From the IMG/VR virus record IMGVR_UViG_3300011008_000007: a stretch of 64,000 bases of DNA. The stretch is one strand, 5' to 3'. Both the position numbers and the translations under genes were made by a program. Shown piece after piece: positions 1-64,000 of the stretch (positions within the stretch are counted from its first letter, which is position 1; the number at the start of each line of letters is the position of its first letter). This DNA comes from a virus (taxonomy: Duplodnaviria; Heunggongvirae; Uroviricota; Caudoviricetes). The notes beneath the pieces were generated by a model, which was not told the origin of the DNA, made no database searches, and saw only the letters and a list, made by a program, of their open reading frames with translations.

Positions 1-101
1 AGATAATTTAAGATATAACGGACGGTGATTCAATGGCGAGCTTTTTTATAGTAATTATTATTTTGGTTATTGCCGGCGCGGCAAACGTGCTCGGCAAATA
101 G

Positions 102-569
102 ATGGAGGATTCAATGGCGGAAAATTTAGAACAGTTAGTTAGAAATTTACCCTTTAATAAACGCATTAAAATAGGCTATATCTTAACAAATAAAACAAAC
201 AAGGACTTATTTAAGTCACTTAAAATAAACCTTGATTCGTCAATTACAAACCGTTTAAAGACGGATAAATTCACGATAAAGGAAAGAAAAAGTATTGGTA
301 AGGCGCTCGGAGCTAAGTTTAATTGCTCCATAAATTTCAGCGACGGATTTGAAGCCAGGGGCGTCTCTGCGCGAGCTTTAATTGAAGCCGCATTGCAACA
401 TCAAAAAATGACTTTGACCGAACTGAGCGAAAAATTCGGCACATACAAGCAAAATTTTGGGCTGAGGCTCAACAGAGGAAAATTTACAACGTCAGAGCTG
501 CGCGAGCTTGCAAGGCTTATGGGCGGCGAATACGAAGATTACTTTGACCTGGATGGCGTCAAGTTTTAA
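102..569 (+). CDS. hypothetical protein (possible small DNA-binding regulator)
   Basis: ORF track; first + strand ORF; no diagnostic motif beyond a helix-rich C-terminus. Confidence 0.45.
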   Translation: MEDSMAENLEQLVRNLPFNKRIKIGYILTNKTNKDLFKSLKINLDSSITNRLKTDKFTIKERKSIGKALGAKFNCSINFSDGFEARGVSARALIEAALQHQKMTLTELSEKFGTYKQNFGLRLNRGKFTTSELRELARLMGGEYEDYFDLDGVKF

Positions 570-629
570 ATTTGGCGCCTTATTCATACCATTGAAGTAA
601 AGTTTTTTAAAAAATATTTTATAAAATAC

Positions 630-658
630 TTGACAAATCCGTAAAAGTGTGGTATAAT
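630..658 (+). promoter_or_regulatory. sigma-A type promoter (TTGACA-N17-TATAAT)
   Basis: TTGACA at 630-635 and TATAAT at 653-658, 17 nt spacer, upstream A/T-rich tract. Confidence 0.55.
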
Positions 659-690
659 AGTGTCAACAAATCAAGAGAGGGATAAAGTTT

Positions 691-936
691 ATGAAAAACC
701 ATTATAAAATAATTGCTTGGAAATGGAACAAAAAAGAATATGAACCAACTCTTCTTTTGGATTCGCGCTTTAGTGAGGGAGGAATTTCTAAAGAAGAAAT
801 GATGAAATCTTTTAATAAAACAAAACTATCTATGGATATTGCGCGGATTGAGTTAATCGAATATGTGACAGAACAATGTCAAGGAATCGACATTCCTACG
901 GGAGAAGAAGAACTAATTGCCGAAAAAGATTTTTAA
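691..936 (+). CDS. hypothetical protein
   Basis: ORF with AGAGAGGGA Shine-Dalgarno upstream. Confidence 0.5.
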   Translation: MKNHYKIIAWKWNKKEYEPTLLLDSRFSEGGISKEEMMKSFNKTKLSMDIARIELIEYVTEQCQGIDIPTGEEELIAEKDF

Positions 937-940
937 TAAT

Positions 941-992
941 TTATAAACCTATCAAAAAAACTATTGACAAATATATACCGCTGTGTTATAAT
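941..992 (+). promoter_or_regulatory. promoter with conserved A-rich UP-like block ATAAACCTATCAAAAAAACTA + TTGACA(964-969)-N17-TGnTATAAT(987-992)
   Basis: Canonical hexamers with 17 nt spacing and an extended -10; block repeated about 10 times in the window. Confidence 0.6.
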
Positions 993-1030
993 AAGGACAC
1001 AGTAAATCAATTACTAAAGGAGAGTTAAGC

Positions 1031-1522
1031 GTGAGAGATTTACAGGAATATGCAATTAAATGTATGGATATGTTAGATAATATCGGCATCAACTACGGCA
1101 ATATCGTAGAGGTAGTTCCGAACACGAGAGCTAAAAAGCGCTGGGGACAATGTTGTAGAATCCCAGGTGGTTATTCAATCAATATCAATGTTGCTTTATT
1201 GAATGAGCGCAATAAAGAAGAGGGATTAATTAACACAATACTTCACGAACTTATCCATAGTTGCGAGGGCTGTATGAATCACGGCGAAAACTTTAAACGA
1301 ATTGCCGGCAAAATATTCAGAGCTTACGGATATAAAATCACGACCACAAGCTCCGCAGCCGACAAAGGTGTAATTGAAACAACGAGAAATATCGACTATA
1401 AATACGCGGTTCAATGCGGAGCCTGCATGAATATAGTACAGAGAATGAGAATGAGCGACCTTATTAAATATCCCGAATTTTTCCGCTGTAAGTGCGGTGG
1501 GAAGTTTATAAGGATTAGATAA
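1031..1522 (+). CDS. SprT-like zinc metalloprotease
   Basis: HExxH motif (ILHELIHSCEG) followed by a C-terminal Cys cluster (CGAC...CKCGGKF) typical of a SprT zinc ribbon; GTG start with AAGGAGAG SD. Confidence 0.55.
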   Translation: MRDLQEYAIKCMDMLDNIGINYGNIVEVVPNTRAKKRWGQCCRIPGGYSININVALLNERNKEEGLINTILHELIHSCEGCMNHGENFKRIAGKIFRAYGYKITTTSSAADKGVIETTRNIDYKYAVQCGACMNIVQRMRMSDLIKYPEFFRCKCGGKFIRIR

Positions 1523-1557
1523 TAAACCTAACAATAAAACCAAAGGAGAGAAATATA

Positions 1558-2442
1558 ATGTTATTAAATACACAGTTTATTGTAGTAAACGGACATCCGC
1601 AGGTTAAATTTGAGTTCGATAATCTTATGGGATTTTGTAAACCTTGGACTATGAATAAAAGAAGTATCAAAGCAAAAGGCAATATTCTCCAAATACCATA
1701 TGGCTCGTTTTGGGAGTTCGTCGATTGTAACAAAGATATTATCGGAGACGTATTTGAGATGCCTTTATCCAAAGATTCCGTTGATTGTTTCTATGGCTAT
1801 TGCCTTGATTCATATGAAGACAAGTGGGTATATTCCGCGCGACTCACAAAGAACTTTCTTGAAAAGTGGCTTGATTATGATTGCCCGCAACTTGTGAGAT
1901 ATGAGCCAAACAAGGGCAAGTCGGTTAATGCCCTCGGAATGAAAATGCCGGTATTTGAAACTACTCTTTACGAATGGGGCTACGGCGGAGCAGAGGCAGC
2001 CGACGATATTACAAAAGAAGAAATGGAATGCTTTGAAAAATATCTTCCTAACACTTCTTATTGTTATGAGAACATAAAAGAAGCCTATGAGATAGCGAAC
2101 ACAGATTATAACGTAGAGGAAATAAGCGATACGGTTTTGGATTACGAAAGAACAATTCAGAACGATATAAATAAACACAAAACCGAAATAAAGGCTTATA
2201 TGGAAACTCTGCCGGAGCGTCAGCTTGATTGCGGTTTTGCTTGGATTGTAACTTACAACAAAGAAATGCTACATCTGTTAGATGTTCTTAAAACAAAAGA
2301 AGCCAGGAGCTCCAACGATTTAAAAGTTGATTTTCCGACAGATTATTTCAGCACAATAAATTCGAGATTGGGATTCGAGAAATTTCTTGAATTAGAACCG
2401 AAGTATAAGGAAGAACTTTCAATGATAACAAGGTTAGATTAA
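1558..2442 (+). CDS. hypothetical protein
   Basis: ORF with AAAGGAGAG SD. Confidence 0.55.
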   Translation: MLLNTQFIVVNGHPQVKFEFDNLMGFCKPWTMNKRSIKAKGNILQIPYGSFWEFVDCNKDIIGDVFEMPLSKDSVDCFYGYCLDSYEDKWVYSARLTKNFLEKWLDYDCPQLVRYEPNKGKSVNALGMKMPVFETTLYEWGYGGAEAADDITKEEMECFEKYLPNTSYCYENIKEAYEIANTDYNVEEISDTVLDYERTIQNDINKHKTEIKAYMETLPERQLDCGFAWIVTYNKEMLHLLDVLKTKEARSSNDLKVDFPTDYFSTINSRLGFEKFLELEPKYKEELSMITRLD

Positions 2443-2453
2443 AGGTGGTTGCT

Positions 2454-2651
2454 ATGGGAAATATCGCAGTAGAATTAACTGAAAAAGAGAGGCTTACTGT
2501 ATGGGCTGCGTTGGCATACTTCGCAAAAGACTATGAAGTTGCTATGGACGAATATGAAAAAGAACGCGGGCAAGATAATGGCTGGCAGGAAATAAGAAAT
2601 AGGAGAGAATACTTCCAAAATTTAGCCAACAAATTTAAAAAGGAGAATTGA
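2454..2651 (+). CDS. hypothetical protein
   Basis: ATG 5 nt after AAAGGTGG; track ORF starts at GTG 2445. Confidence 0.4.
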   Translation: MGNIAVELTEKERLTVWAALAYFAKDYEVAMDEYEKERGQDNGWQEIRNRREYFQNLANKFKKEN

Positions 2652-2653
2652 TT

Positions 2654-3007
2654 ATGACAAATACAAGAAAACCTAAAATGAGAGTATGGTGGATTCCGCA
2701 AATCGGAATCGAGAAAACATTTTATATTCCCGTTGAGAGCGCCGAGGAAGGACAAAAGATTATAGACCTTTTAGCTGCCTATGATTGCTTTGAATACAAT
2801 CAGAATGTTAAACCGGATTACTGCAATACGGGCGGTTTGGAAGTATTCGACGAAGAGAGCGGCGAGTGGGAAGATTGGTATTACGATGGAGAAACCTGTT
2901 ACTTCGACTCTGACGAACTCGATGAGTATTGCAGGCTCGAATCCGAAAGAGCCACAGAGATTGAGAATTTTAGAAATGCACTTTATGAGCAGGTAGAATT
3001 TAGTTAA
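2654..3007 (+). CDS. hypothetical acidic protein
   Basis: ATG after AAGGAG; track ORF 2648 (TTG). Confidence 0.45.
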   Translation: MTNTRKPKMRVWWIPQIGIEKTFYIPVESAEEGQKIIDLLAAYDCFEYNQNVKPDYCNTGGLEVFDEESGEWEDWYYDGETCYFDSDELDEYCRLESERATEIENFRNALYEQVEFS

Positions 3008-3016
3008 AGGGGTATT

Positions 3017-3475
3017 ATGAATTATATATACACGGGAGTATTTTTTGATAAAGATTCTCTACACGAAATGGTAAATAAGTATTTGAATATATCAATGCTC
3101 GAAAGAGTAATTGAAAATCCGCACGTTACATTTGAGTACAAGCCGGTGAAAGTTGACGAGAGTTTATTTGGATTACCGATAAAGTTTGCTGTCACGGGTT
3201 ACGGCTATGACGGAAAAAACCAGGGTTTGTTAGTGGAACCTATTTTGCTGTGGACGGCACTCGAAGGAACGTTTAAGAAAATCAAAATGCCGCATATTAC
3301 ATTATCGGTAAGCGCAGACGGAAAACCCGTTGACACAGGAAAACTTATTTTTAGAAAAATTAAACACAGATTCTTTATTTGTGGCAGATATGGAGCTTAC
3401 AACGACAACGGAAAAGTTGTTATTAATAATCCGCAGACTAATAAGAAGTATGAATTGCAGATAATGAGTACATAG
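3017..3475 (+). CDS. hypothetical protein
   Basis: ORF with SD. Confidence 0.5.
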   Translation: MNYIYTGVFFDKDSLHEMVNKYLNISMLERVIENPHVTFEYKPVKVDESLFGLPIKFAVTGYGYDGKNQGLLVEPILLWTALEGTFKKIKMPHITLSVSADGKPVDTGKLIFRKIKHRFFICGRYGAYNDNGKVVINNPQTNKKYELQIMST

Positions 3476-3484
3476 GAGGAGAAT

Positions 3485-4024
3485 ATGGTTAGAGAAATTA
3501 TCACAAAAAACGATGCGGCTCACGAGTGGGTGAGAGAGTTTGATGCTGTTCGTCAGGAAATGATTTCCAAACTTATGGGATATGAACCGGACGATTGGCA
3601 GGAAGTAACTATGCCAAAGATTTGTGACCGAATATATTGCTATGAGGAAGAGGAACGCGGAGAAATTACCGGCATTGACGAAAACGAAGACGGCGATATT
3701 ATTTATGAAATCGAACTCGATAATGGAAAAATTGTCAACTATCCAGCGGACGATTTTGAAGTTGAATACGACGATTATCTTCCTATGTGGGGTACGATGT
3801 GGCAATTCCACGATAGCTGCGATAATTGGTGGTTCGAAGAAGACGGCGGCTTGAAAATTATGTCAGAGTGCGGCTTTAGAATATTTTACTCAGACGAGTT
3901 TGGATATTGGTTTGGCATTGACGGCGCCGGCTATGACTTCTATGAAGCACATTGGATTCCGCTTTATGAAAAGCGCGGATTAAAGTGGCACGACGAAAAC
4001 GAAGATGGAGATGGCAAAGAATAA
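3485..4024 (+). CDS. hypothetical acidic protein
   Basis: ORF with AGGAGGAG SD; D/E-rich. Confidence 0.5.
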   Translation: MVREIITKNDAAHEWVREFDAVRQEMISKLMGYEPDDWQEVTMPKICDRIYCYEEEERGEITGIDENEDGDIIYEIELDNGKIVNYPADDFEVEYDDYLPMWGTMWQFHDSCDNWWFEEDGGLKIMSECGFRIFYSDEFGYWFGIDGAGYDFYEAHWIPLYEKRGLKWHDENEDGDGKE

Positions 4025-4290
4025 TGTGGGAGTTAGATTACGTCAAACCGTCAACAACAGAAAATATCCGATATATAAAAAAGATTATTGTTTTGGATAG
4101 GGTTGTTTGGTTATATCGAGTAGATAATATCATCTATGATAATACTTTCACCAAACCGATAATGCACCAGAAATTTGAAACCGTAGAAGCTGCAAAAAAT
4201 TATTTACAGGGAATGATTGCCCTTGCATATAAGCTCGGCGAAAAAGTTGATGAATATGAGGTTGACAGAAAGCATATTAAGGAGGATTAA
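4024..4290 (+). CDS. hypothetical protein
   Basis: In-frame ATG at 4024 chosen over track start 3985 to avoid overlap. Confidence 0.4.
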   Translation: MWELDYVKPSTTENIRYIKKIIVLDRVVWLYRVDNIIYDNTFTKPIMHQKFETVEAAKNYLQGMIALAYKLGEKVDEYEVDRKHIKED

Positions 4291-4628
4291 TGCCCTATAA
4301 AGCGGAAAAAATAAAACTAAGTCGAGAACAAGACCGGCGCGTTAAGCTCACAGACGAACAGAGAGAAGAGATTAAACACAAATATTCAACAGGCTTGTAT
4401 TCTCAGCGAGCTTTAGCAAGGGAATACAATGTATCACGAAGATTAATAACATTTATTATTGACGACAATAAATACAAGCGAGCTAAAGAACAGTTCAAAG
4501 AGCGGCGAAAAGACGGCAGATATAAAGAAACCAAAGAAAAACACGCCGCAATTATGAGAGAACACAGACAATATAAGCACACACTATATAAAAGAGGTGA
4601 GCTTGTGGATGATGGTGAGGATAAATGA
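4290..4628 (+). CDS. hypothetical basic protein
   Basis: ORF with AAGGAGGA SD; K/R-rich. Confidence 0.45.
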   Translation: MPYKAEKIKLSREQDRRVKLTDEQREEIKHKYSTGLYSQRALAREYNVSRRLITFIIDDNKYKRAKEQFKERRKDGRYKETKEKHAAIMREHRQYKHTLYKRGELVDDGEDK

Positions 4629-5035
4629 AAGATAGAATGCACAAACTTATGGAAATTATCGGAGACACAAAGATAATGTTAATGCGTTCGGAGTTGGAAA
4701 CCTGCTTTAATTTCTATAGTAAGTTTACGCCGACAGAGGTAGAAATTATCTACTTTATTTCCTTGAACGATGGAATGACGTTTAAAGGTAGCTATGTGGA
4801 TTTAAGCGACGCACTTGGGCGCGGCAGAGGAACGGGAGCATCTACCTTATCAAATGTGCGCAAAGCTGTTCTTAAATTGGCTCAAAAAGGATTTATTATC
4901 TTGGATATAAAACAAATCAATAAGGTTCAAAAGGTTCAATCTATGGCTATTTCTGAGGACTTTATGAACATATTAAACGCTGAGGTTATCAGCGTGGAAA
5001 ATTTCAAACACAAAAACAAATTTAAAAATAATTAA
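4625..5035 (+). CDS. hypothetical protein
   Basis: ORF, translationally coupled. Confidence 0.45.
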   Translation: MKDRMHKLMEIIGDTKIMLMRSELETCFNFYSKFTPTEVEIIYFISLNDGMTFKGSYVDLSDALGRGRGTGASTLSNVRKAVLKLAQKGFIILDIKQINKVQKVQSMAISEDFMNILNAEVISVENFKHKNKFKNN

Positions 5036-5048
5036 AAGGAGATTAAAG

Positions 5049-5657
5049 ATGGGAACAAGAAATTTAACAATGGTTGTAATTGACGGAGAATATAAGGTTG
5101 CACAGTACGGACAATGGGATGGTTATCCTGAAGGACAGGGTAAGACCTGCTTGAACTTCCTGCATAAGCTGATGGAAAATTCTATGCTTGACGAATTTGC
5201 CGGCAAGGTTCGCAAGTTACGCGAATATACCAAAGAGGATATTGAATCTATCAACAAAAGAATTGATAGCGGCGAAATCGACAATTGGCAAAAGAAATAT
5301 CCTGCATTAACCAGAGATACAGGCGCCGAGATTTTGGATTTTATCCTCGATTCTCCCGATGGCGAAAAGGTTTATATCGACTTGAACTTTGCGGCGGATA
5401 GTCTTTTCTGTGAATGGGCTTGGCTTATCGACCTGGATAAAAAGACCTTTGAGGCTTACAGAGGATTCAACCACAAGCCTTTAACGGAAGAAGATAGATT
5501 TTACTTCCTTGTAAATAATGAAGCGGATTCAAGAGATTATCTAAGCGGCGAGCCTTATCACGCAATCGTAAAAATTGCAGAATGGGATTTGGAAAATCTG
5601 CCGACCGAGGAAGAGTTTTTAAATGCCAACGCCTTTAATGAGGATGAAGAGGACTAA
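5049..5657 (+). CDS. hypothetical protein
   Basis: ORF with AAAGGAG SD. Confidence 0.5.
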   Translation: MGTRNLTMVVIDGEYKVAQYGQWDGYPEGQGKTCLNFLHKLMENSMLDEFAGKVRKLREYTKEDIESINKRIDSGEIDNWQKKYPALTRDTGAEILDFILDSPDGEKVYIDLNFAADSLFCEWAWLIDLDKKTFEAYRGFNHKPLTEEDRFYFLVNNEADSRDYLSGEPYHAIVKIAEWDLENLPTEEEFLNANAFNEDEED

Positions 5658-5659
5658 TT

Positions 5660-6058
5660 ATGGACAGAAATACAGAAGATTTTATTCGCGCGATAAAACA
5701 TAGCTCAGGAGAATACAAGGAAGGCGCTATTCAATTTATGATGGAATATACAGCATCTCCGCGCGAATCATACACTACGGGAAATTTGTTTTCGGTAGTT
5801 AAAGATTATTTTCTTGATTATATCAAGACCGGAGATGCCGCCGAGGCAATGTACTATTTCTTTGAACACAAAAGGCGAGCCATTGCCACGATGGTTATGT
5901 ATCGTCCCAACTACAAAAATTGGAACGCTTGGACGGTAGAAAGCTATTGTGCGGAACTTGACACAGAATGTATGTTGTCTGCATTGGCTTTAACAACAGT
6001 TATGAAAGACGGAAAATATGTAAACGGATTTACAGATGTAAATAAAAGGGGAATTTGA
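5660..6058 (+). CDS. hypothetical protein
   Basis: ORF. Confidence 0.45.
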   Translation: MDRNTEDFIRAIKHSSGEYKEGAIQFMMEYTASPRESYTTGNLFSVVKDYFLDYIKTGDAAEAMYYFFEHKRRAIATMVMYRPNYKNWNAWTVESYCAELDTECMLSALALTTVMKDGKYVNGFTDVNKRGI

Positions 6059-6390
6059 TTGTGAGAAATAAAGATACACTTAACAAAGCGCCGGCACTAA
6101 AGATTATTAATCGCGGATTAACGAAAGGAATAAAAGAAGAATCGTGGGATTATGTCTATCTTATTGGGGACGGAGAAAAAGCTAAAGCAATCTTTACAGA
6201 TGGCGTTGTTCTTGTTGTTACTGAGTCGGAATGTTTGCCCACAATAGATGAAACCCTTATTAAAGACTCAAAGGATGCAGACTTTAATACTCAGGATTAT
6301 TGTCGAAAGTTTGTTGAATGGGCAAAGGGGTTGCCGAATAAAACATATGAGATAACCATCCCATCTAAGGAGTATATACACTATGAATAA
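6055..6390 (+). CDS. hypothetical protein
   Basis: ORF with TTG/GTG start; start uncertain. Confidence 0.4.
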   Translation: MIVRNKDTLNKAPALKIINRGLTKGIKEESWDYVYLIGDGEKAKAIFTDGVVLVVTESECLPTIDETLIKDSKDADFNTQDYCRKFVEWAKGLPNKTYEITIPSKEYIHYE

Positions 6391-6856
6391 TACAAAACTG
6401 TCAATTTTTGGCAGAGAATCTGCAATTAGATTCTGCCAAAAGAAACACGACTACGAAACTGTTATTATCTCAATATCAACTCCCGATGTGGATTACGAAG
6501 AATCTCCGTTTATTAGCGACGAAAACAAAGTAACGGAAATTTTGGGATTATCTTTCTGCGACGCAGATTATCCAAATACAAAAGACGTTTACGGAAAAAT
6601 AACTTCCGAATCGGAGCTTATGAACGACGAGGACGCCGACAGGGTTGTTAAGTTTACGGAAAAACATATTGGAAAACATATTATAGTACATTGCGACGCG
6701 GGAATATCTCGCTCATCCGGCGTGGCAGCGGCAATTTTAAAACACTACAACGGTGACGATAGCGCCGTGTTTGATAGCCGATGGTATGCTCCGAATCGCT
6801 GGTGTTACAGGAAAGTTTTAGAAGCATTTGAAAGGTTGAGTGATAATGAAACCTAA
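6383..6856 (+). CDS. protein-tyrosine/dual-specificity phosphatase-like protein
   Basis: CX5R active-site signature HCDAGISRSSG (P-loop of the Cys-based phosphatase family). Confidence 0.6.
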   Translation: MNNTKLSIFGRESAIRFCQKKHDYETVIISISTPDVDYEESPFISDENKVTEILGLSFCDADYPNTKDVYGKITSESELMNDEDADRVVKFTEKHIGKHIIVHCDAGISRSSGVAAAILKHYNGDDSAVFDSRWYAPNRWCYRKVLEAFERLSDNET

Positions 6857-7115
6857 AATAGAGTTTATGGCAGGATATTATGAATACCTGCTCTATGTAA
6901 ATGATGAGCTTATATATGCTTGGGGCGGTGATATTCGTGACGACTGGTATGAATCTTATGAACCCGATATAGAGGCGGAAAATATGATTTATTGCGCCAT
7001 AGAGGATATTAAAGAGTCGGATAAATCCTTAGTGAAAGTAAACATCATTGAAGAGAATAAGCCCGCAATACAAGAGATAATTAAGAATTATATAAAACGA
7101 GAACTATTGATATAG
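6846..7115 (+). CDS. hypothetical protein
   Basis: ORF; ATG 6846 in frame of track ORF 6840. Confidence 0.4.
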   Translation: MKPKIEFMAGYYEYLLYVNDELIYAWGGDIRDDWYESYEPDIEAENMIYCAIEDIKESDKSLVKVNIIEENKPAIQEIIKNYIKRELLI

Positions 7116-7126
7116 GAGAAATAACT

Positions 7127-7318
7127 ATGGGAGAACTCTATAAGTATGGTATGAGATTGCGCGGAGTGGCGCCAGGTTGTCAGCCTAAAGGATTGATTCG
7201 CTGTGAAGAGGACAGAGTTGGAAATTATCACAACATCATTACCTATGACAGAGAATTGACCGAACAGGAACTTTACGATTATGAATTGGATTATTTAGGA
7301 GAACCAATCAATGAGTAA
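7127..7318 (+). CDS. hypothetical protein
   Basis: ORF with SD. Confidence 0.4.
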   Translation: MGELYKYGMRLRGVAPGCQPKGLIRCEEDRVGNYHNIITYDRELTEQELYDYELDYLGEPINE

Positions 7319-7553
7319 ACATACACCTTTGGAAAAATTGAACAACTCTATAACAAAAATCCTTGATGAAGGTAAAATTCCTAAAGGATTAACTCAGTAT
7401 AATGCCCATCAGCTCATTTATTCTTATAATTGTATAACAGAAAACGGTAGTGTTTCGTTATTTGACGAAACCGTTAAGAATTATTTGGAAAAATTGGGCT
7501 TTAAGTCTGAGGCAGAGGGAATCGGTTGGAAAATTTGGTCGGAAGGAGAATGA
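7311..7553 (+). CDS. hypothetical protein
   Basis: ORF with SD. Confidence 0.4.
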   Translation: MSKHTPLEKLNNSITKILDEGKIPKGLTQYNAHQLIYSYNCITENGSVSLFDETVKNYLEKLGFKSEAEGIGWKIWSEGE

Positions 7554-7554
7554 A

Positions 7555-7722
7555 ATGATTGTGGAACTTGAAGAAGCCATAGAACATTGCTGGGAAGTGG
7601 CAGTTGGTAGAGGGGATTATGAATGTGCCTGCGCTGAATGCAAAGCTGACCATATGCAACTTATGAATTGGCTAAAAGAATTACAAGAATATAGAAAACG
7701 ATTTGGAAAAATTAAGTGGTAG
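7555..7722 (+). CDS. hypothetical small Cys-containing protein
   Basis: ATG 7555 after GGAAGGAG; track ORF 7450 overlaps the upstream gene. Confidence 0.35.
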   Translation: MIVELEEAIEHCWEVAVGRGDYECACAECKADHMQLMNWLKELQEYRKRFGKIKW

Positions 7723-7731
7723 GAGGCAACA

Positions 7732-8145
7732 ATGAAAAGTCTTAAACAATTAGTAGAATCAATGGGGGCGTGGGGTTATAGTGATAAAGATATAATTGCC
7801 GCATACTTTGAACAAGATGGATTGACTGGAGCGGTTGATATTTTAGTTGGGCTATTAAAAAACTCCATTGAAGAACTGGAAATGTTTAAGGAAACACAGC
7901 TTATGTGGCAGACAATGCCCTACGATTATTATTATAGATTATATCCAAAGGCAATAGCTCCAAAGCTCGACGCATTAACAAGAAAAAATATTTGTAAATT
8001 GCCCTTGTCTTCCGAAGATATTAAGTGGGCAAAAGAGAATATTCCTAAGTATTGCGTACACACAGCTATGTTTCAACCTTTGTTAGATGCATTTCACAAA
8101 GAGGGTATATATTTTAAAAACGAGAATCCGAATGATGATATATGA
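7732..8145 (+). CDS. hypothetical protein
   Basis: ORF with AGGAGG SD. Confidence 0.45.
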   Translation: MKSLKQLVESMGAWGYSDKDIIAAYFEQDGLTGAVDILVGLLKNSIEELEMFKETQLMWQTMPYDYYYRLYPKAIAPKLDALTRKNICKLPLSSEDIKWAKENIPKYCVHTAMFQPLLDAFHKEGIYFKNENPNDDI

Positions 8146-8339
8146 AAATTATCTATTATGGAAAAAACGACGGTGTTCAGCAATTTCAAGTTCATTGTGA
8201 TGGAAAATATTATGAATGTAGCTTATCCCGAACGCCGCAAGGATTGTTTGCAACTATGTTTGACGTTATCGGACATAAGATTGTGCCAGACGCAGATGTA
8301 GTTTTACAAGTCGCACGACTGTGCGTAAAAATGTTATAA
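8142..8339 (+). CDS. hypothetical protein
   Basis: ORF, coupled. Confidence 0.4.
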   Translation: MKIIYYGKNDGVQQFQVHCDGKYYECSLSRTPQGLFATMFDVIGHKIVPDADVVLQVARLCVKML

Positions 8340-8351
8340 AGGAATGACGAA

Positions 8352-9026
8352 ATGAAAGAACAGATAATATCTTCTAATTTAGAAGACGGAGAACTTGACT
8401 TAATCAATCAGTATTCAAGAAAACCTTTGACCGAGGATGAAGTATATGTTTTCTCTATGGTTTTGTGCGATAATGAAATAGATAAAGATTATGAAGTTTT
8501 TACAGCAGAATCGCTTGAACAACTCGGAAGATTACTTCTTGGAAAAACAGGATTCCTTGATAGTTCGGGCAGCATTAGTCAAACTGCGCGCATTATTAGT
8601 TGTACCATTGAGAGTATAGAAGATAAAAAAACACGCAGCGGAGAAGATTATATTAGGCTTTCTGCGCGAGCTTATATGCCCAAAACAACTTATAATAAAG
8701 AACTCAGAGACACAATCGACAATGGTGACATTAAAGAGGTTAGCGTGGGATGTGCGGTTGAGAAAACTATTTGTAGTATATGCGGCAAAGATATTAATTC
8801 GTCAAAGTGTTTACACATAAAAGGAAATACATATAACGATAAACTTTGTTATGGCAAACTTATAAATCCTACGGATGCCTATGAGTTTGCTTTTGTGCCG
8901 CAAGTTGAAACTATGCGAAAATTGGATGATATAAACGAAAGCACCAAAGATGCCGAAGAATTTAAAATGGTAACTATGGCAGAGGTAGAGGAAAAATTTG
9001 GCTGCAAGGTAGCCATAATTGATTAG
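8352..9026 (+). CDS. hypothetical protein (Cys cluster CSICGK...CLH)
   Basis: ORF with SD. Confidence 0.5.
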   Translation: MKEQIISSNLEDGELDLINQYSRKPLTEDEVYVFSMVLCDNEIDKDYEVFTAESLEQLGRLLLGKTGFLDSSGSISQTARIISCTIESIEDKKTRSGEDYIRLSARAYMPKTTYNKELRDTIDNGDIKEVSVGCAVEKTICSICGKDINSSKCLHIKGNTYNDKLCYGKLINPTDAYEFAFVPQVETMRKLDDINESTKDAEEFKMVTMAEVEEKFGCKVAIID

Positions 9027-9035
9027 GAGGAACAA

Positions 9036-9515
9036 TTGAGAGATAGGAATAATAGTACGCTTGGTTTGGTTGGATTTTTAAGAGGGAAAGGTAGCATTGG
9101 ATATATTGAAAATGCTATGACCGGAGCACTGCTTACATTAAGTAAGCCACAGTTAGAAGAATTAAAGTATAAGTATAGTTATGTGGGATTCTTATGCAAC
9201 GGTGAACTAACAGGTAATAGGATAGGAAATCAATTCTTTTATATGGAACACGGAACAAAATGTAATACCGAACTTCTTATGGATAAATTGAAAAAGGTGC
9301 TATTTAAAAAAGAGGGAGTATTCTACTACGATTTTGAAGTCAACAAATATCGTATGTACCCGATTATTTTTGAGTATGGTTCTTCTCTGTATTCTGTTAA
9401 AATGTTTAGCGAAACAGACCCCGACCATTCAAACACAGTATATATAATACATAAGCTTACATCCAGCGAAATTGAAAGAATCGAAGAAGAAAAAAAGGAG
9501 ACAGTATGCCAGTAA
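9036..9515 (+). CDS. hypothetical protein
   Basis: ORF; TTG start after AGGAGG. Confidence 0.4.
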   Translation: MRDRNNSTLGLVGFLRGKGSIGYIENAMTGALLTLSKPQLEELKYKYSYVGFLCNGELTGNRIGNQFFYMEHGTKCNTELLMDKLKKVLFKKEGVFYYDFEVNKYRMYPIIFEYGSSLYSVKMFSETDPDHSNTVYIIHKLTSSEIERIEEEKKETVCQ

Positions 9516-9712
9516 CATTTGAGGTAGTTAAGGAAAAGGGCGGACGTTGGTATGTGTGCAAGGCAAATAGTAATCAGCCTATTGCCGGCACATTTAGAAA
9601 AGATAAAAAGGATTGCTTCCATATCGCCGCAGACCTTATGGGTATTACATATAAAGAGTATCTTAAACTACGCAAAAATAATAAACAGAGCAAAAAAAGT
9701 ATTGACAATTAG
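9506..9712 (+). CDS. hypothetical protein
   Basis: ORF with AAAGGAG SD. Confidence 0.4.
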   Translation: MPVTFEVVKEKGGRWYVCKANSNQPIAGTFRKDKKDCFHIAADLMGITYKEYLKLRKNNKQSKKSIDN

Positions 9713-9730
9713 TATAAATTGTGCTATAAT
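9702..9730 (+). promoter_or_regulatory. sigma-A type promoter TTGACA-N17-TGcTATAAT
   Basis: Hexamers at 9702-9707 and 9725-9730. Confidence 0.55.
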
Positions 9731-9737
9731 TTAGTAA

Positions 9738-9860
9738 ATGATTTACTAATGCGGTGGCGGAATAGGTAGACGCAGTACACAAATGGCAATAACGTGGCGG
9801 GTTGAACAAACGCCTGTTCAATATCGGATGACCGCTCCCTTGTGAGGTGCAAATCCTCAC
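9738..9860 (+). ncRNA. candidate tRNA-like small RNA (about 120 nt)
   Basis: Starts about 8 nt after the -10. GCGGTGG...CACCCGC acceptor-like pairing, D-arm-like GCGGAATAGGTAGACGC, T-arm-like TGAGG-TGCAAAT-CCTCA. The central region holds an extra hairpin (TTGAACA/TGTTCAA), so about 70 nt lie between the D and T arms. Confidence 0.25.
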
Positions 9861-9886
9861 CCGCATTATGAGAAATAGGTGATTCT

Positions 9887-10429
9887 ATGAAATATTCAGA
9901 TATTCCGCAGTTTACACGCAGCGGAGCATATCAGGTAAATGTGCCACTTAATTATGTAGAGGAAGAAATAAATCATTTTATAAATGATAATGGGTTACAA
10001 TTAAACCCTGATTTTCAGCGCGGTCACGTTTGGACGAAAAAGCAACAAATTGCATTTGTAGAATTTTTATTGCGTGGCGGTAAATCTTCCAAAATAATCT
10101 ATTTTAACTGTCCTTCGTGGTTCAACGATAATAATGAAAGTGATTATAATGATTTTGTCGTTGTGGATGGTTTACAACGACTGACTGCGGTTCTTGCATT
10201 TGTTCACAATGAAATCCCTGTTTTCAATGCTTATTACAAGGATTATGAGGGTGGTATTCCAATTGACATAAATTTAATATTTAATGTTAATGACCTTAAA
10301 ACAAAAGCAGAAGTGTTAAAGTGGTATATTGAGATTAATTCTGGTGGAACACCTCATACAGATAGCGAGATAGAAAAGGTTAAGTCACTATTAAAAATAG
10401 AAGAATCAAAAGGAAACAAAAATGAGTAA
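9887..10429 (+). CDS. DUF262/ParB-like nuclease-domain protein
   Basis: FQRGHVW...VVDGLQRLTAV resembles the DGQQR motif of DUF262 (GmrSD N-terminal domain family). Confidence 0.45.
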   Translation: MKYSDIPQFTRSGAYQVNVPLNYVEEEINHFINDNGLQLNPDFQRGHVWTKKQQIAFVEFLLRGGKSSKIIYFNCPSWFNDNNESDYNDFVVVDGLQRLTAVLAFVHNEIPVFNAYYKDYEGGIPIDINLIFNVNDLKTKAEVLKWYIEINSGGTPHTDSEIEKVKSLLKIEESKGNKNE

Positions 10430-10922
10430 AAATATAGCAAGAAAAATATTGGAATTAGAACGACTGTGGCAGGAAACCGACAGTAACATAATAGGTGAAA
10501 CTGTTGAGTTGGAACTATTCGAGAAGGGTTATACGACACCTAATGCACAAATTAACAAACTAATGGAAATTACGAACTCTACTAAGCACGCTGTTTATGC
10601 TTGGCGCAATAATAGCAGGGGAAACGTAAAGATTCCATTTTTAAAATTATGTATGATTGCAGACAAATTAAACATTGATATTGAAAAAATAATTATCGGA
10701 GGAAACAATATGTATAAGACAAGATTTATTGTAAAGAGAACGGTTGGAAATGTTGATGAGGTTATTAAGTTTTTTGACGCAGAGGATAAGGATGCTGCCA
10801 TTGCATATGCAAAGAAAATATCTGATAAAAACGTGAACGGTATTATCGTATGCGCTAAAGGCTCCTATGACGACAGCGGCAAGGCTAAGGATAACAAAGA
10901 GGAAATCTTTGAGATTTACTAA
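10422..10922 (+). CDS. XRE-family helix-turn-helix protein
   Basis: Segment INKLMEITNSTKHAVYAWRNNSRGNVKIPFLKLCMIADKLNIDIEKII looks like a Cro/CI-type HTH. Confidence 0.45.
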   Translation: MSKNIARKILELERLWQETDSNIIGETVELELFEKGYTTPNAQINKLMEITNSTKHAVYAWRNNSRGNVKIPFLKLCMIADKLNIDIEKIIIGGNNMYKTRFIVKRTVGNVDEVIKFFDAEDKDAAIAYAKKISDKNVNGIIVCAKGSYDDSGKAKDNKEEIFEIY

Positions 10923-11104
10923 GCGCCGCGCCGCCGCTTCCCCCCCTTATAGGTTTTCGAGTTGTAACCAATATGTGTGCGGAAATGTTTTTATTTTAGT
11001 TATGTATATTGAATATTTCCGTACACAAAATCTTTAAACCAAAGAGGGAAAATACGCAGCATTTTGGGCGCAAAATATTTATAAAAGTCAATAGGTGCTG
11101 CGAC

Positions 11105-11312
11105 AATTATTATATAAGTGTTATAAGGTAAATATATTTATGTAAGTAAAGTTTGCTTATATAATAATTGTTTCTTATATAAGGAACTAATATTAATATA
11201 AGTTACTTATATAAGAAACTAACATAATATAAGTTACTTATATACACCACTAATATTATATATATAACTTATATTAGCTTATATTATATATACGCTAATA
11301 TAAGGAACTTTT
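11105..11312. repeat. AT-rich iteron-like direct repeats (CTTATATAAGRAACT family)
   Basis: At least five imperfect copies of TTATATAAG(G/A)AACT / ACTTATAT in a 435 nt ORF-free region. Confidence 0.5.
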
Positions 11313-11357
11313 AATAGCAATAAACCTAACAAAAAAACTATTGGGAGAGATATAAAA

Positions 11358-11780
11358 ATGAAACCTATGGTGTATCAACCGGAAAGAAAAATTGAAGTGT
11401 TGCACGATGGAGTGTATGAGGGTTATCACTATGCCATATTATCATACGGGACACATCCTTGTGCTTATGTAGAAATCCCGAAAGACCATCCGTATTACAA
11501 ATACAACACAGACAAAATTGAAGATATTATATCTTGCCATTGGGGAATTACCTATTGTCACAACTTTAAATCAAACCATAAAGACGCAAGCGCTCATATC
11601 TATGAAGTGTTCGGAAAGAGTAAGGTGATTGGTTGGGATTATGCGCATTGCTATGATTATTCCGGCACATATATAAAACGTCCTTCTGTATATTTTGATT
11701 CTTTAAAGAAGTGGACTACTGAGGAAATCTACGAGGAAGTTATTGAGGTAATCAAACAACTAAAGGGAGCGATAGAATAA
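11358..11780 (+). CDS. hypothetical protein
   Basis: ORF with SD. Confidence 0.45.
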   Translation: MKPMVYQPERKIEVLHDGVYEGYHYAILSYGTHPCAYVEIPKDHPYYKYNTDKIEDIISCHWGITYCHNFKSNHKDASAHIYEVFGKSKVIGWDYAHCYDYSGTYIKRPSVYFDSLKKWTTEEIYEEVIEVIKQLKGAIE

Positions 11781-12217
11781 TGGAAGATATGTTTTTCTTC
11801 TCCGAAAGATTTGAGCCAAAATCTAATTTAAAAAACCTAACCAAAGAAGAACTAAAGAATCGTTTGCGTTATTTTAAAAAGGTTGAAGATGACCATTCCA
11901 AACGTTGGCTTTGGTATAAGTTCCGTTTTAAGGATATTGATTTTGGAATTGTCGAATATTCCGATGAAAGAGGCAGAACACTTGTTAGAAGAATGACCTG
12001 GAATTGGGGAGTGGACAATGAAATAAGACCTTATCACAAAGGCTATAAATCTCCGCCAAAGAAATATCATTGCTTTAACGGCAAAAAGATTGACGATATT
12101 ATCCGAGCTATTCAGTTAGGGATTTTAATTATTGACGAATCTTCTAAGGGTTATTGCTTACAAGAGAACACAGAATGCTTTAGAACATATAGGGCGGCAA
12201 GAAAAGCTCTCACATAG
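11780..12217 (+). CDS. hypothetical protein
   Basis: ORF with SD. Confidence 0.45.
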   Translation: MEDMFFFSERFEPKSNLKNLTKEELKNRLRYFKKVEDDHSKRWLWYKFRFKDIDFGIVEYSDERGRTLVRRMTWNWGVDNEIRPYHKGYKSPPKKYHCFNGKKIDDIIRAIQLGILIIDESSKGYCLQENTECFRTYRAARKALT

Positions 12218-12352
12218 CTCTAATAAGCCGAGAATTAAATCCTGTGACAGTTTTATTAACAAGTAATATAAACTCTTATCTGCAACAAATAATGCGATAC
12301 AAGGCGAATCTAAGAGAGAAATATTAAATTTATAAGCCTAACAAAAAAACTA

Positions 12353-12381
12353 TTGACAAATATAATAAATTGTGTTATAAT
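12353..12381 (+). promoter_or_regulatory. promoter with A-rich block + TTGACA-N17-TGtTATAAT
   Basis: Hexamers 12353-12358 and 12376-12381. Confidence 0.55.
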
Positions 12382-12418
12382 GCAAATATAGTAAATGAGT
12401 TACTAAGGAGTGACGATT

Positions 12419-13345
12419 ATGGCACAGGTTGCACGGGTAAAATCTAAAGCAAAGATTATTGAACTGTTTCCGCAAGTTGTTGAGGAAACCAAAAAGGTAA
12501 GTTCAGCGCCTAATAATAAGAAAAAGGGAACTAAGTCGGAAGTGTTTGCGTTCAGAAGCATTGAGGACATTAAGAATGTTATCAATTACTTCTACAATCG
12601 CGGCGAGTGGATTCATTATCTTTATATTACTCTTGGTTTGAATCTTGTAAGACGTGTAGGGGATATGCTCACGCTGACTTGGGAAAACTTCTTTGACCCA
12701 CGCACAGGAAATTTCCGAGATGATATTCTTGAAATTTGCGAGGATAAGACAGACAAGTTTGCTAACCCGCATATCAATTCAGCTTGCAGAGATGCTATTA
12801 CCAATTATCTTGCTAAGGTTGGTTATGACCCTGCGGTTGATGATTACAAAATGCCTGTATTCTATCAGTTTACCGGCACGGCAAAAGGCAGAGTTCTTAG
12901 TCAGAGCGGCGAACTCAAAGCAATGAAGAGAGCTGCTGAATATCTTAACCTCACTTATAATATCGGAACTCATAGTCTGCGTAAAACATTTGGTAAGTGG
13001 AGCAGAATACTTCACCCATATGATAATGACAGTATGGAGCTTCTTAGAGCCATATACAACCATAGTGATACTAAAACTACAAGTCGTTATATTGGTTTGA
13101 CTAAAGAGAAGATTGATGATTATTATGACGATATGGGTTCATTCTATACCGATTATGTTGTAGGAGATAAGGAGTTTAAGCATAGCGCGGTTTCTCCGTT
13201 GGTTAGCATTGAGCGCAACGATATTATGGAAGTAGTTAAAATGGCTTATCAGCTCGGAAAAGAGTGTTCAGAGGAAACGGATTCCGAGGTTCATCTTGAT
13301 AATATGACCTCAATGCTTTCGATGATAGATGACCTTGCAAAGTAA
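12419..13345 (+). CDS. tyrosine recombinase/integrase family protein
   Basis: C-terminal catalytic signature GTHSLRKTFG ... YNHSDTKTTSRYIG (HxxR...Y of tyrosine recombinases). Confidence 0.6.
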   Translation: MAQVARVKSKAKIIELFPQVVEETKKVSSAPNNKKKGTKSEVFAFRSIEDIKNVINYFYNRGEWIHYLYITLGLNLVRRVGDMLTLTWENFFDPRTGNFRDDILEICEDKTDKFANPHINSACRDAITNYLAKVGYDPAVDDYKMPVFYQFTGTAKGRVLSQSGELKAMKRAAEYLNLTYNIGTHSLRKTFGKWSRILHPYDNDSMELLRAIYNHSDTKTTSRYIGLTKEKIDDYYDDMGSFYTDYVVGDKEFKHSAVSPLVSIERNDIMEVVKMAYQLGKECSEETDSEVHLDNMTSMLSMIDDLAK

Positions 13346-13356
13346 AGGAGTAGAAA

Positions 13357-13704
13357 ATGTCAATTGTAATAAAAGAATTGAATGATTTACCCATAGGGAA
13401 ACACAAAGTCACGATATTTGTTGACCCTACGGTTAAAAAGAAACGAATATTAATAGACAAATCTTATAAAGATGACAACGGACGGATAGTTGGAGATTAC
13501 CCAATATATGATTTTGATATTTTATCTAAAGAGTCTGGCGACTTAATTAGCCGAGATGATTTAATATCTAAATCTCATTATTCTACGTCAGTAGGGGTAA
13601 ATGTTCCAATAGAAGAAATTATAAATGCGCCCGCTGTCATTGAGGGAGAATCGAGCGAGATTGCAAGCGAAACACAGAACATAATAAATCTTTTTAATGC
13701 TTGA
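13357..13704 (+). CDS. hypothetical protein
   Basis: ORF with SD. Confidence 0.45.
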   Translation: MSIVIKELNDLPIGKHKVTIFVDPTVKKKRILIDKSYKDDNGRIVGDYPIYDFDILSKESGDLISRDDLISKSHYSTSVGVNVPIEEIINAPAVIEGESSEIASETQNIINLFNA

Positions 13705-13722
13705 ATTTGTATCGGAGTTAAT

Positions 13723-13914
13723 ATGGCAATTAAAGGAATACCCAAAGTAGAACAGATACAGGTTACGTTCACACGAGAGAACGGAGATGTGTTTATTACC
13801 ACAAGAAATAATCGCACAGGAGTGTGGTTTATGTATAAAGTCGAAAACGACGAGGCAACAAAGTTAGGTCAATCGAATGACCCGACAAAACTTGATGAGA
13901 AATTTATAAAGTAA
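13723..13914 (+). CDS. hypothetical protein
   Basis: ORF. Confidence 0.4.
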   Translation: MAIKGIPKVEQIQVTFTRENGDVFITTRNNRTGVWFMYKVENDEATKLGQSNDPTKLDEKFIK

Positions 13915-13925
13915 AGGAGAATTTT

Positions 13926-14393
13926 ATGGGAAACAGAGCGGTCATTACGACCAGAGAAAATTTTGACAACAACGGAGTAGGAGTTTATTTGCATTGGAAC
14001 GGCGGCAGAGATAGCGTAGAAGCGTTCTTAATGTATTGCAAAATCAAAGGTTATCGTTCTCCCGATATGGATAATTACGGTTGGGCTTATCTTGCTACGA
14101 CTATTGGTAATTATTTTGGAGATGGTTTATCTCTTGCCGTAGATAAGGTAGAGAACCTTGATTGCAACAATTTTGATAATGGTGTCTATATCATTAAAAA
14201 TTGGGAGATTGTTGACAGAGAATTTAAGGAGAACGGAGAACAACACGAATATGACCTTATAGAAATGTTGAAAGATATTAACGATTCGCAGCCTGGCAAG
14301 ATTCGGATGCTTGACAGCGAATTAGTTGAGGTAGCGGAAGCAATTTTGCGCAGCAAATCTGCTGAGAATAACGACAAGGAGGAAATAAAATGA
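13926..14393 (+). CDS. hypothetical protein
   Basis: ORF with SD. Confidence 0.45.
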   Translation: MGNRAVITTRENFDNNGVGVYLHWNGGRDSVEAFLMYCKIKGYRSPDMDNYGWAYLATTIGNYFGDGLSLAVDKVENLDCNNFDNGVYIIKNWEIVDREFKENGEQHEYDLIEMLKDINDSQPGKIRMLDSELVEVAEAILRSKSAENNDKEEIK

Positions 14394-14845
14394 TTGTTTT
14401 ATTATTTGGGTTAGCAATTGCGGCTTTAGCAACAGGAATAATTATTTATATCAAAGTGGATGATGATGTTGGTTTTACAATCAATGTTATTGCAATTGCT
14501 TCTTTGATAATTTTTATGGTTCCAGCTATTGTAATTGGAGCGTGTATTTCAGATAAAGCCTGCGCAGACGAAAAGATTAATCTCTATCAATCTGAAAACG
14601 ATAGAATTGAAAGAGAAATAAGTATAATAGTTGAAAATTATAAAGATTATGAAAAAGACACTTTTGCTGAATTTAAAGGTAAAGATGCAACGACATTGGT
14701 TACAATGTTTCCAGAGCTTAAATCCGATAAACTTGTAAGCAAGCAGATTGATATATATAACAAAAACAAGCAGAAAATTGTTGCTTTAAAAGAAGATAAA
14801 ATAAGTATTAAACCATTAAGATGGTGGCTATACTTTGGTTCATAA
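14390..14845 (+). CDS. hypothetical membrane protein
   Basis: Two hydrophobic N-terminal segments. Confidence 0.45.
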   Translation: MIVLLFGLAIAALATGIIIYIKVDDDVGFTINVIAIASLIIFMVPAIVIGACISDKACADEKINLYQSENDRIEREISIIVENYKDYEKDTFAEFKGKDATTLVTMFPELKSDKLVSKQIDIYNKNKQKIVALKEDKISIKPLRWWLYFGS

Positions 14846-14905
14846 ATGGTTTTCGTTACAAAAATTAACTATTATTACGAGTTTATAAACATATCATAAA
14901 AACTA

Positions 14906-14934
14906 TTGACAAACTTGTAACTTTATGTTATACT
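14906..14934 (+). promoter_or_regulatory. promoter TTGACA-N17-TGtTATACT
   Basis: Hexamers 14906-14911 and 14929-14934. Confidence 0.5.
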
Positions 14935-15078
14935 ATACCCACAATCACACGAAGATTGTATAATATACTCAAATTAGCTTTGAAAGGTGGAGATATTGTA
15001 ACACTATAACTTAATAAACATATGAATACATAGTATCATTGGCGTTACATATAACTACCAGCCAAAGAGGGTGAAACT

Positions 15079-15471
15079 ATGTATAACAAGAACAATTCAA
15101 TAAGACCGAAGTTTGGAGAAATATGGATGTGTAACCTTTATGCAGAAGGTAGCATTCAGAGGGGATATAGACCGGTACTCATTATATCTAACAACCAAAA
15201 TAATACATACTCTCCGACAATCAATGTAATTCCATTGACAACTAAAATGAATAAAAAGAAGTTGCCTATTCACGTTGAGTTGTGGAACTATCAAGAGTAT
15301 GGATTAAAGGCTCCGAGTACAATATTGGTTGAACAAATCACAACGATTCCTCTTGAAAATTTGACTAAGAGAATCGGCAAGATAGACGACAGTTATACTT
15401 TAGGCGCAATTTATCAAGCGATGAGTATTCAATTCCCCATATTGAGTGTTATTAATATGCACATAGCATAA
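15079..15471 (+). CDS. PemK/MazF-like endoribonuclease toxin family protein
   Basis: RPKFGEIWMCNL...GYRPVLIISNN...INVIPLTTK matches the MazF/PemK fold pattern (GDI..dF, RPalVvs, vvvaPiTs). Confidence 0.55.
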   Translation: MYNKNNSIRPKFGEIWMCNLYAEGSIQRGYRPVLIISNNQNNTYSPTINVIPLTTKMNKKKLPIHVELWNYQEYGLKAPSTILVEQITTIPLENLTKRIGKIDDSYTLGAIYQAMSIQFPILSVINMHIA

Positions 15472-15491
15472 TAAATCTGTCAAAAAAACTA

Positions 15492-15520
15492 TTGACAGCT
15501 CATTATAACTGTGTTATTGT
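15492..15520 (+). promoter_or_regulatory. promoter TTGACA-N17-TGtTATTGT
   Basis: Hexamers 15492-15497 and 15515-15520 with the A-rich block upstream. Confidence 0.45.
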
Positions 15521-15543
15521 ATATATGAAAGTGAGGTTATAGT

Positions 15544-16545
15544 ATGCCAAAAATTTCTACCAAAGAGTTAATAGACGAATATTTTGACAGCATTAAGTAT
15601 GATGTAGCGAAGAATACTCTTCCTAAAGTTAAGCCAACTGTTGACCGTCCCGAGCTCTATACTTATGAGATAAAGATTGGAAAGCAGCTTGTCGAAATGA
15701 ACGCAGATGAAATATTGGATATGTTGTTTTATATAGAAACTCATTCAACAACATTTTCAGCCAATACTTCTATTACAATGTCAAGCGTATATGCTCGTAT
15801 ATCTCAGTATCGGAATATCGTCAATTATTACATTGACCACTATGAGGTAATAAAGAATCCTTTTAACGACAAAAAATTAAAAGGAAAAAATGTATCTGAT
15901 TATATGAACAGTAAGGTCAAGGGGTTATCGGTAGAGGATGTCGAGAGAGCTATCGAGGCTATTCAAAACGCCTACATAGATTATCGGCGCGATTATTATG
16001 AATGTGTTGTTCGATTGTTTTATGAGGGTGTTGCAACTCCACAAGAATTAATTGATATAAAGAAAGAACATATTAATTTTGAAACCAAAGAAATATCAAT
16101 AAATAATAAGGTAATCAGGTTATCAGAAAGATGCTTTGAGTTATTTATTAGGCAACACAATGCAACTCAGGTTGAGGCTTGGCGAGGCTATTATGACGCA
16201 ATTCCTTATCGCGGCAGTTTTATAAAATTCTATGTGAGGTCGCAAAGTGTTCCAGAGTTTGACGATTTGGATGTTGGACAGATAACTTCAAAGATAAGCA
16301 AAATAATAACCAAATGTATTAGACAGGATTTACACATTGATATTAAATCTTATAGAGAGATATATGGACTTGGTTTTTATAATTTCTTTGTAAAGAAAGT
16401 TGGAAATAAAGACAAGGCTGATGAGATTATTAATTCTGTCCGAAATGCAGAATATGTTGAAATTATTATGCAAGCTGCAAAAGAATATGGTGTATCAGCA
16501 ACAAACTCTTCGCAAGTAAAAGAGATATTGCGTAAATATATATAA
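15544..16545 (+). CDS. hypothetical protein
   Basis: ORF with SD. Confidence 0.5.
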   Translation: MPKISTKELIDEYFDSIKYDVAKNTLPKVKPTVDRPELYTYEIKIGKQLVEMNADEILDMLFYIETHSTTFSANTSITMSSVYARISQYRNIVNYYIDHYEVIKNPFNDKKLKGKNVSDYMNSKVKGLSVEDVERAIEAIQNAYIDYRRDYYECVVRLFYEGVATPQELIDIKKEHINFETKEISINNKVIRLSERCFELFIRQHNATQVEAWRGYYDAIPYRGSFIKFYVRSQSVPEFDDLDVGQITSKISKIITKCIRQDLHIDIKSYREIYGLGFYNFFVKKVGNKDKADEIINSVRNAEYVEIIMQAAKEYGVSATNSSQVKEILRKYI

Positions 16546-16620
16546 ATAATACAAGGCTGAGTGTTCAGCCTTGGTTATTAAATTTATAAACCTATCAATA
16601 AAATTAAAGGAGGGTTATAT

Positions 16621-17277
16621 GTGGCGTTTTTATTATTTGATGGTAAAAACAAGTATCTAAGAAGAGATGCACAGGGTAATTTTATTCCTGTCAAAAAGAA
16701 AGTTCTTGCCGAGGCTTGGGATAATAGGCAAACTGCGCAGAACATTTTAAAAAATAGTGTGTCTAAGAATCTGAGGCATAGATACAGAGTAGTAGAAGTA
16801 GAGGATGTTTCTCCGCCGCCAATAATTAATAAGCAGTCGGCTGATAATAATCAGGGGGATGGGAATAAACCAACTCAACAGCTTAGTATTTCGGTGGCTT
16901 TCAAAGAGGGAGAGGTAGATGATTCCGAATTAATCGAATGGTGTAATAAGCTCAATACCTTTACAAGTTTTGTGCAGGAAGCAGAAGACCGGAAGAAAGA
17001 ATTGAGCGATATGTTAAGTGAAGTTGACCAGGAATTAAGTGACATAGACCACAGGCTCGAACAAAAACCTTTCAATGCGTCGCAGGGTTGTATTTATGCG
17101 AATATGCGCAGAGAAAGATTGCTAAGGCGCCGCAAAATTAAGAACGAACTTACTATTTTAACTTGGCTCGGAGAATGCAAAGTTAATACTTCTATGATTT
17201 TGGATATTAAGAAAGAAGTATCAAGGCTCAATGGTCGTACATATCAACCAAGAAGATTAATTGGGCTATTTGAGTAA
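16621..17277 (+). CDS. hypothetical protein
   Basis: GTG start 7 nt after AAGGAGGG. Confidence 0.45.
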   Translation: MAFLLFDGKNKYLRRDAQGNFIPVKKKVLAEAWDNRQTAQNILKNSVSKNLRHRYRVVEVEDVSPPPIINKQSADNNQGDGNKPTQQLSISVAFKEGEVDDSELIEWCNKLNTFTSFVQEAEDRKKELSDMLSEVDQELSDIDHRLEQKPFNASQGCIYANMRRERLLRRRKIKNELTILTWLGECKVNTSMILDIKKEVSRLNGRTYQPRRLIGLFE

Positions 17278-17286
17278 GGAGTTAAA

Positions 17287-17751
17287 ATGAAGTTAGAAGA
17301 AATCAGAATTAGCAAAGCGTTTCAAAAACATACTCCCTCAGAGCGCAAGATGGAGAGGTTTAGACGTTTTTATGAAGAAAATGGTTGTATAGATAAACCC
17401 CTTGTGTTAAATAGGACAAACATTCTTCTTGATGGTTATGCACGCTATTTGGTTCTCAAAGAGTGTGGGGTAGAGGAAACCGAACAGATTACATATAATG
17501 AGAATTTTGCCAAATACCGAACAGAAGAAACCACATATGTGTATGCCAAACACCATGGTATTGAGAGAGAATTTGTTTGGAGAGTTCCAAAGCACAGAAT
17601 AGATTTATCAGACCTAAAAGTTGGAGATGATATAGTCGTTCGGACAAAATACGGAACCAAGAAAGTAACAATTTCTCGCATAGAACAAGCAAAAATTCCG
17701 CCAACTACGCAGCCTATTAAAAGAGTGGTTAAAAAGTGCAAAGAAGATTAG
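17287..17751 (+). CDS. ParB-like nuclease N-terminal domain protein (tentative)
   Basis: KPLVLNRTNILLDGYARYLVLKECG resembles the ParB/Srx-fold core. Confidence 0.35.
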   Translation: MKLEEIRISKAFQKHTPSERKMERFRRFYEENGCIDKPLVLNRTNILLDGYARYLVLKECGVEETEQITYNENFAKYRTEETTYVYAKHHGIEREFVWRVPKHRIDLSDLKVGDDIVVRTKYGTKKVTISRIEQAKIPPTTQPIKRVVKKCKED

Positions 17752-17762
17752 GGTGATATTAA

Positions 17763-18560
17763 ATGGCTATTATTGGTTCTATTATAGGAGACATAGCGGG
17801 TTCAGTAATTGAATTTGGAAAACCAAAAGACTATAATCCAAAAACTGCCAAGCTGTTTACAGACGATAATGAATTTACAGACGATACTGTTTTATCTATT
17901 GCTACAAAATATGCAATTGAAAATGCTCGTTATGGAGTTCCCGATTATGCCGGAGCATATCACGAATTTGGATTAAAATACCCATATTGCGGATATGGCG
18001 AAATGTTTATGGATTGGTTGGAATCCGACAATCCTCTCCCTTATGGAAGTTACGGAAACGGTTCGGCAATGAGGGTATCATATATTGCAGACTATTATTC
18101 TGGATTTGGAGAGATTAAGAGGCAGGCAGAACGTTCAGCAGAATGTACCCATAACCACGAAGAGGGAATTAAAGGCGCTATGGTTGCAGCGACTTGTATT
18201 TGGGTTGCTAAAAATGGCACAAGAAAAGATGACGTATTGAGATTTGGGAAGAGGTTTTATCCAAAATCTGAATACCCATATAGTTGCGAATATTCTTTAG
18301 ATGAACTTAGAGAGTTCTATAAGTGGGATGCGACTTGTCAAGGTTCTGTTCCTTTGGCTATTAGATGTATATATGAAGCAGACAATTATGAGGAATTTTT
18401 AAGAAATGTATTCAGCGTTGATTGCGATGCCGATACCGTAGCCTGTATTGGCGGCGGAATCGCAGAAGAATTGTTTGATGGAACGGGGTTCGACAACAAG
18501 GAAATACTTGAAAAGTATTTGCCGGAAGAATTATATAAACAAATATCAATACTTTTATAA
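17763..18560 (+). CDS. ADP-ribosylglycohydrolase (DraG/ARH family)
   Basis: N-terminal GSIIGDIAGSVIEF (GxxxGDAxG...E) and GNGSAMR, both hallmarks of ADP-ribosylglycohydrolases. Confidence 0.6.
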   Translation: MAIIGSIIGDIAGSVIEFGKPKDYNPKTAKLFTDDNEFTDDTVLSIATKYAIENARYGVPDYAGAYHEFGLKYPYCGYGEMFMDWLESDNPLPYGSYGNGSAMRVSYIADYYSGFGEIKRQAERSAECTHNHEEGIKGAMVAATCIWVAKNGTRKDDVLRFGKRFYPKSEYPYSCEYSLDELREFYKWDATCQGSVPLAIRCIYEADNYEEFLRNVFSVDCDADTVACIGGGIAEELFDGTGFDNKEILEKYLPEELYKQISILL

Positions 18561-18577
18561 ACATAGCAAAAAAATTA

Positions 18578-18606
18578 TTGACAGACTTATGAAAATATGG
18601 TATAAT
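18578..18606 (+). promoter_or_regulatory. promoter TTGACA-N17-TGgTATAAT
   Basis: Hexamers 18578-18583 and 18601-18606. Confidence 0.55.
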
Positions 18607-18684
18607 AAGACCATAGTGAAAAAGGTTTTAGCACTATCTTTTTTATCATTTACAAACCTATCAAAAAAAATAAAGGAAAGAAGA

Positions 18685-19311
18685 ATGAATATGACAAATG
18701 TAAATGTAGTTAATAATGTTCCAGATATTAATGTTAATATCGACAAATCAAAAAGCGGTATTTCTATCACCATAACTCAGAAATTAGGCAAATCCCTAAA
18801 GGATTATAAACCAGGTGAAACAGCAAAGATTGGGGATAGAGAATACATTGTACTCGAACAGATGGATGACAAAACGGCTGTTCTTGATAAAAATGTTGTT
18901 GAGAAGATGGAGTTTGGCAAAGATGCTAAATGGAACGGCAGCAACGTCGAAAAATATTGTGAGGGAGAGTATTATAATTCTCTTGCCAAAGTAGTAGGAA
19001 AAGATAATATTTTATCTCACACAGTAGACCTTATGTGCGATGATGGCTCTAATAAAGGTGTATTTTCTACAAACAATGTTTCGGTATTAACTCCCGAACT
19101 ATACCGTAAGTATAGAGAATTGATTCCTTTGGTTGATATTTCTTGTTGGACGCCTAATGGTGTAACGGTTCTCGATGAAGATTATGCGCGCTGCGTTTGC
19201 ATTGTCATCTGCAATGGCATCCTGGATTGGGGTGTCTGTGATTGGACTCATGGTGTGCGCCCGTTTTGTATCTTGAAATCTAACGTCTTGACCTCACAAT
19301 TAGATGAATGA
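18685..19311 (+). CDS. DGR target (variable) protein with C-terminal VR, CLec-fold-like C-terminus
   Basis: ATG 18685 after AAAGGAAAG. C-terminus ...ARCVCIVICNGILDWGVCDWTHGVRPFCILK carries VR 19185-19265, which differs from the downstream TR only at TR adenines. Confidence 0.65.
   Translation: MNMTNVNVVNNVPDINVNIDKSKSGISITITQKLGKSLKDYKPGETAKIGDREYIVLEQMDDKTAVLDKNVVEKMEFGKDAKWNGSNVEKYCEGEYYNSLAKVVGKDNILSHTVDLMCDDGSNKGVFSTNNVSVLTPELYRKYRELIPLVDISCWTPNGVTVLDEDYARCVCIVICNGILDWGVCDWTHGVRPFCILKSNVLTSQLDE
19185..19265 (+). repeat. DGR variable repeat (VR)
   Basis: 81 nt aligning to TR 19702-19782; about 12 mismatches, all at adenines of TR; GC-rich 3' end GGTGTGCGCCCG identical in both. Confidence 0.75.
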
Positions 19312-19673
19312 GTAATGAAAATAAATTTTTAATAGGTAATAAAGCCGAAAAATTATATTTTGATATTTTAGATAAAACAACTAATAGAAAGAAATATCCC
19401 GTAAAATTTCGGAGGCTTGCCGATAAGTTACAAGAAACTTCTTTAGAAATTTATTCTTGTGTTATTGATGCAAATGAGATTACACCCAATACATTATCTC
19501 GCAAACAATGCAAATTTGATATGCAGACAAATGCAATATCGGGTTGTAAAAAATTAAACAGCTTGATTAAGTATTGTTTACATTCAAGTCTTATTAGTAA
19601 TGCTGTTGGTGAGTATTGGAGCTCGTTGGCAACAGAAATTAAGAAAATGACTTTAGCTTGGCGAAAGATTTGA
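19308..19673 (+). CDS. DGR accessory variability determinant (Avd)-like protein
   Basis: About 120 aa helical protein between the target gene and TR, the canonical Avd position. Confidence 0.5.
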   Translation: MSNENKFLIGNKAEKLYFDILDKTTNRKKYPVKFRRLADKLQETSLEIYSCVIDANEITPNTLSRKQCKFDMQTNAISGCKKLNSLIKYCLHSSLISNAVGEYWSSLATEIKKMTLAWRKI

Positions 19674-19701
19674 TTGATTGATTCTTTAGGTTATGTGCTG
19701 T

Positions 19702-19782
19702 AACGCGCAACGTTTGCATTGTCAACTACAATGGCATCCTGAATTGGAATGACTGTAATTGGACTCATGGTGTGCGCCCGTT
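19702..19782 (+). repeat. DGR template repeat (TR)
   Basis: Intergenic, between avd and RT; cognate of VR. Confidence 0.75.
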
Positions 19783-19893
19783 CTGGTTTATTAGCGAGGT
19801 CTATAAGCTGCTAAGGCGGCTACAAGGAGTGCTACAAAATATCAAAAGAGTACATAACCTTTCTCAAATATTATGGGATAAATACAAAAGAAT

Positions 19894-20928
19894 ATGGGAG
19901 ATTTTCAGAAACTAATAGATTTTGGAAACCTATATAATTCCTGTCAAGTCTCTCTTAAAGGCAAAGGAAAGAAACAAAGTGCTATAAAATTTAATATAGA
20001 TGCCTTGGAAAATATTTTGCTTATGAAGCAAGAATTAATCCAACGTACATATCAAATTGGTAAGTACAATGAATTTGTTGTTTCTGAGCCGAAACGAAGA
20101 ATAATTAAATCAGGTACTTTTCGTGATAAGGTTCTTCAACATTGCCTATGCGACTACGTTCTATTACCCAAATTAAAAGATATTTTTATTTTGGATAATT
20201 ACGCTGGTCAAATAGGCAAAGGAACTTTATTTGGATTAAATCGTTTATCAGAAAATCTAAGTAATTTCTATGGCGAATTTGGCTATAGTGGATATATTTT
20301 AAAGTGTGATATTACTAAATTCTTTTATAGTATTAATCACACCTTAATGAAAATCTGTGTAAATAAATATTTTAAAGACCCTGATATACGTTGGGTTTGT
20401 GGATTATTTATAGATAGTACAGATGGGGATGGACTTCCATTGGGCAACCAAGTAAGCCAAGTTTTTGGTTTAATGTATCTCAATGGATTAGACCACTACA
20501 TTACAGAAGAATTAGGAATTAAATACTATGGACGGTATATGGACGATTTTTATTTAATATCGGAAAGTAAAGAAAAATTAAAAAATTGTTTACGGAAAAT
20601 AACGGAATTATTAGAAAAGATAAAGCTAACATTAAATAATAAAACAGAAATTGTACCTATAACAAAAGGAATTAGATTTTTAGGTTTTCATACATATTTA
20701 ACCGAAGAAGGAAAAGTAATAAGAAAATTAACTGGAGATAATAAACGCCAGATAAAAAAGAGATTGCGAAAATATGCCAATTTCGTAAAACTTGGCAAAA
20801 TGTCAAGAAAAGAATTTGATGAAAAATATATTGCTTGGAAGAATCATGCTTCACACGGCAATTGTTATAGATTGATTTGTAGTATGGATGAATTTGTAGA
20901 ATCTTTGTTTAATCAAAAAGGAGAGTAA
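19894..20928 (+). CDS. DGR reverse transcriptase
   Basis: RT motifs including YGRYMDDFYLI (YxDD); position downstream of TR. Confidence 0.8.
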   Translation: MGDFQKLIDFGNLYNSCQVSLKGKGKKQSAIKFNIDALENILLMKQELIQRTYQIGKYNEFVVSEPKRRIIKSGTFRDKVLQHCLCDYVLLPKLKDIFILDNYAGQIGKGTLFGLNRLSENLSNFYGEFGYSGYILKCDITKFFYSINHTLMKICVNKYFKDPDIRWVCGLFIDSTDGDGLPLGNQVSQVFGLMYLNGLDHYITEELGIKYYGRYMDDFYLISESKEKLKNCLRKITELLEKIKLTLNNKTEIVPITKGIRFLGFHTYLTEEGKVIRKLTGDNKRQIKKRLRKYANFVKLGKMSRKEFDEKYIAWKNHASHGNCYRLICSMDEFVESLFNQKGE

Positions 20929-20933
20929 TATTA

Positions 20934-21998
20934 ATGAGAAAATACATTGACGGTAAAAACCGCTTTGTTGAAGTTTTTAATCCCAAAACGGGGTTTTATA
21001 TGAGAACGGGTATTATTGACAAAGAGGGGAAAGATACAGGTGTTGACCCCTTTATGCGCTCTTATCCTGCATTAATTGATATTGGAATTATGGAGCGCTG
21101 CGTGTGTGCCCACAAGTGTAAAGTAGATTGTTATCAAAAGGCTTGTGACCGAAATGGCGAAAATATGAGCCTTGAAGATTACACTTGGATTATGGAACAG
21201 AGTAAAGGTAAGCTCCAGCAGGTGGCTTTGGGCGGCGCTGGCGACCCCGATACCCACGAAAACTTTGAGGATATTTTAAAAGTAACACGAGAATATGGTA
21301 TTGTTCCCAATTTTACAAGTTCAGGTATTACTTTCACAAAAGAAAAGGCTAAGTTGTGTAATAAATATTGCGGAGCGGTAGCAATCAGTTGGCATAATGA
21401 GGATTATACATTTAATTCAATCCAAATGCTATTGGAAGCGGGAGTTAAAACAAATATTCATTATGTTCTTTCCTCTAAATCTATTGATGACGCAATAGAT
21501 AGATTAAAGAATAATGGCTTCCCAAAGGGTATTAATGCAATTGTATTTCTTCTTTATAAACCTATTGGACTCGGCAAAATTGAGAATATATTAACTGCTA
21601 ATAATCCAAAGCTCAAAGAATTTTTTGATTTAATAGATAACGGGGATTTTAATTTTAAAATTGGATTCGATTCTTGTACTTGCCCTGGAATTATTAATAA
21701 TACTCAGAACATAAATCTCGACAGTATAGATTACTGTGAGGGCGGACGTTTTTCAATGTATATATCTGCCGATATGAACGCAATGCCTTGTTCTTTTGGA
21801 AATCAAAATCCAAAGTGGTATGTAAACCTTAGAGAGAATACCATTCAAGAGGCTTGGGATGGAGCTATATTTGAGAGATTTAGAAACTCATTAAGATATT
21901 CTTGCCCGAATTGTTTAAAGCGTGCAGGTTGCGCAGGCGGCTGTCCAATTTGCAGAGATATTGTTTTGTGTAACAAGGAGTGTAAGGAACTAATATGA
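20934..21998 (+). CDS. putative radical-SAM-like / SPASM-type Cys-rich protein (tentative)
   Basis: N-terminal Cys cluster CVCAHKCKVDC, GGAGDP (GGE-like) motif, C-terminal CPNCLKRAGCAGGCPIC cluster. Confidence 0.3.
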   Translation: MRKYIDGKNRFVEVFNPKTGFYMRTGIIDKEGKDTGVDPFMRSYPALIDIGIMERCVCAHKCKVDCYQKACDRNGENMSLEDYTWIMEQSKGKLQQVALGGAGDPDTHENFEDILKVTREYGIVPNFTSSGITFTKEKAKLCNKYCGAVAISWHNEDYTFNSIQMLLEAGVKTNIHYVLSSKSIDDAIDRLKNNGFPKGINAIVFLLYKPIGLGKIENILTANNPKLKEFFDLIDNGDFNFKIGFDSCTCPGIINNTQNINLDSIDYCEGGRFSMYISADMNAMPCSFGNQNPKWYVNLRENTIQEAWDGAIFERFRNSLRYSCPNCLKRAGCAGGCPICRDIVLCNKECKELI

Positions 21999-22345
21999 GC
22001 TTTATGTATAATTGTGGAATTAAACGTTTATATCCGCCACATAATTTCATCCATTATAATGTTGGTTCAGGTTATAAAAATGAAATAGACATTGACGAAT
22101 GTTTAGAAAAGGAAATCTTAGACCTGTGGAGCAGAGGAATAAAGACAATGGGATGTTGTTGTGGTCACGGACTGCGATTGGGTTTTATTCAAGTGGAAGA
22201 TGATTGTATAGAGAAAATGTTAGAACTTGGTTATCAAAACTACATATATGATGATAAATTTGGCGGCAAAGAAAGAAAAGATGCCTTTATTCCTAAAACC
22301 ACAAAGCATATTTATAAAGGTTATAGAAAAGGATTTTGGTGTTGA
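21995..22345 (+). CDS. hypothetical Cys-rich protein (MGCCCGHG)
   Basis: ORF, coupled. Confidence 0.4.
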   Translation: MSFMYNCGIKRLYPPHNFIHYNVGSGYKNEIDIDECLEKEILDLWSRGIKTMGCCCGHGLRLGFIQVEDDCIEKMLELGYQNYIYDDKFGGKERKDAFIPKTTKHIYKGYRKGFWC

Positions 22346-22346
22346 A

Positions 22347-22574
22347 ATGGAAAGATTAACATATAAAAGTTCAATGGGAGACTACGGTTCAACGAAAGAA
22401 TACGATAGTCCGATGGCAGAGATTCAAGCTCTGCGGAATGCTTTGGGTAAGTATGAGGATTTAGGAATGACACCAGAGGTAATTCAGCAAATGGAAGACT
22501 GTTTTTCCGAGGCTTCAATTCAACAGTTATTAAGCAAATTTAGGAAGTCAGGAACAACAGATGTTCATAATTAA
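22347..22574 (+). CDS. hypothetical protein
   Basis: ATG 22347 in frame of track ORF 22227. Confidence 0.35.
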   Translation: MERLTYKSSMGDYGSTKEYDSPMAEIQALRNALGKYEDLGMTPEVIQQMEDCFSEASIQQLLSKFRKSGTTDVHN

Positions 22575-22584
22575 GGAGGATTAA

Positions 22585-23253
22585 ATGAAGTTAAGACCGG
22601 CAACGATAGTCGTTTGTTTGGTCGCAATAATGGGTTTAGTAACATTACATACTTTAGCGACTGGCAACGGGCAGACTGAAAAGGTCGAGGGTAAGGTAAT
22701 TACCAAAAAACTTTCAAAGTCTGCTAACAAAGAAACTAAGGAAATTAAGAAAAAGGAAGTAACCGAACCAAAAGAAACCGAGAAACCAACGGAGAAACCT
22801 ACTGAAAAGCCAACAGAAGAAGAAACAGAGGCTATAACGGAAGAGTTTTTAATCGATACCGACAACGTAGATTATAACTATCACGGTCAGCCGTTATATC
22901 TTTCAGACAGCGAGCGCACAGAATTAGCTCATCTTATTATGGGCGAAGCTGGCGGTGAGGGTTTTGAGGGTTGTTGTTTATTGGCTCAATGTGTTCGGGA
23001 TGCAATGGTTTATCGCGGGTATAATACCATACAAGAAGTCATTGATGGTATGACTTACTATGGATATAAATACGAAACCTGCGAAGACGTTGAAAATGCA
23101 ATTGATTACATATTTGTCGAAGGAAATTCGGCGGTTCAACACAGAATTTTAGTTATGTATGCAAGTGACTTATGTAATGGAAGTTGGCACGAAACCCAAA
23201 ACTTCGTTTATCAACACAATTATGTACGATTTTTTGATATGTGGGAGGAATAA
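22585..23253 (+). CDS. secreted cell-wall hydrolase (SleB/CwlJ-like domain) with TEKP repeat linker
   Basis: N-terminal signal/anchor, (TEKP)n linker 22780-22830, and SleB-like core ERTELAHLIMGEAGGEGFEGCCLLAQCVRDAM. Confidence 0.6.
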   Translation: MKLRPATIVVCLVAIMGLVTLHTLATGNGQTEKVEGKVITKKLSKSANKETKEIKKKEVTEPKETEKPTEKPTEKPTEEETEAITEEFLIDTDNVDYNYHGQPLYLSDSERTELAHLIMGEAGGEGFEGCCLLAQCVRDAMVYRGYNTIQEVIDGMTYYGYKYETCEDVENAIDYIFVEGNSAVQHRILVMYASDLCNGSWHETQNFVYQHNYVRFFDMWEE

Positions 23254-23256
23254 ACG

Positions 23257-23475
23257 ATGGTTCATAATATGGGATTATTTATAGCAGCCATTTCTATGGT
23301 GATTTTTGGAGTGGGACATGCGGCTTTTTCTTACTCTTCTTGTAAAAGGATAGAAAGAATGAAAAATCCGATTCCTTTTTATAAAGAATTATATAGCCAA
23401 ATGAGAATAACCATTGGTGGTGGAATAGCCACAGCACTATTTGGAATTGGTTTTGTTTTTGTATCATTTATTTAA
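23257..23475 (+). CDS. holin-like small membrane protein
   Basis: 72 aa, two predicted TM helices, immediately after the hydrolase. Confidence 0.45.
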   Translation: MVHNMGLFIAAISMVIFGVGHAAFSYSSCKRIERMKNPIPFYKELYSQMRITIGGGIATALFGIGFVFVSFI

Positions 23476-23494
23476 GTATTCGTAACGAATAGGA

Positions 23495-24208
23495 GTGGTT
23501 TTTATGTGTGCCGATTTATTACCTCCTCCCACATTTGAATTATTAAGAAGAGAAGAATTAAAACCATTTAAAGTCAAATATGCGGGGGATGGGGGCGTCA
23601 ATAATAATATGCTCAAAAGCTATTATGAAAGTGATAAAAACAAAAAAGCAGAAGAAGAGATTTTAAAATTTATGGACGCTCTTGCAACGACTGATAAGGA
23701 GGAAAACAATATGGAGAAAATGATTGGAGCCTTTAAAAAAATTGTTGACGATTGGGAAAAAGAACAAAATTTATATGCAGGAGATATTTATGAGGAAGCA
23801 GAAAGAAACATTCTCAACAAAGACCCTGTTTTCGATTATTTAAGAAATCAAAAGAAAATTTTTGTTGAAGAAGCCTATCGTTACATAGCAGAAAATTGCG
23901 CAGAAGAAGATAAAGAGGATATTAAAAAAGCATATTATACACAGTTTAAAAGAATATATGATGGATATGTTGAATTATTATCTTCGAGAACGCATAAATC
24001 ACATGCCGAATTGGATGGAAGATATAAAAAAGTGTTGATTAAGATTCGCACTCACGCAAAAAATGTTCGTATGCTACTTGATACTATTACAACTCACGAG
24101 CAGGGAATGGATATTTTGCACGCCAATCATATTACAGATAGGAAAGAGTTTGTAAGCGAGATTTGCAGATATGTTTGGACAAAAGAAGAAATCCTACCGA
24201 AAGAATAA
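23495..24208 (+). CDS. hypothetical protein
   Basis: ORF with SD. Confidence 0.5.
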   Translation: MVFMCADLLPPPTFELLRREELKPFKVKYAGDGGVNNNMLKSYYESDKNKKAEEEILKFMDALATTDKEENNMEKMIGAFKKIVDDWEKEQNLYAGDIYEEAERNILNKDPVFDYLRNQKKIFVEEAYRYIAENCAEEDKEDIKKAYYTQFKRIYDGYVELLSSRTHKSHAELDGRYKKVLIKIRTHAKNVRMLLDTITTHEQGMDILHANHITDRKEFVSEICRYVWTKEEILPKE

Positions 24209-24261
24209 GCAAAAATAAGTATAGTAAATAAAATACAGATTTTATCGACGTTTTGACCACA

Positions 24262-24288
24262 ATATGTTGTGTTTATAGATTATTTTAA
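24262..24288. promoter_or_regulatory. inverted repeat TTGTGTT-N13-AACACAA upstream of the NAD module (candidate operator)
   Basis: Perfect 7 bp inverted repeat overlapping a TTGACC...TAGATT promoter-like sequence. Confidence 0.3.
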
Positions 24289-24336
24289 CACAATATATAG
24301 TGGTATAAAAATCATAAAAACACAAGGAGAAATAAA

Positions 24337-24870
24337 ATGACAAAATTACTTGTAGTTGTTGATATGCAGAACGATTTTATTGATGGTGCGCTCGGCACGA
24401 AAGAAGCACAGTCTATAGTCGGTAATGTTGTTAAGAAAATCAACAGTTGGAATGGAAATATTATTGCTACACTTGACACACATTATGAAGACTATCTTAC
24501 AACCAACGAGGGAAAACATCTACCGGTTGAACATTGCATTGTCGGCTCTGATGGTCACGAACTAAATAAAGATATTCACAACGCTTTATTGAATGGTTCC
24601 GGAAAGTTAATGCTTGTTGAGAAACCTTCGTTTGGAAGTACGAGTCTTCCAAATCTAATTGATGACCAAGAGGTAGATTATATTGAGATAGTGGGTTTAT
24701 GTACTGACATCTGCGTGGTGTCCAATGCGTTAATGCTCAAAGCATTTCATCCAGAGATAAAAATTGTTGTTGACCCTTCTTGTTGTGCTGGAGTAACACC
24801 AGAGCTACACAGGGCGGCACTTGATGTAATGAAATCTTGTCAAATTGATATTCTTAATGCGGAGGACTAA
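24337..24870 (+). CDS. pncA: nicotinamidase/isochorismatase-family hydrolase (PncA-like)
   Basis: VVDMQNDF N-terminal motif and catalytic Cys context GLCTDICVVSNA, both typical of PncA/cysteine hydrolases. Confidence 0.6.
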   Translation: MTKLLVVVDMQNDFIDGALGTKEAQSIVGNVVKKINSWNGNIIATLDTHYEDYLTTNEGKHLPVEHCIVGSDGHELNKDIHNALLNGSGKLMLVEKPSFGSTSLPNLIDDQEVDYIEIVGLCTDICVVSNALMLKAFHPEIKIVVDPSCCAGVTPELHRAALDVMKSCQIDILNAED

Positions 24871-24876
24871 TAATAA

Positions 24877-25701
24877 ATGATTAAGATAAATGGCGAAGAA
24901 ATTATAATCGAAAGATTTTATGACGGTACACCGAGAATTAAAGTTAATGAGAAATACGGCGAATTAAGAAGCGTAACTCTTGACTGGATTTATGAGAATG
25001 ATGCTGAACTTGTAAGTCTTATAATGATTAACGGTCATTTAAGAGAACACGGTGTTGAAAAGATATTCTTAAATATGCCTTATTTACCCAATGCAAGAAT
25101 GGACAGAACAGAAAATGAAGAGGAAGTTTTTACACTTAAATATTTCTGTAAAGTGATTAATGGTATGAGTTTTGATGGGATTACGGTTTATGACGCTCAT
25201 TCGAGGGTCGGAGTTGCCTTATTGGACAAGGTTGTTGATATAAACCCAAAGAATGATGTTATCATAGTATTGATTAAGATTGGTGCCTTAGACGAATATT
25301 TAAATATTATTGATGATAATTTCATTTTGTATTTTCCTGACGATGGCGCCGCAAAAAGATATTCTAAAATGTTTCCTAATATCCCATTTGCTTATGGAGA
25401 TAAGGATAGGGATTGGAAAACAGGTAAGATAATTGATACCAAAGTCAAAGACAACGGTATTGACCTTGCAGGCAAGAACGTCCTCATTATTGATGATATA
25501 TGCAGTAAGGGCGGCACATTCTATTATAGTTCCAAGAAACTCAAAGAACTTGGCGTACATAAAATTAATCTCTTCGCCACGCATTGCGAAAATATTGTAT
25601 TAGAGGGTCAAATTTTAGATAGTGGGCTGATTGAAAAATTATATACGGTTGACACTATTTTTACAAAAACACATCCAAAAATTGAGGTGATTCCATATTG
25701 A
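24877..25701 (+). CDS. ribose-phosphate pyrophosphokinase (Prs)-like protein (possible ADPR-pyrophosphate synthetase Adps)
   Basis: MPYLPNARMDRT (Prs IPYxGYARQDR motif) and PRPP-binding loop NVLIIDDICSKGGT; 274 aa, shorter than canonical Prs. Confidence 0.6.
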   Translation: MIKINGEEIIIERFYDGTPRIKVNEKYGELRSVTLDWIYENDAELVSLIMINGHLREHGVEKIFLNMPYLPNARMDRTENEEEVFTLKYFCKVINGMSFDGITVYDAHSRVGVALLDKVVDINPKNDVIIVLIKIGALDEYLNIIDDNFILYFPDDGAAKRYSKMFPNIPFAYGDKDRDWKTGKIIDTKVKDNGIDLAGKNVLIIDDICSKGGTFYYSSKKLKELGVHKINLFATHCENIVLEGQILDSGLIEKLYTVDTIFTKTHPKIEVIPY

Positions 25702-27272
25702 AACCGATAGTTCCTACGCTTTTAATTGATTTTTATAAAGGTGTTCACGCTGAAATGCTCCCTAAAAAGATTGAAAAATCCGTTTCTTATTTTACTCCGA
25801 GAATGAGCAGGGTAAAACGTTGGAAATATGTAGTTTTCTTTGGTTTACAGGGATTTATCAAAGAGTATCTTAGAGATTATTTTAATGAGCATTTCTTTAT
25901 AAGAGGTACCAATGAGGTTGTAAATGAGTATAAAAGAGTAATGGACAATACTCTTGGCGAGGGTATCTATGGAATTGAAAAAATTGAGAAACTGCATAAG
26001 CTCGGCTATTTGCCAATTGAAGTAGTTGCACTTCCCGAAGGCACAAGAGTTCCTATGCACGTTCCTATGTTTGGAATAACTAATACACATCCTGACTTTG
26101 CTTGGCTTCCGCAGGCTCTTGAAAGTTTAATTTCAGCAGAGGTTTGGCATCCTATGGTCGCGGCTACGGTTGGAGATACATATCGCCAAATTGTAAACAA
26201 GTATTATAAAGAAACTTGCGACGACAACATTTCGAGAGCGCGAGCTTTGGGTAGTTTTGACTTCCGTGGAGATGAAGGACTTGAAAACGCAACAAAAACA
26301 GGCGCAGCTTGGTTGTTGTCTTTCTTGAATACGGCTACTGTACCGGCAATTCCATACCTTGAAGAATACTATAATTGTGATTGTACAAAAGAGCCTGTTG
26401 GTTTTGGTTCTCCATCTACTGAGCATTCTGTTATGTGTAGCAACTATGCCGTAGACGGTGATGAGACTACTTTGCTTCGCAGATTATTGACCGAAATTTA
26501 CCCAAATACTTCTTTCTCGGCAGTTCTTGATAGTTACGACTACTGGAACGTAATTGACAATATTCTTCCTCAGTTAAAACCTGAGATTATGTCACATAAC
26601 GGCTGTATGCTTATGCGCGGTGATAGCGGAGATTGCGTTGATGTTGTAACCAAAACAGTATTCAAGCTATGGGATATTTTTGGTGGCACAACGAACAGTA
26701 AGGGATATAAAGTTCTCGACCCGCACGTTAAAGCTATTTATGGAGATAGCATTACTGTTCAGCGCTGCGAGCAGGTTTATCAAATTTTAAAAGATAACGG
26801 ATTTGCCGCGTCAAACGTGGCGCTTGGAGTTGGTTCTTTCTCAATGCAATGTATTGAAGAGGAAGAGGAAATCGGAGTTTTAATTCCTGGCGGAACAGAG
26901 ATATACAGACAGGGCAACACCGTTTCTACAATTGAGGGAGATACAAAATTCATTTGTACAATGCCTATTTTAAAGCCATTCACAAGAGACACATTTTCTA
27001 TGGCTATTAAAGCAACATATTGTGAAGTTGATGGTAAGCCCGTTCCCATTTTCAAAAATCCAAAAGACGGCGGATTTAAGAAATCTCAAAAAGGCTGTTG
27101 TGTTGTAGAAGAGGATGCATTTGGCGGTTTACAATATAAAGATAATTACACTTGGGAAGAGGCACAGAATAACAAAAATCAACTTCTCAAAACAGTTTTT
27201 ATAGACGGAACAATGGAAAAAGAACATTCTCTTTCGGAGATTAGAAATAGACTTCACAAAGGTGATTTTTAA
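25698..27272 (+). CDS. NAMPT-family phosphoribosyltransferase (NadV/Namat-like)
   Basis: Several blocks co-linear with nicotinamide phosphoribosyltransferase: FYKGVHAEMLP, VVFFGLQGFIKEYL, LPIEVVALPEGTRVP, FDFRGDEG, IYGDSIT. Confidence 0.7.
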   Translation: MKPIVPTLLIDFYKGVHAEMLPKKIEKSVSYFTPRMSRVKRWKYVVFFGLQGFIKEYLRDYFNEHFFIRGTNEVVNEYKRVMDNTLGEGIYGIEKIEKLHKLGYLPIEVVALPEGTRVPMHVPMFGITNTHPDFAWLPQALESLISAEVWHPMVAATVGDTYRQIVNKYYKETCDDNISRARALGSFDFRGDEGLENATKTGAAWLLSFLNTATVPAIPYLEEYYNCDCTKEPVGFGSPSTEHSVMCSNYAVDGDETTLLRRLLTEIYPNTSFSAVLDSYDYWNVIDNILPQLKPEIMSHNGCMLMRGDSGDCVDVVTKTVFKLWDIFGGTTNSKGYKVLDPHVKAIYGDSITVQRCEQVYQILKDNGFAASNVALGVGSFSMQCIEEEEEIGVLIPGGTEIYRQGNTVSTIEGDTKFICTMPILKPFTRDTFSMAIKATYCEVDGKPVPIFKNPKDGGFKKSQKGCCVVEEDAFGGLQYKDNYTWEEAQNNKNQLLKTVFIDGTMEKEHSLSEIRNRLHKGDF

Positions 27273-27742
27273 TGATTAGGATTGTTGATGGCGATTTATT
27301 AGAAAGTAAAGCTAACATTATTGCACATCAAGTTAATTGTCAAGGAGTAATGGGTTCGGGTGTGGCAAAAGCCATAAAAAAGAATTATCCGTATGCTTTT
27401 AAATGTTATAAAGAATACATAAAAGAAAATTCTCCCGAATTGGTATTTGGATTTTGTCAGCTTGTACCCATTTATCTTCCGTCTGGAAAACCAAAATATA
27501 TAGCAAATTTATTTGGACAGTTTGATTATGGATATAACGGAGATTGCTACACAAACATAGACAAGCTCCGCACGGCTTTTCTTGCATTAAATGAATTTGC
27601 AGAAGAAGAAAACCTAACCGTTGCTATGCCATATAAAATTGGCTGTGTTCGTGGCGGCGCAAACTGGAACGAGGTTTTAAAAATGATTTGCAATATTTTT
27701 CAAAACGTTTACGTCGAAATTAGGCGTTTAGATAGAGGTTAA
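27272..27742 (+). CDS. macro domain protein (ADP-ribose binding/hydrolase)
   Basis: IIAHQVNCQGVMGSGVAKAI matches the Macro-domain Gly-rich ADP-ribose pocket motif. Confidence 0.55.
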   Translation: MIRIVDGDLLESKANIIAHQVNCQGVMGSGVAKAIKKNYPYAFKCYKEYIKENSPELVFGFCQLVPIYLPSGKPKYIANLFGQFDYGYNGDCYTNIDKLRTAFLALNEFAEEENLTVAMPYKIGCVRGGANWNEVLKMICNIFQNVYVEIRRLDRG

Positions 27743-27744
27743 TT

Positions 27745-28503
27745 ATGTATGATATGATTACGAAAATAAAAGAAGATTGCGTTAAATGGATTAGCTCGTG
27801 GTTTAATAAGAATGGTTGGCAATGTAATGCAATCGTTGGTATTTCTGGTGGAATTGATTCAAGTGTAGTTGCCGCTCTTTGTGTAGAAGCTCTCGGCAAA
27901 GAACGTGTTATTGGTGTATTGATGCCGAATGGAGTTCAGCCAGATATTGATTATGCTTATAAGCTCATCAATCATTTAGGAATCGAGAGTATAGAAATCA
28001 ACATTAAAGATTCCGTAGATAATATCATAAAACAGATAGACAATGCTTCGGAGCAGACATTGATTAATTTGCCGGCACGAATTAGAATGTCAACATTATA
28101 TGCGGTTTCTCAAAGTAATAACGGCAGGGTAGCAAACACTTGTAATTTATCAGAAGATTATATTGGTTACTCAACAAGATATGGAGATAGTGTTGGTGAT
28201 TTTAGCCCATTGGCTCACTTTACTAAATCGGAAGTATTGTTGATTGCAGATAAATTGGGATTGCCTAAAGAACTAATTGAAAAGGTGCCGACAGATGGAT
28301 TGAGCGGCAAAACCGATGAAGAGAATTTTGGATTTACATACGAACAATTGGATAAGGAGATTAGAGGTTGTTATAATTATCCAAAGACCAATTTAGAGAG
28401 AGAAATCACAAATAAGATTGATGAACTACACAAGAAAAATGAGTTTAAATTAAAGCCTATGGATTGTTATGATTTCCACGGATTTAAACATTATACAAGC
28501 TAA
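27745..28503 (+). CDS. nadE: NH3-dependent NAD+ synthetase
   Basis: PP-loop GISGGIDSSVV and overall NadE-like length and order. Confidence 0.7.
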   Translation: MYDMITKIKEDCVKWISSWFNKNGWQCNAIVGISGGIDSSVVAALCVEALGKERVIGVLMPNGVQPDIDYAYKLINHLGIESIEINIKDSVDNIIKQIDNASEQTLINLPARIRMSTLYAVSQSNNGRVANTCNLSEDYIGYSTRYGDSVGDFSPLAHFTKSEVLLIADKLGLPKELIEKVPTDGLSGKTDEENFGFTYEQLDKEIRGCYNYPKTNLEREITNKIDELHKKNEFKLKPMDCYDFHGFKHYTS

Positions 28504-28528
28504 TCATTGATTTTGGAAAGGGCAATAT

Positions 28529-28816
28529 ATGATAAATTATGATAATCTTGTAAATTATTTAAAAGTTAATGCTTTAGGTAAATCAAACCCAATAACAAGC
28601 AGAGTAATATGTAATTATTTTGGTTGTTCTTCTGCGGATTTAAGAAAAAATGTTAATCTTGCGCGCAATAACGGATATGGGATTTGTTCTTCTGTAAAAG
28701 GATATTATTATGCGACCAACAAGGAAGATATAAATGAAACTATTAACCAATTGCGCAGCAGAATTGCAAAAATAAAGGAAGCAATTAGCGGCTTAGAAGA
28801 GGGTGCTTGTGTATGA
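28529..28816 (+). CDS. hypothetical protein
   Basis: ORF with SD. Confidence 0.4.
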   Translation: MINYDNLVNYLKVNALGKSNPITSRVICNYFGCSSADLRKNVNLARNNGYGICSSVKGYYYATNKEDINETINQLRSRIAKIKEAISGLEEGACV

Positions 28817-29283
28817 AATTCAGAACCGATTTTGTAACAAACAGTAGTTCAAGTAGTTTTATTCTTGGTTTTAAATCAGAGGATTCAATAAAGGAAGAAT
28901 TGGAATATAGTGCCGGACTTGGTGCGGACTATGTATTCAACGATATAAAAGACCTTAAAAGATTAAGTGTTGACGAGCTTAAAGATTTAATCAGAGAAGA
29001 ATATATTTGGAACGCTCGATATAAGATTGAGCACGCCTACGAAAGAGAGCATAGATGTTCATATTCTGAGGCTTATGAGTATGTTAAATCCGATGAGGGT
29101 AAAAAGGCTGTTGAAGATTATCTTAATTGTCTTGTCAACAGAATAATGGAAACCATTAAACGCAACGGATATACGGTATTTGTTGAAACCTCTTATTGCG
29201 ACCACGACCCGATTGAATCTCAGCTTGAACATATGATTATGCCCGATTCAGCTAATACGCTGCTCACAATTAATAATCATTAA
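28813..29283 (+). CDS. paralog 1 of MKxRTDFVTNSSSSSF family
   Basis: N-terminus MKFRTDFVTNSSSSSFILGF; rest unrelated to the other paralogs. Confidence 0.55.
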   Translation: MKFRTDFVTNSSSSSFILGFKSEDSIKEELEYSAGLGADYVFNDIKDLKRLSVDELKDLIREEYIWNARYKIEHAYEREHRCSYSEAYEYVKSDEGKKAVEDYLNCLVNRIMETIKRNGYTVFVETSYCDHDPIESQLEHMIMPDSANTLLTINNH

Positions 29284-29295
29284 TGAGGTTGATAT

Positions 29296-29613
29296 ATGAA
29301 AATTAGAACTGACTTTGTGACCAATTCCAGTAGCAGTAGTTTTGTAATCTGCAAAAAGGATATTGATAAAGAAAAAATTGAATATATAGAAAGAAAATTC
29401 GAGAGGGTTACAAGTAAAGAATTATTGGAAATGTGTAGAAATTTCGATGTTTGTTATGCGACATATTTTCTTGTTGATTATGAGCCCTGCGATGAAGAAA
29501 TGCACATTTGGGTAAGACGAGACGAGGCAATGTATGATGAATATATAGACGATACTCTTTATGACAAAGATTGCAGTTGCGACATTGAACCCAAATTCGA
29601 TTATCACTATTAA
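29296..29613 (+). CDS. paralog 2 of MKxRTDFVTNSSSSSF family
   Basis: MKIRTDFVTNSSSSSFVICK... Confidence 0.55.
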   Translation: MKIRTDFVTNSSSSSFVICKKDIDKEKIEYIERKFERVTSKELLEMCRNFDVCYATYFLVDYEPCDEEMHIWVRRDEAMYDEYIDDTLYDKDCSCDIEPKFDYHY

Positions 29614-29622
29614 GGAGTCATT

Positions 29623-29895
29623 ATGAAGATAAGATATGATTTCGTAACCAATAGTAGTTCTTCAAGTTTTGTTATATCCAAAAGTGTTTTATCGCCGCGA
29701 CAAATTGAGATAATCAAAGACCATATCAATTACGCTAAAAAGCATAATTTTGATAATTATTGTTGTGCAGAAGACGCTTGGAATGTATATGAAAACGAAA
29801 AAGATATTAACGTTTGGTCAATTTTGGATAATTTCGATATGTATTCTTTCTTAATTGAAATCGGAGTTAAACCAGAAGATATAAAGGATGAATAG
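29623..29895 (+). CDS. paralog 3 of MKxRTDFVTNSSSSSF family
   Basis: MKIRYDFVTNSSSSSFVISK... Confidence 0.55.
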   Translation: MKIRYDFVTNSSSSSFVISKSVLSPRQIEIIKDHINYAKKHNFDNYCCAEDAWNVYENEKDINVWSILDNFDMYSFLIEIGVKPEDIKDE

Positions 29896-29897
29896 AA

Positions 29898-30491
29898 ATG
29901 AAATATAGATTAGATTTTGTAACAAATTCAAGTAGTTCGAGTTTTGTTTGTGAAATTTGCGGTAGGGAAGAATGTGGATTTGACCTTAGTTTAAGCGATT
30001 GCGAAATGGCAGAATGTGTAAATGGTCACATTTTCTGCGTTGACGAAATGCTACCCACTCCAAATAAAGAAGAACTCATAAAAATCATATTGGATAATGA
30101 ATTAAATACAGACCGTTGGGATGATACAATTAAAGAATATCGAGATTTTACTGCCGAAGAATTGAAAACCAAGTCAAAAGAAATTTTGTTTGAGGAATTT
30201 TGTTCTGAGGGCGGCAATTATGAGGTACCTGAATGTGTTTGTCCGATTTGTCAATTTATTGAATATTCCGAAAAAGATTTGAGCAAATACCTTGAAAAAG
30301 AATATGGGGTAAGTAGAGATGAAATTTTTGCTAAAATAAAAGAACTGAATAGGCGCCGCCGCAAATTATATGATAGCGAATACATAACAGAGGTGTGTCA
30401 AAGATTTAACCTCAAACCAGCCGAAATAGTTTCAGAGTGGAAAGAGAAATTCAACTCATATGAAGAGTTTTCCAAATATATTATGGAGTAA
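29898..30491 (+). CDS. paralog 4 of MKxRTDFVTNSSSSSF family (Cys-pair rich)
   Basis: MKYRLDFVTNSSSSSFVCEICG...; multiple CxxC pairs. Confidence 0.55.
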   Translation: MKYRLDFVTNSSSSSFVCEICGREECGFDLSLSDCEMAECVNGHIFCVDEMLPTPNKEELIKIILDNELNTDRWDDTIKEYRDFTAEELKTKSKEILFEEFCSEGGNYEVPECVCPICQFIEYSEKDLSKYLEKEYGVSRDEIFAKIKELNRRRRKLYDSEYITEVCQRFNLKPAEIVSEWKEKFNSYEEFSKYIME

Positions 30492-30496
30492 GTATA

Positions 30497-30913
30497 ATGA
30501 AAATAAGAACAGATTTTGTAACCAATAGTTCAAGTAGTAGTTTTATAATTGCATATAAAGATATTCCTCCAGAGAATCCAAGTGATTTGTACTATAATCT
30601 TTATAAAGAAATCATTAACGGGATTGTAACAAGTGAATCCGGTGACACATCCGAGGCAACGGTTTATACGACCAAAGAAGAACTTGATAAACGTTTTCTA
30701 TCTTGTTATACGTTTGGCGACGAAACTTTAGAGGATTTATTCGAGGATGATGAATATCTTAAAGACCTTTACAAAAAAATTGCCAAATATTTGGATAAAG
30801 GTTACTCTATAATGGATAAGAGTATTGATTATAACGATAACGGACTCATTAGCTTAATACAAACAATAGCGCAAGGAAATGAGAACTTCGTTATTATTGA
30901 TGAAGGAGAATAA
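30497..30913 (+). CDS. paralog 5 of MKxRTDFVTNSSSSSF family
   Basis: MKIRTDFVTNSSSSSFIIAYK... Confidence 0.55.
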   Translation: MKIRTDFVTNSSSSSFIIAYKDIPPENPSDLYYNLYKEIINGIVTSESGDTSEATVYTTKEELDKRFLSCYTFGDETLEDLFEDDEYLKDLYKKIAKYLDKGYSIMDKSIDYNDNGLISLIQTIAQGNENFVIIDEGE

Positions 30914-30938
30914 TTTTATAAACCTATCAAAAAAACTA

Positions 30939-30967
30939 TTGACAAATTGATAAAAGTATGCTATAAT
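30939..30967 (+). promoter_or_regulatory. promoter with A-rich block + TTGACA-N17-TGcTATAAT
   Basis: Hexamers 30939-30944 and 30962-30967; followed by a 250 nt structured leader before the flotillin gene. Confidence 0.55.
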
Positions 30968-31214
30968 ACATACTGTAATCAAGAGAGTAACAAATTGAGT
31001 GGTGAGTAAAAAGCCTTTTGACAAATGGAGAAATTTTATTAGAATAAGTTAATTCCTCTCCCTTGAAAGGAGAAAATTTCGGTTAAAGCCCGAAATAAGA
31101 TTTTAAAGTTTGGATAAAGAAAAAGATAACGTCGCGCGAGTTATCTCCTATAGGTGTAAGTCCTATGGCTCAATTTTACATAGATAAACTAAAGATTAAG
31201 GAGTTTATTTTACT

Positions 31215-32804
31215 ATGTTTGAAAACATTTTACCGTATTTGACAATCGGGGGCGTTGTTCTGGCTATTGTTCTTGCAATAATTATTTTCCTTTGCAAGAT
31301 TTACAAGGTAGCGGACATCGACAAAGCTCTCATTATTACGGGTGGTAAGGAACCCATTATTAAGGTTTCCGGCGGCAGTTTCGTAGTTCCGATTTTCCGC
31401 AAGGCACAGTATTTCGACTTGTGTATGCTAACGGTAACGGCGGATGAAGACGAAGTAAAAACCAGTACGTCAGTTCCTATCATTATTGATTGGACAGCTC
31501 AAATTAGACCTGATATTCACAACTTAGAGAATCTAAGAAAAGCAATTATCTCGTTTAAAGAGAGAGGTCAAGATGGAATCATTAATGACGTTGGTTTAAC
31601 TCTTACTGGCGTAGTTCGTGACATTGTTGCTTCAATGACACCAGAGGAAGTCCAGAGAGATAAAGTCACTTTTGCCGAGAACGTAAGAAATAACGTTGCG
31701 GACGAAATGATTAATATGGGTATGGAAATCGTTTCTCTTAATATCCAAGACATTAGCGATAACAATGGTTATTATGACAATATTGCTCGTCTTGATATGG
31801 AAGATAAACGTCGAGAGGCTGAAAATAAGATTGCTGCTGTTGACCAGTCGGTTCGCACACAGAAAGCCGAATCCGAAAAGATTGCCTCTCAGAATGAGCT
31901 CGACTCAGAGCTTGCCGTAGCCGAAAAGCAGAGAGATAATAATATCAAAATTGCGGGATTTAAGGCAGAAACCGATAAAGCTAATGCCGATGCTTCAATT
32001 GCCGGCGAATTGCAGAAAACCAAAAGGCAGCAGGAGATTGCTAAGGAACGTGGTCAAGTACAAGTAGTTGAACAGGAACAGGCAAATCTTGCGGCGCAAA
32101 AGGAAAAAGAAGTAATTGCGACAAGAGCAGCGGCAGAAAAGCAGAAGAAAGAAATCGACGCAGAGGCAGAATCTAATGTAAATAAGATTTCCGCTGACGC
32201 AAGAGTTTCGGTTGCCGAAAAGGACGCTAACGCGGTTAAGATTACCGCAGACGCTAATGCCGAGAAAATCCGCAAAGAAGGTATGGCTGAGGCAGACATT
32301 ATTAAGGCTAAAGGTCTTTCTGAGGTCGAGATTGCCAAATCAAAAGGTATGGCAGAAGCCGAAGTTGAAAAGCAGAAACTTATGGCGCAAGCTGAAGGTG
32401 AAAGAGCACTTGCTGAGGCTCGTGCGGCAAATGAGAAAGTCAACTTTGAGATTGAAAAACTCAAAATTGAGAATGATGCTAAGATTACCATTGCAACCAA
32501 GACGGCTGAGATTATGGCTAATATCGGTCAGAATGCTGAGTTCGTTAATATTGGCGGAAATGGCGGAGCAGGTAGCACAGGAAATGTGCTTATCGACACT
32601 CTCAATGCGGTGCCAGGTCTTATGAGGTCGCTTAATGCACAAAATGAGGCATTAAATGGTCGCTCAATTAACGAAGAGCTCAATAATTTGGTTTCAAGCG
32701 TTGCCGCACCAATCAAGGGTTTGCTTTCAACCTCAGAAACAACCAATATCAATACGAGTGAAGAATCAAAACTTCCGAGTAGCGATGCGGTTGAAGAGGA
32801 CTAA
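31215..32804 (+). CDS. flotillin-like SPFH/band-7 protein
   Basis: N-terminal TM, SPFH-like core, then a long Ala/Glu/Lys-rich coiled coil (KAEAEAEVEKQK...) as in bacterial flotillins (YqiK/FloA). Confidence 0.6.
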   Translation: MFENILPYLTIGGVVLAIVLAIIIFLCKIYKVADIDKALIITGGKEPIIKVSGGSFVVPIFRKAQYFDLCMLTVTADEDEVKTSTSVPIIIDWTAQIRPDIHNLENLRKAIISFKERGQDGIINDVGLTLTGVVRDIVASMTPEEVQRDKVTFAENVRNNVADEMINMGMEIVSLNIQDISDNNGYYDNIARLDMEDKRREAENKIAAVDQSVRTQKAESEKIASQNELDSELAVAEKQRDNNIKIAGFKAETDKANADASIAGELQKTKRQQEIAKERGQVQVVEQEQANLAAQKEKEVIATRAAAEKQKKEIDAEAESNVNKISADARVSVAEKDANAVKITADANAEKIRKEGMAEADIIKAKGLSEVEIAKSKGMAEAEVEKQKLMAQAEGERALAEARAANEKVNFEIEKLKIENDAKITIATKTAEIMANIGQNAEFVNIGGNGGAGSTGNVLIDTLNAVPGLMRSLNAQNEALNGRSINEELNNLVSSVAAPIKGLLSTSETTNINTSEESKLPSSDAVEED

Positions 32805-32885
32805 TTTTTAAGGGCAATAAACCTAACAATAAAATTAGTGCAAGAAACATAAAGAAAAGGGAGAGTGTAATTCTCTCCCACATAC

Positions 32886-32960
32886 TGAGCCGTCGCCAAG
32901 CGGTAAGGCACAGGACTTTGACTCCTGCACTCGTGGGTTCAAATCCCGCCGGCTCAGCCA
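32886..32960 (+). tRNA. tRNA-Gln(TTG)
   Basis: Hand-folded cloverleaf: acceptor TGAGCCG/CGGCTCA, anticodon loop CTTTGAC, T-arm GTGGGTTCAAATCCCGC, CCA encoded. Confidence 0.7.
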
Positions 32961-33261
32961 ATAGGTTCTCATTGACCTTAGAATAATGGGCGAGACCAAA
33001 TGAGAAGCAGGTATAAATCTCCGTCAGCAGAGAAAGTTGAGAGAATGGCTGCGTGTTATGTGTTATCTTTTATAGTTTTTCATAGGACTTTAGCGTGAAT
33101 AAAGAAGTAAGTAAAAACTATATATGGCGAGTTCAGTAATAGATGACGCAATATACAAAGTATATTGTTTGAAAGTATAAAATCCCAGGGCTCTTTTATA
33201 CGAGTAAATAATACAAAAATATCGGGGCAGTACCGAGGCTCGTTCACCAACTTAAAAATAT

Positions 33262-33729
33262 GGGGCAGTTCTGGTATTCGACAGGCTGTTGAAAGAATAA
33301 ACTTCGCAGGTAAGCTACAACCTTAATGTGCAAACTTAAAAATAAACGACAAAACTGTTGTAACACTTCATCCTGCTCTTGTAGCAACACTCTCACAGAG
33401 GGCTGCCGCATAAGCAAATTTGGATGCCAAAACAATACTCCTGCTATTCGGTAAGTATTTGAGGTTTAGGATAGAGTAGCAAAATGGTTTCTTGCTTCCA
33501 CAAAAAGTAAGTGGTGGATTTGGTTTGACGAAACTTGTCATCCCCATTCGGAATATCACGAGACCGTCACCGAATTAAAATATAAGGAGTATTATTATGG
33601 AATGCGATTAATTTAATAAAACTATGAGAACGGTAGAGGCTCGGACGGCAAAAAGAATACCTATTGCGTAAAAAGAGTTTATTTAAGTATGTAGTTTGGA
33701 CACGAGTTCGATTCTCGTCTGCTCCACCA
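33262..33729 (+). ncRNA. ssrA: tmRNA (SsrA)
   Basis: 5' GGGGCAGTTCTGGTATTCGACAGG (tmRNA consensus GGGGCUGAUUCUGGAUUCGACGGG). 3' GGACACGAGTTCGATTCTCGTCTGCTCCACCA (T-arm + acceptor pairing with the 5' end + CCA). Candidate tag ORF 33330-33413 ending ...QRAAA-stop; length 468 nt is long. Confidence 0.6.
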
Positions 33730-33802
33730 GTTGTTGTTGCCAAATATTAACATTGTAAACAACGATAGGTTTTATCATTTTCCTAACAAAAAAATGATTT
33801 AT

Positions 33803-33895
33803 GGCGCAGTAACCCTAATTGGTAAGGGAGCAGTTTGCTAAACTGTGAGTAACCGAGCAATCGGCTTGTAGGTTCAAGTCCTACCTGTGCCGCCA
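33803..33895 (+). tRNA. tRNA-Ser(GCT), type II
   Basis: Acceptor GGCGCAG/CTGTGCC, anticodon loop TTGCTAA, long variable arm, T-arm GTAGGTTCAAGTCCTAC, CCA. Confidence 0.65.
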
Positions 33896-33912
33896 CATTT
33901 GGAGGATATAGC

Positions 33913-34683
33913 ATGATTTACATCACGGGTGACTGTCACGCAAAATTCGATAGATTTTCAACTAAAAGATTTCCCGAACAAAAGGAAATGACCAAAGATG
34001 ATTATGTTATCATTTGCGGCGATTTTGGCGGAGTATGGAATCATTCTGTATCAACCTCGGAAGAAAAGTATTGGCTTGATTGGCTCAATGACAAACCTTT
34101 CACAACATTATTTGTTGACGGTAATCACGAGAATTTTGACCGACTGAAAGATTTTCCTCGCAAAAATTGGAACGGAGGAATGGTACACGAAATTAGACCA
34201 AGTGTTCTCCATCTAATGAGAGGTTATGTGTTCGATTTAGGGGGAAAGAAATTCTTTACCTTTGGTGGAGCTAAAAGTCACGATATTCAAGATGGTATTT
34301 TAGACCTAAAAGATTATAAAAGCCTTTCTGATTTGGTTAAAGATTATAATCTTCGCACATTTCATTTAAGACAAATGTTGAGAATAAACCATTATTCTTG
34401 GTGGAAAGATGAACTTCCGACAACCGCCGAAATGGAACGAGGAATTAAAAATTTAAACAAAGTTGATTTTAAGGTCGATTATGTGATTTCACATTGCCCA
34501 CCAAGAGAAGTAAATGCTTGGCGAGGATATTATGACCAAGACAGATTAACAAAGTATTTTGATAAACTGCTCGAAATAGGATTAAGCTTCAAAGAATGGT
34601 GGTCAGGACACATTCATTGTAATGAATACGGAGTGTTCAGTAAATATAATGTTATCTATGAAGATATTAAGAGGTTAGTTTAA
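33913..34683 (+). CDS. calcineurin-like metallophosphoesterase
   Basis: Motifs ITGDCH, ICGDFGG, DGNHEN of the metallophosphatase fold. Confidence 0.6.
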   Translation: MIYITGDCHAKFDRFSTKRFPEQKEMTKDDYVIICGDFGGVWNHSVSTSEEKYWLDWLNDKPFTTLFVDGNHENFDRLKDFPRKNWNGGMVHEIRPSVLHLMRGYVFDLGGKKFFTFGGAKSHDIQDGILDLKDYKSLSDLVKDYNLRTFHLRQMLRINHYSWWKDELPTTAEMERGIKNLNKVDFKVDYVISHCPPREVNAWRGYYDQDRLTKYFDKLLEIGLSFKEWWSGHIHCNEYGVFSKYNVIYEDIKRLV

Positions 34684-34994
34684 TGATAAAAATAGTCAGA
34701 GCCGCCATTAGATTTAAACAACTTAATTCGGATAGATACTCTTCCGACGAGTATCGAATTAAATATGGTTGGCGACACCATTTGATTTTTCAAGAAATGC
34801 AAAATGAGGGTATTGTTTATAATCGTAACGATTATCAATCTGGCTTTATAACAAACGAACATCCTATACATTTTGTAGATAGAGAAGAAGCTGCAAAAAT
34901 TGCCTATAAAGCCGGACAAACGCCAATATTAAAAGAAACTTTGTTTTCTGAGGATTTATGGAATATTGACGGAACATTGGTGTACGAAAAATAA
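34683..34994 (+). CDS. hypothetical protein
   Basis: ORF, coupled. Confidence 0.4.
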   Translation: MIKIVRAAIRFKQLNSDRYSSDEYRIKYGWRHHLIFQEMQNEGIVYNRNDYQSGFITNEHPIHFVDREEAAKIAYKAGQTPILKETLFSEDLWNIDGTLVYEK

Positions 34995-35008
34995 TACAAT
35001 AAAAATGC

Positions 35009-35084
35009 GAGCATAGTGTAGCTGCATAGCATATTTGCCTTCCAAGCAAATGGCGCGGGTTGGAATCCCGCTGTTCGCTCCACG
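35009..35084 (+). tRNA. tRNA-Gly(TCC)
   Basis: 76 nt cloverleaf; anticodon loop CTTCCAA; T-loop TTGGAAT is atypical; CCA encoded. Confidence 0.55.
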
Positions 35085-35516
35085 GAAGTTTAAGATTAAA
35101 TACAGTCCACAAGAACTAACATATCCTTATTCTATGGTTCTTACTCACGACTGGCGCCTGCGCTGGTAAGTTAAGGTTCTTATTGCCGAAGTACAAGGTG
35201 GCTGTTGCCTAAACAGATATGTAAATTTGGGGTCGAACTGCCCTTAGCCAAAATAGTTTTTCGCCAACTGAATGAAGTTGTTGGGGTTTTGCATATGACC
35301 AAATACATATGTGAGGTTTGTATTCTCGGATATACAGGTTAAACATTCAACCACAAAATGTTCGGCGTTTGGTTCGTATCGTCGAGAGGAATATAATGAA
35401 CAAGGTGAGATTCAAACCTTTTAAATATGTGCTTTTCGAGTTGGCTACGAAGTTGCTACATATAGGAATTAGGATAGCAACCTACTTTGGCGGCGGTCAA
35501 GATAACAGCTATATAT

Positions 35517-35591
35517 GTGGTCGTTGGTGTAACGGTAGCACGTTTGTTTGTGGCACAAAAGGAGTGAGTTCGATTCTCACACTTCCAACCA
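35517..35591 (+). tRNA. tRNA-His(GTG)-like (acceptor stem irregular)
   Basis: Anticodon arm TTTGT-TTGTGGC-ACAAA and T-arm GTGAGTTCGATTCTCAC are clear; the acceptor strands could not be paired cleanly by hand. Confidence 0.35.
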
Positions 35592-35594
35592 TAA

Positions 35595-35663
35595 GTCCGT
35601 ATAGTTTAAGGAACAAAACACCGCAAGATTGCGGAAACGTGGGCTCGGTACCCACTATGGGCA
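35595..35663 (+). pseudogene. degenerate tRNA-like element
   Basis: 7 bp acceptor-like pairing GTCCGTA/TATGGGC, D-like GTTT/AAAC, T-like stem GTGGG/CCCAC with non-canonical loop CTCGGTA, no canonical anticodon loop. Confidence 0.25.
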
Positions 35664-35771
35664 AACATAGTTGATGGCGCTATGGTCAGTAAGCTATCCG
35701 CGTTTGATTGTAGGCGTAGAGGTTGACATCTAACTACAATCTGGCACCTCGGAAAGACGGGGCATATATGT

Positions 35772-35846
35772 GGCGGGTTAGTCAAGTGGCTAAGACACTA
35801 CCCTTTCACGGTAGTAGCACGGGTTCGAGTCCCGTACCCGTCACCA
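35772..35846 (+). tRNA. tRNA-Glu(TTC)
   Basis: Acceptor GGCGGGT/ACCCGTC, anticodon loop CTTTCAC, T-arm ACGGGTTCGAGTCCCGT, CCA. Confidence 0.65.
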
Positions 35847-36020
35847 TTTGAGAAACATCAAAGGGAAGATTAAACATTAAAGACTACGACAGGGATTATC
35901 GCTGAAAAGTCGGTTAAGCGATTAATAAAGTTCCGAACTCGAAAAAGCGTTTTTGATAACAAACGGTAAACATTATCATCGCAACTAATCAAGCGGTTGT
36001 AGTAAAACAAAAGAGGCTAT

Positions 36021-36320
36021 ATGAGAATGAATAGGCTGATACGAGATATGAGAAAGAATAGACTGACACGCAAAGAAAAGAAAATGGCACACCAGCAATG
36101 TAAAAACTGCCGGCACTTTGGTGAGGGTTGTTGGAATGTTGATGGAGATTGTGTTAATTATCTTTCTAATACCGATACCAATTTTATTGTTATTGATATG
36201 ACTGTTGAAGTTAATAAAGATGTCGATGTGCGTATATTTTCTCAATATTTAACTAATTGGTTTGATTCTCACGGTTGGTCTTACTGTGGTTCAATAAAAC
36301 CATACGACGAAAAAGAATAA
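36021..36320 (+). CDS. hypothetical Cys-rich protein
   Basis: ORF with SD; CKNCRHFGEGC motif. Confidence 0.4.
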   Translation: MRMNRLIRDMRKNRLTRKEKKMAHQQCKNCRHFGEGCWNVDGDCVNYLSNTDTNFIVIDMTVEVNKDVDVRIFSQYLTNWFDSHGWSYCGSIKPYDEKE

Positions 36321-36325
36321 TATTT

Positions 36326-36401
36326 GCGCCATTAGCTCAGTTGGTAGAGCACTCGGCTTTTAATCGAGGTGTCCGGAGTTCGAGCCTCCGATGGCGCACC
36401 A
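36326..36401 (+). tRNA. tRNA-Lys(TTT)
   Basis: Acceptor GCGCCAT/ATGGCGC, D-arm TAGCTCAGTTGGTAGAGCA, anticodon loop CTTTTAA, T-arm CGGAGTTCGAGCCTCCG, CCA. Confidence 0.75.
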
Positions 36402-36590
36402 TTAAAGCACTAACAGCAAAATTATATAATAATTTAGGGTACAATTAATTATTTAAAGTGCTTTGAAAAGACGCGCACAGCAGTTAAATACATAATAATT
36501 TTGTTTTTGTTTTCTCATATGTTATTTACTCCTTTTAAAATATAGTGTTGATTGTAAGCGTCTTGACAAAAAAAGAAAGGATTTTGTATT

Positions 36591-38165
36591 ATGTCATTTT
36601 TTAACGAACTTAGAAAGAACATTGATGAGATTAATAATCTCCAAAAGACCGAAAACGGAGCAGTAGGTTATAAAACTACTGGCAAGAAGTTGTTGGATAT
36701 GAACTTCTCGATTCCCAAGTACAGAAAGGCAAATGAGGCTGAAATTATAGCCGATTTTGAACAGTCATTTAACGAGAACGAGATTCTTGCTATTCTTTGG
36801 ATGTTTTTCGCAAGAGATGTTCGTGGCGGACTTGGCGAAAGAAGATTATTCCGCATTTTATTCAACTGGTTTTGCAAAGAGCACACCAAGTATGCAAAAG
36901 AGTTGCTTGAATGTGTAGCAGAATATGGTCGCTGGGACGACCTTGTTAAAGCTACGGACAACACTCCTGTATGGGATGATGCGGTAGTGCTTATCAAAAA
37001 GCAGCTCACAGAAGACTTATTGAATTTTGAGGCTTCTAAAAGTATCTCACTTTTGGCTAAGTGGCTTCCGAGTGAAAGGACTTCAAGTCAGAAAACGAGA
37101 ATCCTTGCCCGCAAGTTAGCAAAGGCGCTTTCAATCAACATTGCTGATTATAACCGCATTTGTGTTAAGCTGCGCAAGTATCTTGATGTAACTGAAATCA
37201 AGATGAGCGCAAAAGAGTGGGAGAATATCAATTATTCTACGGTTCCTTCGGGCGCAAATGTAAAGTACAACAATGCTTTTCTGCGCAATGACGAAGAAAG
37301 ACGCAGAGCATATTTGGAGTCTTTGAAAAAGGGCGAAACTAAAATCAATGCTTCTGCTTTGTTCCCACACGACATTGTACATAAGTATAGCAAAAATTCT
37401 TATTGGCACGGTTCAGTAGGCTCATATGACGAAGCTCTTGAACAGTTGTGGAAGGCTCTTCCCGATATGGGCGGACTCGAAAACACGATTGTTGTTGCCG
37501 ACGGCTCTGGTTCAATGACTTGTAGAGTTGACCCAAATAGTACAACTTCTGCGCTTGAAGTAGCCAATGGTTTAGCTTTGTATTGTGCTGAACATTGCAA
37601 GGGAGAATTTAAGGATAAATATATCACATTCTCATCCAGACCTCAGTTTGTAGATTTGAGCAACAAAATCTCACTACACGACAAATTGGCTGAGGCTTAC
37701 AGACACGACGAGTGTTCAAATACCGACATCCAGGCTGTATTTGACCTTATACTCCATACTGCAACTTCAACCAATGCCAAACAAGAGGATATTCCTAAGA
37801 CTATTCTTATTGTTTCCGATATGGAGTTCGATGCCGCAACAAGTACAGGCGGTTGGTATGGTTCATCATCTTCTCTCACTCCGTCACTTTTTAAAGTAAT
37901 TGACAGAAAATATAAGGAAGCAGGTTATCAGTTGCCGCGCCTTGTATTTTGGAATGTAAACTCTCGCACAGGCACAATTCCAATGAAAGAGAATGACCTT
38001 GGAGTAACTTTGGTTAGTGGCTTCTCAATTTCGATTGTGCAGATGGTGCAGAACGGCGAAACCGACCCATACCTCAATCTTGTCAAGGTTCTTATGGGAG
38101 ATAGATATATGCCCATTTGTGCAAAATTACTCGGAAATACATTTAATAAGGAGAACTACAAATGA
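36591..38165 (+). CDS. vWA-domain protein, Ro60/TROVE-like (Rsr-like) candidate
   Basis: MIDAS motif VVADGSGSMT about 300 aa in; C-terminal blocks (IVSDMEFDAA...LPRLVFWNVNSRTGT...LGVTLVSGFS) co-linear with the Ro60 vWA region; about 520 aa like Ro60. Confidence 0.45.
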   Translation: MSFFNELRKNIDEINNLQKTENGAVGYKTTGKKLLDMNFSIPKYRKANEAEIIADFEQSFNENEILAILWMFFARDVRGGLGERRLFRILFNWFCKEHTKYAKELLECVAEYGRWDDLVKATDNTPVWDDAVVLIKKQLTEDLLNFEASKSISLLAKWLPSERTSSQKTRILARKLAKALSINIADYNRICVKLRKYLDVTEIKMSAKEWENINYSTVPSGANVKYNNAFLRNDEERRRAYLESLKKGETKINASALFPHDIVHKYSKNSYWHGSVGSYDEALEQLWKALPDMGGLENTIVVADGSGSMTCRVDPNSTTSALEVANGLALYCAEHCKGEFKDKYITFSSRPQFVDLSNKISLHDKLAEAYRHDECSNTDIQAVFDLILHTATSTNAKQEDIPKTILIVSDMEFDAATSTGGWYGSSSSLTPSLFKVIDRKYKEAGYQLPRLVFWNVNSRTGTIPMKENDLGVTLVSGFSISIVQMVQNGETDPYLNLVKVLMGDRYMPICAKLLGNTFNKENYK

Positions 38166-38995
38166 GTAAGAATTACAGCGAATTTGACAAACGAATGAAA
38201 AAATATGAGTTTGTCACAAGAACACATTTGATGACACGAACTCCTGCTATTATTAGAATTGACGGAAAGGCTTTCCATACGTTTACAAAGGGATTTAAAA
38301 AGCCTTTCGACGAAGTTCTGCAAAACAGTATGCAGGAAACAATGAAGTATTTATGTGAGAATATCCAGGGATGTGTTCTTGGATATGCGCAGTCTGATGA
38401 AATCACTTTGGTTTTGACAGATTATAAGACTCTCGAAACTTCGGCTTGGTTCGATTATAACATTCAAAAGTGCGCAAGTGTTGCGGCAAGTATGGCGACT
38501 ATGGCATTTAACAGAGCATTCCGCAAGAATGTTTTTGACTGGATGGAAGCTAATAACCCCGAAGATAAGTCTAATAATGAAGAAACTATAGCATACCATA
38601 ATCAGTTCGGTTCATATAACGCAGCATTTAATAGGGGAGCTCTATTTGATGCAAGGGTATTCAATATTCCCAAAGAAGAAGTTTGTAACAACATTCTTTG
38701 GCGCCAACAAGATGCTATCAGAAATTCTATCCAAATGGTAGGACGTTCATTCTATTCCGACAAAGAGCTTTTCGAGAAATCCACAAAGGATATTCAGGAA
38801 ATGTTATCTACGGACAAGAAAATAAATTGGGCTGAGGATTATCCTATTAGATTTCAGCGTGGTAGTTGCTGCATTAAGAAGTATGATGAGAATACCGGTC
38901 ATAATGAGTGGGTAATTGATAATGAAATCCCTATTTTCAAAGAAGAGGGAAGAGCATATATTGATAATCTTGTATTTTGCGGCGAAAATTTATAA
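38162..38995 (+). CDS. Thg1-like protein (tRNA-His guanylyltransferase family / 3'-5' polymerase)
   Basis: IIRIDGKAFHTFTKGFKKPFDE ... VLGYAQSDEITLVL matches Thg1 catalytic blocks (RxDGxxFHxF, xKPxDxR, YGQSDEYSF). Confidence 0.65.
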   Translation: MSKNYSEFDKRMKKYEFVTRTHLMTRTPAIIRIDGKAFHTFTKGFKKPFDEVLQNSMQETMKYLCENIQGCVLGYAQSDEITLVLTDYKTLETSAWFDYNIQKCASVAASMATMAFNRAFRKNVFDWMEANNPEDKSNNEETIAYHNQFGSYNAAFNRGALFDARVFNIPKEEVCNNILWRQQDAIRNSIQMVGRSFYSDKELFEKSTKDIQEMLSTDKKINWAEDYPIRFQRGSCCIKKYDENTGHNEWVIDNEIPIFKEEGRAYIDNLVFCGENL

Positions 38996-39036
38996 ATAAA
39001 ACTTGCATTTTATTTATAAAACTATCTAAAAAATTA

Positions 39037-39065
39037 TTGACAAATCAATAAAAATATGCTATAAT
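39037..39065 (+). promoter_or_regulatory. promoter TTGACA-N17-TGcTATAAT
   Basis: Hexamers 39037-39042 and 39060-39065. Confidence 0.55.
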
Positions 39066-39157
39066 ACAGTTGTAATGAGGGCGAGGGTAAGTTTAACAAC
39101 TCAAACTCCCTCGCCTTTATTGGAAATAATAAACCTATCAATAAAATTAGAGGAAAT

Positions 39158-39343
39158 ATGTATTATAAATTTATTTGTCCAAAGTGCGGAAAGCATATTG
39201 AGTTACAGATACCGATTTCACAATATAGTTCGGAAGGGCATTTTTGTGAATGCGGAGCCGAATTACAACGTGACCCAAGCGACTTCTGTACAAACAGTAA
39301 AAGGAATATAGATGGATTCTTCGGAACGTCAACCAAAAGTTAA
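39158..39343 (+). CDS. small zinc-ribbon protein
   Basis: CPKCGK...CECGAEL pairs; RBS AGAGGAAA. Confidence 0.4.
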   Translation: MYYKFICPKCGKHIELQIPISQYSSEGHFCECGAELQRDPSDFCTNSKRNIDGFFGTSTKS

Positions 39344-39346
39344 TAT

Positions 39347-39429
39347 GCGGGTGTGGCGAAATTGGCATACGCGCGAGATTTAGGTTCTCGTGTTTCGGCG
39401 TGCAGGTTCAAGTCCTGTCACCCGCACCA
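39347..39429 (+). tRNA. tRNA-Leu(TAG), type II
   Basis: Acceptor GCGGGTG/CACCCGC, anticodon arm CGAGA-TTTAGGT-TCTCG, long variable region, CCA. Confidence 0.6.
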
Positions 39430-39627
39430 AAATATAAGACACATACAGCAATCAATACATAAATTTGGCTCAAACTTTTAATTTGAATACCTTTTTATAG
39501 TGTCTTGGAGTATAAATTCCTTTCATTTTATAAATAAGGCGCACACAGCGATTTTACAATGGATTAATAAAAGCTCTTGAAAAGTTTTTTAGAGGGTTCA
39601 AGTCCCTCAACCGCGTCTTGAAATATG

Positions 39628-39703
39628 CACCATTAGTACAATCGGTTAGTACAGTCGGCTGATAATCGACAGACTGTGGTTCAAATCCACGATGGTGTAC
39701 CAG
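39628..39703 (+). tRNA. tRNA-Ile(GAT)
   Basis: Acceptor GCACCAT/ATGGTGT (G1-U72), D-stem GTAC/GTAC, anticodon loop CTGATAA, T-arm TGTGGTTCAAATCCACG, CCA. Confidence 0.6.
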
Positions 39704-39749
39704 TGTGTTTGATTTAGCACACAAATTCAATCGTTTTATTATTTTTTTC
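39704..39749 (+). terminator. intrinsic terminator
   Basis: Hairpin GTGTGTTTGATTTAGCACAC followed by T-tract TTTTATTATTTTTTT. Confidence 0.55.
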
Positions 39750-39799
39750 ATAAGAAAAATATCTGTTGCTTGCTGTCCGGTTTAAAGCAACAGGTATAT

Positions 39800-39894
39800 G
39801 GCAGCCTAACCCTAATTGGTAAGGGAGTAGTCTTGAAAACTACCAGTAATCGCCGAGAGGTGGTGTCTCGGTTCAAGTCCGAGGGCTGTCGCCA
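39800..39894 (+). tRNA. tRNA-Ser(TGA), type II
   Basis: Acceptor GGCAGCC/GGCTGTC, anticodon arm GTAGT-CTTGAAA-ACTAC, long variable arm, T-arm CTCGGTTCAAGTCCGAG, CCA. Confidence 0.65.
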
Positions 39895-40569
39895 ATGACC
39901 TGATGGCGCGTCAGGACGGTTTGGGATTAGCCCATCACAGCCGATACCGTAAAAACAGAAGACCTCTCAATAATAAAAGTATTAACTGGATTATTGAAGT
40001 CGCCCACCTGTTCCAAAGTCGGTGTTTAAAATAGATAGTCAATGTTGCGAATATAGACGGGGCAATTTTCATATAAGCAAGATGAACTCAATAGAGAACC
40101 CATCGGCAAAGTCCTCGTTAGCCACCTCCGCGGGCACTGCTTCTATGGCTGATGGTGCCTATTGACTTCCATATAAACGAGAAGAACGCAACTCTCTGTT
40201 CGGGTCGAAATGATATATACCCGTTCGGTGCTGATACCTATCAGACGGTTATATGGCGTTACACTCCTACCAATACGATAAATTGGGGAAACACAATAGG
40301 GAGAAGAATAATGAAAGCACATTACAACAAGCAATTTTCAAACTATGGACGATTGATTGTGCATTCGGTGTGGTTGCATTTATCATAGGGCACAAATTGC
40401 GACAATTAAATAATTAGTTGGAAGAAAAGGGCGAAAAAGACATAAGCTATGACTTCCCGATAATCTTCAAGGTGTGGACGTGGTGTTGGCTATGCAAACC
40501 AACTGATAGTGTTTAGGCATAGAGTAGAAATTATCTCTTCCAGCTAATTGTTTTGATTGTTTTAGATAT

Positions 40570-40655
40570 GCGGGTGTGATGGAATTGGCAGACATAAGGG
40601 ACTTAAAATCCCTTGGGTTTATCCCGTATCAGTTCGAGTCTGATTACCCGCACCA
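40570..40655 (+). tRNA. tRNA-Leu(TAA), type II
   Basis: Acceptor GCGGGTG/TACCCGC, anticodon arm AGGGA-CTTAAAA-TCCCT, variable hairpin, T-arm ATCAGTTCGAGTCTGAT, CCA. Confidence 0.65.
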
Positions 40656-40743
40656 AAGCAAGAATATTATAATAAAGTTTATACCCTTTGCGGGTCTTAT
40701 AAAAAAGTTTTAATTCTTGCACAGACACAGACAGCAAACCTTA

Positions 40744-40813
40744 AACGAATTAGTCAAACGGTAAGACACACCTCGAAACGGTGCAATTGTGGGTTCAACT
40801 CCCATATTCGCAA
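40744..40813 (+). pseudogene. degenerate tRNA-Phe-like element (anticodon loop TCGAAAC, C33)
   Basis: T-arm GTGGGTTCAACTCCCAT and anticodon GAA-like loop, but only 5 bp of acceptor pairing and C at position 33. Confidence 0.3.
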
Positions 40814-40839
40814 AGCGTGTCTGGAAACAATTGAATATG

Positions 40840-40967
40840 AGGGGTATAGCTCAATTGGTAGAGCGCTGTAATTTTTCAGTATCTTGCAAAAGATACATAC
40901 AGCAAACCATTACATAAAATAATGCTTAGGGAGCCAGATGTTACAGGTTCGAGTCCTGTTGCCCCTC
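40840..40967 (+). ncRNA. atypical tRNA-like gene 1 (128 nt; Ala-like 5' half; internal Cys-like TTGCAAA hairpin)
   Basis: Canonical acceptor AGGGGTA/TGCCCCT, D-arm AGCTCAATTGGTAGAGC and T-arm ACAGGTTCGAGTCCTGT, but about 77 nt between them. Contains hairpin GTATCTTGCAAAAGATAC + ACAGCAAACC. Confidence 0.45.
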
Positions 40968-40975
40968 GCAAATAT

Positions 40976-41097
40976 GCCGGTGTAGCCCAATGGTAGAGCA
41001 GCGGACGCATAATGTGTCTTGATTTAGAAAACACTTGCAGCAATTAAGCGGTCAAGAAAACCGTGTGTTGGAGGTTCGATTCCTCTCCGCCGGCACC
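40976..41097 (+). ncRNA. atypical tRNA-like gene 2 (122 nt; Thr-like ends)
   Basis: Acceptor GCCGGTG/CGCCGGC-A-CCA, D-arm TAGCCCAATGGTAGAGC, T-arm GGAGGTTCGATTCCTCT. Central insert with outer helix CGCATAAT/ATTAAGCG, hairpin GTGTCTTGATTTAGAAAACAC + GCAGCAATT. Confidence 0.45.
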
Positions 41098-41100
41098 AAA

Positions 41101-41220
41101 TGGGAGCGTAGCTCAGTTGGTAGAGTAATAGTAATGAAAAGTTGTCTTGTAAAGACAATAACAGCAATCTATTAAGTTCCAAACTATGTGTCGCAAGTTC
41201 GATTCTTGTCGCTCCCTCCA
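41101..41220 (+). ncRNA. atypical tRNA-like gene 3 (120 nt). Equals tRNA-Gly(TCC) if a 43 nt insert between positions 31/32 is removed
   Basis: Acceptor GGGAGCG/CGCTCCC-T-CCA. With the insert AATGAAAAG-TTGTCTTGTAAAGACAA-TAACAGCAAT-CTATTAA excised, anticodon arm ATAGT-GTTCCAA-ACTAT. The insert itself holds a Tyr-like hairpin TTGTC-TTGTAAA-GACAA. Confidence 0.5.
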
Positions 41221-41223
41221 TAT

Positions 41224-41363
41224 GGGGATGTAGCTCAGTCGGTTAGAGCAGCGTTAAAATTTATTAAGTGTCTTGTTTGTAAAGATACACCCAGCAATCT
41301 TATTTTAATGAAGAAAATAGCTTGTTAAGCCGCAGGTCGTAGGTTCGAGCCCTACCATCCCCA
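41224..41363 (+). ncRNA. atypical tRNA-like gene 4 (140 nt). Resembles tRNA-Asn(GTT) with a 66 nt insert 5' of the anticodon loop
   Basis: Acceptor GGGGATG/CATCCCC. 3' half ...TTGTTAA-GCCGC-AGGTC-GTAGGTTCGAGCCCTAC is Asn-like. Insert has outer helix TTAAAAT/ATTTTAA, hairpin GTGTCTTG...AAAGATACAC + CCAGCAATC. No CCA encoded. Confidence 0.45.
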
Positions 41364-41376
41364 CTCTCCTTTATTA

Positions 41377-41461
41377 GGGCGGGTCGCATAGTGGCAATTG
41401 CGGTGGGCTGTAAACCCACTTCGGTAACGATTCGTAGGTTCGAGTCCTACTCCGCCCACCA
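41377..41461 (+). tRNA. tRNA-Tyr(GTA), type II
   Basis: Acceptor GGGCGGG/TCCGCCC, anticodon arm GTGGG-CTGTAAA-CCCAC, variable arm, T-arm GTAGGTTCGAGTCCTAC, CCA. Confidence 0.65.
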
Positions 41462-41545
41462 AACCCTTTTGTGGCAATCTAAGTCAATATCATAAGATGT
41501 GAGTCCATAATAAATTATTCCTTGCTTTGGGTACAAGGAAAACAT

Positions 41546-41619
41546 ACAGGGTATGGTGTAATGGTAACACACTACATTTGGGATGTAGGGTCGCGGTTCA
41601 AATCCGATACCTTGTGCCA
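41546..41619 (+). tRNA. tRNA-Pro(TGG) (weak T-stem)
   Basis: Acceptor ACAGGGT/ACCTTGT-G-CCA, anticodon arm CTACA-TTTGGGA-TGTAG; T-stem has only 3 clean pairs. Confidence 0.45.
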
Positions 41620-41738
41620 GTCTGTGAAAGCAGACCAAAGGTACTGACATATTCACCTATCAAGTGGTGGGGCAAAACCCTACTACGAAAGAAGTTGGGG
41701 GAACTTCTATAAAAAACCCCGTCCAATCCTATTTATAT

Positions 41739-41825
41739 GGGAGCGTGGTGGAACTGGCAGACACGCGGGACTCAAACTCCCGCGCCGTTCGCGGCGTATG
41801 GGTTCAAATCCCATCGCTCCCACCA
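41739..41825 (+). tRNA. tRNA-Leu(CAA), type II
   Basis: Acceptor GGGAGCG/CGCTCCC-A-CCA, anticodon arm CGGGA-CTCAAAC-TCCCG, variable hairpin GCCGTTCGCGGC, T-arm ATGGGTTCAAATCCCAT. Confidence 0.7.
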
Positions 41826-41851
41826 AATCAAAATAATAAGGAGATAAAATT

Positions 41852-42553
41852 ATGCCTACAAGAAATGAGAACTTAGAAAAGATTCTTAAAAATCCTACAA
41901 GGGAAACAATAACTGTGTACGATGGAAAAGTGGAATATCCAATCGGTGAAATGTGCGTTGCGGATTCATTGCCGATTCTTCCTGTGGATGAACTTAGTCC
42001 TAAACCTATTGTGGCAAAAGAAACCAAAGATAAACTGGGTCGCAAACAAAAGATTACCAAGGGCTTTTTTTATGGGGATTGGTGTAACATTGTCCTTGAA
42101 ACATATTATCAAGGTTGTTTGTTCAATATATATTCGCTGATACCCGAAATTACTGATGTTTCTGTCAAAAATAAGAGCGCGATTATTGTTTCGTTTGGAG
42201 ATGGCACGAAAGAAAAGGCAATTTTACATAAAGATGATACATTCTCGCTTGAACAGGGTATTTCAATTTGCATTTCTAAGAAACTTCTTTCCGAGATGAC
42301 AGAGGGCAGAGGAAATTCTGCATACAACAAACTTGTTCGATATGGTTTAAAGAGGTACAAAGAGTGCGAGAAAAATAAGTCGGAGCAAAAGAAGAAAAAA
42401 GAGGAAGCCAAAAAGCAAAAGGCTCTTCGTGAAGAAAAACGAAAGAAGAAGAATGAAAAGAAAAAAGAGCGAGAGATAAACATTCGTAAGGAAGCATATC
42501 TTCGTGCAATGCGCGAAATGGAGAATAGCAAAAGCCCTGAGCGCGAATCATAA
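41852..42553 (+). CDS. hypothetical protein with Lys/Glu-rich low-complexity C-terminus
   Basis: ORF with AAGGAG SD; KKKKEEAKKQK... tail. Confidence 0.5.
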   Translation: MPTRNENLEKILKNPTRETITVYDGKVEYPIGEMCVADSLPILPVDELSPKPIVAKETKDKLGRKQKITKGFFYGDWCNIVLETYYQGCLFNIYSLIPEITDVSVKNKSAIIVSFGDGTKEKAILHKDDTFSLEQGISICISKKLLSEMTEGRGNSAYNKLVRYGLKRYKECEKNKSEQKKKKEEAKKQKALREEKRKKKNEKKKEREINIRKEAYLRAMREMENSKSPERES

Positions 42554-42606
42554 GTAGCATTTAGGGAGTTATTTAAACTCCCTATTTTTATTTTAAGGAG
42601 AAAAAT

Positions 42607-42870
42607 ATGGCAATCAAGATAAATAATTGCAGAGAAAAAGAAATGGCTAATTCTATTAGGAGTATTGGAGAACTACTTATAGCGAAAGCCGATGATATAG
42701 TCAAAGATATTGATAAAGATTATGTTTCGGGTGTAACGATTTATGCAAGTCTTACTGGAGATTGGGGTTCAGCTCCCTCTGTAAGTATTTCCAAAGATTA
42801 TATTGTAATTGGCGAGCCAAAACAAAAGGTTGAAGTGATAAACTTCCCTAAAGCAAAAGGAGATGATTAA
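42607..42870 (+). CDS. hypothetical protein
   Basis: ORF with AAGGAG SD. Confidence 0.4.
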   Translation: MAIKINNCREKEMANSIRSIGELLIAKADDIVKDIDKDYVSGVTIYASLTGDWGSAPSVSISKDYIVIGEPKQKVEVINFPKAKGDD

Positions 42871-42871
42871 T

Positions 42872-43039
42872 ATGCCGGTTTGGTTGACACATTTACTTAT
42901 TTTTATTATCGGTACTGGTTTCGGCGTATTTTTCTTTTCCTTATTGTGTGCTTCTCATAGAGAAGATGACCTTGAATTACAAGCAAAAGCACTAAAAGAA
43001 TATAGAGATAGTAAAGTCAAAGATAGGAATGAGTTTTAA
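42872..43039 (+). CDS. small membrane protein (55 aa; not in ORF track)
   Basis: ATG 42872 8 nt after AAAGGAGATG; one hydrophobic helix LLIFIIGTGFGVFFFSLL. Confidence 0.4.
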   Translation: MPVWLTHLLIFIIGTGFGVFFFSLLCASHREDDLELQAKALKEYRDSKVKDRNEF

Positions 43040-43040
43040 T

Positions 43041-43334
43041 ATGAACATAGATATATTTTTAACGGTGCGCGCCTTGTGTGGTGTGGCAATTATGATTAAT
43101 CTTGCTTTGTATTTTTTGTTTAGACATAAAGAGTATTCAGCTTTGATTTATTCGGTAGTTTTAGGCGGCATTTTTACCATAGATTTTATTGCAGCGCTTA
43201 ATGAAGGTACAGTTTGGCGCCCTCTAATATTTGGCATAGGTTTGATAGCAATAATCTTTTTAATTGCCGCAGATATAAATTTTTATTTATCTGATGATGA
43301 ATATGAAGAACTGGAGCAGAACGATACGGAATGA
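43041..43334 (+). CDS. small membrane protein
   Basis: Two hydrophobic segments; ATG 43041 preferred over track start 43029. Confidence 0.4.
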
Positions 43335-43876
43335 ATATAACAAAAATCAGTCGCTATTTAAGTATGATACTAAGACATAAGCCAGAAGAAATTGGAATTA
43401 CACTCGATGAACACGGATGGGCAAACACCAAAGATATTCTTGCTGGATTAAAAATTGATATGCCGACACTACAACATATTGTAAAAACCGATAATAAACA
43501 ACGTTATTCATTTAACAAAGATGAGAGTAAAATTCGGGCAAATCAAGGACATTCTATTCCTGTTGACGTTGAACTCGAAGAAGTAATGCCACCAGCCGTT
43601 TTATATCACGGAACCGGTAAGAAATATGTAGATTCTATTGATAAGCAAGGATTAATACCAAAATCTCGCCTATATGTTCATTTGTCTTTGGATAAAGAAA
43701 CTGCATATGAAGTGGGTAAGAGGCACGGTTCTCCTTATATTTATAAGGTTGATTCGGAAGCTATGCACAAAGATGGATATAAATTCTTCCTGTCTGTAAA
43801 TGGTGTTTATTTAACTAAAGAAGTTCCTACAAAGTATTTGAGTTTGGATTACAGTATGTTTTCAAGAGGTATTTAA
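43331..43876 (+). CDS. RNA 2'-phosphotransferase Tpt1/KptA family
   Basis: [28 protein letters not shown] ... [28 protein letters not shown] matches the KptA/Tpt1 signature (LRH, HGT, VHLS). Confidence 0.65.
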
Positions 43877-43877
43877 A

Positions 43878-44180
43878 ATGTTGCATACATTAAATAAAGC
43901 CTGGGCAAAATGTTTAGCTCGTCGTGCAGACAAAAAGATAATGTTTGTTTATTCAACAAATGAAGAATTGGATATAATTATCGAAGCGCTTGACGAAGCC
44001 AATAAAGAAATTGGTGATACTTGTTTTTGCTGGGTTATTGATAAAAATGGTGTTGAGGAAATGATGAATGACGGTGTTGACTTTGAAATGCAAGATGACA
44101 TTTTAATATCGCACGATATTCATTATAAAATATTTTTGAATGATTATCTTGGGCGGCATTGTAAAAGGAAGTGTTGTTAG
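43878..44180 (+). CDS. hypothetical protein
   Basis: ORF with SD. Confidence 0.4.
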   Translation: MLHTLNKAWAKCLARRADKKIMFVYSTNEELDIIIEALDEANKEIGDTCFCWVIDKNGVEEMMNDGVDFEMQDDILISHDIHYKIFLNDYLGRHCKRKCC

Positions 44181-44368
44181 TGAGAATATTAGATGAATGT
44201 AGATATTATGCTCCGTGCGGATTATGCACATATTATAATAAACCCTGCAATGAAGTGTGCGGAAGAAAACCGAAGTATAATGGCACAAATGCACTTACAC
44301 CAATAGATAATCCTCCGCGCGAAAAGATAAGTCCTATTTGGTATGGGCAGCAGGACACGACCCCATAA
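44177..44368 (+). CDS. hypothetical small Cys-rich protein
   Basis: GTG start; track ORF 44171. Confidence 0.3.
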   Translation, partial: LVRILDECRYYAPCGLCTYYNKPCNEVCGRKPKYNGTNALTPIDNPPREKISPIWYGQQDTTP

Positions 44369-45039
44369 AAATAAACAAAAAGACGGTGATTAATATAATT
44401 AAAGTCTATAAGAAAACAAGTATAGTGTATAGTAATTCGCAGAAAACAAATATTCAAAAATCAGAAATTATTATCTCCGATGATAGCTTAATTTCAACAA
44501 AACCAAGAAAAACACAATTTAGTAGTTTTGATTTATTTGAAAAAACTCTAATTGATATATTTGTTAGAACTTGTCAACCGGATTTATTTCAATACAAAAT
44601 AAACATTTTAAAAAATGAGTTCACACAAGACGGTTCTTGGATTGAGATAGAATATAAAGAAGCAGATAAATGCTTAGATTTTACTATAAATGATATTTTA
44701 AATTATCCAAATCATAAAGTCGCATTACAGTATTTAGAGCAATTTTTGCAGAAAGGAAATAAAGAAAATATGGGTTCAAAAGATTTTATTTTGAAAGTTA
44801 AAGAACTTGTTGCGGAGTATGCTAATGAGCGTTTGGACAAGTCCGATAATAAGCAGATTACAGTAGATGATGTCTTTATCGTTTGGTCTTGCAAAACCTT
44901 GCAAAATAATAAGGCACTTGCAAGTACCACGCTGTTTGACGGTATGTACTATGAAATTACATATAATGGCGACAAGAACGAAATCTACTTTGATGCCTAC
45001 AAAAAGTGGGAGAACAAGTGCATCAAGTTAGGTGAGTAA
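44338..45039 (+). CDS. hypothetical protein (start uncertain; TTG 44338 or GTG 44383)
   Basis: No in-frame ATG until far downstream. Confidence 0.4.
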   Translation: MVWAAGHDPIKINKKTVINIIKVYKKTSIVYSNSQKTNIQKSEIIISDDSLISTKPRKTQFSSFDLFEKTLIDIFVRTCQPDLFQYKINILKNEFTQDGSWIEIEYKEADKCLDFTINDILNYPNHKVALQYLEQFLQKGNKENMGSKDFILKVKELVAEYANERLDKSDNKQITVDDVFIVWSCKTLQNNKALASTTLFDGMYYEITYNGDKNEIYFDAYKKWENKCIKLGE

Positions 45040-45736
45040 AATGAAAAAGAAAAAGAATACAGAAACATTTAATGAAATGGTTGGATTAAAAATTATTGTT
45101 TCAGATGAAATCTTAAAAAGAAAAGCTCGAAAATACCGTGAGCTTGCAGGAAAGCAAGGCATTATTCATAGTGTATGGGAAGATAATATGGGTATTGAAA
45201 TTGAAAATGAACGAAATAATTCTTCTTCGTTCGGATATTTTTATTTGAAGTCAAACGAGTTTTGTATTTTAAATCAAAAAGATAATGAAATAAAAGGAGC
45301 AAATGAAATGAGTGTTAATAATTACAATAATTATAAGGGCAATTACAAAATAGCAAAAGTTAGATTTTTAGATGGTAATTCAGAAATTACATATCGCATT
45401 TATAATGATGGATTTCAGTATGATATTGATACTATTGTTGTCGTGAAACCCGCAAATCATTGTATAACGATTGCAAAAATAATTGATATATATGATTCTG
45501 AAACAGATGTGGATTGCAGTTGTGATAGAGAAATAGTTTGCCCCGTTGATATGAGCAAATATACTGAGCGCAAAGAAAAAGCAAAAGAAATTGTTAAGTT
45601 GAAGAAACAAATGGATGAAAAAGTTAATGAATTACAGGGAGTTGCACTTTATGAGTTAATGGCGCAAAACTCACCTGAATTAAGAGAAATGCTCGATAAA
45701 TTTACTCAATTAACGCAATCCAACAAGGAAAAATAA
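45032..45736 (+). CDS. hypothetical protein
   Basis: ORF with SD. Confidence 0.45.
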   Translation: MSKMKKKKNTETFNEMVGLKIIVSDEILKRKARKYRELAGKQGIIHSVWEDNMGIEIENERNNSSSFGYFYLKSNEFCILNQKDNEIKGANEMSVNNYNNYKGNYKIAKVRFLDGNSEITYRIYNDGFQYDIDTIVVVKPANHCITIAKIIDIYDSETDVDCSCDREIVCPVDMSKYTERKEKAKEIVKLKKQMDEKVNELQGVALYELMAQNSPELREMLDKFTQLTQSNKEK

Positions 45737-45737
45737 T

Positions 45738-46339
45738 ATGAATTATTACATATCAGACACTCATTTCGGTCACGCAAACATCATCGGGTTCGATAAACGT
45801 CCTTTTCAAAACACATTAGAAATGGAAGAGAAGATTATTGAGAACTGGAACAAGAGAGTAACTAAAGACGATGTGGTTTACATATTAGGTGATTTTTGTT
45901 GGGGTACTGAAAAAGAGTGGTTACGGATTCTCGATTTGCTTAACGGTGAAAAGTTTTAATTAGGGGAAATCACGACATAAAAAGTCCTTCAGCTCAATTA
46001 AAAAAGAAGTTTAGGCAAATTTGTGATTACAAAGAAATTACCGATTGTCGCAAACGCATTATTATGAGTCATTATCCCAATCTGTTCTATCGAGCAAGCT
46101 ACGGAGATAATACTTGGCATTTTTGCGGACATACTCATAATAGAACCAACGAAGAATCGAAAAGACGGAAATATGTTTGGGATTTGGTTACAAGCTGCCG
46201 CGAGGACTCTGACAATAGAGGTCATATTATCAACGTCGGATGTATGATGGATTATATGGATTACACTCCGCGAACTGCGGACGAATTAATAAGCTGGTGG
46301 AAGCAATATTATGTTGTTGACGACCAAACATTCGGTTAA
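45738..46339 (+). pseudogene. calcineurin-like metallophosphoesterase interrupted by a -1 frameshift near 45950
   Basis: Frame 0 gives MNYYISDTHFGHAN...ILGDFCWG then stop 45957. Frame -1 continues ...IRGNHD...MSHYPNL...FCGHTHN (GNHD and GHTH motifs). The junction lies in a homopolymer run GAAAAGTTTTAA. Confidence 0.5.
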
Positions 46340-46399
46340 AATGCGAAAAATCGGCTATTTTTACAAATGTAAATAAAATGGCAATTTTATTGACAAAAT

Positions 46400-46747
46400 A
46401 TGCCTCATAAACCCTCTAAAATAGGGGGTTTAGAATTTTGGCAAAAAGGAGATTACATAATTTTGGACTATAAAGCGTGGGCTGAGGAATATTTTGCCGA
46501 AGCTGAGAAAATTAGGGTTATAAAAGAAAAATACGAAGCACTTCAAACTCAAAAAGGAATAAACCAAGAGAAAGTAAATAAGATGGCGTTGTTCTACTCA
46601 AATCAATACTATGACTTAATCAATACTGGGCAAATGTTACTCGGGCGAGCCAACGGAGAAGATTGGGCTAAGAGTTCACCAATTGGAGGAATGACGTTTA
46701 GACAAGGTAATGATTTGATGAGCATTAAGAATAGGGTTAATACATAG
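46400..46747 (+). CDS. hypothetical protein (start probably downstream of 46400)
   Basis: Track ATG sits inside a promoter/hairpin-like element; AAAGGAG at 46443 suggests a later start. Confidence 0.35.
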   Translation: MPHKPSKIGGLEFWQKGDYIILDYKAWAEEYFAEAEKIRVIKEKYEALQTQKGINQEKVNKMALFYSNQYYDLINTGQMLLGRANGEDWAKSSPIGGMTFRQGNDLMSIKNRVNT

Positions 46748-46757
46748 AGGAAAAGAA

Positions 46758-47087
46758 ATGAAAACAAATAGAGGATTTGAAGTAATTATTTTTAAAGATG
46801 GATATGAAGAAGAATGTCATTTACAGGAAAGTAGCGCTTGCGACCCTCATATTTGGCTTGGGATTCCTCGTCCAGAATTGAAGATTATGTATAAAGACGC
46901 TATCGCCAATGGCTTGAATTTGAAAAAAGAATGTCCAGAAACCAATGAGTGTGGATGGTGTGAGTTTCCTATTCCCGAAGAGGTGCTGATTAAAAGTATG
47001 ATGCATCTCAATCAAGAACAAGCAAAATGGTTAGCGGATAAACTAAACTATTTTGCTGAAACTGGTTATTTGGAAGAGGAAATGTAG
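46758..47087 (+). CDS. hypothetical protein
   Basis: ORF with SD. Confidence 0.45.
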   Translation: MKTNRGFEVIIFKDGYEEECHLQESSACDPHIWLGIPRPELKIMYKDAIANGLNLKKECPETNECGWCEFPIPEEVLIKSMMHLNQEQAKWLADKLNYFAETGYLEEEM

Positions 47088-47089
47088 AT

Positions 47090-47272
47090 ATGAAAAAGCA
47101 GAGTGTTTACAAAGGATTTTTGGATTGGCAATCAGAATTTAGTCATAGATATGCTTGTTGGGCAAATAATCATAATGGCTGGGCTAAAGCAAAGAAATCA
47201 AATAAAAAGATTGCAAAGAAGAGAGAGCGCCGGAAGTGGAAGAAAGAAATTGAAAATGAAATGTCCGTTTAG
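47090..47272 (+). CDS. hypothetical basic protein
   Basis: ORF with SD. Overlapping alternative ORF 47103..47438; a possible separate Cys-rich ORF 47259..47438. Confidence 0.3.
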   Translation: MKKQSVYKGFLDWQSEFSHRYACWANNHNGWAKAKKSNKKIAKKRERRKWKKEIENEMSV

Positions 47273-47434
47273 AACTATAGTAAATCATACAGACGCATAC
47301 AGTTATGGCTACAGGTATCACCCTGCACAAACCATTACAGAGTTTGCAGAATGTTATAAAGAACAATGCCCTTGTTATGACAAGGGGAATTGTATGAGGA
47401 TTAAACAAAATGAGAAAGTAAAGGAAGAAAATGT

Positions 47435-47722
47435 ATGAATGTTTCCAAAACAGTTAATGGGTTAAGATTTATTAGAGAGCAGCTTTATGCAAGTCCTTAT
47501 TCTGACAAAGTTGACTGTGTTACTGAGGCAATTAAACTAATAGAAGCGCATTATAAACCCGAACCTCTTATGTATGAAGGTGACGGCTATAGTGATGGGG
47601 AATTGGTTTATGATACTGCAATTTGTCCAAGGTGTCATAAAGATTTTGAAGTGGATTACGATGAACATTCAAAATTTTGCCCCAATTGTGGACAAGCATT
47701 AGATTGGGAAAAGGAAGAATAA
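47435..47722 (+). CDS. zinc-ribbon protein
   Basis: CPRCHK...CPNCGQ. Confidence 0.45.
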   Translation: MNVSKTVNGLRFIREQLYASPYSDKVDCVTEAIKLIEAHYKPEPLMYEGDGYSDGELVYDTAICPRCHKDFEVDYDEHSKFCPNCGQALDWEKEE

Positions 47723-47725
47723 ATT

Positions 47726-48013
47726 ATGAAAAAGAAAGTTATATTAACAATTGTTGCATTAGTTTGTGCGGTTTTATGTATTTTAATAAGTGGTGCAAGC
47801 TGTTCAAGCTGCGACAGAATGGGTAAAAGTATCAACTCTAATATGAGCGGTGGATTAGATAGAATTGTAAATGTGTATTCATATTCTGGTAAAAAAATTG
47901 CATCTCACGAAGGCAAACTTGATTTACAAGATAATGAAGACAAAGTATTGTTCGATATGAATGGTAAAAGATATGTTTATTATAACGCGGTGGTAGAAGT
48001 AATTGAAAAGTGA
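47726..48013 (+). CDS. putative lipoprotein
   Basis: Signal peptide with lipobox-like LISGASC. Confidence 0.45.
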   Translation: MKKKVILTIVALVCAVLCILISGASCSSCDRMGKSINSNMSGGLDRIVNVYSYSGKKIASHEGKLDLQDNEDKVLFDMNGKRYVYYNAVVEVIEK

Positions 48014-48473
48014 AACCAATCGGAAGCAAATAACCGCACGGCTTTCACAGCTTCTTGAAAAATATATACATATTTCAGATACGAGAATATATTGGGCTAA
48101 AGAAGTGACCTTTGATTATTCTACCTCTCATAGAATACGAATAGATTATATGAGATTTAAACCAAAGAATAATACCGTTTCGGGTATCGAAAAAGGCGAT
48201 TTTTACTGTTATGAAATTAAGTCTTGTGTTGATGATTTTAAATCCAAGAATGGTCATAATTTCATTGGCGACTACAATTACTATGTTATGGAACAAGAGT
48301 TATTTGAAAATGTTAAAACACAAATTCCTTTTGGAATAGGGGTTTTAGTTCCTGCAAAGTATAATACTTTAGAATCTATTAGGAAAGCAAAAAGATTAGA
48401 TAGGACGCGACCCGTATGCGAAATGCTTTTAATGATGTTTAGGTCGGCAAACCGAGATAGGGGCAAAAAATGA
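48003..48473 (+). CDS. hypothetical protein (possible PD-(D/E)xK-like nuclease; tentative)
   Basis: TTG start; D...E.K-like spacing (RIDYMRF...CYEIKSC) only. Confidence 0.3.
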   Translation: MKSETNRKQITARLSQLLEKYIHISDTRIYWAKEVTFDYSTSHRIRIDYMRFKPKNNTVSGIEKGDFYCYEIKSCVDDFKSKNGHNFIGDYNYYVMEQELFENVKTQIPFGIGVLVPAKYNTLESIRKAKRLDRTRPVCEMLLMMFRSANRDRGKK

Positions 48474-48510
48474 GGAATTTTATAATTGAATTTTCATAGG
48501 AGGTATAAAT

Positions 48511-48846
48511 ATGGATATTGATTTTAGGGGTTACAACGAAAATGTAGTAACATTTTTAGCTGATGAAACCGTAACCGCTGGTAAATTTGTAGTTATGAGC
48601 GATAATAATTTTAAGGTTACAGCGGCAGGGAGCGGTGATGAAATTTTTGGTTACTGCATAAGTGTAAGAGATGGTTATGCGGCTGTGCAAATATCGGGAT
48701 ATATTGAAGCTCCACGCGCTGGCAAAATTGGGCTTGGCTTAGTTGGTTTAGTTACAAATAGAGGATTGTCGGTAATGGAGAATCCAACGGCTATTAAGCA
48801 TAGGGTGATTTTTGTAGATGATACTACAATTGGATTTATGATATAA
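48511..48846 (+). CDS. hypothetical protein
   Basis: ORF with AGGAGG SD. Confidence 0.4.
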   Translation: MDIDFRGYNENVVTFLADETVTAGKFVVMSDNNFKVTAAGSGDEIFGYCISVRDGYAAVQISGYIEAPRAGKIGLGLVGLVTNRGLSVMENPTAIKHRVIFVDDTTIGFMI

Positions 48847-48862
48847 GGGGAGAACACATATA

Positions 48863-49720
48863 ATGGATAAAAATTGGGTTGAACAAAAAAATGCAGAACA
48901 ACACCAAAAATTAAATTCCGAAATTCAAAGTTTAAGAGAATACCTTGAAGATAAGTCACCATTGCTTCCAAGTGAAATAGAAACTGCAATAACTGAAATC
49001 TTAGATATGTGCAAATTTGGTGATTTGCCCGCGTCTGACGCCGCACCATTTTGGAGTATTGCCGACAAAAGACACAAATATTATAATGATGAAAATGTTT
49101 ATACTCAATTTGTCGGAGAATTATTTAGGTCTGTTAAAGGTTTTCTTGGAAGATACAAAAAGATTATATCTTGCTATCACGACTATGATAGATATTTAGA
49201 TTCAGAACCTATTGAATTTGATGGTAATATCATTATTACAGACCCTTGCTATATAATTAGAGCCGAGCATCACGGTACAAAGCCAATTACAAAAGACGAT
49301 TGGAAAGCGTGTAATGGCGGTTCCAATATGGAAGCACTTGGAATTAACCATTATATGACCAGAGATACTATTTATGGCGATTGGAGTTGTACGACATTTA
49401 ACTCCAATACAAACGAAGTGATTGGAGAATTTTGTGCGGATGCTGGGTTGGTATCTGTATTTCTACTTGATGAAGTTTTAAAATATAATCCCGACTTTAA
49501 TTATCATATTGAACGTCCGTGGACTACTACTTTAATTAACGATTTTAAAGGTACGGTTCAGTTTGTTGTCAAACAAGTAAAAGGTACATATGAATCCGAT
49601 TCAAAATATTGGAATGCGGGCGATACTTGGGTTGATTATGAGGTTGAAGTTGTTGGTAAAGGTATTAATAAAGTTACTGGCAAACCATTAAATTTTATCG
49701 GAACGCAAACCGGTTTATAA
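48863..49720 (+). CDS. hypothetical protein
   Basis: ORF with SD. Confidence 0.5.
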   Translation: MDKNWVEQKNAEQHQKLNSEIQSLREYLEDKSPLLPSEIETAITEILDMCKFGDLPASDAAPFWSIADKRHKYYNDENVYTQFVGELFRSVKGFLGRYKKIISCYHDYDRYLDSEPIEFDGNIIITDPCYIIRAEHHGTKPITKDDWKACNGGSNMEALGINHYMTRDTIYGDWSCTTFNSNTNEVIGEFCADAGLVSVFLLDEVLKYNPDFNYHIERPWTTTLINDFKGTVQFVVKQVKGTYESDSKYWNAGDTWVDYEVEVVGKGINKVTGKPLNFIGTQTGL

Positions 49721-49746
49721 GCTGTTAATAATAAGGAAGTTGTATA

Positions 49747-50889
49747 ATGAAAGATAGTTTAATTTCAGTATATAAGCAAAATCAATATTTGATATTTGAG
49801 TTTGAGAATAACAAAACAGTTAAATATGATTTTGCAACCAAACGGTCAATTGGCAAAAACGGTAAGCCAGTTAAAGATTTAAAAAGCCAATTAAGCGGAA
49901 TCACCACATATCAAATAAGAAAATTATGTAAAGATGAAAAATATGCTCGATTTTTAGAGTTTGTTGAAAATTGCGGAAGTTCTTTAGGGTATAACATATA
50001 TAATATTGGAACCATATTAAATAATGTTTCAAGATGGAGCAAATTTGAACAAATATTTTCTTCCGGCATCACGAGAATTTCGTCCGATTTTAAACATTCT
50101 ATTCAAGATATTCCTCGCGGTTTATTAAATATATGTAAAGAAAATAATTTGGAACTAACAAATTATTTTTATGATTGTTATTTATCAAACCCTGACGCTT
50201 ATTATTTGGGGTTTCATAAAGATTATATTGAACTTCCTCCACAAAAAATGTATCAAGCATTGATTTCATCTGTTTCTATCAGGTTTGATAATACATATCG
50301 TTGGATTTCTAAATCCATTGTTAATGTTTTAATAGAAGATTATGGTTATACGGCAAATGCTCTTTTTGACTATATAGACTATTGCTATACTTTTGAGGCA
50401 ATTGAAGATACAAATCATTTAATGCAGGAATTATTGGATTATGTAAGAATGATGAAGGAAATAAGTAACAAATTCGACAAATATCCAAGACACTTTTTGA
50501 CAACACATAAAATAGCAATAAGAAACTATAATAGATTACAAAAAGAGTTTGAAGAAGAAAAGTTTAAAGCCCGTATTGACAAATCGTTAGAATGTAAAAT
50601 TGGCGACTATGTTTTTATTTATCCCAAAACAACACAGGAGATAAAAGATGAAGCTGTCCAACAAAACAACTGTGTTGCATCTTATATATCCAGAGTAATC
50701 AATGGGGATTGTCATATATTATTTATGAGATACATCAAATCCCCCGAAAAGAGTTTGGTAACTTTGGAAATCAGGAACAATCAAATCGTTCAAGCAAAAA
50801 GAAGGTTTAATGATTATCCTACTTCAAATGATAAATTGGCAATTAAAGAATGGAATGTGTTACATAGTAATAATAGGGAGGTTGTTTAA
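49747..50889 (+). CDS. hypothetical protein
   Basis: ORF with SD. Confidence 0.5.
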   Translation: MKDSLISVYKQNQYLIFEFENNKTVKYDFATKRSIGKNGKPVKDLKSQLSGITTYQIRKLCKDEKYARFLEFVENCGSSLGYNIYNIGTILNNVSRWSKFEQIFSSGITRISSDFKHSIQDIPRGLLNICKENNLELTNYFYDCYLSNPDAYYLGFHKDYIELPPQKMYQALISSVSIRFDNTYRWISKSIVNVLIEDYGYTANALFDYIDYCYTFEAIEDTNHLMQELLDYVRMMKEISNKFDKYPRHFLTTHKIAIRNYNRLQKEFEEEKFKARIDKSLECKIGDYVFIYPKTTQEIKDEAVQQNNCVASYISRVINGDCHILFMRYIKSPEKSLVTLEIRNNQIVQAKRRFNDYPTSNDKLAIKEWNVLHSNNREVV

Positions 50890-52127
50890 TGAACAATAAA
50901 TGGATTAGAGCTGCGATTCCAGCCTTGATGATTCATTGTTCAGTTGGCACGGTTTATTGTTGGTCAACTTTCAAACAGGCAATAGCAGAACAAATCGGAA
51001 TGAACCAATTTGCGGTAGGCTGGGCTTTTTCGTTGGCGATATTCTTCTTGGGTATGTCGGCTGCTTTTGCCGGCAAATTCGTAGAAAAAGATATACATAA
51101 ATCTTCGCTAATAGCCTGCATATGTTTTACCGTAGGAATGCTCGGCACGGGCGCCGTAATTCAATTTGCGACAGGTTGGGTTGCGTTAATTGGTATTTAT
51201 TTATTCTACGGATGTATTATGGGTGTCGGATTAGGAGTAGGATATTTAACTCCCGTCAAAACTCTAATGCTTTGGTTTAGTGACAATAAAGGTTTAGCAA
51301 CAGGAATTTCAATTATGGGCTTTGGTTTAGCAAAAGCAATCGCTACTCCTTTTATGGATTGGATTTCTGGTAGCTTGGGAATCTCTGCAATGTTTTATAT
51401 TTTAGGTGCAGTTTACTTCATATTAATGTTCATAGCGCACCTTATCTTGAAGAAACCTGCAAATTGGACAGAAGAAACCAATAAGACGAAATCCTCAGCA
51501 TTATCTATATTTAAGAATAGAGAGTTCATTGGAATTTGGTTGATGTTCTTCCTTAATATCCATTGCGGACTTATGATTATCAGTTATGAGAAACAGATAT
51601 TGACCGCAGCTTTTGCGGGACTTGCAGTTCTCGGAGCAATCGTAAGTATTGTTCCATCATTTAGTGCGGGATTTAACGCATTGGGTAGAATTGGTTATTC
51701 TTCATTATCGGATAAACTAAAACAACGCAATACTGTTTATCGCGCGATTTTTATAAGTTGTATTTTAATTACTGCAATTACACTTTGGACTCATTCATTG
51801 TCGGGAGCAACTACATTCATTCTTGGTGCGATTGTAATACTGTTCTTGTTTGTAATTAACGCTGGATATGGCGGCGGTTTTTCAACTTTGCCGGCATTGC
51901 TATCAGAACGTTTTGGTATGAAAAATATTAGTGAAATTCACGGATTAGCACTTTCTGCCTGGGCTGTGGCAGGATTAACAGGAAACAATACTTCTGAAAT
52001 TATTTTGGGAGTAACCAACGGTAATTATGAAGTAATTTTATTTGCAGGAATCGCATTGTATTGTGCGGCACTATTGATTTGTATGTTTATGGTTAGAGAA
52101 CACAAGGAAGTTAAAAATGAAACTTGA
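50889..52127 (+). CDS. MFS-type transporter (oxalate/formate antiporter-like)
   Basis: About 12 hydrophobic segments; N-terminal GTVYCWSTF motif typical of OFA-family MFS transporters. Confidence 0.55.
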   Translation: MNNKWIRAAIPALMIHCSVGTVYCWSTFKQAIAEQIGMNQFAVGWAFSLAIFFLGMSAAFAGKFVEKDIHKSSLIACICFTVGMLGTGAVIQFATGWVALIGIYLFYGCIMGVGLGVGYLTPVKTLMLWFSDNKGLATGISIMGFGLAKAIATPFMDWISGSLGISAMFYILGAVYFILMFIAHLILKKPANWTEETNKTKSSALSIFKNREFIGIWLMFFLNIHCGLMIISYEKQILTAAFAGLAVLGAIVSIVPSFSAGFNALGRIGYSSLSDKLKQRNTVYRAIFISCILITAITLWTHSLSGATTFILGAIVILFLFVINAGYGGGFSTLPALLSERFGMKNISEIHGLALSAWAVAGLTGNNTSEIILGVTNGNYEVILFAGIALYCAALLICMFMVREHKEVKNET

Positions 52128-52434
52128 AAAACTTGTCTATGATGATATAAATGCAACTACCAAAAAAGAATCCGAATTGCCTAAAAATATAAAAATATCG
52201 GTTAGTCCTGAAACAATAAATTTTGAGGCAACAGAAAGATGTGCTACGCTGGTAATAACCCCTATATATGTGGGGAATAAAAGCAGAATTATTTATCAAT
52301 GTCGCAATTGCGGAGTAAAAATAACTGGCGTAGATAACTTATATGACGATGGCACTTTTAAATATTGTATGAAATGTGGCGCAAGATTTATGAAAGAAGA
52401 GTACAATAAGCCACAATATATACCACCTATTTGA
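52117..52434 (+). CDS. zinc-ribbon protein
   Basis: CRNCG...CMKCG. Confidence 0.4.
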   Translation: MKLEKLVYDDINATTKKESELPKNIKISVSPETINFEATERCATLVITPIYVGNKSRIIYQCRNCGVKITGVDNLYDDGTFKYCMKCGARFMKEEYNKPQYIPPI

Positions 52435-52451
52435 AAAATGAGGTAGAGTAA

Positions 52452-52784
52452 ATGATTAATATTATTAAGATTTACAATTGCTTATCGGGCGAAATGGTTG
52501 AACAGGGTTATATCGAAGACGATATTAGTGTGATATTTAATCCCGAAGATTATTATGATTTATGTAATTGGAGCTGTTATTCCAATAATAAACCTCATAA
52601 TTTGCACTCTAATATTGAGTATTGCAATCACGGAGTATGTTTTTACAATCCGGCGACTGACAAATATTATTTGGCATTAACAAAAGGATGGTTAATTGGT
52701 TCTGAGCATAGAATTAAAACCTACATTAAGAAGAATAAAGATAAGATGTGTTGGTGGAACGAAAATGATAGAGTTGTATGTTGA
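52452..52784 (+). CDS. hypothetical protein
   Basis: ORF with SD. Confidence 0.4.
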   Translation: MINIIKIYNCLSGEMVEQGYIEDDISVIFNPEDYYDLCNWSCYSNNKPHNLHSNIEYCNHGVCFYNPATDKYYLALTKGWLIGSEHRIKTYIKKNKDKMCWWNENDRVVC

Positions 52785-54789
52785 ACAGATAAAAGATTTA
52801 ATTGAGCGCCTAAATAAATATAGAGATGCTTATTATAATGATAATCAATCTTTAATTTCCGATATGGAGTATGATAGTTTATACGACCAGCTTGTTGAAA
52901 TGGAAAATAAATATGGAGTGATTATGTCAAATTCTCCAACCCAAACAGTAGGCTATGATGTTGTTAGCGAGCTCAAAAAAGTAAAGCATAACCATCCTTT
53001 ATTGTCATTGGCTAAAACAACTGAGATTACCAAATTTGTTGATTATTTCCGCAATCAAGGAAATATGCTTCTTATGGCAAAGTTGGATGGTCTTACTTGC
53101 TCTTTATATTACAACAATGGTGAACTCGTGCGCGCTGAAACCCGTGGCAATGGCGAAATCGGAGAAGATATTACTCATAATGCAAAAATGTTTTCTAATA
53201 TTCCGTTACACATTGATTATAAAGATGAGTTAATTGTTGATGGTGAGTGTATTATCACAACAGATGAGTTCGATAGAATCAATGAGAGAGAAAATACACA
53301 ATACAAGAATCCGCGCAATTTAGTTAGCGGTACTGTTAGGCAGCTCGATAATAAGGTGGTAAAAAATCGTAATGTTCAATTCCTTGCTTGGAAGCTATAT
53401 TCAATGGGTGAGGATAAGAAAATAGATTCGCATTATCGCAGATTGTTTGCCCTAAGCAACCTTGGATTCGATATTGTTCCTTGTGATTATTTTGATACAA
53501 AGGTAAACCCAATCAATAATGAGAGCTGTCAATTGGGAATTGAAATAATTAAAGAGAAGTGCAAAGTTCTGAATACGCCTATTGATGGTATTGTTGGAAT
53601 GTTCGATTCTAAATCTTATGGCGATTATCTCGGCAAAACTGGACACCATCCTCGACACTCTCTTGCATATAAGTTTTACCAAGAAGAGAACGAAACCACA
53701 TTGACCGATATTGAGTGGTCAACGAGCCGAACAGGTTCAGTCAATCCTGTGGCAATTTTTGAACCAGTTGAAATTGACGGAACCACAGTTTCGAGAGCCA
53801 CACTTAACAATGTGAGTTGCATAAAAGAACTCGAATTGGGTATTGGAGATACAATTACTGTAATAAAGTCTAATCAGATTATTCCTATGGTCACACAGAA
53901 TTTAACCAGAAGCAACACATATAAGATACCCTCGGTTTGCCCTTGTTGTGGCGAGCCTACTGTTATCAAAAATGATAACGGACGAGAAATGCTTTATTGT
54001 GTCAATAAAGATTGTGCAGCAATTTTACACGATAGAATTGCGAATTTTGCGGCAAGAAACGGAATGAATATAGTTGGTATTTCTGAGGAACGCTTAAAAA
54101 TATTGATTGACAATGGTTATATAAAATGTTTTAAAGACTTGTACCATCTTTATGAACATAAAGACGAAATAGTAGGTCTTGACGGTTTTGGTAAAAGTAG
54201 TGTTGATAACATTTTAAAAGCCGTTGAGGAAAGTCGTAAATGCACATTAACCAACATTTTGGTTGCAATAGGAATACCCAATATCGGTAAATCTACAGCA
54301 AAAACTATTTCCGAGCATTGCGAAAAGAAATATATAGAAGATTCGGATATTTACAAGAATCCATTTGATTATTTTTTGAGCTGTATTGAGTATCGGCAGA
54401 ATTGGAGCAGTTTGCCAGCAATTGGTAAATTGACAAGTGAAGTAATAAACAATTACGTTGAAGAAAATATTTTTGATATATATGACCTTCTATACGAATT
54501 AGAGGTTGAATTGGAGTTTGTTGATTCGGATTCCAAGCAAAAGCCTTTTGCTGACAAGTTGTTCTGTATCACAGGTAAACTCAATTACTTTACAAATAGA
54601 AATGCTTTGATTGAAGAAATTGAAAAATTGGGTGGCAAAGCTACTTCGTCGGTTACTTCTAAAACAGATTATTTAATAACAAATGATAAAGATAGTGGTT
54701 CAAGTAAAAATAAAAAAGCGCAGCAATATGGCACAGAAATAATTTCTGAGGATGAATTTATAAAACTATCTAAAAAATTATTGACATAA
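52765..54789 (+). CDS. ligA: NAD+-dependent DNA ligase
   Basis: N-terminal LigA Ia domain (YRDAYYNDNQSLISDMEYDSLYDQL), adenylation KLDG lysine motif, Zn finger CPCCGEP...C, C-terminal BRCT (FCITGKL...YLITND). ATG 52765 in frame of track ORF 52696. Confidence 0.85.
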   Translation: MIELYVEQIKDLIERLNKYRDAYYNDNQSLISDMEYDSLYDQLVEMENKYGVIMSNSPTQTVGYDVVSELKKVKHNHPLLSLAKTTEITKFVDYFRNQGNMLLMAKLDGLTCSLYYNNGELVRAETRGNGEIGEDITHNAKMFSNIPLHIDYKDELIVDGECIITTDEFDRINERENTQYKNPRNLVSGTVRQLDNKVVKNRNVQFLAWKLYSMGEDKKIDSHYRRLFALSNLGFDIVPCDYFDTKVNPINNESCQLGIEIIKEKCKVLNTPIDGIVGMFDSKSYGDYLGKTGHHPRHSLAYKFYQEENETTLTDIEWSTSRTGSVNPVAIFEPVEIDGTTVSRATLNNVSCIKELELGIGDTITVIKSNQIIPMVTQNLTRSNTYKIPSVCPCCGEPTVIKNDNGREMLYCVNKDCAAILHDRIANFAARNGMNIVGISEERLKILIDNGYIKCFKDLYHLYEHKDEIVGLDGFGKSSVDNILKAVEESRKCTLTNILVAIGIPNIGKSTAKTISEHCEKKYIEDSDIYKNPFDYFLSCIEYRQNWSSLPAIGKLTSEVINNYVEENIFDIYDLLYELEVELEFVDSDSKQKPFADKLFCITGKLNYFTNRNALIEEIEKLGGKATSSVTSKTDYLITNDKDSGSSKNKKAQQYGTEIISEDEFIKLSKKLLT

Positions 54790-54810
54790 ACTATAAAATA
54801 CGCTATAATA
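54782..54810 (+). promoter_or_regulatory. promoter TTGACA-N17-TATAAT
   Basis: Hexamers 54782-54787 and 54805-54810. Confidence 0.5.
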
Positions 54811-54989
54811 CAAGAAGTGACAAAGAAATTTTCTTTTTAACGTCATTCATCCTTAAAATCCCCCTAAAATAGAGTCTTTGATTTTTTAGCAAGTGACAAT
54901 TTTGTTTCTTGATATTCTAAAAATCCTCTAAAATAGAGGGTCAGAATGTCAATAAAAAGAAAATTTTATGTAGACAAGGACTAAACGTT

Positions 54990-55841
54990 TTGAGTCTATG
55001 TGATGGTATGAGCGGAGGACAAATTGCCCTAAAAGAGCTTGGCATTCCAATCAACAAATATTTTTCTTACGAAATTAAACCATCTGCAATCAAAGTCACT
55101 CAATTGAATTTTCCGAATACAATACAATTAGGTGATGTGCGCAATTTTGATATAAGCGATTTACAGAACGAAGATATAGATTTGTTTTTATGTGGTTCTC
55201 CTTGTCAGAATATGAGCTTGATTAATATTACCGGCAAAGTCGGAGTTGATGGTGAAAAATCAAGTTTGATTTACATATGTGCCGATATTTTCAAAAAAGT
55301 TAAACCAAAGTTTTTTCTATTTGAAAATGTCGGTTCTATGACGAGAGCTGATAAAAAAGTATTTAACCAACTAATTGGTTGTGAGCCGATACAAATTAAT
55401 TCTTCATTGGTTTCAGCCCAAAAACGCAATAGACTCTATTGGACTAATATACCTTGCGACATTCCGCAAGACCGAAAAATATTACTTAAAGATATTTTAG
55501 ATGAAAATCCACAAAGAGAAGAGAAATGGTCAGACAAGAAAAGGGCTTTTGTAAATCGTAAGCGAAGCGGAACTATGTATGTGCAGGTTAATGGTGAAAA
55601 ATCAATTCCCATTACAGCTCGTGGATATGCTGCGTGGAACACTCAGTTTATTGAAGATAAAAATGGATTAAGAGATTTAACCACAAATGAATACCGTAAA
55701 TTGCAGACTGTGCCAGATTGGTATAATTTTGGAGATTTAAGAAAATCAGCTATAACAAATTTGATTGGCGATAGTTGGACGATTGAAGTTATCGTTCATA
55801 TTTTTAAGTATTTACAAACCTATCACAAAAATTATAGTTAG
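54990..55841 (+). CDS. DNA (cytosine-5)-methyltransferase
   Basis: Motif I LSLCDGMSGG, IV GSPCQNMS, VI ENV, VIII QKRNRLY. TTG start; an out-of-frame ATG (54946, MSIKRKFYVDKD-stop) precedes it across an A-run. Confidence 0.65.
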   Translation: MSLCDGMSGGQIALKELGIPINKYFSYEIKPSAIKVTQLNFPNTIQLGDVRNFDISDLQNEDIDLFLCGSPCQNMSLINITGKVGVDGEKSSLIYICADIFKKVKPKFFLFENVGSMTRADKKVFNQLIGCEPIQINSSLVSAQKRNRLYWTNIPCDIPQDRKILLKDILDENPQREEKWSDKKRAFVNRKRSGTMYVQVNGEKSIPITARGYAAWNTQFIEDKNGLRDLTTNEYRKLQTVPDWYNFGDLRKSAITNLIGDSWTIEVIVHIFKYLQTYHKNYS

Positions 55842-55862
55842 GAGTATAGAGGCGCGGTTTAA

Positions 55863-56138
55863 ATGATTATTATAAAAAAAGGTAAGAGTGTGCAACAAGA
55901 AGAAAAATACTATAAAGCAGAATGTAATTGCGGCTGTGTGTTTGCATTTAAGGAAGAAGATTTTATTAGAATAAAAAACATAGGCTACTACAATATTGCC
56001 CAAAAAGCAAAAGTATTTCCTAAAGCTAATATATATATTAGATGCCCCGAATGCACACGAACTATTTTGAAAAAGAAGTGTATAGAAATCACTAATTCTC
56101 AATATAAAAAGGATTTGTTGAAATATGGTACTCAATAG
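55863..56138 (+). CDS. small zinc-ribbon protein
   Basis: CNCGC...CPEC. Confidence 0.45.
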   Translation: MIIIKKGKSVQQEEKYYKAECNCGCVFAFKEEDFIRIKNIGYYNIAQKAKVFPKANIYIRCPECTRTILKKKCIEITNSQYKKDLLKYGTQ

Positions 56139-56651
56139 AATTTGGGCGATGCCCAATAAGAATACTTTTAGCATAAAACCGATTAGGGAATTGATTGAAA
56201 AATATCTTCCTTCGGGGGAGATAAGAATATAGTTGACCCTTTTGCTAATGAATCTACATACGGAACTATTACAAATGATTTAAACCCAAGATTTGATACA
56301 GATTACCATATGGACGCCTTGGATTTCTTGAAAATGATAAGTAGCAATACTGCGGATATGGTTTTGTATGACCCACCATACTCTCCGAGGCAGGTTAAGG
56401 AGTGCTATGACGGAATTGGAGTAAAGGTTACGGCTGACGACACAAAGGCGTCCTGGAGAGCAAGGCATTTAGATGAGATTCAAAGAATACTAAAACCAAA
56501 TGGAATATGTATTAGTTTTGGTTGGAACACCAATGGTGTAGGTAAAAAGCGAGGGTTTGAAATTATTGAAGTATTACTTGTTCCTCACGGCGGCAGTAAA
56601 AACGATACATTGTGTACAGTAGAAAGAAAGGTAAATGATGTCAGAAAATAG
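56125..56651 (+). pseudogene. DPPY-motif (N6-adenine/N4-cytosine) DNA methyltransferase with a frameshift at a G5 tract (56214-56218)
   Basis: Frame 1: MVLNRIWAMPNKNTFSIKPIRELIEKYLPSGEIRI-stop. Frame 0 continues GDKNIVDPFANE...DPPYSPRQ. One extra G would restore LPSGGDKNIVDPF. Confidence 0.55.
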
Positions 56652-57633
56652 AACTATTCCTACTTCTAAAAATCGTTGGAACGTTAAGTTTGTTGGTAGC
56701 TCACATATCTGTAAAATATATGCTAATTCTGAGCAAGAGGTTTTTGATTTATTCAAGGACGAAGAAATTGAGAGTATTACTCCATTCGATGATTTCGGTT
56801 ATGTTGACTTAATTGAAACAATGAAAAACCATTCTAAACTGATTGGAAGCTATTCTATACGAAATGGCACAAAAGAAATTTATATGTACCCTTGGGGTGC
56901 GGATTGTGTAATTTTTAGATTATATAAAGATTTTGATGGCGGGTATTACGATATTGCAGAATACCAAGAGCGCGGCGGTCAGCTAATGGTTCCGATTACG
57001 TTCACCTATTCAAATCCCACAGATTTGTATGAAAAATATTTTAAAAATGAGATTGAGAAAGCGTTGTTAGATGGATTACTTTCTGCGAAAGAGCTAAAGA
57101 AAACCAAAGCAAAACTGTTTAGTCGCAAAAACGGAAATAAATTTTGGGTAGATAAAGATGGATATTTCTATGATTGCGAAAATTACTATTACCCAAATAA
57201 AGATAACAAAGCAGAATACAATGAATTTCACGACGAACCTAATGCAGTTTATGTAAAAGCTGACTATGCAGCGCCACAAGGAAGTAACACAGAGCTAAAG
57301 TGGTGGCACAGTTTAGATGATTTTCTTTTGGAGTTTTCCTTAAAAATAAAGAATGTTCCAGGCACATATGGTTCTTCTAAATATAAGGTGAAAAAGAGGG
57401 GCTATAAAAAATTGCCGCCAGAAGAGCGCAAAGTTATTTATAGATACCCTTATTTGAATATAGACAGACAATTAGATGAAGGTCATTCTCCCGAACATAT
57501 TGCAAATATTTGGGTGCAAATGCTGAATCCGAAGTATTTCCAATCGGGAGACGTGTTTGGTTTTGAAAGCCATATTTGTAATATGGTGAAATATTATCAA
57601 GATTATAGGAGTAAAAACGATGTTAATAAGTAA
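56635..57633 (+). CDS. hypothetical protein
   Basis: ORF, coupled. Confidence 0.5.
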   Translation: MMSENRTIPTSKNRWNVKFVGSSHICKIYANSEQEVFDLFKDEEIESITPFDDFGYVDLIETMKNHSKLIGSYSIRNGTKEIYMYPWGADCVIFRLYKDFDGGYYDIAEYQERGGQLMVPITFTYSNPTDLYEKYFKNEIEKALLDGLLSAKELKKTKAKLFSRKNGNKFWVDKDGYFYDCENYYYPNKDNKAEYNEFHDEPNAVYVKADYAAPQGSNTELKWWHSLDDFLLEFSLKIKNVPGTYGSSKYKVKKRGYKKLPPEERKVIYRYPYLNIDRQLDEGHSPEHIANIWVQMLNPKYFQSGDVFGFESHICNMVKYYQDYRSKNDVNK

Positions 57634-58675
57634 TGAGATAGTATTCAAAGGGCATCCAGACAAGGTTGCCGACCAAATAAGCGATGCTTTGCTTGACGCA
57701 TATCTATCAGAAGACCCAAATAGTCGCTGTGGAATTGAAGTAGTTGGCGGCAAAGGCAAAATATTTGTTACGGGCGAAGTTTCTTCCTCTGCTGAGGTTT
57801 ATGTTGAGGGAGTAGTGAAGTATGCTTTATGCAAAGCTGGTTATTACGAAGATTATGAAATAATAAATAATCTCGGAGTGCAATCACCTGATATTGCACA
57901 GGGAGTAGATACTGGTGGCGCCGGCGACCAAGGAATTATGATTGGTTTTGCCTGCAACGAAACAAGAGAAATGCTTCCAAAGGCACAGGTGATTTTGCAG
58001 GAATTTGCAAAACAGTATGATGAATTGCGCCAAAAAGACAAAAGATTCTTACCCGATGGCAAAGCTCAAATCACGGGCTATTACGATAATATTGATGAAA
58101 TTCTGAGATTAAGACTAATCGAAGAGTTTGTTATTTCCTATCAAAACACGGAGGAAGATAGGAAAGCAACAGACAAAATCATTATCAAAATGGCGCAAAA
58201 GATTTGTAAAAAATATGGAGTAGAAACCAATAAGAAAAAGTTTATTATAAATCCCACGGGCAAATTCTTAATAGGTGGTTTTCAGGGTGATGCTGGACTT
58301 ACAGGGCGCAAAATTGTTGTAGATAACTATCAAGCGTTTTCTTCTGTAGGTGGCGGGGCATATTCAGGTAAGGATTGCACAAAAGTTGACCGTTCTGCCG
58401 CATACAAGGCGAGGCAAGTTGCAAAGAGATATGTTTCTATGACAGGCGCCTCTTGGTGCAGAGTGTCGGTATCTTATGCGATTGGATTAGAAAAACCGAT
58501 GTCAATTCGTATCGAAACAAATAAAGGAGATATTTGTTTTAGAGATGAACTGTATGAGAGCTTTAAGCCAAAGAATATTATTGAAGACCTTGGGTTAAGA
58601 AAAGTAAAATATTATCCAACTTCTCAGTTTGGACATTATGGCAACAAAGAGTTCCCTTGGGAACAAATTAAGTAA
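57620..58675 (+). CDS. metK: S-adenosylmethionine synthetase (MetK-like)
   Basis: GHPDKVADQISDALLDA, GAGDQGIMIGFACNET, GGGAYSGKDCTKVDRSAAY, all matching MetK signature blocks. Confidence 0.7.
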   Translation: MLISNEIVFKGHPDKVADQISDALLDAYLSEDPNSRCGIEVVGGKGKIFVTGEVSSSAEVYVEGVVKYALCKAGYYEDYEIINNLGVQSPDIAQGVDTGGAGDQGIMIGFACNETREMLPKAQVILQEFAKQYDELRQKDKRFLPDGKAQITGYYDNIDEILRLRLIEEFVISYQNTEEDRKATDKIIIKMAQKICKKYGVETNKKKFIINPTGKFLIGGFQGDAGLTGRKIVVDNYQAFSSVGGGAYSGKDCTKVDRSAAYKARQVAKRYVSMTGASWCRVSVSYAIGLEKPMSIRIETNKGDICFRDELYESFKPKNIIEDLGLRKVKYYPTSQFGHYGNKEFPWEQIK

Positions 58676-58681
58676 AGGAAA

Positions 58682-59011
58682 GTGATTTATATGTTTGGTA
58701 AAAAGAAGAAGAAAGATAAGACAAGAACGCATAGGGTTTATGTAGAACTCGATTCCCATCAAAAGGTGGCAGATTTCACAAATGCTTGTAATTCTATTCC
58801 TGAGAATGTATTTTTACGCGGAGTAGATGAAAACGGCGTAGCGTGGGAAACCAATGCAAAGAGTTTATTGTTTAATTTGGCTATTGCAGGCATTTTGAAC
58901 GATAAGGAAAGAATAAACAAGGCGGCAAATGTTGCAAAAGTCGATTGGAACTCTGTTTATGTTGAGAGTGAAGCCGATATTTATGGCGTGCTGAAGGACT
59001 TTGCAAAATAA
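58682..59011 (+). CDS. hypothetical protein
   Basis: GTG 58682 or ATG 58691 after AAGGAAAG. Confidence 0.45.
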   Translation: MIYMFGKKKKKDKTRTHRVYVELDSHQKVADFTNACNSIPENVFLRGVDENGVAWETNAKSLLFNLAIAGILNDKERINKAANVAKVDWNSVYVESEADIYGVLKDFAK

Positions 59012-59114
59012 CGCAATCAAATATTATTTTTATTTATCATTTTTAAATAAAAACCCCTTATTTACTACGTTTTTTATTTCCTAATTTTGATTGACTGAAA
59101 TATTATTAGATTTG

Positions 59115-59140
59115 AAACCCTCTATTTTTGAGGGTTTTCT
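59115..59140 (+). terminator. intrinsic terminator hairpin AAACCCTC-TATTTTT-GAGGGTTT + T-run
   Basis: 8 bp perfect stem followed by TTTTCT. Confidence 0.5.
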
Positions 59141-59147
59141 TACCTAA

Positions 59148-61376
59148 TATGTCAATAAAAATAATAATTCAAAAGGATATGAATTAGTTAATTTTTGTGA
59201 GTTTGATAAATTTGCTGCGGCAAGTTATTGTGCAGTACATGGAGTAGACGAAAGCCTTAATCTTGGAGATATAACGAAGGTAGATGAAACTAAAATCCCG
59301 CCATTTAATATGATTTGCGGTGGGAGTCCATGTCAAGATTTCAGCGTTGCCGGCAAACAAGCGGGTAGCAAATGGAGATGTAAAGATTGTGGTCATGAGT
59401 ATAATCCTCTAACTGTTCATTTTTCTAAAAGGCACAAGTGTCCAAAATGTGAAAGCGAAGATTTGGATAAAAGTCGGAGTTCTCTATTGGTTGAATGGCT
59501 GAGAGTTATTCGCGCCAATAAACCCAATTGGGGAATATATGAAAATGTTAAAAATATTGTTGGCAAAAAGTTTGAAGATACTTTTAATATGTTTTTAGAT
59601 GAGCTCCACGAATATGGCTATAATACTCACTACCAAGTGCTAAATGCCAAAGATTATGGTATTCCTCAGAATAGAGAAAGAGTTTATCTAATTATTATTA
59701 AAAAAGAATTAGATAATGGTCAGTTTAAATTTCCCGAACCTTTCGATAACGGTCTGCGATTAAAAGATATGTTAGAAGAAGAGGTAGATGAAAAGTATTA
59801 TATTAATACCGAGAAATCCCAAGCCCTTATAAATGAGCTTATCGAGAGCGGTAAATTAGAAAAAGACGTTTCTAATTCCGTAAGGGTCGGGGGGAGAGGA
59901 AGTATAGACCGACATCAATGGGATATGGTTCAAGCGTGAAAACAGTAGGTTTTTTAGATAAAGGAACTGGTAAGCATCAATCCAATATGGTTTATGATAG
60001 CCTTGGTTTGGGTAGATGTTTAAATGCTTGCGATTATAAATCTCCGACTACTATTCTTGATTTAGAGGAATAAGATGTATTTATTTGCACAGGTTTTGAA
60101 ATATCAAAGAACCGAATATGGAAAGTCAATTCGTAAGGCTTATGAAAAAGGAATAATAAAAGAAAGACGCAATAATATGAGAGAATATGTCCCCCGAAAA
60201 GACGGAATAAGCAACACGTTGACTACCGTATTAAAAGATAATTACTTACTGATGAGAGAAGATGGCAGATAAAAATAATACTGTCCTCATAGGCAATGTT
60301 TACGGAAAACAATTCGGAACAGGATATGCCGGCAATGTGTGGGATAAAGAATACTATTGTCCGACAATCCGCACTTGCCAGGGGGAGGAAATCAACCGAT
60401 GGTTATTGTAAAGGAAGAAAGAAATGAAAAAAGGTAGTGGAATCAGGGTTATTGGTTCACTCAACCCACAAAAAGAAGTACAAGATAGAGTTCGCGTACT
60501 CTCGCCTGGGGGAGATGTCAATCTCTAAGGGCAACGGATTACAAAGACCCACCAAAAATTTTGGTGTTGGTTAAGGAGAAATCAAATGAGAACACCAATA
60601 TGTTTGTTGACTCCAAATAATTTTGCTCACAAAGCGGGTGACGGAACTAAAACCAGAAAGAGAGAGGTTAGATTTATTCATCCCGCGCTTCAAGCTAATT
60701 GCGGAGCAACACAAGCAACGTATTTATTAGAACGTTGGACGCAAGAAAAACATAAGGGAATTATTCAAATTGGTAATTTATATAAAGATAGACCTAATTT
60801 TTCAAACCCACAATGCGGCAGGGTTTATTCCATAGATGGGGTATCACCCACTATTAATACCTGTCAGGGGGAGAAAGACAACCTAAAATAGTAGTTCCTA
60901 TAAAAATAAAGGATGATTAGCATATGGTTATAAAACATACTGAGATACCTTGCTTCTTTGACGACAGAGATAAAGGCTGGGGGGAGAAGACTATGGACTA
61001 CTGCCCTACGCAAAGAGCTAATAGGAGTGGAATAAAAATGATAAATAATTCTGATGTTGGTTATAGGATTAGAAAGCTCACACCAAAAGAATGTTGGCGA
61101 CTAATGGGATTTTCGGACGAAGCATTTGAAAGAGCTGAAAATGCCGGTATTAGTAATACGCAGTTATATAAACAAGCCGGAAATTCAATAGTAACCAACG
61201 TGTTATATTACATATACAAAAATTTATATGAGGCAATGCCTTATTTATTTGATGATTTAAAAGTCAGCAGTTACTTTTCTGGAATAGGTGCTTTTGAAAT
61301 TGGATTGGATAGATTGTTTGAAGATATAAACAAAACAACGTCTTCCGGAGCAACAGATTTCGGGGGAGAGAAATAA
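59148..61376 (+). pseudogene. fragmented multispecific-type C5-cytosine methyltransferase locus. Motifs IV-VIII at 59148-59939, several TRD-like fragments, motifs IX-X at 60924-61200, then a motif-I fragment at 61250-61330
   Basis: In 59310..59939: GGSPCQDFS, ENV, QNRERVY. Repeated TRD cores: DGISNTLTT (60075..60272), YYCPTIRTCQGE (about 60355), GVSPTINTCQGE (60586..60891), CPTQRANRSG, then RIRKLTPKECWRLMGF...GNSIV (60924..61376). A further fragment GIAVCLTAQ lies at 61505..61705. All are in different frames separated by stops. Confidence 0.45.
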
Positions 61377-61729
61377 TTGTTTATGACGACTATAACAGTC
61401 GAGTTAGAGCCGACCAAAATACAATAGGCACGATTACCACTATGGTTGGCAGTTCGAGTTTAAGGTCATCATACAAGATAATAGAGAACGGAAAGGCAAC
61501 TTAAATGAAGAAAGATAAAAACTTCGGGGGGAGTTCAGAATCCAACATTCCTATTTTTCTTGGTGGTTTGGGTAAAAGAAATTTTGGCAAACAGTTTCGG
61601 CAAGGAAATAGGGTGTATAGCGCAGACGGCATAGCTGTATGTTTAACGGCGCAGCCTCTCGGTAATATTGGTGGGTACTCTTCTTTATATATTATTAAAA
61701 AATAATTTATAAACCTAACTATAAAATTG

Positions 61730-61758
61730 TTGACAAAATTATAAATTTATGCTATAAT
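61730..61758 (+). promoter_or_regulatory. promoter with A-rich block + TTGACA-N17-TGcTATAAT
   Basis: Hexamers 61730-61735 and 61753-61758. Confidence 0.55.
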
Positions 61759-61798
61759 ACAATCAATAAACATAGCATAAAAACTTTAGGAGGTAATT

Positions 61799-62353
61799 AT
61801 GAACTCGAAAACAAAATTAGGACTAATTATTGTGGCAATAATAGCGGCATTTACATTACTTTTTGTTGGTGTTGGTTTCGGTATTCAAAATACGGCTATT
61901 TCATATGAAGAGCAAATAAAGGATTCCAACTCAAATATTAAGGTTCAAGAAAAGCGCAGAGCCGACCTTATTCCGAATCTTGTTGATTGTGTGAAAGCCT
62001 ATGATAAACACGAATATCAAACAATAATGGATGTGGTTAAAGCAAGAGGTAGTTCCTCTGACGAAGCCGCAGCGGAAGTTCAAACAATGATTAGCGCCGT
62101 TGCTGAGGCTTATCCCGAACTCAAAAGTAATTCAAATTATAAAGAATTAATGAATGAGTTGACCATTACAGAAAATCACATTGCTAATTACCGAAGTAGT
62201 TACAACGGAGTAGTTAAGGAATACAAGCAATTTGTACGAAAATTTCCAAACTCTCAATTTCTCGGTTTGTTTGGTTATCAAGTTGAGAACTATGAATATT
62301 TAAGTTACAACACAAGTCAGGATGCACCAACAAATTTATTTGGAGATAAGTAA
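61799..62353 (+). CDS. LemA-family membrane protein
   Basis: N-terminal TM then RRADLIPNLVDCVKAYDKHEYQT matching LemA core (RRxDLIPNLVxxVKxY). Confidence 0.6.
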   Translation: MNSKTKLGLIIVAIIAAFTLLFVGVGFGIQNTAISYEEQIKDSNSNIKVQEKRRADLIPNLVDCVKAYDKHEYQTIMDVVKARGSSSDEAAAEVQTMISAVAEAYPELKSNSNYKELMNELTITENHIANYRSSYNGVVKEYKQFVRKFPNSQFLGLFGYQVENYEYLSYNTSQDAPTNLFGDK

Positions 62354-63096
62354 TGTCTGAAATAAAAGATTTGCTTAAAGAATATGTAACCAAAAGAGAA
62401 GTAATATTTAGCTTTGTAATTATAGCTGTTATGTTGTTGGTTGGCTTCTTTATATCGAACGGCATAAATAACGCTTTAATTTCAAAGTATAGAGAATATG
62501 ACACCGCACTACAAATTGATAATGACCAAAATTTGTTTGAATACAGTATGAGAACAGATACAGGCAATGCCTTTGTTTATGGCGAACTTAAATGTCTTGA
62601 CCCCGTTACATATCCTGAAATTGGTGGTGCATACTCTCACGTTGAAAAGGTTAAAGAGAGATATACAATGCACACAAGGGTTGTCACTTATACAGATGGT
62701 AAGGGACACACCCACACCCGCACAGAAACCTATTGGACTTGGGATGAGGTTGGCAGTTGGGATGTTTATGCTACAAAAATATCTTTTTTGAATGTAGAAT
62801 TTGAATATGGGGCAATACCCTTTTCGGGTAAACATTATATAACCACAGTTAATGAATCTTCTGATGTAAGATACAAATATTATGGTAGTCCCATAAAAGA
62901 ATGCGGAACCTTATATTCAAATCTCAAAAATAACGGGATTAATGATAGTAAATTTTATAATAACAAAAATATACAAGAAACAATTGAATGGCTCAAATCT
63001 AATTATCAAACCGTAATCTTTTGGGTTTCTTGGGTTATCTTAATGATTGTAGCTTTAGTTGGTTTCTTTTATATAGACAATAGATGGTTAGAATAA
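62353..63096 (+). CDS. membrane protein (N- and C-terminal TM helices)
   Basis: ORF coupled to LemA gene. Confidence 0.5.
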   Translation: MSEIKDLLKEYVTKREVIFSFVIIAVMLLVGFFISNGINNALISKYREYDTALQIDNDQNLFEYSMRTDTGNAFVYGELKCLDPVTYPEIGGAYSHVEKVKERYTMHTRVVTYTDGKGHTHTRTETYWTWDEVGSWDVYATKISFLNVEFEYGAIPFSGKHYITTVNESSDVRYKYYGSPIKECGTLYSNLKNNGINDSKFYNNKNIQETIEWLKSNYQTVIFWVSWVILMIVALVGFFYIDNRWLE

Positions 63097-63124
63097 CCAA
63101 AATAATATTAAGGAGAAATTAATT

Positions 63125-63739
63125 ATGACAGAAATGTTTAATGGAATGTTTGGCAAAGTTCAGAACGGTATGTGCAGGCTTTCATATAGTGGAGGTATTG
63201 CAGTTAAGACAAATAACGGATATAAATCTTATAATGTCAAAACCGGCAAATTAACTAACTGTACAAACTTTGCCCTCGACGTAGGAAATGACTTCTTCTT
63301 CGTTATTCCGACTAATAAGGTTGCAAAGGGAGATATTATTCTCGTTGATAGAAAACCTAAGTGCGTAATCGAAGCAAGCAAGAACTCAATTAAAGTTGTG
63401 GATTACGAAGATTCTTCAATTAAGGATATTATTCCCGAACGTCACGTTTTTATGGGTAATACATATTTTTATGGCAAGATAGTTTCTATGTTTGGTAGCA
63501 ACTTTGCAAAAGGCAAGAGTGGTATGAATAAGATTATGTCTTATATGCTTATGTCTGAAATGTTTAAGAGCAATGACCATACTTTCGGAGCCACTAACAA
63601 CTCCGGAATGGGCGCAATGCTTCCATTTATGCTTATGGGTGGCGGAAACGGTTTTGCCGATATGTTTGAGGGTATGTTTGATTTCGACATTGAAGAAGAT
63701 AATGAAGAGGTTGAAGAAGCAGAGGAGGCGACTGCATAA
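63125..63739 (+). CDS. hypothetical protein with acidic C-terminus
   Basis: ORF with AAGGAG SD. Confidence 0.45.
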   Translation: MTEMFNGMFGKVQNGMCRLSYSGGIAVKTNNGYKSYNVKTGKLTNCTNFALDVGNDFFFVIPTNKVAKGDIILVDRKPKCVIEASKNSIKVVDYEDSSIKDIIPERHVFMGNTYFYGKIVSMFGSNFAKGKSGMNKIMSYMLMSEMFKSNDHTFGATNNSGMGAMLPFMLMGGGNGFADMFEGMFDFDIEEDNEEVEEAEEATA

Positions 63740-64000
63740 TGGGCGGCGGAGCTTGGAATTTTTCCGACTATACAAGTTATTCCACCTCGGTGGGTCGAAC
63801 AGTAAATGCGGTTACAATGTCGCTTGATGATAGTTATGATGCACAAGACCTTTTTACTGCACGTTTTATCCAAAAGGAACTGAAACCTTACAATGTGATG
63901 CGAGAGTGTTGTGATTCCGAGGAACATCCCAATACCGTTCCAGTAATTCTTGCTCTTGACGTTACTGGAAGTATGGGCGAAGGAGCGGCAGAGGTTGCTA
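63739..64000 (+). CDS. vWA-domain protein, N-terminal part (runs off window)
   Basis: ATG 63739 after GAGGAGG; MIDAS-like ALDVTGSMGEG near the window end. Confidence 0.45.
   Translation, partial: MGGGAWNFSDYTSYSTSVGRTVNAVTMSLDDSYDAQDLFTARFIQKELKPYNVMRECCDSEEHPNTVPVILALDVTGSMGEGAAEVA

Follow-up and report, generated by a model that had tools for sequence, protein, structure and literature searches.

A conserved hairpin block and palindrome array that looks more like a regulatory platform between phage early operons than a replication origin

What is the role of 435 nucleotides of non-coding DNA between two genes in the early region of a large phage? The stretch analysed here (64 kb, hereafter the window) belongs to an uncultured phage of about 162 kb whose host is probably a member of the Clostridia, and it represents an early/accessory-gene region with all genes on one strand. 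At 10923-11357 it holds a gap in which a first-pass annotation saw a GC-rich 25-mer, iteron-like direct repeats and a degenerate promoter block, and which was proposed to be an origin or partition site or else a regulatory hub. We have followed up these proposals by analysing the parts of the gap, its neighbouring genes and the corresponding loci of related phages.

The gap and its parts

The description of the gap as an ORF-free, AT-rich stretch of 435 nt holds in coordinates and sequences, with 7-14 stop codons in each of the six frames and a longest open stretch of 45 codons. The ORF caller had shortened it to 320 nt because a spurious 56-aa ORF overlaps it; at full length it exceeds every other non-tRNA intergenic gap in the window. 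The element is genuinely non-coding and more conserved than the surrounding genes, and its parts are in order a GC-rich 25-mer, a hairpin block (10948-11102), a palindrome array (11103-11315) and a promoter stub. Rfam gave no match at E ≤ 1 in 9600-12500, and nothing at gathering score in the corresponding gaps of L185, the closest relative, and L106. DnaA boxes (TTATCCACA, at most one mismatch) are absent from 10923-11357. A telomere-resolvase reading was considered and dropped, the recombinases being 311-333 aa and the best palindrome having 39-nt arms at 85%, with no long perfect one.

The 25-mer GCGCCGCGCCGCCGCTTCCCCCCCT (10923-10947, plus strand) follows directly upon the stop codon of the upstream helix-turn-helix (HTH) gene. 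With 22 of 25 positions G or C it is the richest 25-mer in the 64 kb, and to call it the only GC-rich stretch is a slight overstatement, because the next 25-mers reach 20/25 and 19/25. It includes a C7 run (10940-10946), the sole C run of six or more in the window. Both GC-richness and C run are retained in L185 and in L108, a contig of the window lineage, yet the sequence identity of the 25-mer is merely 56%.

The hairpin block consists of two plus-strand hairpins. Hairpin 1 (10948-11054) has a 17-bp stem (arms 10974-10990 and 11011-11027) with a variable 20-nt loop, sits inside outer pairings (10944-10948/11044-11048 and 10952-10956/11036-11040), and is the best-conserved block of the gap, with 95% identity to L185 over 10948-10989 and 89% over 11012-11054. 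In hairpin 2 (11055-11102, arms 11055-11064/11093-11102) the stem ends are conserved and the interior is variable. For the part with hairpin 1 the fold reaches z = -2.75 to -3.6 in the window and L185; that of 10915-11110 has z = -3.5, and the same architecture in L185 has z = -3.6. L172 (z = -5.7) and the L106 family (z = -2.5) also have hairpins upstream of the array, and in L163 and L168 arrays are present with no significant upstream structure (z about 0). The gap stems show no covariation; they are invariant while their loops diverge, and sequence-specific recognition rather than mere pairing is therefore indicated. An intrinsic terminator has a short-loop GC-rich hairpin and a U run; the gap hairpins have loops of at least 20 nt and no U tract, and a scan of 10000-12500 found no such terminator.

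The array (11103-11315, unstranded) has a GC content of 16% and contains about ten 15-bp sites of the form TATAAG-N3-CTTATA. The dense cluster that had been taken for iteron-like direct repeats is thus present, while its units are palindromes and not simple direct iterons, since CTTATATAAG is its own reverse complement. Site centres lie at 11154, 11172, 11185, 11204, 11217, 11235, 11248 and 11266, that is with spacings of 18, 13, 19, 13, 18, 13 and 18, and outlying sites are found at 11118, 11129 and 11306. The 13/18-bp alternation gives a 31-bp period, which was also recovered by TRF (31 nt, 2.4-3.7 copies) and by autocorrelation (maxima at lags 31, 13 and 18), and the lattice can also be described as a row of half-sites in alternating orientation, four to every 31 bp or about three helical turns. 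Seven sites with at most two mismatches occur in 241 nt against 0.37 ± 0.62 expected from dinucleotide shuffles (n = 2000), none of which attained seven. The heptamers CTTATAT and ATATAAG occur 34 times in the window, a number that no shuffle attained, and 12 of the 34 are inside 11112-11304. Elsewhere in the window the motif is not enriched (six scattered one-mismatch matches, about five expected). No other 200-bp duplex in the 64 kb is as unstable as 11104-11303, at -0.989 kcal/mol/bp where the mean is -1.256 (4.7 sd), and the cruciform potential of the array is strong (z = -6.3). Promoter matches inside the arrays of all lineages are weak and AT-rich, the best having 8-9 of 12.

A dif/Xer-like reading of 11121-11148, which had been spotted by eye, was rejected, as this stretch is not conserved in L185. 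Sites of tyrosine recombinases have inverted arms of 11-13 bp around a 6-8-bp spacer, whereas the palindrome centres here are 3 bp (or 0 bp). Recombinase and array are also uncoupled, the recombinase being found in array-less relatives and arrays in L109-L112, which have no recombinase.

The gap ends in an early-promoter stub (11316-11357, plus strand). Its first part, 11316-11343, is a copy of the upstream block of the early-promoter family TTTATAAACCTAaCAAAAAAACTA-TTGACA (12 near-consensus copies in the window with a common 25-nt upstream block) together with the TTG of the -35, and leads directly into the ribosome-binding site of the next gene, GGGAGAG; that the promoter block is degenerate and has no -10 had been seen correctly. 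L185 and L186 have the stub too, in more decayed form.

Neighbouring genes, promoters and relatives

Transcription towards the gap starts from a sigma-A early promoter with consensus TTGACA-17-TATAAT (9702-9747, plus strand) which has a leader palindrome, AGTAAATGATTTACT, at 9733-9747. The operon it serves comprises a gene for a 180-aa protein with a DUF262/GmrSD_N domain (9887-10429, plus strand; Pfam PF03235, E = 3.5e-15) and, overlapping it by 8 nt, the gene for a 166-aa HTH protein (10422-10922, plus strand). The N-terminal ~95 aa of the latter form a Cro/CI (XRE)-type HTH domain (AlphaFold pLDDT 88), for which Foldseek returned C.AhdI, C.BclI, P22 c2 and lambda cI with TMt 0.6-0.76, rmsd of ~2.1 Å and weak E-values, and the recognition helix is invariant across 19 homologs. 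The remaining ~70 aa make up a C-terminal beta-beta-alpha-beta-beta domain; a ribosome-binding site and ATG lie inside the gene at 10700-10712, and this domain appears as a separate ORF in L166 (sequence read by eye). A second HTH-like protein is encoded at 102-569. A tblastn search of the HTH protein against phages gave no match, and a metagenome scan with the HTH alignment found nothing.

On the other side of the gap are p140 (11358-11780, plus strand; phrog_2164) and p145 (11780-12217, plus strand), both of unknown function and with no recognisable promoter of their own. The p140 model (pLDDT 89) has no fold match in the PDB, and neither protein matches PDB sequences. A perfect sigma-A promoter starting at 12353 (plus strand; leader palindrome 12390-12404) then precedes the gene for a 311-aa tyrosine recombinase (12410-13345, plus strand) that is conserved across the clade. 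The genes shortly downstream of the gap include one for a PemK toxin and two that are tyrosine-recombinase-like, and the early region of the clade is dense with apparent counter-defence genes (an NAD-salvage gene cluster, SprT-like, LPD29, PemK).

The leader palindromes of the early promoters are of a second type, AGTAAA-N3-TTTACT. This palindrome was found in 12 of the 13 loci that carry the HTH gene. Four clade loci gave no HTH gene, and three of them lack the palindrome; the fourth, L167, has it, and since the L167 locus starts within the DUF262 gene its HTH gene may fall outside the fetched stretch. Judged from this co-occurrence, the neighbouring Cro/CI-type protein more likely binds AGTAAA-N3-TTTACT than the array sites.

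The array belongs to a clade of ~160-kb phages whose hosts are probably gut or rumen Clostridia. Compared with L185, the array is 80% and the hairpin block 89-95% identical at the nucleotide level, and the flanking genes are 64-75% identical. The lattice spacings (18-13-19-13-18-13-18) are the same in the window and L185, although it differs which sites are perfect and which degenerate, and the conservation rests on the half-site hexamers and their spacing, the 3-nt centres being variable. Motif and spacings recur in three further lineages of the clade; spacings of 13, 18 and 30-31 are seen in the L106 family, L160, L163 and L168, and they are kept in lineages with no more than ~50% identity between the neighbouring proteins. 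A core of ~190 nt is almost invariant in the L106 family, with its flanks replaced. At the syntenic site of six relatives (L162, L165, L166, L169, L170 and L171) the array is missing, and it is down to one or two sites in L161, L172 and L168. Of these, L161 has a single operator-like palindrome and retains only the conserved start of the ORF that follows the palindromes in L172, which has one or two of them with the ORF beginning right after.

A perfect sigma-A promoter, TTGACA-17-TGnTATAAT, lies 80-230 bp downstream of the array in the L106 family, L168 and L173, with a degenerate copy at the same place in L167, and drives an LPD29 gene in these relatives. Gene content on either side of the element differs among the relatives. 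A Cro/CI-type regulator gene is found 0-2 kb upstream of the array in the eight lineages whose fetched locus includes both, and L168 has an array and no HTH gene in its locus; across 15 fetched loci, which cover the surroundings to a limited extent, no gene family tracks the array. The pairing of HTH and DUF262 genes, from which an origin or partition site had been argued, carries little weight, as L185 has the array with no DUF262 gene at this position and the HTH gene co-occurs with AGTAAA-N3-TTTACT. A split ParB formed by the DUF262 and HTH proteins was also considered and is unsupported, the DUF262 gene being missing beside the L185 array and present in the array-less L171.

No DNA similarity to cultured phages was found. 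Exact scans with an 18-mer of the array in IMG/VR gave single chance matches only, as did the conserved 18-mer TTATAGGTTTTCGAGTTG in JGI metagenomes. A scan for the pattern of two palindromes returned 47 loci, none of them related, and among these were some unrelated phages with analogous arrays. In two unrelated IMG/VR phages (L142 and L158, read by eye) TATAAG-ATT-CTTATA arrays lie just upstream of TerS/TerL genes, and in another (L144) such an array lies beside the end of a T7-like terminase gene.

What the element may do

Overall, the gap bears more resemblance to a platform for regulation or insulation between two early operons than to an origin of replication. We tentatively favour a role as an operator or insulator array, bound cooperatively by protein, between early transcription units, and the proposal of a regulatory hub agrees with a conserved multi-site palindromic array between such units, beside a Cro/CI-type HTH gene and, in relatives, with a strong promoter just downstream. 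The gap would then be a composite cis-acting spacer that separates the two units. The hairpin block lies where the DUF262-HTH operon ends, and its most likely role is to terminate, process or stabilise the operon transcript, and a sequence-specific dimeric DNA-binding protein may fill the array sites cooperatively to give one extended nucleoprotein complex that would control transcription across the boundary. Such a complex could be a roadblock or insulator against read-through from the upstream promoter, or the array could serve as an upstream operator for the next promoter. In the window lineage the latter promoter appears to have been deleted to a stub, and p140 and p145 would therefore probably rely on read-through across the array.

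The 15-bp sites, with two conserved 6-bp half-sites and a variable 3-bp centre, are of the kind expected of Cro/CI operators; such 6-3-6 palindromes suit HTH dimers, for instance in P22 c2-type operators. The adjacent HTH protein has, in its predicted structure, the right fold and site geometry for a candidate array binder. With at least equal likelihood the binder could be another regulator of the phage or a protein of the host, because the co-occurrence described above favours a different operator for the HTH protein. The conservation of array and hairpin block above their flanks is, as judged from the nucleotide identities, a mark of purifying selection. The patchy presence and the range from 1 to about 10 copies are more readily expected of a regulatory element that can evolve than of an origin or terminus that is essential, and the lack of detectable replication, partition or packaging genes in the 64 kb is counted on the same side. 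Against an operator, the sites neither overlap nor abut a regulated promoter (array matches at most 9/12), and classical operator-over-promoter repression is not visible, because no strong sigma-A promoter overlaps the sites in any lineage. Ten sites in 200 bp also far exceed the need of an ordinary operator, there is no regulon, the motif showing no enrichment in the rest of the window, and an easily melted duplex with cruciform potential would suit an origin equally.

A replication origin is rather unlikely. The palindromic array would in that case be a set of initiator-binding iterons combined with a DNA-unwinding element of extreme AT-richness, the flanking hairpins would serve priming or loading, and the nearby early transcription would activate it. 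About ten copies of one motif at a single locus (11103-11315), far above chance, are what an origin would display, as are a 200-bp duplex less stable than any other in the window, a strong tendency to form hairpins and cruciforms, and conservation that exceeds the coding flanks; in lactococcal phages, experiments have proven AT-rich non-coding regions that contain direct and inverted repeats to be origins. However, a scan of the larger ORFs in the window found no gene for an initiator, helicase loader, helicase, primase or polymerase; the genes beside the gap encode a Cro/CI-type HTH protein and proteins with no fold match, and DnaA boxes are absent from the gap. Instead of direct ~20-bp iterons, the sites form a 31-bp lattice of palindromes, and the array is missing or reduced in the relatives listed above. 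The GC skew is positive and its cumulative curve monotonic, with no turn at 11 kb (64 of ~162 kb); with every gene on the same strand, this counts for little. The proposed origin or partition site finds no positive support other than its resemblance to iterons and its easily melted duplex, and neither an initiator, helicase or polymerase nor ParA, ParM or TubZ was seen among the larger ORFs.

It is distinctly unlikely that the array is another genome-level cis site, coated by a filament-forming protein and acting as a centromere or segrosome, as a packaging or terminus region, or as a DNA-entry pause like the injection stop site (iss) of T5. Precedents would be ParR/parC, SopB/sopC or the EBNA1 family of repeats for a centromere, and the T7 end repeats or cosB/pac for packaging or a terminus. 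With a half-site every ~9 bp and a super-period of 31 bp, the lattice recalls centromere arrays, and the downstream PemK toxin and two tyrosine-recombinase-like genes could suit a plasmid-like lifestyle. But no partition NTPase (ParA, ParM or TubZ) was found among the scanned window proteins, and adjacency to DUF262 is not conserved. Arrays near terminase genes in unrelated phages could point to packaging, and two short contigs of the window lineage (L108 and L186) break on either side of the hairpin-array stretch; such breaks are, however, expected assembly artefacts at a 16%-GC repeat. In long contigs the array is mid-contig, early-type genes with consensus promoters flank both sides, so that it is not an obvious genome end, and neither terminase nor structural genes turned up in the 64 kb. 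The pre-early region of T5 offers a precedent for conserved untranslated regions with repeats and palindromes (bioRxiv 10.1101/866236), but the organised DnaA boxes that are the hallmark of T5 iss are absent here, and six relatives have no array. It is a long shot that the 31-bp lattice is specifically a filament-protein assembly site, either a T5-iss-like entry pause or checkpoint or a centromere/segrosome-like tether, and neither an ordinary operator nor an origin. Such a signal would be placed in the middle of the counter-defence early region.

An RNA-level element is improbable as well. Here the whole gap would be transcribed from the upstream promoter, and its hairpins and AU-rich palindromes would act as RNase III or RNase Y sites, as a 3'-UTR-derived small RNA, or as a stability or attenuation element, uncoupling upstream from downstream genes. 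A consensus promoter upstream with no intrinsic terminator in between, the significant fold shared with L185, the position of the most conserved part of the gap in the hairpin block, and the hairpins before the array in L172 and the L106 family are consistent with this. On the other side, there is no Rfam match in the searches given above, the stems do not covary, and L163 and L168 have arrays with no significant upstream structure. The array, moreover, is conserved in half-site hexamers and spacing and varies in its 3-nt centres, and an RNA hairpin made of a 6-bp A-U stem and a triloop would lack stability.

That the gap has no dedicated function, being slippage-generated AT-rich repeats and a recombination scar at a mosaic junction, is very improbable: the stub is a clear deletion scar, gene content varies on both sides, copy number is variable with the array missing in many relatives, and PeSL cassettes mediate promoter-cassette shuffling in T4-type phages (PMC2839356, PMC4122927), but conservation of array and hairpin block exceeds that of the coding DNA beside them, the lattice is maintained despite turnover of individual sites and motif and spacings persist where identity of the neighbouring proteins is down to ~50%, and a functionless spacer of 435 nt is unlikely in an otherwise gene-packed genome.

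If the array is a cooperative platform, it represents a compact, sequence-defined cis element in a large phage clade that has no cultured member, and knowing its binder would reveal how early transcription is partitioned or timed in such phages. The predicted binding geometry, four alternately oriented half-sites per three helical turns, is unusual, and two candidate operator systems can be told apart, the TATAAG-N3-CTTATA array and the AGTAAA-N3-TTTACT palindromes of the promoter leaders. If the element is a mere local operator or insulator, the finding is ordinary.

Comparison with known systems

The PeSL cassettes of T4-type phages are likewise repeated early-promoter cassettes with stem-loops between small early genes, and the truncated promoter copy at 11316-11346 marks a comparable shuffling or deletion junction. 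PeSLs are, however, promoter-terminator units of ~50-70 bp and have no 200-bp lattice of palindromic sites. The untranslated repeat or injection stop regions of T5 also lie among small early genes of a large phage, are conserved above neighbouring ORFs and have a function that is only putative. They measure 0.2-1.2 kb and contain eight DnaA boxes, organised within inverted repeats, of which the gap has none, and unlike them the gap element is dispensable in several relatives. From the 64 kb analysed there is no evidence that the window's phage has long terminal repeats or two-step injection.

Centromere arrays (R1/pSK41 ParR-parC, the 43-bp repeats of F SopB-sopC, the 30-bp family of EBV oriP) share with the gap tandem units of ~30-43 bp with a palindromic dimer site, and close half-sites that could support a continuous protein filament. 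They differ in that no partition NTPase or ParB/ParR homolog was identified here, and a DUF262 gene (ParB-like N-terminal domain) is beside the array in some lineages only, the closest relative not being one of them. Iteron origins (lambda ori, SPP1 oriL, lactococcal phage ori/Per) resemble the gap in having repeated motifs, for which binding is predicted here, in easily melted AT-rich DNA with inverted repeats nearby at a unique locus. Unlike them, the gap array has no initiator gene detected beside it or in the 64 kb and no DnaA boxes, consists of palindromes on a 31-bp lattice instead of direct ~20-bp iterons, and is not found in all relatives.

The clusters of Cro/CI (XRE) operators, as of P22 c2 and lambda OR/OL, have two or three sites where the array has about ten over 200 bp, and unlike theirs the array sites overlap no recognisable promoter, have a spacing that alternates between 13 and 18 bp, and stand beside an HTH protein for which co-occurrence suggests another operator. 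In other respects these clusters, together with the C-protein operators of restriction-modification controllers, have much in common with the array: palindromic sites of 14-18 bp with AAG...CTT-type half-sites, several of them adjacent and bound cooperatively, as is predicted for the array, next to a regulator gene and between early transcription units, with a neighbouring protein of this same fold.

Organisation of the intergenic element

No other non-tRNA gap in the window is as large as the 435 nt between the HTH gene (10422-10922) and p140 (11358-11780), and the first-pass annotation was right to call them free of ORFs, every frame of 10923-11357 containing 7-14 stop codons. The GC-rich 25-mer at 10923 is the top 25-mer of the window (22/25) and contains its sole C run of at least six, though calling it the only such stretch slightly overstates the case, the runners-up reaching 19-20/25. 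It is followed by a hairpin block (10948-11102): outer pairings enclose its first hairpin, which has a 17-bp stem (arms 10974-10990 and 11011-11027), and the arms of its second are 11055-11064 and 11093-11102.

The repeats described earlier as direct are indeed dense, but they are palindromic and not simply direct. The array (11103-11315) has a TRF period of 31 nt, and 12 of the window's 34 CTTATAT/ATATAAG heptamers lie within 11112-11304. The best single description of the unit is a 15-bp site, TATAAG-N3-CTTATA, with centres at 11154, 11172, 11185, 11204, 11217, 11235, 11248 and 11266 (spacings 18, 13, 19, 13, 18, 13 and 18) and weaker sites at 11118, 11129 and 11306. Neighbouring sites with centres 13 bp apart share the decamer CTTATATAAG, so that each 31-bp unit holds four alternately oriented half-sites. 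Within 241 nt, seven sites have no more than two mismatches; dinucleotide shuffles give 0.37, and not one of 2000 reached seven. Autocorrelation maxima fall at lags 31, 13 and 18. No other 200-bp duplex of the 64 kb is as unstable as the segment 11104-11303 (16% GC), which lies 4.7 sd from the mean, and as single-stranded DNA the array stretch forms much stronger folds than shuffles do (z = -6.3).

The copy of the promoter block without a -10 was also confirmed, since the upstream block and the TTG at 11316-11343 abut the ribosome-binding site of the next gene. This stub (11316-11346) is a truncated member of the early-promoter family of the phage, represented in the window by 12 near-consensus sigma-A promoters with a common upstream block of about 25 nt (TTTATAAACCTAaCAAAAAAACTA); near-perfect members start at 630, 964, 9702, 12353, 14906, 18578, 30939, 39037, 54781 and 61730.

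Conservation among relatives

Relatives were reached via the flanking proteins. In the closest, the ENA contig L185, these are about 70% identical to those of the window and the gaps align end to end. Nucleotide identity is 75%, 71% and 64% in the genes for HTH, p140 and p145 (11780-12217), 95% and 89% in the hairpin-block segments 10948-10989 and 11012-11054, about 70% in the hairpin interiors (the first hairpin's loop and the second hairpin), 80% in the array and 56% in the GC-rich 25-mer. L185 has the same lattice (25-18-13-19-13-18-13-18) with different perfect and degenerate sites, and this retention of positions and motif despite turnover of individual sites is a signature of selection on the set of binding sites. 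The first 57 nt past the stop codon are conserved in the short contig L108.

A family of eight loci (L106, L107, L109-L112, L160 and L173), with HTH proteins about 50% identical to that of the window, keeps a core of about 190 nt nearly invariant even beside unrelated flanks. In it, an inverted repeat whose 17-nt arms are invariant and whose loop of about 25 nt varies greatly precedes sites of the form TATATAAG(A/T)(G/A)(T/A)C spaced 13, 18 and 30. At L106 11432-11490, and equivalently in L107, L110, L160 and L173, the loop is highly divergent with indels between the invariant arms, whereas the sequence neighbouring the inverted repeat is about 90% identical. L163 carries five to six sites, ATATAAG-(AGT/ACT)-CTTAT, spaced 31, 18, 13 and 30. 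In L168 there are two sites, 30 bp apart, and in L172 one or two, with an ORF beginning just after; L161 has a single site and, of that ORF, retains just its conserved start. No array was found at the syntenic position in six relatives (L162, L165, L166, L169, L170 and L171).

The gene order of the clade is SprT-like, DUF262, HTH, array where present, LPD29, tyrosine recombinase, PemK and a second recombinase-like gene, and downstream of the array, at 80-230 bp, most array-bearing relatives have a perfect TTGACA-17-TGnTATAAT promoter of the LPD29 gene. LPD29 is missing from the window and from L185, which keep only the promoter stub; evidently a deletion brought the ribosome-binding site of p140 up against the -35 region. 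The gap is a real composite cis element that purifying selection has maintained, and its parts are the hairpin block, the lattice of palindromic sites and the promoter scar.

SAM-I riboswitches (RF00162, 56-59 bits) were observed downstream of the HTH gene in L163 (8900-8986), about 50 nt past the stop, and in L165 (10588-10674), past one intervening small ORF, each preceding a small ORF; none was found at the corresponding window position. The L109-L112 contigs combine the early module (SprT-like, HTH, array, LPD29, PemK) with Tn916-type Xis/integrase, MarR and Fe-ADH genes, which suggests either that these relatives are integrated or temperate, or that mosaic exchange has taken place with integrative elements.

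Candidate binding proteins and leader palindromes

A palindrome of 6-3-6 geometry suits a dimer of Cro/CI-type HTH proteins. The model of the 166-aa HTH protein is confident (pLDDT 88), with an N-terminal domain of Cro/CI-type HTH fold; the closest folds are restriction-modification controller proteins, P22 c2 and lambda cI (TM about 0.6-0.76, weak E-values), and the C-terminal beta-beta-alpha-beta-beta domain gave no fold match. The recognition helix is invariant in 19 of 19 homologs, array-less genomes included.

The same 6-3-6 geometry is found in a leader palindrome, AGTAAA-N3-TTTACT (also written AGTAAAT-N-A-N-TTACT), at 1001-1015, 9733-9747 and 12390-12404, a few bases past the -10 of promoters 964, 9702 and 12353. 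The 9702 promoter drives the HTH gene's own operon and that at 12353 belongs to the tyrosine recombinase. Among relatives (L106, L107, L162, L165, L166, L171, L173 and others), 12 of the 13 loci with the HTH gene have the palindrome after early promoters, and it is absent from L168, L169 and L170, in which no HTH gene was found. L167 has the palindrome and no HTH gene was found in it, but its fetched locus starts inside the DUF262 gene, and the HTH gene may lie outside that stretch. This co-occurrence, together with the array of L168 in a locus with no HTH gene, makes the HTH protein the more likely regulator, as predicted from sequence, of the leader palindromes rather than of the array, and these palindromes are likely to form an autoregulated early-promoter operator set. 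No gene family tracked the array among the available loci; p140 had no match in a fold search against the PDB, nor did p140 and p145 in sequence searches against it.

ORF 10422-10922 contains an internal strong ribosome-binding site (GGAGG) with an in-frame ATG (10700-10712) before the C-terminal domain of about 70 aa. As several homologs consist of the HTH alone (91-97 aa) and the C-terminal domain appears, as read by eye, as a separate ORF in L166, the window ORF may give two products. The 9748-9870 leader, which separates the 9702 promoter from the DUF262 gene (9887-10429), has 43% GC and a tRNA-like reading, in which GCGGGU.../...ACCCGC resembles an acceptor stem and GAGGUGCAAAUCCUCAC a T-arm; it received no Rfam or ARAGORN call, and its fold z-score is about 0.

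Genomic setting and proposed function of the element

An identical copy of the 166-aa protein is recorded on a 162,032-bp contig and the relatives' contigs measure 156-171 kb, which places the window in a phage genome of about 160 kb. No DNA-level similarity to cultured phages was found. MAG labels weakly suggest Clostridia or Ruminococcus as host, since phage contigs may be mis-binned into MAGs. The window has about 35% GC, almost all predicted genes on the + strand, at least 16 tRNA genes and one full-length tmRNA (33262-33729; RF00023, 76 bits, E=2e-27) within the tRNA cluster, missing from the ARAGORN output. Three tRNA-model matches without an ARAGORN call (40840-40967, 40976-41095 and 41102-41217) are unusually long (116-128 nt) and may contain introns or insertions.

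The gene content is early or accessory, and includes an SprT-like protein, Thg1, RNA 2'-phosphotransferase, NAD-dependent ligase and methyltransferases. An NAD-related cluster (PRPP-synthetase-like protein, NAMPT, NAD synthase) and an ADP-ribosylglycohydrolase (17763-18560, 24877-28503) would suit counter-defence against host immune systems that deplete NAD or act by ADP-ribosylation. A reverse transcriptase (RVT_1, phrog_1423) directly followed by a SPASM-domain protein (19894-21998) is kept in L185 (16844-18580). The tyrosine recombinase (12410-13345), PemK/MazF-type toxin (15079-15471) and recombinase-like 333-aa protein (15544-16545), each apparently with its own strong promoter, are retained in nearly all relatives of the clade; no other sign of lysogeny was seen in the window.

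The most economical mechanism for the element would be that a dimeric DNA-binding protein fills the lattice cooperatively and controls transcription across the boundary of two early units, with the lattice serving either as an operator upstream of the next promoter or as a roadblock that stops read-through. We propose this tentatively. The first-pass suggestion of an origin or partition site gained little support, and a replication origin is unlikely: the iteron-like look and low duplex stability are the sole points in its favour, but among the larger ORFs of the 64 kb no gene for replication or partition came to light, the gap has no DnaA box with at most one mismatch, and the element is dispensable in several relatives, which also speaks against a centromere or terminus. 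GC skew, proposed earlier as a check on the full genome, is positive and monotonic across the 64-kb window, which is weak evidence with every gene in the same orientation and just 40% of the genome visible.

Another genome-level role in cis, such as a packaging, terminus or entry signal, is more doubtful still, and stays a candidate on account of arrays in unrelated phages and of T5, whose pre-early genes contain conserved untranslated repeat regions (bioRxiv 10.1101/866236). Unrelated IMG/VR phages carry TATAAG-ATT-CTTATA palindromes or CTTATAAG half-sites (L142 238-560, L158 10830-11160, L144 3297-3400, L114 4145-4290, L157 236-430), some near contig ends and some with poly-C runs close by (L144, L128); some of the arrays lie just upstream of genes read by eye as TerS/TerL, or where a T7-like terminase gene ends. 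They may reflect convergence on one class of motif, or a host factor in common. However, no terminase gene was detected here, early genes lie on both sides of the gap, and the organised DnaA boxes that are a hallmark of T5 are missing from it. A function at the RNA level is slightly less probable again. The hairpin block folds with z = -2.75 to -3.5, and neither an Rfam family match nor a canonical intrinsic terminator was found there. That the gap has no dedicated function is the least probable reading.

Elements of this kind are already known, and what is new is the member, its lattice geometry and its clade, all undescribed. The promoter family of the window resembles the mobile PeSL promoter cassettes of T4-type phages.

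Follow-up and report, generated by a model that had tools for sequence, protein, structure and literature searches.

A predicted Adpp-type macrodomain in a conserved NAD+ cassette, a Tpt1 homologue and an independent ARH3-like hydrolase: a probable metabolite-salvage theme in a gut phage

Three ADP-ribose-related genes and a five-gene NAD+ cassette

A set of 97 open reading frames of the window (the whole 64-kb stretch of DNA analysed here, from the Caudoviricetes record IMGVR_UViG_3300011008_000007) were scanned for domains. A first-pass annotation had read an ADP-ribosylhydrolase (ARH), a macrodomain protein and a Tpt1/KptA enzyme in this DNA, together with a NAD+ module. The positions given for the three genes, all on the plus strand, are right, and the three family assignments hold, with Pfam matches far beyond chance (ADP_ribosyl_GH, PF03747, E = 1.1e-25 and 91 bits against a cut-off of 26; Macro, PF01661, E = 1.5e-9 and 38 bits against a cut-off of 22; PTS_2-RNA, E = 6.6e-46). 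The NAD+ module is likewise present, as PncA-like, PRPS-like and NAMPT-like genes plus NadE at 24337..28503. The genes concerned are the following:

17763..18560, + strand: stand-alone ARH3-like ADP-ribosyl(glyco)hydrolase, 265 aa (PF03747, PHROG 6572)
24337..24870, + strand: PncA-like nicotinamidase (isochorismatase fold), first cassette gene (PF00857, E = 2e-24)
24877..25701, + strand: Adps-like PRPS homologue (NARP1 ADP-ribose pyrophosphokinase), 274 aa (match to SPbetaL1 Adps)
25698..27272, + strand: Namat-like transferase with Ala213 and a clamp-helix insertion (match to SPbetaL1 Namat structures 9w5x/9w5w)
27272..27742, + strand: Poa1p/Adpp-type macrodomain, predicted ADP-ribose-1''-phosphate phosphatase, 156 aa (PF01661, PHROG 335)
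27745..28503, + strand: NadE, NH3-dependent NAD+ synthetase, last cassette gene (PF02540, E = 6e-57; TIGR00552, 191 bits)
43331..43876, + strand: Tpt1/KptA NAD+-dependent RNA 2'-phosphotransferase, 181 aa (NF002014)

The signature motifs were all recovered from the translations: GSIIGDIAGSVIEF (residues 5-18) and GNGSAMR (residues 98-104) in the ARH protein, the ADP-ribose (ADPR)-binding loop HQVNCQGVMGSGVA in the protein of 27272..27742, and ILRH, YHGT and YVHLS in that of 43331..43876. The three genes are spaced 8.7 kb and 15.6 kb apart and have unrelated neighbours. Domains of the ART, sirtuin, NADAR, Nudix, 2H and RNA-ligase types were absent from the 97 open reading frames scanned, and a 15-kb megablast query matched none of 50,697 phage records.

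The PncA-like gene, whose ATG is preceded by an AAGGAG ribosome-binding site, encodes a protein whose D..DxH..HC metal motif aligns with that of its PDB matches, among them the nicotinamidases of P. horikoshii, S. pneumoniae and M. tuberculosis. The Adps-like protein shares 35% identity over 266 aa with the characterised SPbetaL1 Adps (272 aa; E = 6e-41, aligned from residue 1); to true PRPS it scores only 70 bits, and it stays under the ribP_PPkin cut-off. Lack of the C-terminal PRPS module (alpha11-alpha12) is the defining mark of Adps (PMC13586617), and the 274-aa phage protein, judged by length alone, appears too short to contain it. The start of the macro gene overlaps the Namat-like gene by one base (TAATG). 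A scan of the cassette for promoters and terminators gave a signal no better than that of shuffled sequence.

Conservation was measured for the macro/NAD+ cassette, in a survey of 80 viral loci of related gut-phage contigs in which partner genes were sought within 6 kb of the macro gene. PncA, Adps, Namat and NadE were all found within this distance in 76 of the 80 loci, 62 of which have the identical order. When the loci were clustered at 90% nucleotide identity, giving 18 lineages, the five-gene cassette was complete in 15 of them. The macro gene thus most likely belongs to a tightly packed PncA-Adps-Namat-like-macro-NadE cassette, a fixed unit in a large group of human-gut phages of ~150 kb, with an added nicotinamidase and NAD+ synthetase.

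The macrodomain and the Namat-like transferase

The macro protein matches PHROG 335 ('phosphatase') with 142 bits, and its structural model (pLDDT 94) has TM values of 0.82-0.84 to DarG, BT1257 and Poa1p, the last of which appears among both the PDB sequence matches and the fold matches. The fold search confirmed the macro fold, with DarG, TARG1 and Poa1p inseparable. DarG and TARG1 share the macro sub-fold (TM 0.76-0.84) and are the top NCBIfam and PADLOC matches of the protein; however, the phage protein has Gln in place of their catalytic Lys. The match to the DarG equivalog reaches 65 bits against a cut-off of 250 and covers model positions 1-143 only. The phage protein is a single domain, with no C-terminal DarT-binding domain and no adjacent darT, its neighbours being the Namat-like gene and NadE. 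Gln83 occupies the position of the DarG/TARG1 catalytic Lys (K80) and is invariant in 36 family members, while His19 stands where DarG has Asn; both residues are common to the NARP1-linked macros. A DarG-like eraser reading of the macro protein, as its NCBIfam and PADLOC matches would have it, was rejected on account of the absent catalytic Lys, the absent DarT-binding domain and the operon context.

The protein is 29% identical to the biochemically tested Adpp of Vibrio phage Gary, with an alignment score of 50 bits; the DarG macro of M. tuberculosis scores 55 bits, and five further NARP1-linked macros score 65-73 bits. Since neither these raw scores nor the fold search discriminate, the assignment draws on the two signature residues and on genomic context: with Gln83 in place, inside a conserved NAD+ cassette, the protein is most likely an Adpp (the ADPR-1''-phosphate phosphatase of NARP1-AP), a better fit than a de-ADP-ribosylase of DNA or proteins. 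A tempting mis-annotation is thereby corrected, in that a 'DarG-like' match of a phage macro need not mean an anti-DarT eraser. Among the homologues examined from cultured phages, the nearest, that of the Tsamsa-like Bacillus phage Izhevsk, speaks against the Adpp assignment, its macro gene lying away from any NARP1 genes.

NARP1-AP consists of Adps-Adpp-Namat in Vibrio phage Gary, its macro protein Adpp being an ADPR-1''-phosphate phosphatase (Osterman et al., 10.64898/2026.01.28.702374). As in the window, a Poa1p-like macro gene lies within the Adps/Namat operon; the macros have the HQxNC, NxxGQ and GGxxW motifs in common, and the logic of NARP1-AP likewise runs from ADPR-1''-P via ADPR to NAD+. 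The two arrangements differ in gene order (Adps-Namat-macro in the window, Adps-macro-Namat in NARP1-AP) and in hosts (gut Firmicutes-type as against Vibrio, Pseudomonas and Acinetobacter), and neither 'Bacillus' nor 'Clostridi' occurs in the NARP1-AP Table S1 (10.64898/2026.01.28.702374). Compared with NARP1-AP, the window cassette adds the conserved PncA and NadE, and in its Namat-like protein Asp215 is missing and the clamp helix is longer. NARP3, with PnuC and NadR, is unrelated to the window cassette.

The Namat-like protein scores 402 bits against the structures 9w5x/9w5w, taken as SPbetaL1 Namat from their length and F392/R399 numbering, as against 172 bits to true NAMPT. It carries the motif NTATV (Ala213) where SPbetaL1 Namat has GTDT, in which Asp215 forms the hydrogen bond with nicotinamide. 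This position is Ser in 59 and Ala in 18 of 77 cassette-linked homologues, and Asp in none. An insertion of 44 aa is found in the selectivity-clamp helix, between GSFSMQ and TRD; the clade as a whole has a 9-aa clamp insertion relative to SPbetaL1, and the window protein has 33 aa more. The sequence GSFSMQC...TRD also departs from the published selectivity-clamp motif, with Phe at position 3 and the non-aromatic Cys at position 7.

The loss of the Asp, in combination with PncA and NadE, suggests that NARP1 has a so far undescribed route via nicotinic acid. Nicotinic acid is probably the base used, because the Namat-like protein has lost the Asp that recognises the amide and is encoded together with PncA and NadE. 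If so, the reaction would be a new one (nicotinate + ADPR-PP -> NaAD), and the salvage logic, also new, would be independent of NadD and insensitive to how the host handles nicotinamide. A literature search found no publication joining NARP1 or Namat with PncA, NadE, Tpt1 or KptA. Because the insertion and the lack of an aromatic residue at position 7 set the protein apart from the published clamp motif, it could instead be a PRPP-using NaPRT dependent on host NadD. In favour of a NadD-independent route, the window lacks a NadD/NMNAT domain. A classical Preiss-Handler set with a phage-encoded NadD was rejected, as the CTP_transf-like gene is absent from the window and occurs in one of the 80 macro loci. 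This CTP_transf-like gene is confined to the lineage that carries Tpt1 within the cassette.

Tpt1 and the ARH3-like hydrolase

The Tpt1 protein exceeds the NCBIfam equivalog cut-off of NF002014 (242 bits against 239) and matches Runella Tpt1 (7kw8) with E = 1e-47. Residues R15, H16, R69 and R113 are identical in the Runella enzyme and invariant in 20 homologues, and form the Arg-His-Arg-Arg catalytic tetrad of Tpt1 described by the Shuman laboratory. Identity to homologues, including the cellular Muribaculum and Lachnospiraceae enzymes, is about 66-73%. On this basis the gene appears to encode an orthodox RNA 2'-phosphotransferase that was recently acquired from bacteria.

Its position relative to the cassette varies. 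In a sister lineage, Tpt1 is inserted between Namat and macro (36 loci, all one lineage at ≥95% nucleotide identity); a second arrangement has Tpt1 6 kb upstream of the cassette; and in the window it lies 15.6 kb away, 1.5 kb downstream of a 16-tRNA cluster with Thg1-like, metallophosphoesterase and DUF2828/DUF7788 genes. Membership of a tRNA/RNA-repair cluster was considered for Tpt1 and is weakened by the wider survey, in which a tRNA lies within 8 kb in 11 of 80 Tpt1 loci and Thg1 in one.

The combination recalls the yeast Tpt1-Cpd1-Poa1p chain that handles the by-product of tRNA splicing, since Tpt1 and a Poa1p-type macro are both encoded by the phage and are nearly adjacent in the sister lineage. 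His23 of Poa1p is kept as His19 of the phage macro, whereas Ser30 of Poa1p corresponds to Val26. Unlike the yeast chain, the window has neither a 2H/Cpd1-type cyclic phosphodiesterase nor an RNA ligase of the kind that forms 2'-phosphates, and the partner genes in the phage are NAD+ salvage enzymes, not splicing enzymes.

The ARH protein is best matched by the ARH3 family profile (79.5 bits), with weak matches to ARH1 (27) and DraG (22). Its AF2 model (pLDDT 93) has TM values of 0.67-0.76 to ARH3, MJ1187, Tri1 and DraG; the fold search confirmed the ARH fold, but left ARH3, DraG and Tri1 inseparable. Residues E17, T39-D40-D41 and D222/D224/T225 are unchanged across 35 homologues, and E17, D40/D41 and D222/D224/T225 align with the metal and catalytic residues E41, D77/D78 and D314/D316/T317 of ARH3. 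An inactive pseudoenzyme, which would have spoken against the first-pass reading, is thus not what the alignment reveals. ARH3 (ADPRHL2, the eukaryotic hydrolase of O-linked ADP-ribose and poly(ADP-ribose)) is the best match by both profile and fold; the SYGNG[GS]AMR loop is near-identical and the metal ligands are all kept. The phage protein is nevertheless about 85 residues smaller (265 aa against ~350 aa) and about 22-24% identical, and it belongs, unlike ARH3, to a compact bacterial and phage clade without a characterised member.

Relatives were not retrieved in a locus search with the ARH protein alone, and profile-based searches were required. These place the family in at least 564 viral (IMG/VR) contigs and at least 583 bacterial species, and the clade in just 8 of 50,697 deposited phage records. 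In none of 80 viral loci from 27 lineages does ARH have a NAD+ gene within 10 kb, and in one it has Tpt1. Likewise, neighbour clustering of the 80 viral and 72 bacterial loci revealed no conserved transferase-like neighbour. A pair of ART and ARH of the DraT/DraG or Tre1/Tri1 type found no support, an ART being absent from the open reading frames of the window that were scanned and from the neighbour loci. RlaP-like and CCA-adding nucleotidyltransferases, LigA and NrdD/G are loosely associated neighbours, and a macro-HTH protein occurs near ARH in 7 of the 72 bacterial loci. The gene most likely encodes an independent ARH3-like metal-dependent hydrolase, which would free ADPR from an O-linked or phosphate-linked conjugate. 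The connection to the NAD+ module drawn in the first-pass annotation is borne out by the macro gene, which lies inside the cassette, and by Tpt1 in one sister lineage; ARH has no neighbourhood link.

Salvage of NAD+ and competing readings

NAD+ depletion is among the commonest bacterial anti-phage strategies, and its reversal by phage reconstitution pathways (NARP1, NARP1-AP, NARP2, NARP3) is a young field that has dealt mainly with phages of Proteobacteria and Bacillus. The reading preferred here, at a probability of roughly 55%, is that the three NAD+/ADP-ribose enzymes (the Adpp-type macro in its cassette, Tpt1 and the independent ARH) represent a metabolite-salvage theme and not one mark-erasing system. 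Family membership, catalytic residues and gene order are shown by the sequences; all substrates and the direction of flux in this scheme are inferred. The cassette would rebuild NAD+ from the ADPR, ADPR-1''-P and nicotinamide left by NAD+-depleting defences of the host: the macro protein would convert ADPR-1''-P to ADPR, Adps would pyrophosphorylate ADPR to ADPR-PP, PncA would turn nicotinamide into nicotinic acid, the Namat-like enzyme would join the pyridine base, probably nicotinic acid, to ADPR-PP to give NaAD, and NadE would amidate NaAD to NAD+. Tpt1 would spend one NAD+ per 2'-phosphate removed, releasing nicotinamide and ADPR-1'',2''-cyclic phosphate, which after ring opening is the classical Poa1p/Adpp substrate. 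As its product feeds Poa1p/Adpp chemistry, Tpt1 would both consume the output of the cassette and feed it. A cyclic phosphodiesterase for the opening of ADPR>p was not found in the window. A more specific, 'deamido' version of NARP1-AP is tentatively put forward, at odds clearly below even: PncA, Adps, an Asp-less Namat-like enzyme making NaAD without NadD, and NadE would form the route, with macro, Tpt1 and possibly ARH as feeders of ADPR, the ARH substrates possibly being O-linked ADPR conjugates or cyclic ADPR signals.

The first-pass annotation had proposed that the phage may erase ADP-ribosyl marks. In this form, ARH and macro would remove the ADP-ribose that toxins or defence transferases of the host (DarT, CmdT-type, mono-ARTs) attach to DNA, RNA or proteins of the phage, and the proposal is now considered unlikely. 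The macro protein does fall into the DarG/TARG1 structural clade (TM 0.83 to DarG) and matches the NCBIfam and PADLOC DarG models, but an invariant Gln sits at the position of the catalytic Lys of DarG, the match covers the macro part alone with just 65 bits against the 250-bit equivalog cut-off, and the gene is locked in a NAD+ operon in 15 of 18 lineages. The active site of ARH is intact, orphan antitoxin-like glycohydrolases of phages are proven counter-defence factors (e.g. the NADAR protein AdfN; PMC11825919), and phage ARG domains were predicted to favour macromolecular conjugates (Iyer et al., PMC9503650); against this, the ARH profile is ARH3-like rather than ARH1- or DraG-like, and no transferase accompanies it in the 80 viral and 72 bacterial loci. 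What is left of the proposal concerns ARH, the only one of the three genes that is still a candidate eraser of DarT-type or mono-ART marks, support being wanting for the macro, with its Gln83 and NARP1-type operon, and for Tpt1, with its apparently orthodox RNA 2'-phosphotransferase character.

The absence of any functional connection is rated slightly below the eraser proposal: the three accessory genes would have been acquired independently by a gut phage of ~160 kb, in its large and mosaic accessory region coded on one strand, and their co-occurrence would reflect only that large phages are generally rich in NAD+/ADPR genes. ARH indeed shares no neighbourhood with the other two across 27 lineages, the top-80 contig lists for ARH and for macro have no contig in common, medium and jumbo phages are known to carry each of macro, ARG and KptA (PMC9503650), and the placement of Tpt1 within the cassette is confined to a single lineage. 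Yet the macro gene is a fixed member of a five-gene cassette and not free-floating; one lineage has Tpt1 inserted precisely between Namat and macro, and another has it 6 kb from the cassette, which matches the known Tpt1-Poa1p metabolic chain; and ARH, macro, Tpt1 and cassette occur together in at least a second lineage (e.g. contig 3300045988_167080). Least probable, and doubtful, is a reversible nucleic-acid mark, in which Tpt1 would add ADP-ribose caps to 5'-phosphorylated ends of RNA or DNA, and these caps would be taken off by the ARH3-like protein, the TARG1-like macro or both. ADPr-RNA made by human TRPT1 is reversed by ARH3, TARG1 and PARG (PMC9458441), the writer and both eraser folds have homologues in the phage, and ARH and Tpt1 are found together on at least 4 IMG/VR contigs. 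However, the three genes stand 8.7 and 15.6 kb apart amid unrelated neighbours, one of 80 loci has Tpt1 within 10 kb of ARH, the ~70% identity of Tpt1 to ordinary cellular enzymes gives no sign of specialisation, and in the macro Gln takes the place of the catalytic Lys of TARG1/DarG.

The salvage reading can also be set beside a survey of viral NAD+-ADPr systems, in which Macro, ARG (ARH), KptA and NAD+ salvage genes were described from medium and jumbo phages (Iyer, Burroughs, Anantharaman, Aravind 2022, PMC9503650). There, phage macros were predicted to act on soluble ADPR derivatives and KptA in RNA repair; PncA, NadE, PRPS-like genes and KptA inside a NadV-like operon are not mentioned. 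ARG is given as rare in that survey, at ~5% of jumbo phages, whereas the clade of the window ARH is present in at least 564 IMG/VR contigs, which leaves a widespread orphan ARH3-like clade of phages and bacteria as an assayable target.

Family assignment and source of the sequence

The window carries three ADP-ribose-related genes, located within one long series of genes that all lie on the + strand:

17763..18560, +, ARH glycohydrolase, 265 aa, motifs GSIIGDIAGSVIEF and GNGSAMR
27272..27742, +, macrodomain protein (macro), 156 aa
43331..43876, +, Tpt1 (KptA family), 181 aa, motifs LRH, HGT and VHLS

The ORF positions and family signatures in the first-pass annotation proved right: the coordinates are exact, and Pfam searches matched ARH to ADP_ribosyl_GH (E=1e-25), macro to Macro (E=1.5e-9) and Tpt1 to PTS_2-RNA (E=7e-46). 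Tpt1 also scored 242 bits, above the NCBIfam equivalog cut-off of 239. Each protein adds a new member to an already known family. All three are already included in the PHROGs phage families (ARH, 6572; macro, 335, 'phosphatase'; Tpt1, 5470), and Macro, ARG and KptA-type domains in phages have been surveyed before (PMC9503650).

Identical ARH and macro proteins were found in the database, both on a 162,032-bp metagenomic contig. As related sequences are IMG/VR contigs of ~140-180 kb and phage records from human faeces, and the nearest bacterial copies of ARH occur in Clostridia of Lachnospiraceae / Oscillospiraceae type, the source is a large gut phage, probably with a Firmicutes host. Among 35 early ORFs within 102-29892 there are also matches to PemK/MazF-type endoribonuclease toxin (E=3e-24), GmrSD_N and SprT-like domains. 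A superinfection-exclusion Gp17-like protein (2648..3007) and an integrase-family protein (12410..13345) are encoded here as well.

The NAD+ cassette and its macrodomain protein

The macro gene is part of a closely packed gene series (24337-28503), its start codon sharing one base with the upstream gene's stop codon (TAATG). The other four members are:

24337..24870, +, PncA-like, nicotinamidase catalytic and metal motifs aligned
24877..25701, +, PRPS-like (Adps-like), 274 aa
25698..27272, +, NAMPT-like (Namat-like)
27745..28503, +, NadE

Among the 80 best IMG/VR macro loci, PncA, Adps, Namat and NadE were all found within 6 kb of macro in 76, with identical gene order in 62. These 80 loci represent 18 lineages at 90% nucleotide identity, and the cassette is complete in 15 of them. 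The PRPS-like and NAMPT-like pair is assigned by sequence to NARP1, the phage pathway of NAD+ reconstitution by Adps and Namat, because the NAMPT-like protein is nearer Namat (402 bits against 9w5x/9w5w, taken as SPbetaL1 Namat by length and F392/R399 numbering) than true NAMPT (172 bits), and because the PRPS-like protein matches SPbetaL1 Adps in length (274 versus 272 aa) and in identity (35% across the full length). Adps is defined by its lack of the C-terminal PRPS module (PMC13586617), for which a protein of 274 aa would appear to have no room.

A Poa1p-like macro protein, Adpp, is present in 15% of NARP1 operons, where it dephosphorylates ADPR-1''-phosphate, the product of aRES defence, into a form usable by NARP1 (Osterman et al., 10.64898/2026.01.28.702374). 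Compared with NARP1-linked macro sequences from Table S1 of that study, the window's macro shares 29% identity with the tested Adpp of Vibrio phage Gary and scores 65-73 bits against five others. A fold search placed it equally near DarG, BT1257, Poa1p and TARG1, and the fold alone is thus not decisive. In the multiple alignment, it has His19 and Gln83, both invariant in 36 macro family members, in common with the NARP1-linked proteins; DarG has Asn at the former position and its catalytic Lys at exactly the latter. A DarG-type eraser was consequently rejected, in view of Gln83 and of the conserved NAD+ cassette context. Since this context (76/80 loci, 15/18 lineages) decides where the fold cannot, macro is filed as Adpp-like, a predicted phosphatase.

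The cassette differs from plain NARP1-AP, the form with Adpp, by PncA, NadE and a Namat that lacks a key Asp. In the SPbetaL1 Namat structure Asp215 hydrogen-bonds nicotinamide. Its equivalent in human NAMPT, Asp219, sets amide versus acid specificity. The window's protein has Ala213 at this position; in 77 cassette-linked homologues it is occupied by Ser in 59 and by Ala in 18, in none by Asp. The simplest reading of the cassette is an inferred route through nicotinic acid: PncA would convert nicotinamide to nicotinate, Adps would convert ADPR, or ADPR-1''-P by way of macro, to ADPR-PP, the Namat-like enzyme would join nicotinate and ADPR-PP to give NaAD, and NadE would amidate NaAD to NAD+. 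Alternatively, the Namat-like enzyme may be a PRPP-using NaPRT relying on host NadD, because its selectivity-clamp helix does not follow the Namat motif as published. This helix is interrupted midway by a 44-residue insertion (residues 385-428, 26850-26981) between GSFSMQ and TRD, which begins with the glutamate run EEEEE. The clade has a 9-aa insertion in the helix, and the window's protein has 33 aa beyond that, missing even from the nearest relatives. No NadD/NMNAT-type domain was found among the window's 97 ORFs. The NARP papers searched and the Iyer-Aravind survey (PMC9503650) make no mention of PncA or NadE; judging from the literature that could be searched, the five-gene cassette with the Asp-less Namat is a new NARP1-AP variant.

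Tpt1 and co-occurrence of the three genes

Tpt1 appears orthodox: its Arg-His-Arg-Arg tetrad is intact, and it shares 66-73% identity with the aligned homologues, including proteins named Tpt1 of Muribaculum and Lachnospiraceae. Upstream lies a tRNA cluster interleaved with several protein genes:

31032-41825, 16 tRNA genes
31215..32804, Band-7/SPFH protein
33913..34683, +, metallophosphoesterase
36591..38165, +, DUF2828/DUF7788 gene
38162..38995, +, Thg1-like tRNA 5'-end repair enzyme

Membership of Tpt1 in this adjacent tRNA/RNA module is weak in relatives, with a tRNA within 8 kb in only 11/80 Tpt1 loci. In 36 of the 80, Tpt1 is instead located between Namat and macro, inside an enlarged island with the order metallophosphoesterase, PncA, PurA-like (an adenylosuccinate-synthetase homologue), Adps, Namat, Tpt1, macro, YAcAr-type SLOG, NadE and NadD-like (a cytidylyltransferase-fold protein), as in the sister-lineage locus L263 (locus positions 1-13500; contig IMGVR_UViG_3300045988_167080) and 35 others like it. 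These 36 loci form a single lineage (≥95% nucleotide identity) and thus count as one evolutionary event. In loci L328 and L331 a second arrangement was observed, where Tpt1 lies upstream of the cassette at a distance of 6 kb. The placement of Tpt1 beside macro in the island resembles a reaction chain of yeast: Tpt1 produces ADPR-1'',2''-cyclic phosphate, and once this has been opened the macro protein Poa1p dephosphorylates it. No cyclic phosphodiesterase was found within the window.

The top-80 contig lists for ARH and macro had no contig in common. ARH and Tpt1 occurred together on at least four contigs, and macro and Tpt1 on at least two. On contig 3300045988_167080 ARH is located ~30 kb from the Tpt1-containing cassette, and at least one further lineage of this phage group thus has the full set of ARH, Tpt1 and cassette, which common descent could explain as well as function. 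The first-pass annotation had proposed that the phage erases ADP-ribosyl marks of host toxins, or writes and erases its own. This proposal is supported in part. The NAD+/ADP-ribose theme is genuine; for macro, and probably for Tpt1, it is a matter of metabolites and of NAD+ supply when host NADases attack, rather than of mark erasing. Of the three genes, only ARH stays open as a candidate eraser.

ARH and its neighbourhoods

ARH is closest to the ARH3 profile (79.5 bits, E=3e-21, versus 27 bits for ARH1 and 22 bits for DraG). Its metal/catalytic-site residues E17, D40/D41 and D222/D224/T225 align with E41, D77/D78 and D314/D316/T317 of ARH3 and are invariant in 35 homologues, and the ARH fold is seen in the AF2 model (pLDDT 93); because of this, the earlier reservation that ARH might be an inactive pseudoenzyme does not apply. 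Enzymes of the ARH3 type act on ADP-ribose held by O-glycosidic bonds or through phosphate, and TRPT1-made ADPr-RNA is among their substrates (PMC9458441); our best guess is therefore that ARH would free ADPR from a conjugate of this kind or from some soluble derivative.

Proteins of the clade are compact (about 260 aa). Members are carried by at least 564 contigs of IMG/VR and by at least 583 species of bacteria; among deposited phage genomes they are rare (8 records). Of the 80 viral loci, which represent 27 lineages, none has a cassette gene 10 kb or less from ARH; one has Tpt1 and seven have Thg1 at such a distance. Neighbour clustering of the 80 viral and 72 bacterial loci likewise found no transferase partner, and the neighbourhoods point to no functional partner of ARH. 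In the window it is flanked by a ParB-like/DUF5839 gene and, directly downstream, by a complete diversity-generating retroelement (18688-20928):

ends 19311, +, DUF6273 target gene
19187-19268, VR
19308..19673, +, Avd-like ORF, 121 aa
19704-19785, TR (template repeat)
19894..20928, +, reverse transcriptase

VR and TR, 82 nt each, are 88% identical, and all mismatches but the last fall at template adenines. A radical-SAM/SPASM protein (20934-21998) with weak matches to prokaryotic viperin models adjoins the reverse transcriptase. A LigA-type NAD+-dependent DNA ligase with BRCT (52696-54789), a further NAD+ consumer, is the window gene that most often lies no more than 10 kb from ARH in relatives (32/80 loci). 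In 7/72 bacterial loci a macro-domain protein fused to a further C-terminal region is encoded one or two genes from the ARH homologue, and several bacterial loci contain tandem ARH paralogues.

Follow-up and report, generated by a model that had tools for sequence, protein, structure and literature searches.

What is the job of a small, anchor-less, hypervariable lectin-like protein encoded among genes for NAD salvage, ADP-ribose and RNA repair? The window (the whole 64,000-nt stretch of phage DNA analyzed here) poses this puzzle through a cassette that the initial annotation described as a complete diversity-generating retroelement (DGR) with adenine-specific homing of the BPP-1 type. Judged by homology and conserved anatomy, it is highly probable that the cassette is a genuine, complete and intact canonical DGR, arranged as promoter, target, Avd, TR, spacer and RT (Table 1), and that it works by the BPP-1 mechanism. 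Adenine-specific mutagenic retrohoming is supported by almost every test that we ran, namely the homology and motifs of the reverse transcriptase (RT), the Avd-like gene, the adenine-only VR/TR differences, the C-type-lectin-like target, the conserved RNA elements of DGRs, and VR hypervariability within the populations of sister lineages; the exception is the hairpin after the VR.

Repeats, enzymes and promoter of the cassette

The VR and TR lie where they had been annotated and are in register (19187-19268 and 19704-19785) at an offset of 517. The initial count of about 12 differences was slightly high, as there are 11 in the 81-nt coordinates, nine of them in the uninterrupted homology and two at its 5' edge. 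The accompanying claim that all of them fall on TR adenines stood on re-alignment (9/9 in the core, 11/11 with the edge), each being a change from TR-A to VR-N, and the examples given for it, AAC to TGC (19709/19192) and GGAAT to GGGGT, are correct. With 18 A in 79 nt, the hypergeometric P for all mismatches falling on A is 2.4e-7 for 9/9, and 1.4e-8 for 11/11 when the edge is included; the edge mismatches (19702/19703) are uncertain because they adjoin a non-A mismatch at 19701. Because every mismatch is on an A and the TR is non-coding, a chance repeat or a plain gene duplication can be ruled out. The VR corresponds to codons 168-194 of the 208-aa target ORF, and the nine core differences affect eight of these codons (residues 170-186). 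Read in the VR frame, the TR has 13 A-bearing codons, six of which are AAY; it could specify about 1.9e11 peptides, with a stop codon unreachable. A TR pattern in which every A was masked matches the VR and TR sites only, indicating that there is no additional VR in the 64-kb window.

As annotated, the IMH-like GC-rich 3' end is identical in both copies; this 12-mer, GGTGTGCGCCCG, occurs at 19252 and 19769 only in a search of the whole window. It is followed by a T in the VR and a C in the TR, after which the homology ends, so that the 3' junction holds one fixed non-A difference (VR CCGTTTTG vs. TR CCGTTCTG). The same T/C difference is found in the window and in 10/10 related cassettes. Folding of the sequence 3' of the VR yielded no stable hairpin or cruciform (z-scores 0.35 and -0.35); to our knowledge, a hairpin downstream of the VR is not universal among DGRs.

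Table 1. Positions of the retroelement's features in the window
Feature	Position	Strand	Remarks
Consensus sigma-70-type promoter	18578-18606	+	TTGACA, 17 nt, TGgTATAAT; predicted driver of the cassette
Target gene, 208 aa	18685-19311	+	Single DUF6273 / C-type-lectin-like domain, VR at C-terminus
VR	19187-19265 (homology maybe 19185-19268)	+	79-82 nt repeat, in register with TR
IMH-like 3' element	19252-19268	+	GC-rich GGTGTGCGCCCG, then junction TTTTG (TR: TTCTG)
Avd-like accessory gene, 121 aa	19308-19673	+	ATG overlaps the target stop codon (ATGA)
TR-bracketing duplex, 5' strand	19688-19699	+	Pairs with 19849-19860
TR, non-coding	19704-19782 (maybe 19702-19785)	+	Offset 517 from VR
Spacer hairpin, candidate Avd-binding stem-loop	19806-19821	+	Just 3' of TR
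TR-bracketing duplex, 3' strand	19849-19860	+	Pairs with 19688-19699
Stem-loop (19862-19878) and conserved A-rich tract, consensus GGGATAAATACAAAAG	19862-19890	+	Adjoins the duplex
DGR reverse transcriptase, 344 aa	19894-20928	+	phrog_1423 E 4e-105; Pfam RVT_1

The best PDB match of the RT is the BPP-1 bRT (8ub7_A, E 1.3e-35), aligned over its full length (residues 9-333). Its KCDITKFF, LGNQVSQ and RYMDD segments align with the catalytic and template-contact residues of bRT, and the YMDD box that had been reported (within GRYMDDFYL), together with LGNQVSQ, supplies the YxDD and [LIV]GxxxSQ motifs of the DGR clade. Among the phage groups that yielded its 144 phage RT matches are known carriers of DGRs (Bordetella, Faecalibacterium). 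The gene between target and TR, which had been called Avd-like from its size and place, matches phrog_3206 ('Avd protein of DGR') from end to end with an E-value of 1.9e-13 and the NCBIfam Avd model weakly (17.6 bits, under the cut-off), and its position is conserved in relatives. A single-sequence AF2 model predicts, with low confidence, four helices; hhalign detected no similarity to the BPP-1 Avd, and there was no match among PDB sequences.

The sequence upstream of the target matches the sigma-70-type consensus at 12/12 positions and has an extended -10 TG. Perfect copies of this promoter, the present one included, number nine in the window, all on the + strand, where about 1.2 would be expected at <=1 mismatch; the copy at the cassette is probably functional. 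This promoter type and the neighboring genes are consistent with the 'early genes' setting proposed in the initial annotation.

Assembled, these parts suggest the following cycle. The host-type promoter would drive a single transcript of target, avd, TR, spacer and RT, in which a duplex between the upstream flank of the TR and the spacer, along with two spacer hairpins, may hold the RNA on an RT-Avd complex. Reverse transcription of the TR by the RT would put random bases opposite adenines, and the resulting cDNA would take the place of the VR; the common GC-rich element and the VR-specific 3' junction are candidates for setting the direction of homing. As an outcome, up to 13 codons would be re-randomized in the C-terminal part of a C-type-lectin-like DUF6273 protein.

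RNA elements around the TR and comparison with BPP-1

The helices of the TR-spacer RNA were revealed by comparative analysis alone, the single-sequence fold of the whole region being no better than that of shuffles (z = -0.49). Over the three covarying helices, 98.7% of cells are paired vs. 36-53% in slid controls, 11 pairs show compensatory changes, and all three helices are intact in the window copy. The TR-bracketing duplex has 11 pairs, with 100% of cells paired in 10 sequences and compensatory changes at 4 pairs, and is a likely analogue of the BPP-1 'cPRT Stop' duplex. In the spacer hairpin just 3' of the TR, compensatory changes affect 5/5 pairs of the stem, with 100% of cells paired; its loop is a UNCG-type tetraloop in several relatives. 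The stem-loop adjoining the duplex (6 pairs, 2 with compensatory changes) is followed by an A-rich tract that is nearly invariant among relatives, and the two match the 'stem-loop followed by adenosines' of BPP-1. By eye, the alignment of related cassettes revealed no consistent pairing for a template:primer duplex and priming adenosine. A stop duplex, an adjacent stem-loop with adenosines and a further stem-loop 3' of the TR have been reported for BPP-1 and 207 other DGRs (bioRxiv 10.1101/2023.10.23.563531); that such BPP-1-type elements are kept in a distant lineage of Firmicutes phages supports a conserved mechanism.

The cassette thus resembles that of BPP-1 (mtd-avd-TR-brt) in its gene order, in an RT that is homologous over its full length with conserved catalytic and template-contact residues, in the adenine-only signature of mutagenesis, in having the VR at the C-terminal end of a domain with the C-type lectin fold, in the GC-rich element at the 3' end of VR and TR, and in the TR-bracketing duplex, the adjacent stem-loop with adenosines, and the stem-loop after the TR. 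The two also differ. The single-domain target lacks the N-terminal beta-prism and beta-sandwich of Mtd (PMC10743442) and is not a member of the Mtd family, the VR is without the downstream hairpin, and the Avd is not detectably similar. The TR is shorter (79-82 nt vs. 134 nt in BPP-1), as is the spacer (about 108 nt vs. 144 nt), and the upstream strand of the duplex falls in the gap between avd and the TR, not inside avd as in BPP-1. Finally, the window cassette is part of an accessory region and is preceded by a sigma-70 promoter of its own, while the BPP-1 cassette is found at the end of the tail-gene block.

A single-domain DUF6273 target and its relatives

The target, initially put at about 210 aa, matches Pfam DUF6273 (PF19789) above the gathering score and has no other Pfam matches. 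A C-type lectin fold had been suggested for structure prediction, and the model obtained is confident and C-type-lectin-like, with one globular domain preceded by an N-terminal beta-hairpin of roughly 35 aa; its structural neighbors include the DGR target TvpA, Lcl and 4eps. Beyond this hairpin there is no recognizable virion-attachment domain. Reading of the N-terminus (MNMTNVNVVNNVPD) by eye disclosed no obvious signal peptide or lipobox, which makes the lipoprotein-like ligand that had been proposed unlikely. The C-terminus reads as it had been quoted, yet its Cys-richness is largely a product of mutagenesis: the TGC codons at residues 170 and 176 derive from TR AAC and TAC, and only Cys172, Cys185 and Cys195 are fixed by the template.

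The initial view of a small standalone target as unusual was overstated, since single-domain DUF6273 DGR targets have been published (PMC10743442, PMC11792537, bioRxiv 10.1101/2024.10.15.618418); this target type is already described in gut phages, and the window DGR is a further example. The 'tgt2' of the gut phages nd4/nd12, the small targets of the Faecalibacterium phages Lelie/CP11 and the Toutatisvirus core target are likewise single-domain, C-type-lectin-like DUF6273 proteins of roughly 200-300 aa with a C-terminal VR. They too belong to phages of Clostridia hosts, can be away from tail genes and persist in phages without a DGR. Their identity to the window target is only 27-33%, however, and their phages, of 30-60 kb, have the small protein as a second and remote target that uses one TR jointly with a large Ig-domain 'tentaclin'. 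In the window, by contrast, no other target was found, and the protein is encoded directly upstream of avd, in a phage of roughly 160 kb. An adhesin role is assumed for the DUF6273 'tgt2' and tentaclin targets in other Clostridia phages.

Tentaclins (DGR-targeted, Hoc-like proteins with DUF6273 and Ig-like domains) share the VR-bearing, lectin-like DUF6273 domain, but the 208-aa window protein is without Ig-like or Fn3 domains or other Pfam matches and has its VR at the C-terminus; we therefore rejected its identification as a tentaclin. Other proteins are more distant. The Thomasclavelia ramosa IgA peptidase's N-terminal domain (PDB 9qa6) has 16% sequence identity, is part of a secreted, sortase-anchored bacterial protease and has no DGR association, and the C-lectin DGR targets of the Treponema TvpA and Legionella Lcl/LdtA types are cellular, surface-exposed and from other Pfam families (FGE-sulfatase, DUF1566).

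The carrier is a large gut-type phage of roughly 160 kb. A megablast search found no near-identical phages in GenBank, and the 90% identity cluster of the window element has a single member, on two contigs, with one VR sequence on record. Ten related cassettes have the same order and A-biased mismatches, which are A-only inside the core homology; two of them (L028 and L030) have one common TR and different VRs. Within two sister clusters (361 and 29 members), natural variation is almost confined to the VR; in the larger, for which this was checked, the columns that vary coincide exactly with the TR codons that contain A. Cassettes are also lost. In L010 and L013, the stretch from about avd residue 47 to RT residue 189 or 222 is deleted, the RT of L027 and L028 is without residues 127-200, and many relatives retain the target without Avd or RT within 10 kb. 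No remote RT was found on the contigs of cassette-less relatives among the best 80 of 552 RT loci, most of these contigs being fragments. The avd-TR-RT module is thus gained and lost beside a conserved DUF6273 gene. What this locus contributes is a clean DGR, annotated in full, from a group of large Clostridia phages and prophages (about 110-165 kb); the map includes the promoter, the IMH junction and the RNA elements backed by covariation.

The setting is less typical: a phage of this size, a consensus promoter, cassette-less relatives, a distant structural gene, and neighbors related to NAD/ADP-ribose and RNA repair. An ADP-ribosylglycohydrolase gene is directly upstream of the cassette, and NAMPT, PRPP synthase, NAD synthetase and RNA-repair genes are also in the window. 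The target had been placed far from structural genes, and among the roughly 54 window ORFs scanned the sole one with a structural annotation is indeed about 41 kb from the cassette.

Where the diversified protein may act

The role of the target, which we take to be a variable ligand-binding protein, is the least certain step of this explanation. The chances of a site of action outside the cytoplasm, where the protein would be an adhesin attached to the virion or released, appear about even, despite its location in an accessory region. DUF6273 occurs in tentaclins, in tail-fiber fusions and in the secreted bacterial IgA peptidase, and a DUF6273 protein of a structural module, encoded beside a tail-fiber gene, bears the annotation 'Hoc-like head decoration'. 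Against a virion role, the gene is separated by at least 40 kb from the one ORF with a structural annotation among those scanned, has a consensus promoter to itself, of the kind found at the accessory genes, and encodes no recognizable attachment domain and, on reading the N-terminus, no signal peptide. The promoter, together with the lack of an attachment domain and of a signal peptide, would suit a functional DGR whose target stays inside the cell, apart from the virion, as an early-expressed, diversifiable binder that neutralizes variable host factors such as defense proteins. The accessory neighbors also speak for such a binder, as does a sister locus (L167) in which the cassette is directly 3' of NAMPT and NADAR-NAD-synthase genes. 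We nevertheless consider it unlikely, given that all characterized DUF6273 contexts are extracellular or virion-associated, that surface display has been seen for the DGR targets with a C-type lectin fold studied to date (PMC8144416), and that in a phage of 160 kb the gene neighborhood is a weak guide to function. In a variant of this proposal, the binder might be matured by a radical SAM/SPASM enzyme whose gene (20934-21998) lies 5 nt 3' of the RT gene and which might cross-link the Cys-containing hypervariable hairpin. Such a gene is found near the cassette in L009, L010, L020 and L032, but is absent within 10 kb of six other full cassettes and of all cassette-less loci, so the linkage may be mere shared ancestry. 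More specifically, the counter-defense and NAD/ADP-ribose region could point to an early cytoplasmic binder that tracks variable host immune sensors or effectors. This appears improbable; if true, it would be the first DGR serving intracellular counter-defense, and an intracellular target would widen the view of what DGRs are for.

Two further explanations were weighed. The cassette could be a lysogen-expressed 'moron', its strong host-type promoter keeping the variable lectin-like protein on in the prophage to serve the bacterial host (adhesion, vesicle release) and not phage adsorption. The genome of Ruminococcus sp. YE282 carries a close relative (L011) as a 113-kb provirus, two tyrosine-recombinase-like genes are present in the window, and lysogens are reported to express a prophage-encoded DUF6273 tentaclin that was detected in vesicles free of phage particles (preprint bioRxiv 10.64898/2026.05.08.723808). 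However, the target has no evident export signal or membrane anchor, and promoters of this type also stand before many of the other phage genes in the window and are therefore not specific to the cassette, which leaves service to the host an improbable reading. It is very unlikely that the cassette is a recently inactivated relic, with parts that look intact, retrohoming ceased and the VR frozen, although decay is common in the lineage, both as the avd-RT deletions and RT gaps described above and as targets without nearby Avd or RT, and a single VR sequence is on record for this exact phage. Every ORF is full length, the catalytic motifs and the three RNA helices are intact in the window copy, and, the conserved junction base aside, there is no non-A drift over the 79 nt of VR and TR, which argues for recent homing.

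Components and mutagenesis signature of the retroelement

The window contains a real, complete diversity-generating retroelement (DGR) with no sign of inactivation (see table), and the evidence bears out the DGR interpretation of the initial annotation, apart from minor changes to the mismatch count and to the reading of the target's Cys-rich tail. About 12 differences, all at adenines, had been reported between the variable region (VR) and template region (TR). Base-by-base comparison confirmed the restriction to adenines and revised the count to 11 in the quoted 81 nt, each a TR adenine replaced in VR. Nine lie within uninterrupted homology, and the other two (19702/19703) are at the 5' edge, adjoining a non-A mismatch at 19701; the probability that all mismatches fall on A is 2.4e-7 for 9/9 and 1.4e-8 for 11/11. 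Within the 64 kb, both the A-masked TR pattern and the GC-rich 12-mer GGTGTGCGCCCG are found only at the VR and TR sites.

In the target frame, the codon changes from TR to VR are of the classic kind: AAC to TGC, AAC to ATC, TAC to TGC, AAT to GAT (twice), AAT to GGT, and GAC to GTC. Because these changes run from TR to VR at TR adenines, cysteines 170 and 176 of the target tail are mutagenesis products, while the template itself fixes Cys172, Cys185 and Cys195; the interpretation of the Cys-rich tail changes accordingly. The repertoire amounts to ~1.9e11 peptides.

The target was checked for a C-type lectin fold, with a positive result. Structural matches include the N-terminal DUF6273 domain of the Thomasclavelia ramosa IgA peptidase (9qa6; 14.9, 161 residues aligned), the C-terminal domain of Legionella Lcl (10.6), the Bacteroides fimbrial protein 4eps (8.1), the Treponema DGR target TvpA (7.6), and dozens of animal C-type lectin domains (6-7). 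Counting that of the target, the window has nine perfect promoter copies, every one in the plus orientation and most with a TG extension, against a chance expectation of ~1.2 matches at ≤1 mismatch. A similar repeated promoter box occurs on a related contig (L003). The 240-aa start recorded for an identical protein (P0001) falls within the promoter, so this database start was probably mis-called.

The Avd start codon overlaps the target stop codon. The NCBIfam Avd match to this ORF is weak, below cut-off, no similarity is detectable between it and the Avd of Bordetella phage BPP-1, and its model has four helices at low confidence. The best solved relative of the reverse transcriptase (RT) is the BPP-1 DGR enzyme, bRT (8ub7_A, E 1.3e-35, residues 9-333 versus 14-321); KCDITKFF, LGNQVSQ and RYMDD align with the bRT catalytic aspartates and template- and dNTP-contacting residues.

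Features of the DGR and its surroundings in the window
Feature	Coordinates	Details
Target	18685-19311	ORF, 208 aa; Pfam DUF6273 above gathering score; phrog_9958
Target promoter	18578-18606	perfect TTGACA-17-TATAAT with TG extension
Other perfect TTGACA-N17-TATAAT copies (+)	630-658, 964-992, 9702-9730, 12353-12381, 30939-30967, 39037-39065, 54781-54809, 61730-61758	
VR	19187-19268	direct repeat of TR, offset 517
Avd	19308-19673	ORF, 121 aa; PHROG family 'Avd protein of DGR', E 1.9e-13
TR	19704-19785	direct repeat of VR, offset 517
RNA duplex, 11-12 bp	19688-19699 with 19849-19860	upstream TR flank pairs with distal spacer
RNA hairpin	19806-19821	~20 nt 3' of TR; UNCG-type tetraloops in several relatives
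RNA hairpin	19862-19878	directly 3' of duplex; then conserved A-rich tract
RT	19894-20928	ORF, 344 aa; phrog_1423, 4e-105
ADP-ribosylglycohydrolase	17763-18560	directly upstream of cassette
Radical SAM/SPASM	20934-21998	5 nt 3' of RT stop codon; Pfam SPASM 6e-6, weak Radical_SAM match, phrog_7293
PRPP synthase, NAMPT, NAD synthetase	24877-28503	4-7 kb downstream of DGR
Tyrosine-recombinase/integrase-like ORFs	12410-13345, 15544-16545	phrog_216 E 1e-24; phrog_1 E 5e-9
RNA-repair-like set	36591-38995, 43331-43876, 52696-54789	four genes, beside tRNA array
About 20 tRNA genes and tmRNA	31032-41825	tmRNA at 33262-33729
Long Rfam tRNA matches	40840-40967, 40976-41095, 41102-41217	116-128 nt
Structural-annotated ORF	61799-62353	

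Conserved RNA elements

Aligning and folding the avd-to-RT intergenic regions of ten cassettes yielded three helices. Across their 23 helix pairs, 98.7% of cells are paired, versus 36-53% with partners slid by 1-3 columns, and compensatory changes occur at 11 of the 23. The helices correspond to three elements described in the BPP-1 ribonucleoprotein and also predicted for 207 further DGRs (bioRxiv 10.1101/2023.10.23.563531), namely the 'cPRT Stop' duplex, the stem-loop with adenosines beside it, and the stem-loop that binds Avd. A template:primer duplex and priming nucleotide were sought in the window DGR RNA and not located, nor was a hairpin found 3' of VR.

Variation and cassette loss among relatives

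VR polymorphism, which the initial annotation had proposed to look for in population data, is present at the level of the family; the target's cluster at 90% identity is a singleton, and the evidence comes from sister lineages. Outside a scrambled VR with the pattern YARxVCxVxSxGxLxWxxCxxSxGVRPFCIL, two sister clusters (361 and 29 members) vary hardly at all. A cassette was recovered for the larger cluster (L167); in this cluster, the columns that vary coincide exactly with the TR codons that contain A, and those that do not vary correspond to TR codons lacking A. The RT of this lineage (cluster P0023; L167:11365-12792) is 475 aa, with precomputed Pfam matches to RVT_1, YAcAr and, weakly, DNA_processg_A (DprA-like); from these matches, it probably carries a fused additional domain with no counterpart in the window RT.

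The target has 218 homologues, many on 100-350 kb contigs, and an identical sequence sits on a 162-kb contig. The family is found only in Clostridia genomes and MAGs. An IMG/VR scan gave 80 loci. By tblastn, the closer relatives among them (38-56% identical to the target, on contigs up to 164 kb) fall into three groups. The full target-avd-TR-RT cassette is present in ten loci on nine contigs (L009, L011, L012, L015, L020, L025, L028, L030, L031, L032). In these, VR/TR differences are A-biased, with non-A differences limited to alignment ends and the junction base, and all ten have the junction VR CCGTTTTG versus TR CCGTTCTG. L028 and L030 have a common TR and different VRs (11 and 19 A-changes, respectively); the RT is intact in L030, whose VR is the more diverged, and that of L028, like that of L027, lacks residues 127-200. 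L010:10630-11125 and L013:10608-11149 have a deletion from about avd residue 47 to about RT residue 189 or 222 that removes TR. The L010, L013 and L027/L028 cassettes are naturally decayed.

In about a dozen closer relatives the DUF6273 gene is retained, and neither Avd nor RT was found within up to 10 kb (L003, L008, L014, L016-L019, L021-L024, L026, L029). Their VR-equivalent residues still diverge strongly between loci, which may mean either that these VRs froze once earlier diversification had ended or that they are acted on by an RT and TR elsewhere in the genome. More distant 30-60 kb phages usually have two tandem DUF6273 genes 5' of avd-RT. At L005:7277-15242 (and likewise in L006), a 115-nt VR-like repeat is common to two small DUF6273 genes (188 and 201 aa). 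An RVT_1 gene of 384 aa follows 3.4 kb downstream, between 53-nt direct repeats (13726-13778 and 15190-15242, 96% identical); this gene was unmatched by the window RT in tblastn, and no TR was found.

Target role and genomic setting

In phages of gut Clostridia, DUF6273 is already established as a domain targeted by DGRs (PMC10743442; PMC11792537; bioRxiv 10.1101/2024.10.15.618418). Examples are the tentaclins and single-domain 'tgt2' of phages nd4 and nd12 (PMC10743442), large and small targets in Faecalibacterium phages (PMC11792537), and the Toutatisvirus core target, which lies 17.5 kb from TR and is kept when the DGR is absent (bioRxiv 10.1101/2024.10.15.618418). Viral targets whose class was unknown or non-structural had earlier been noted in a DGR survey (PMC8144416); the window element therefore joins a known kind. 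By analogy with other DUF6273 proteins, we give about an even chance that the target is an extracellular adhesin or receptor-binding protein. In BFVD, the target matches DUF6273 proteins from gut viromes (190-1436 aa), some of them labelled as tail or receptor-binding proteins. A role inside the cell or in the service of a lysogen is less likely, though compatible with the genomic setting. The window belongs to a large phage and is an accessory region with all genes on the plus strand; about 54 ORFs were scanned, and a single one is structural-annotated. A temperate lifestyle is hinted at by the two integrase-like ORFs and by a close relative that occurs as a 113-kb provirus of Ruminococcus sp. 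YE282.

The NAD/ADP-ribose genes around the DGR look like a counter-defence or NAD-reconstitution region. In L167 (5938-10001), isochorismatase, NAMPT and NADAR-NAD-synthase genes immediately precede the cassette. Homologues of the radical SAM/SPASM gene (69-75% identity) lie downstream of the cassette in L020 and L032 and upstream in L009 and L010; the remaining full cassettes and all cassette-less loci have none within 10 kb, and a tie between this gene and the Cys-containing VR is pure speculation. Other window genes include methyltransferases and the RNA-repair-like set, which comprises phrog_850 'RNA-binding protein' (524 aa), Thg1 (tRNA-His guanylyltransferase), RNA 2'-phosphotransferase and an NAD-dependent ligase. 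The tmRNA is an Rfam match (76 bits) not reported by ARAGORN, and three unusually long tRNA matches may carry introns or insertions.
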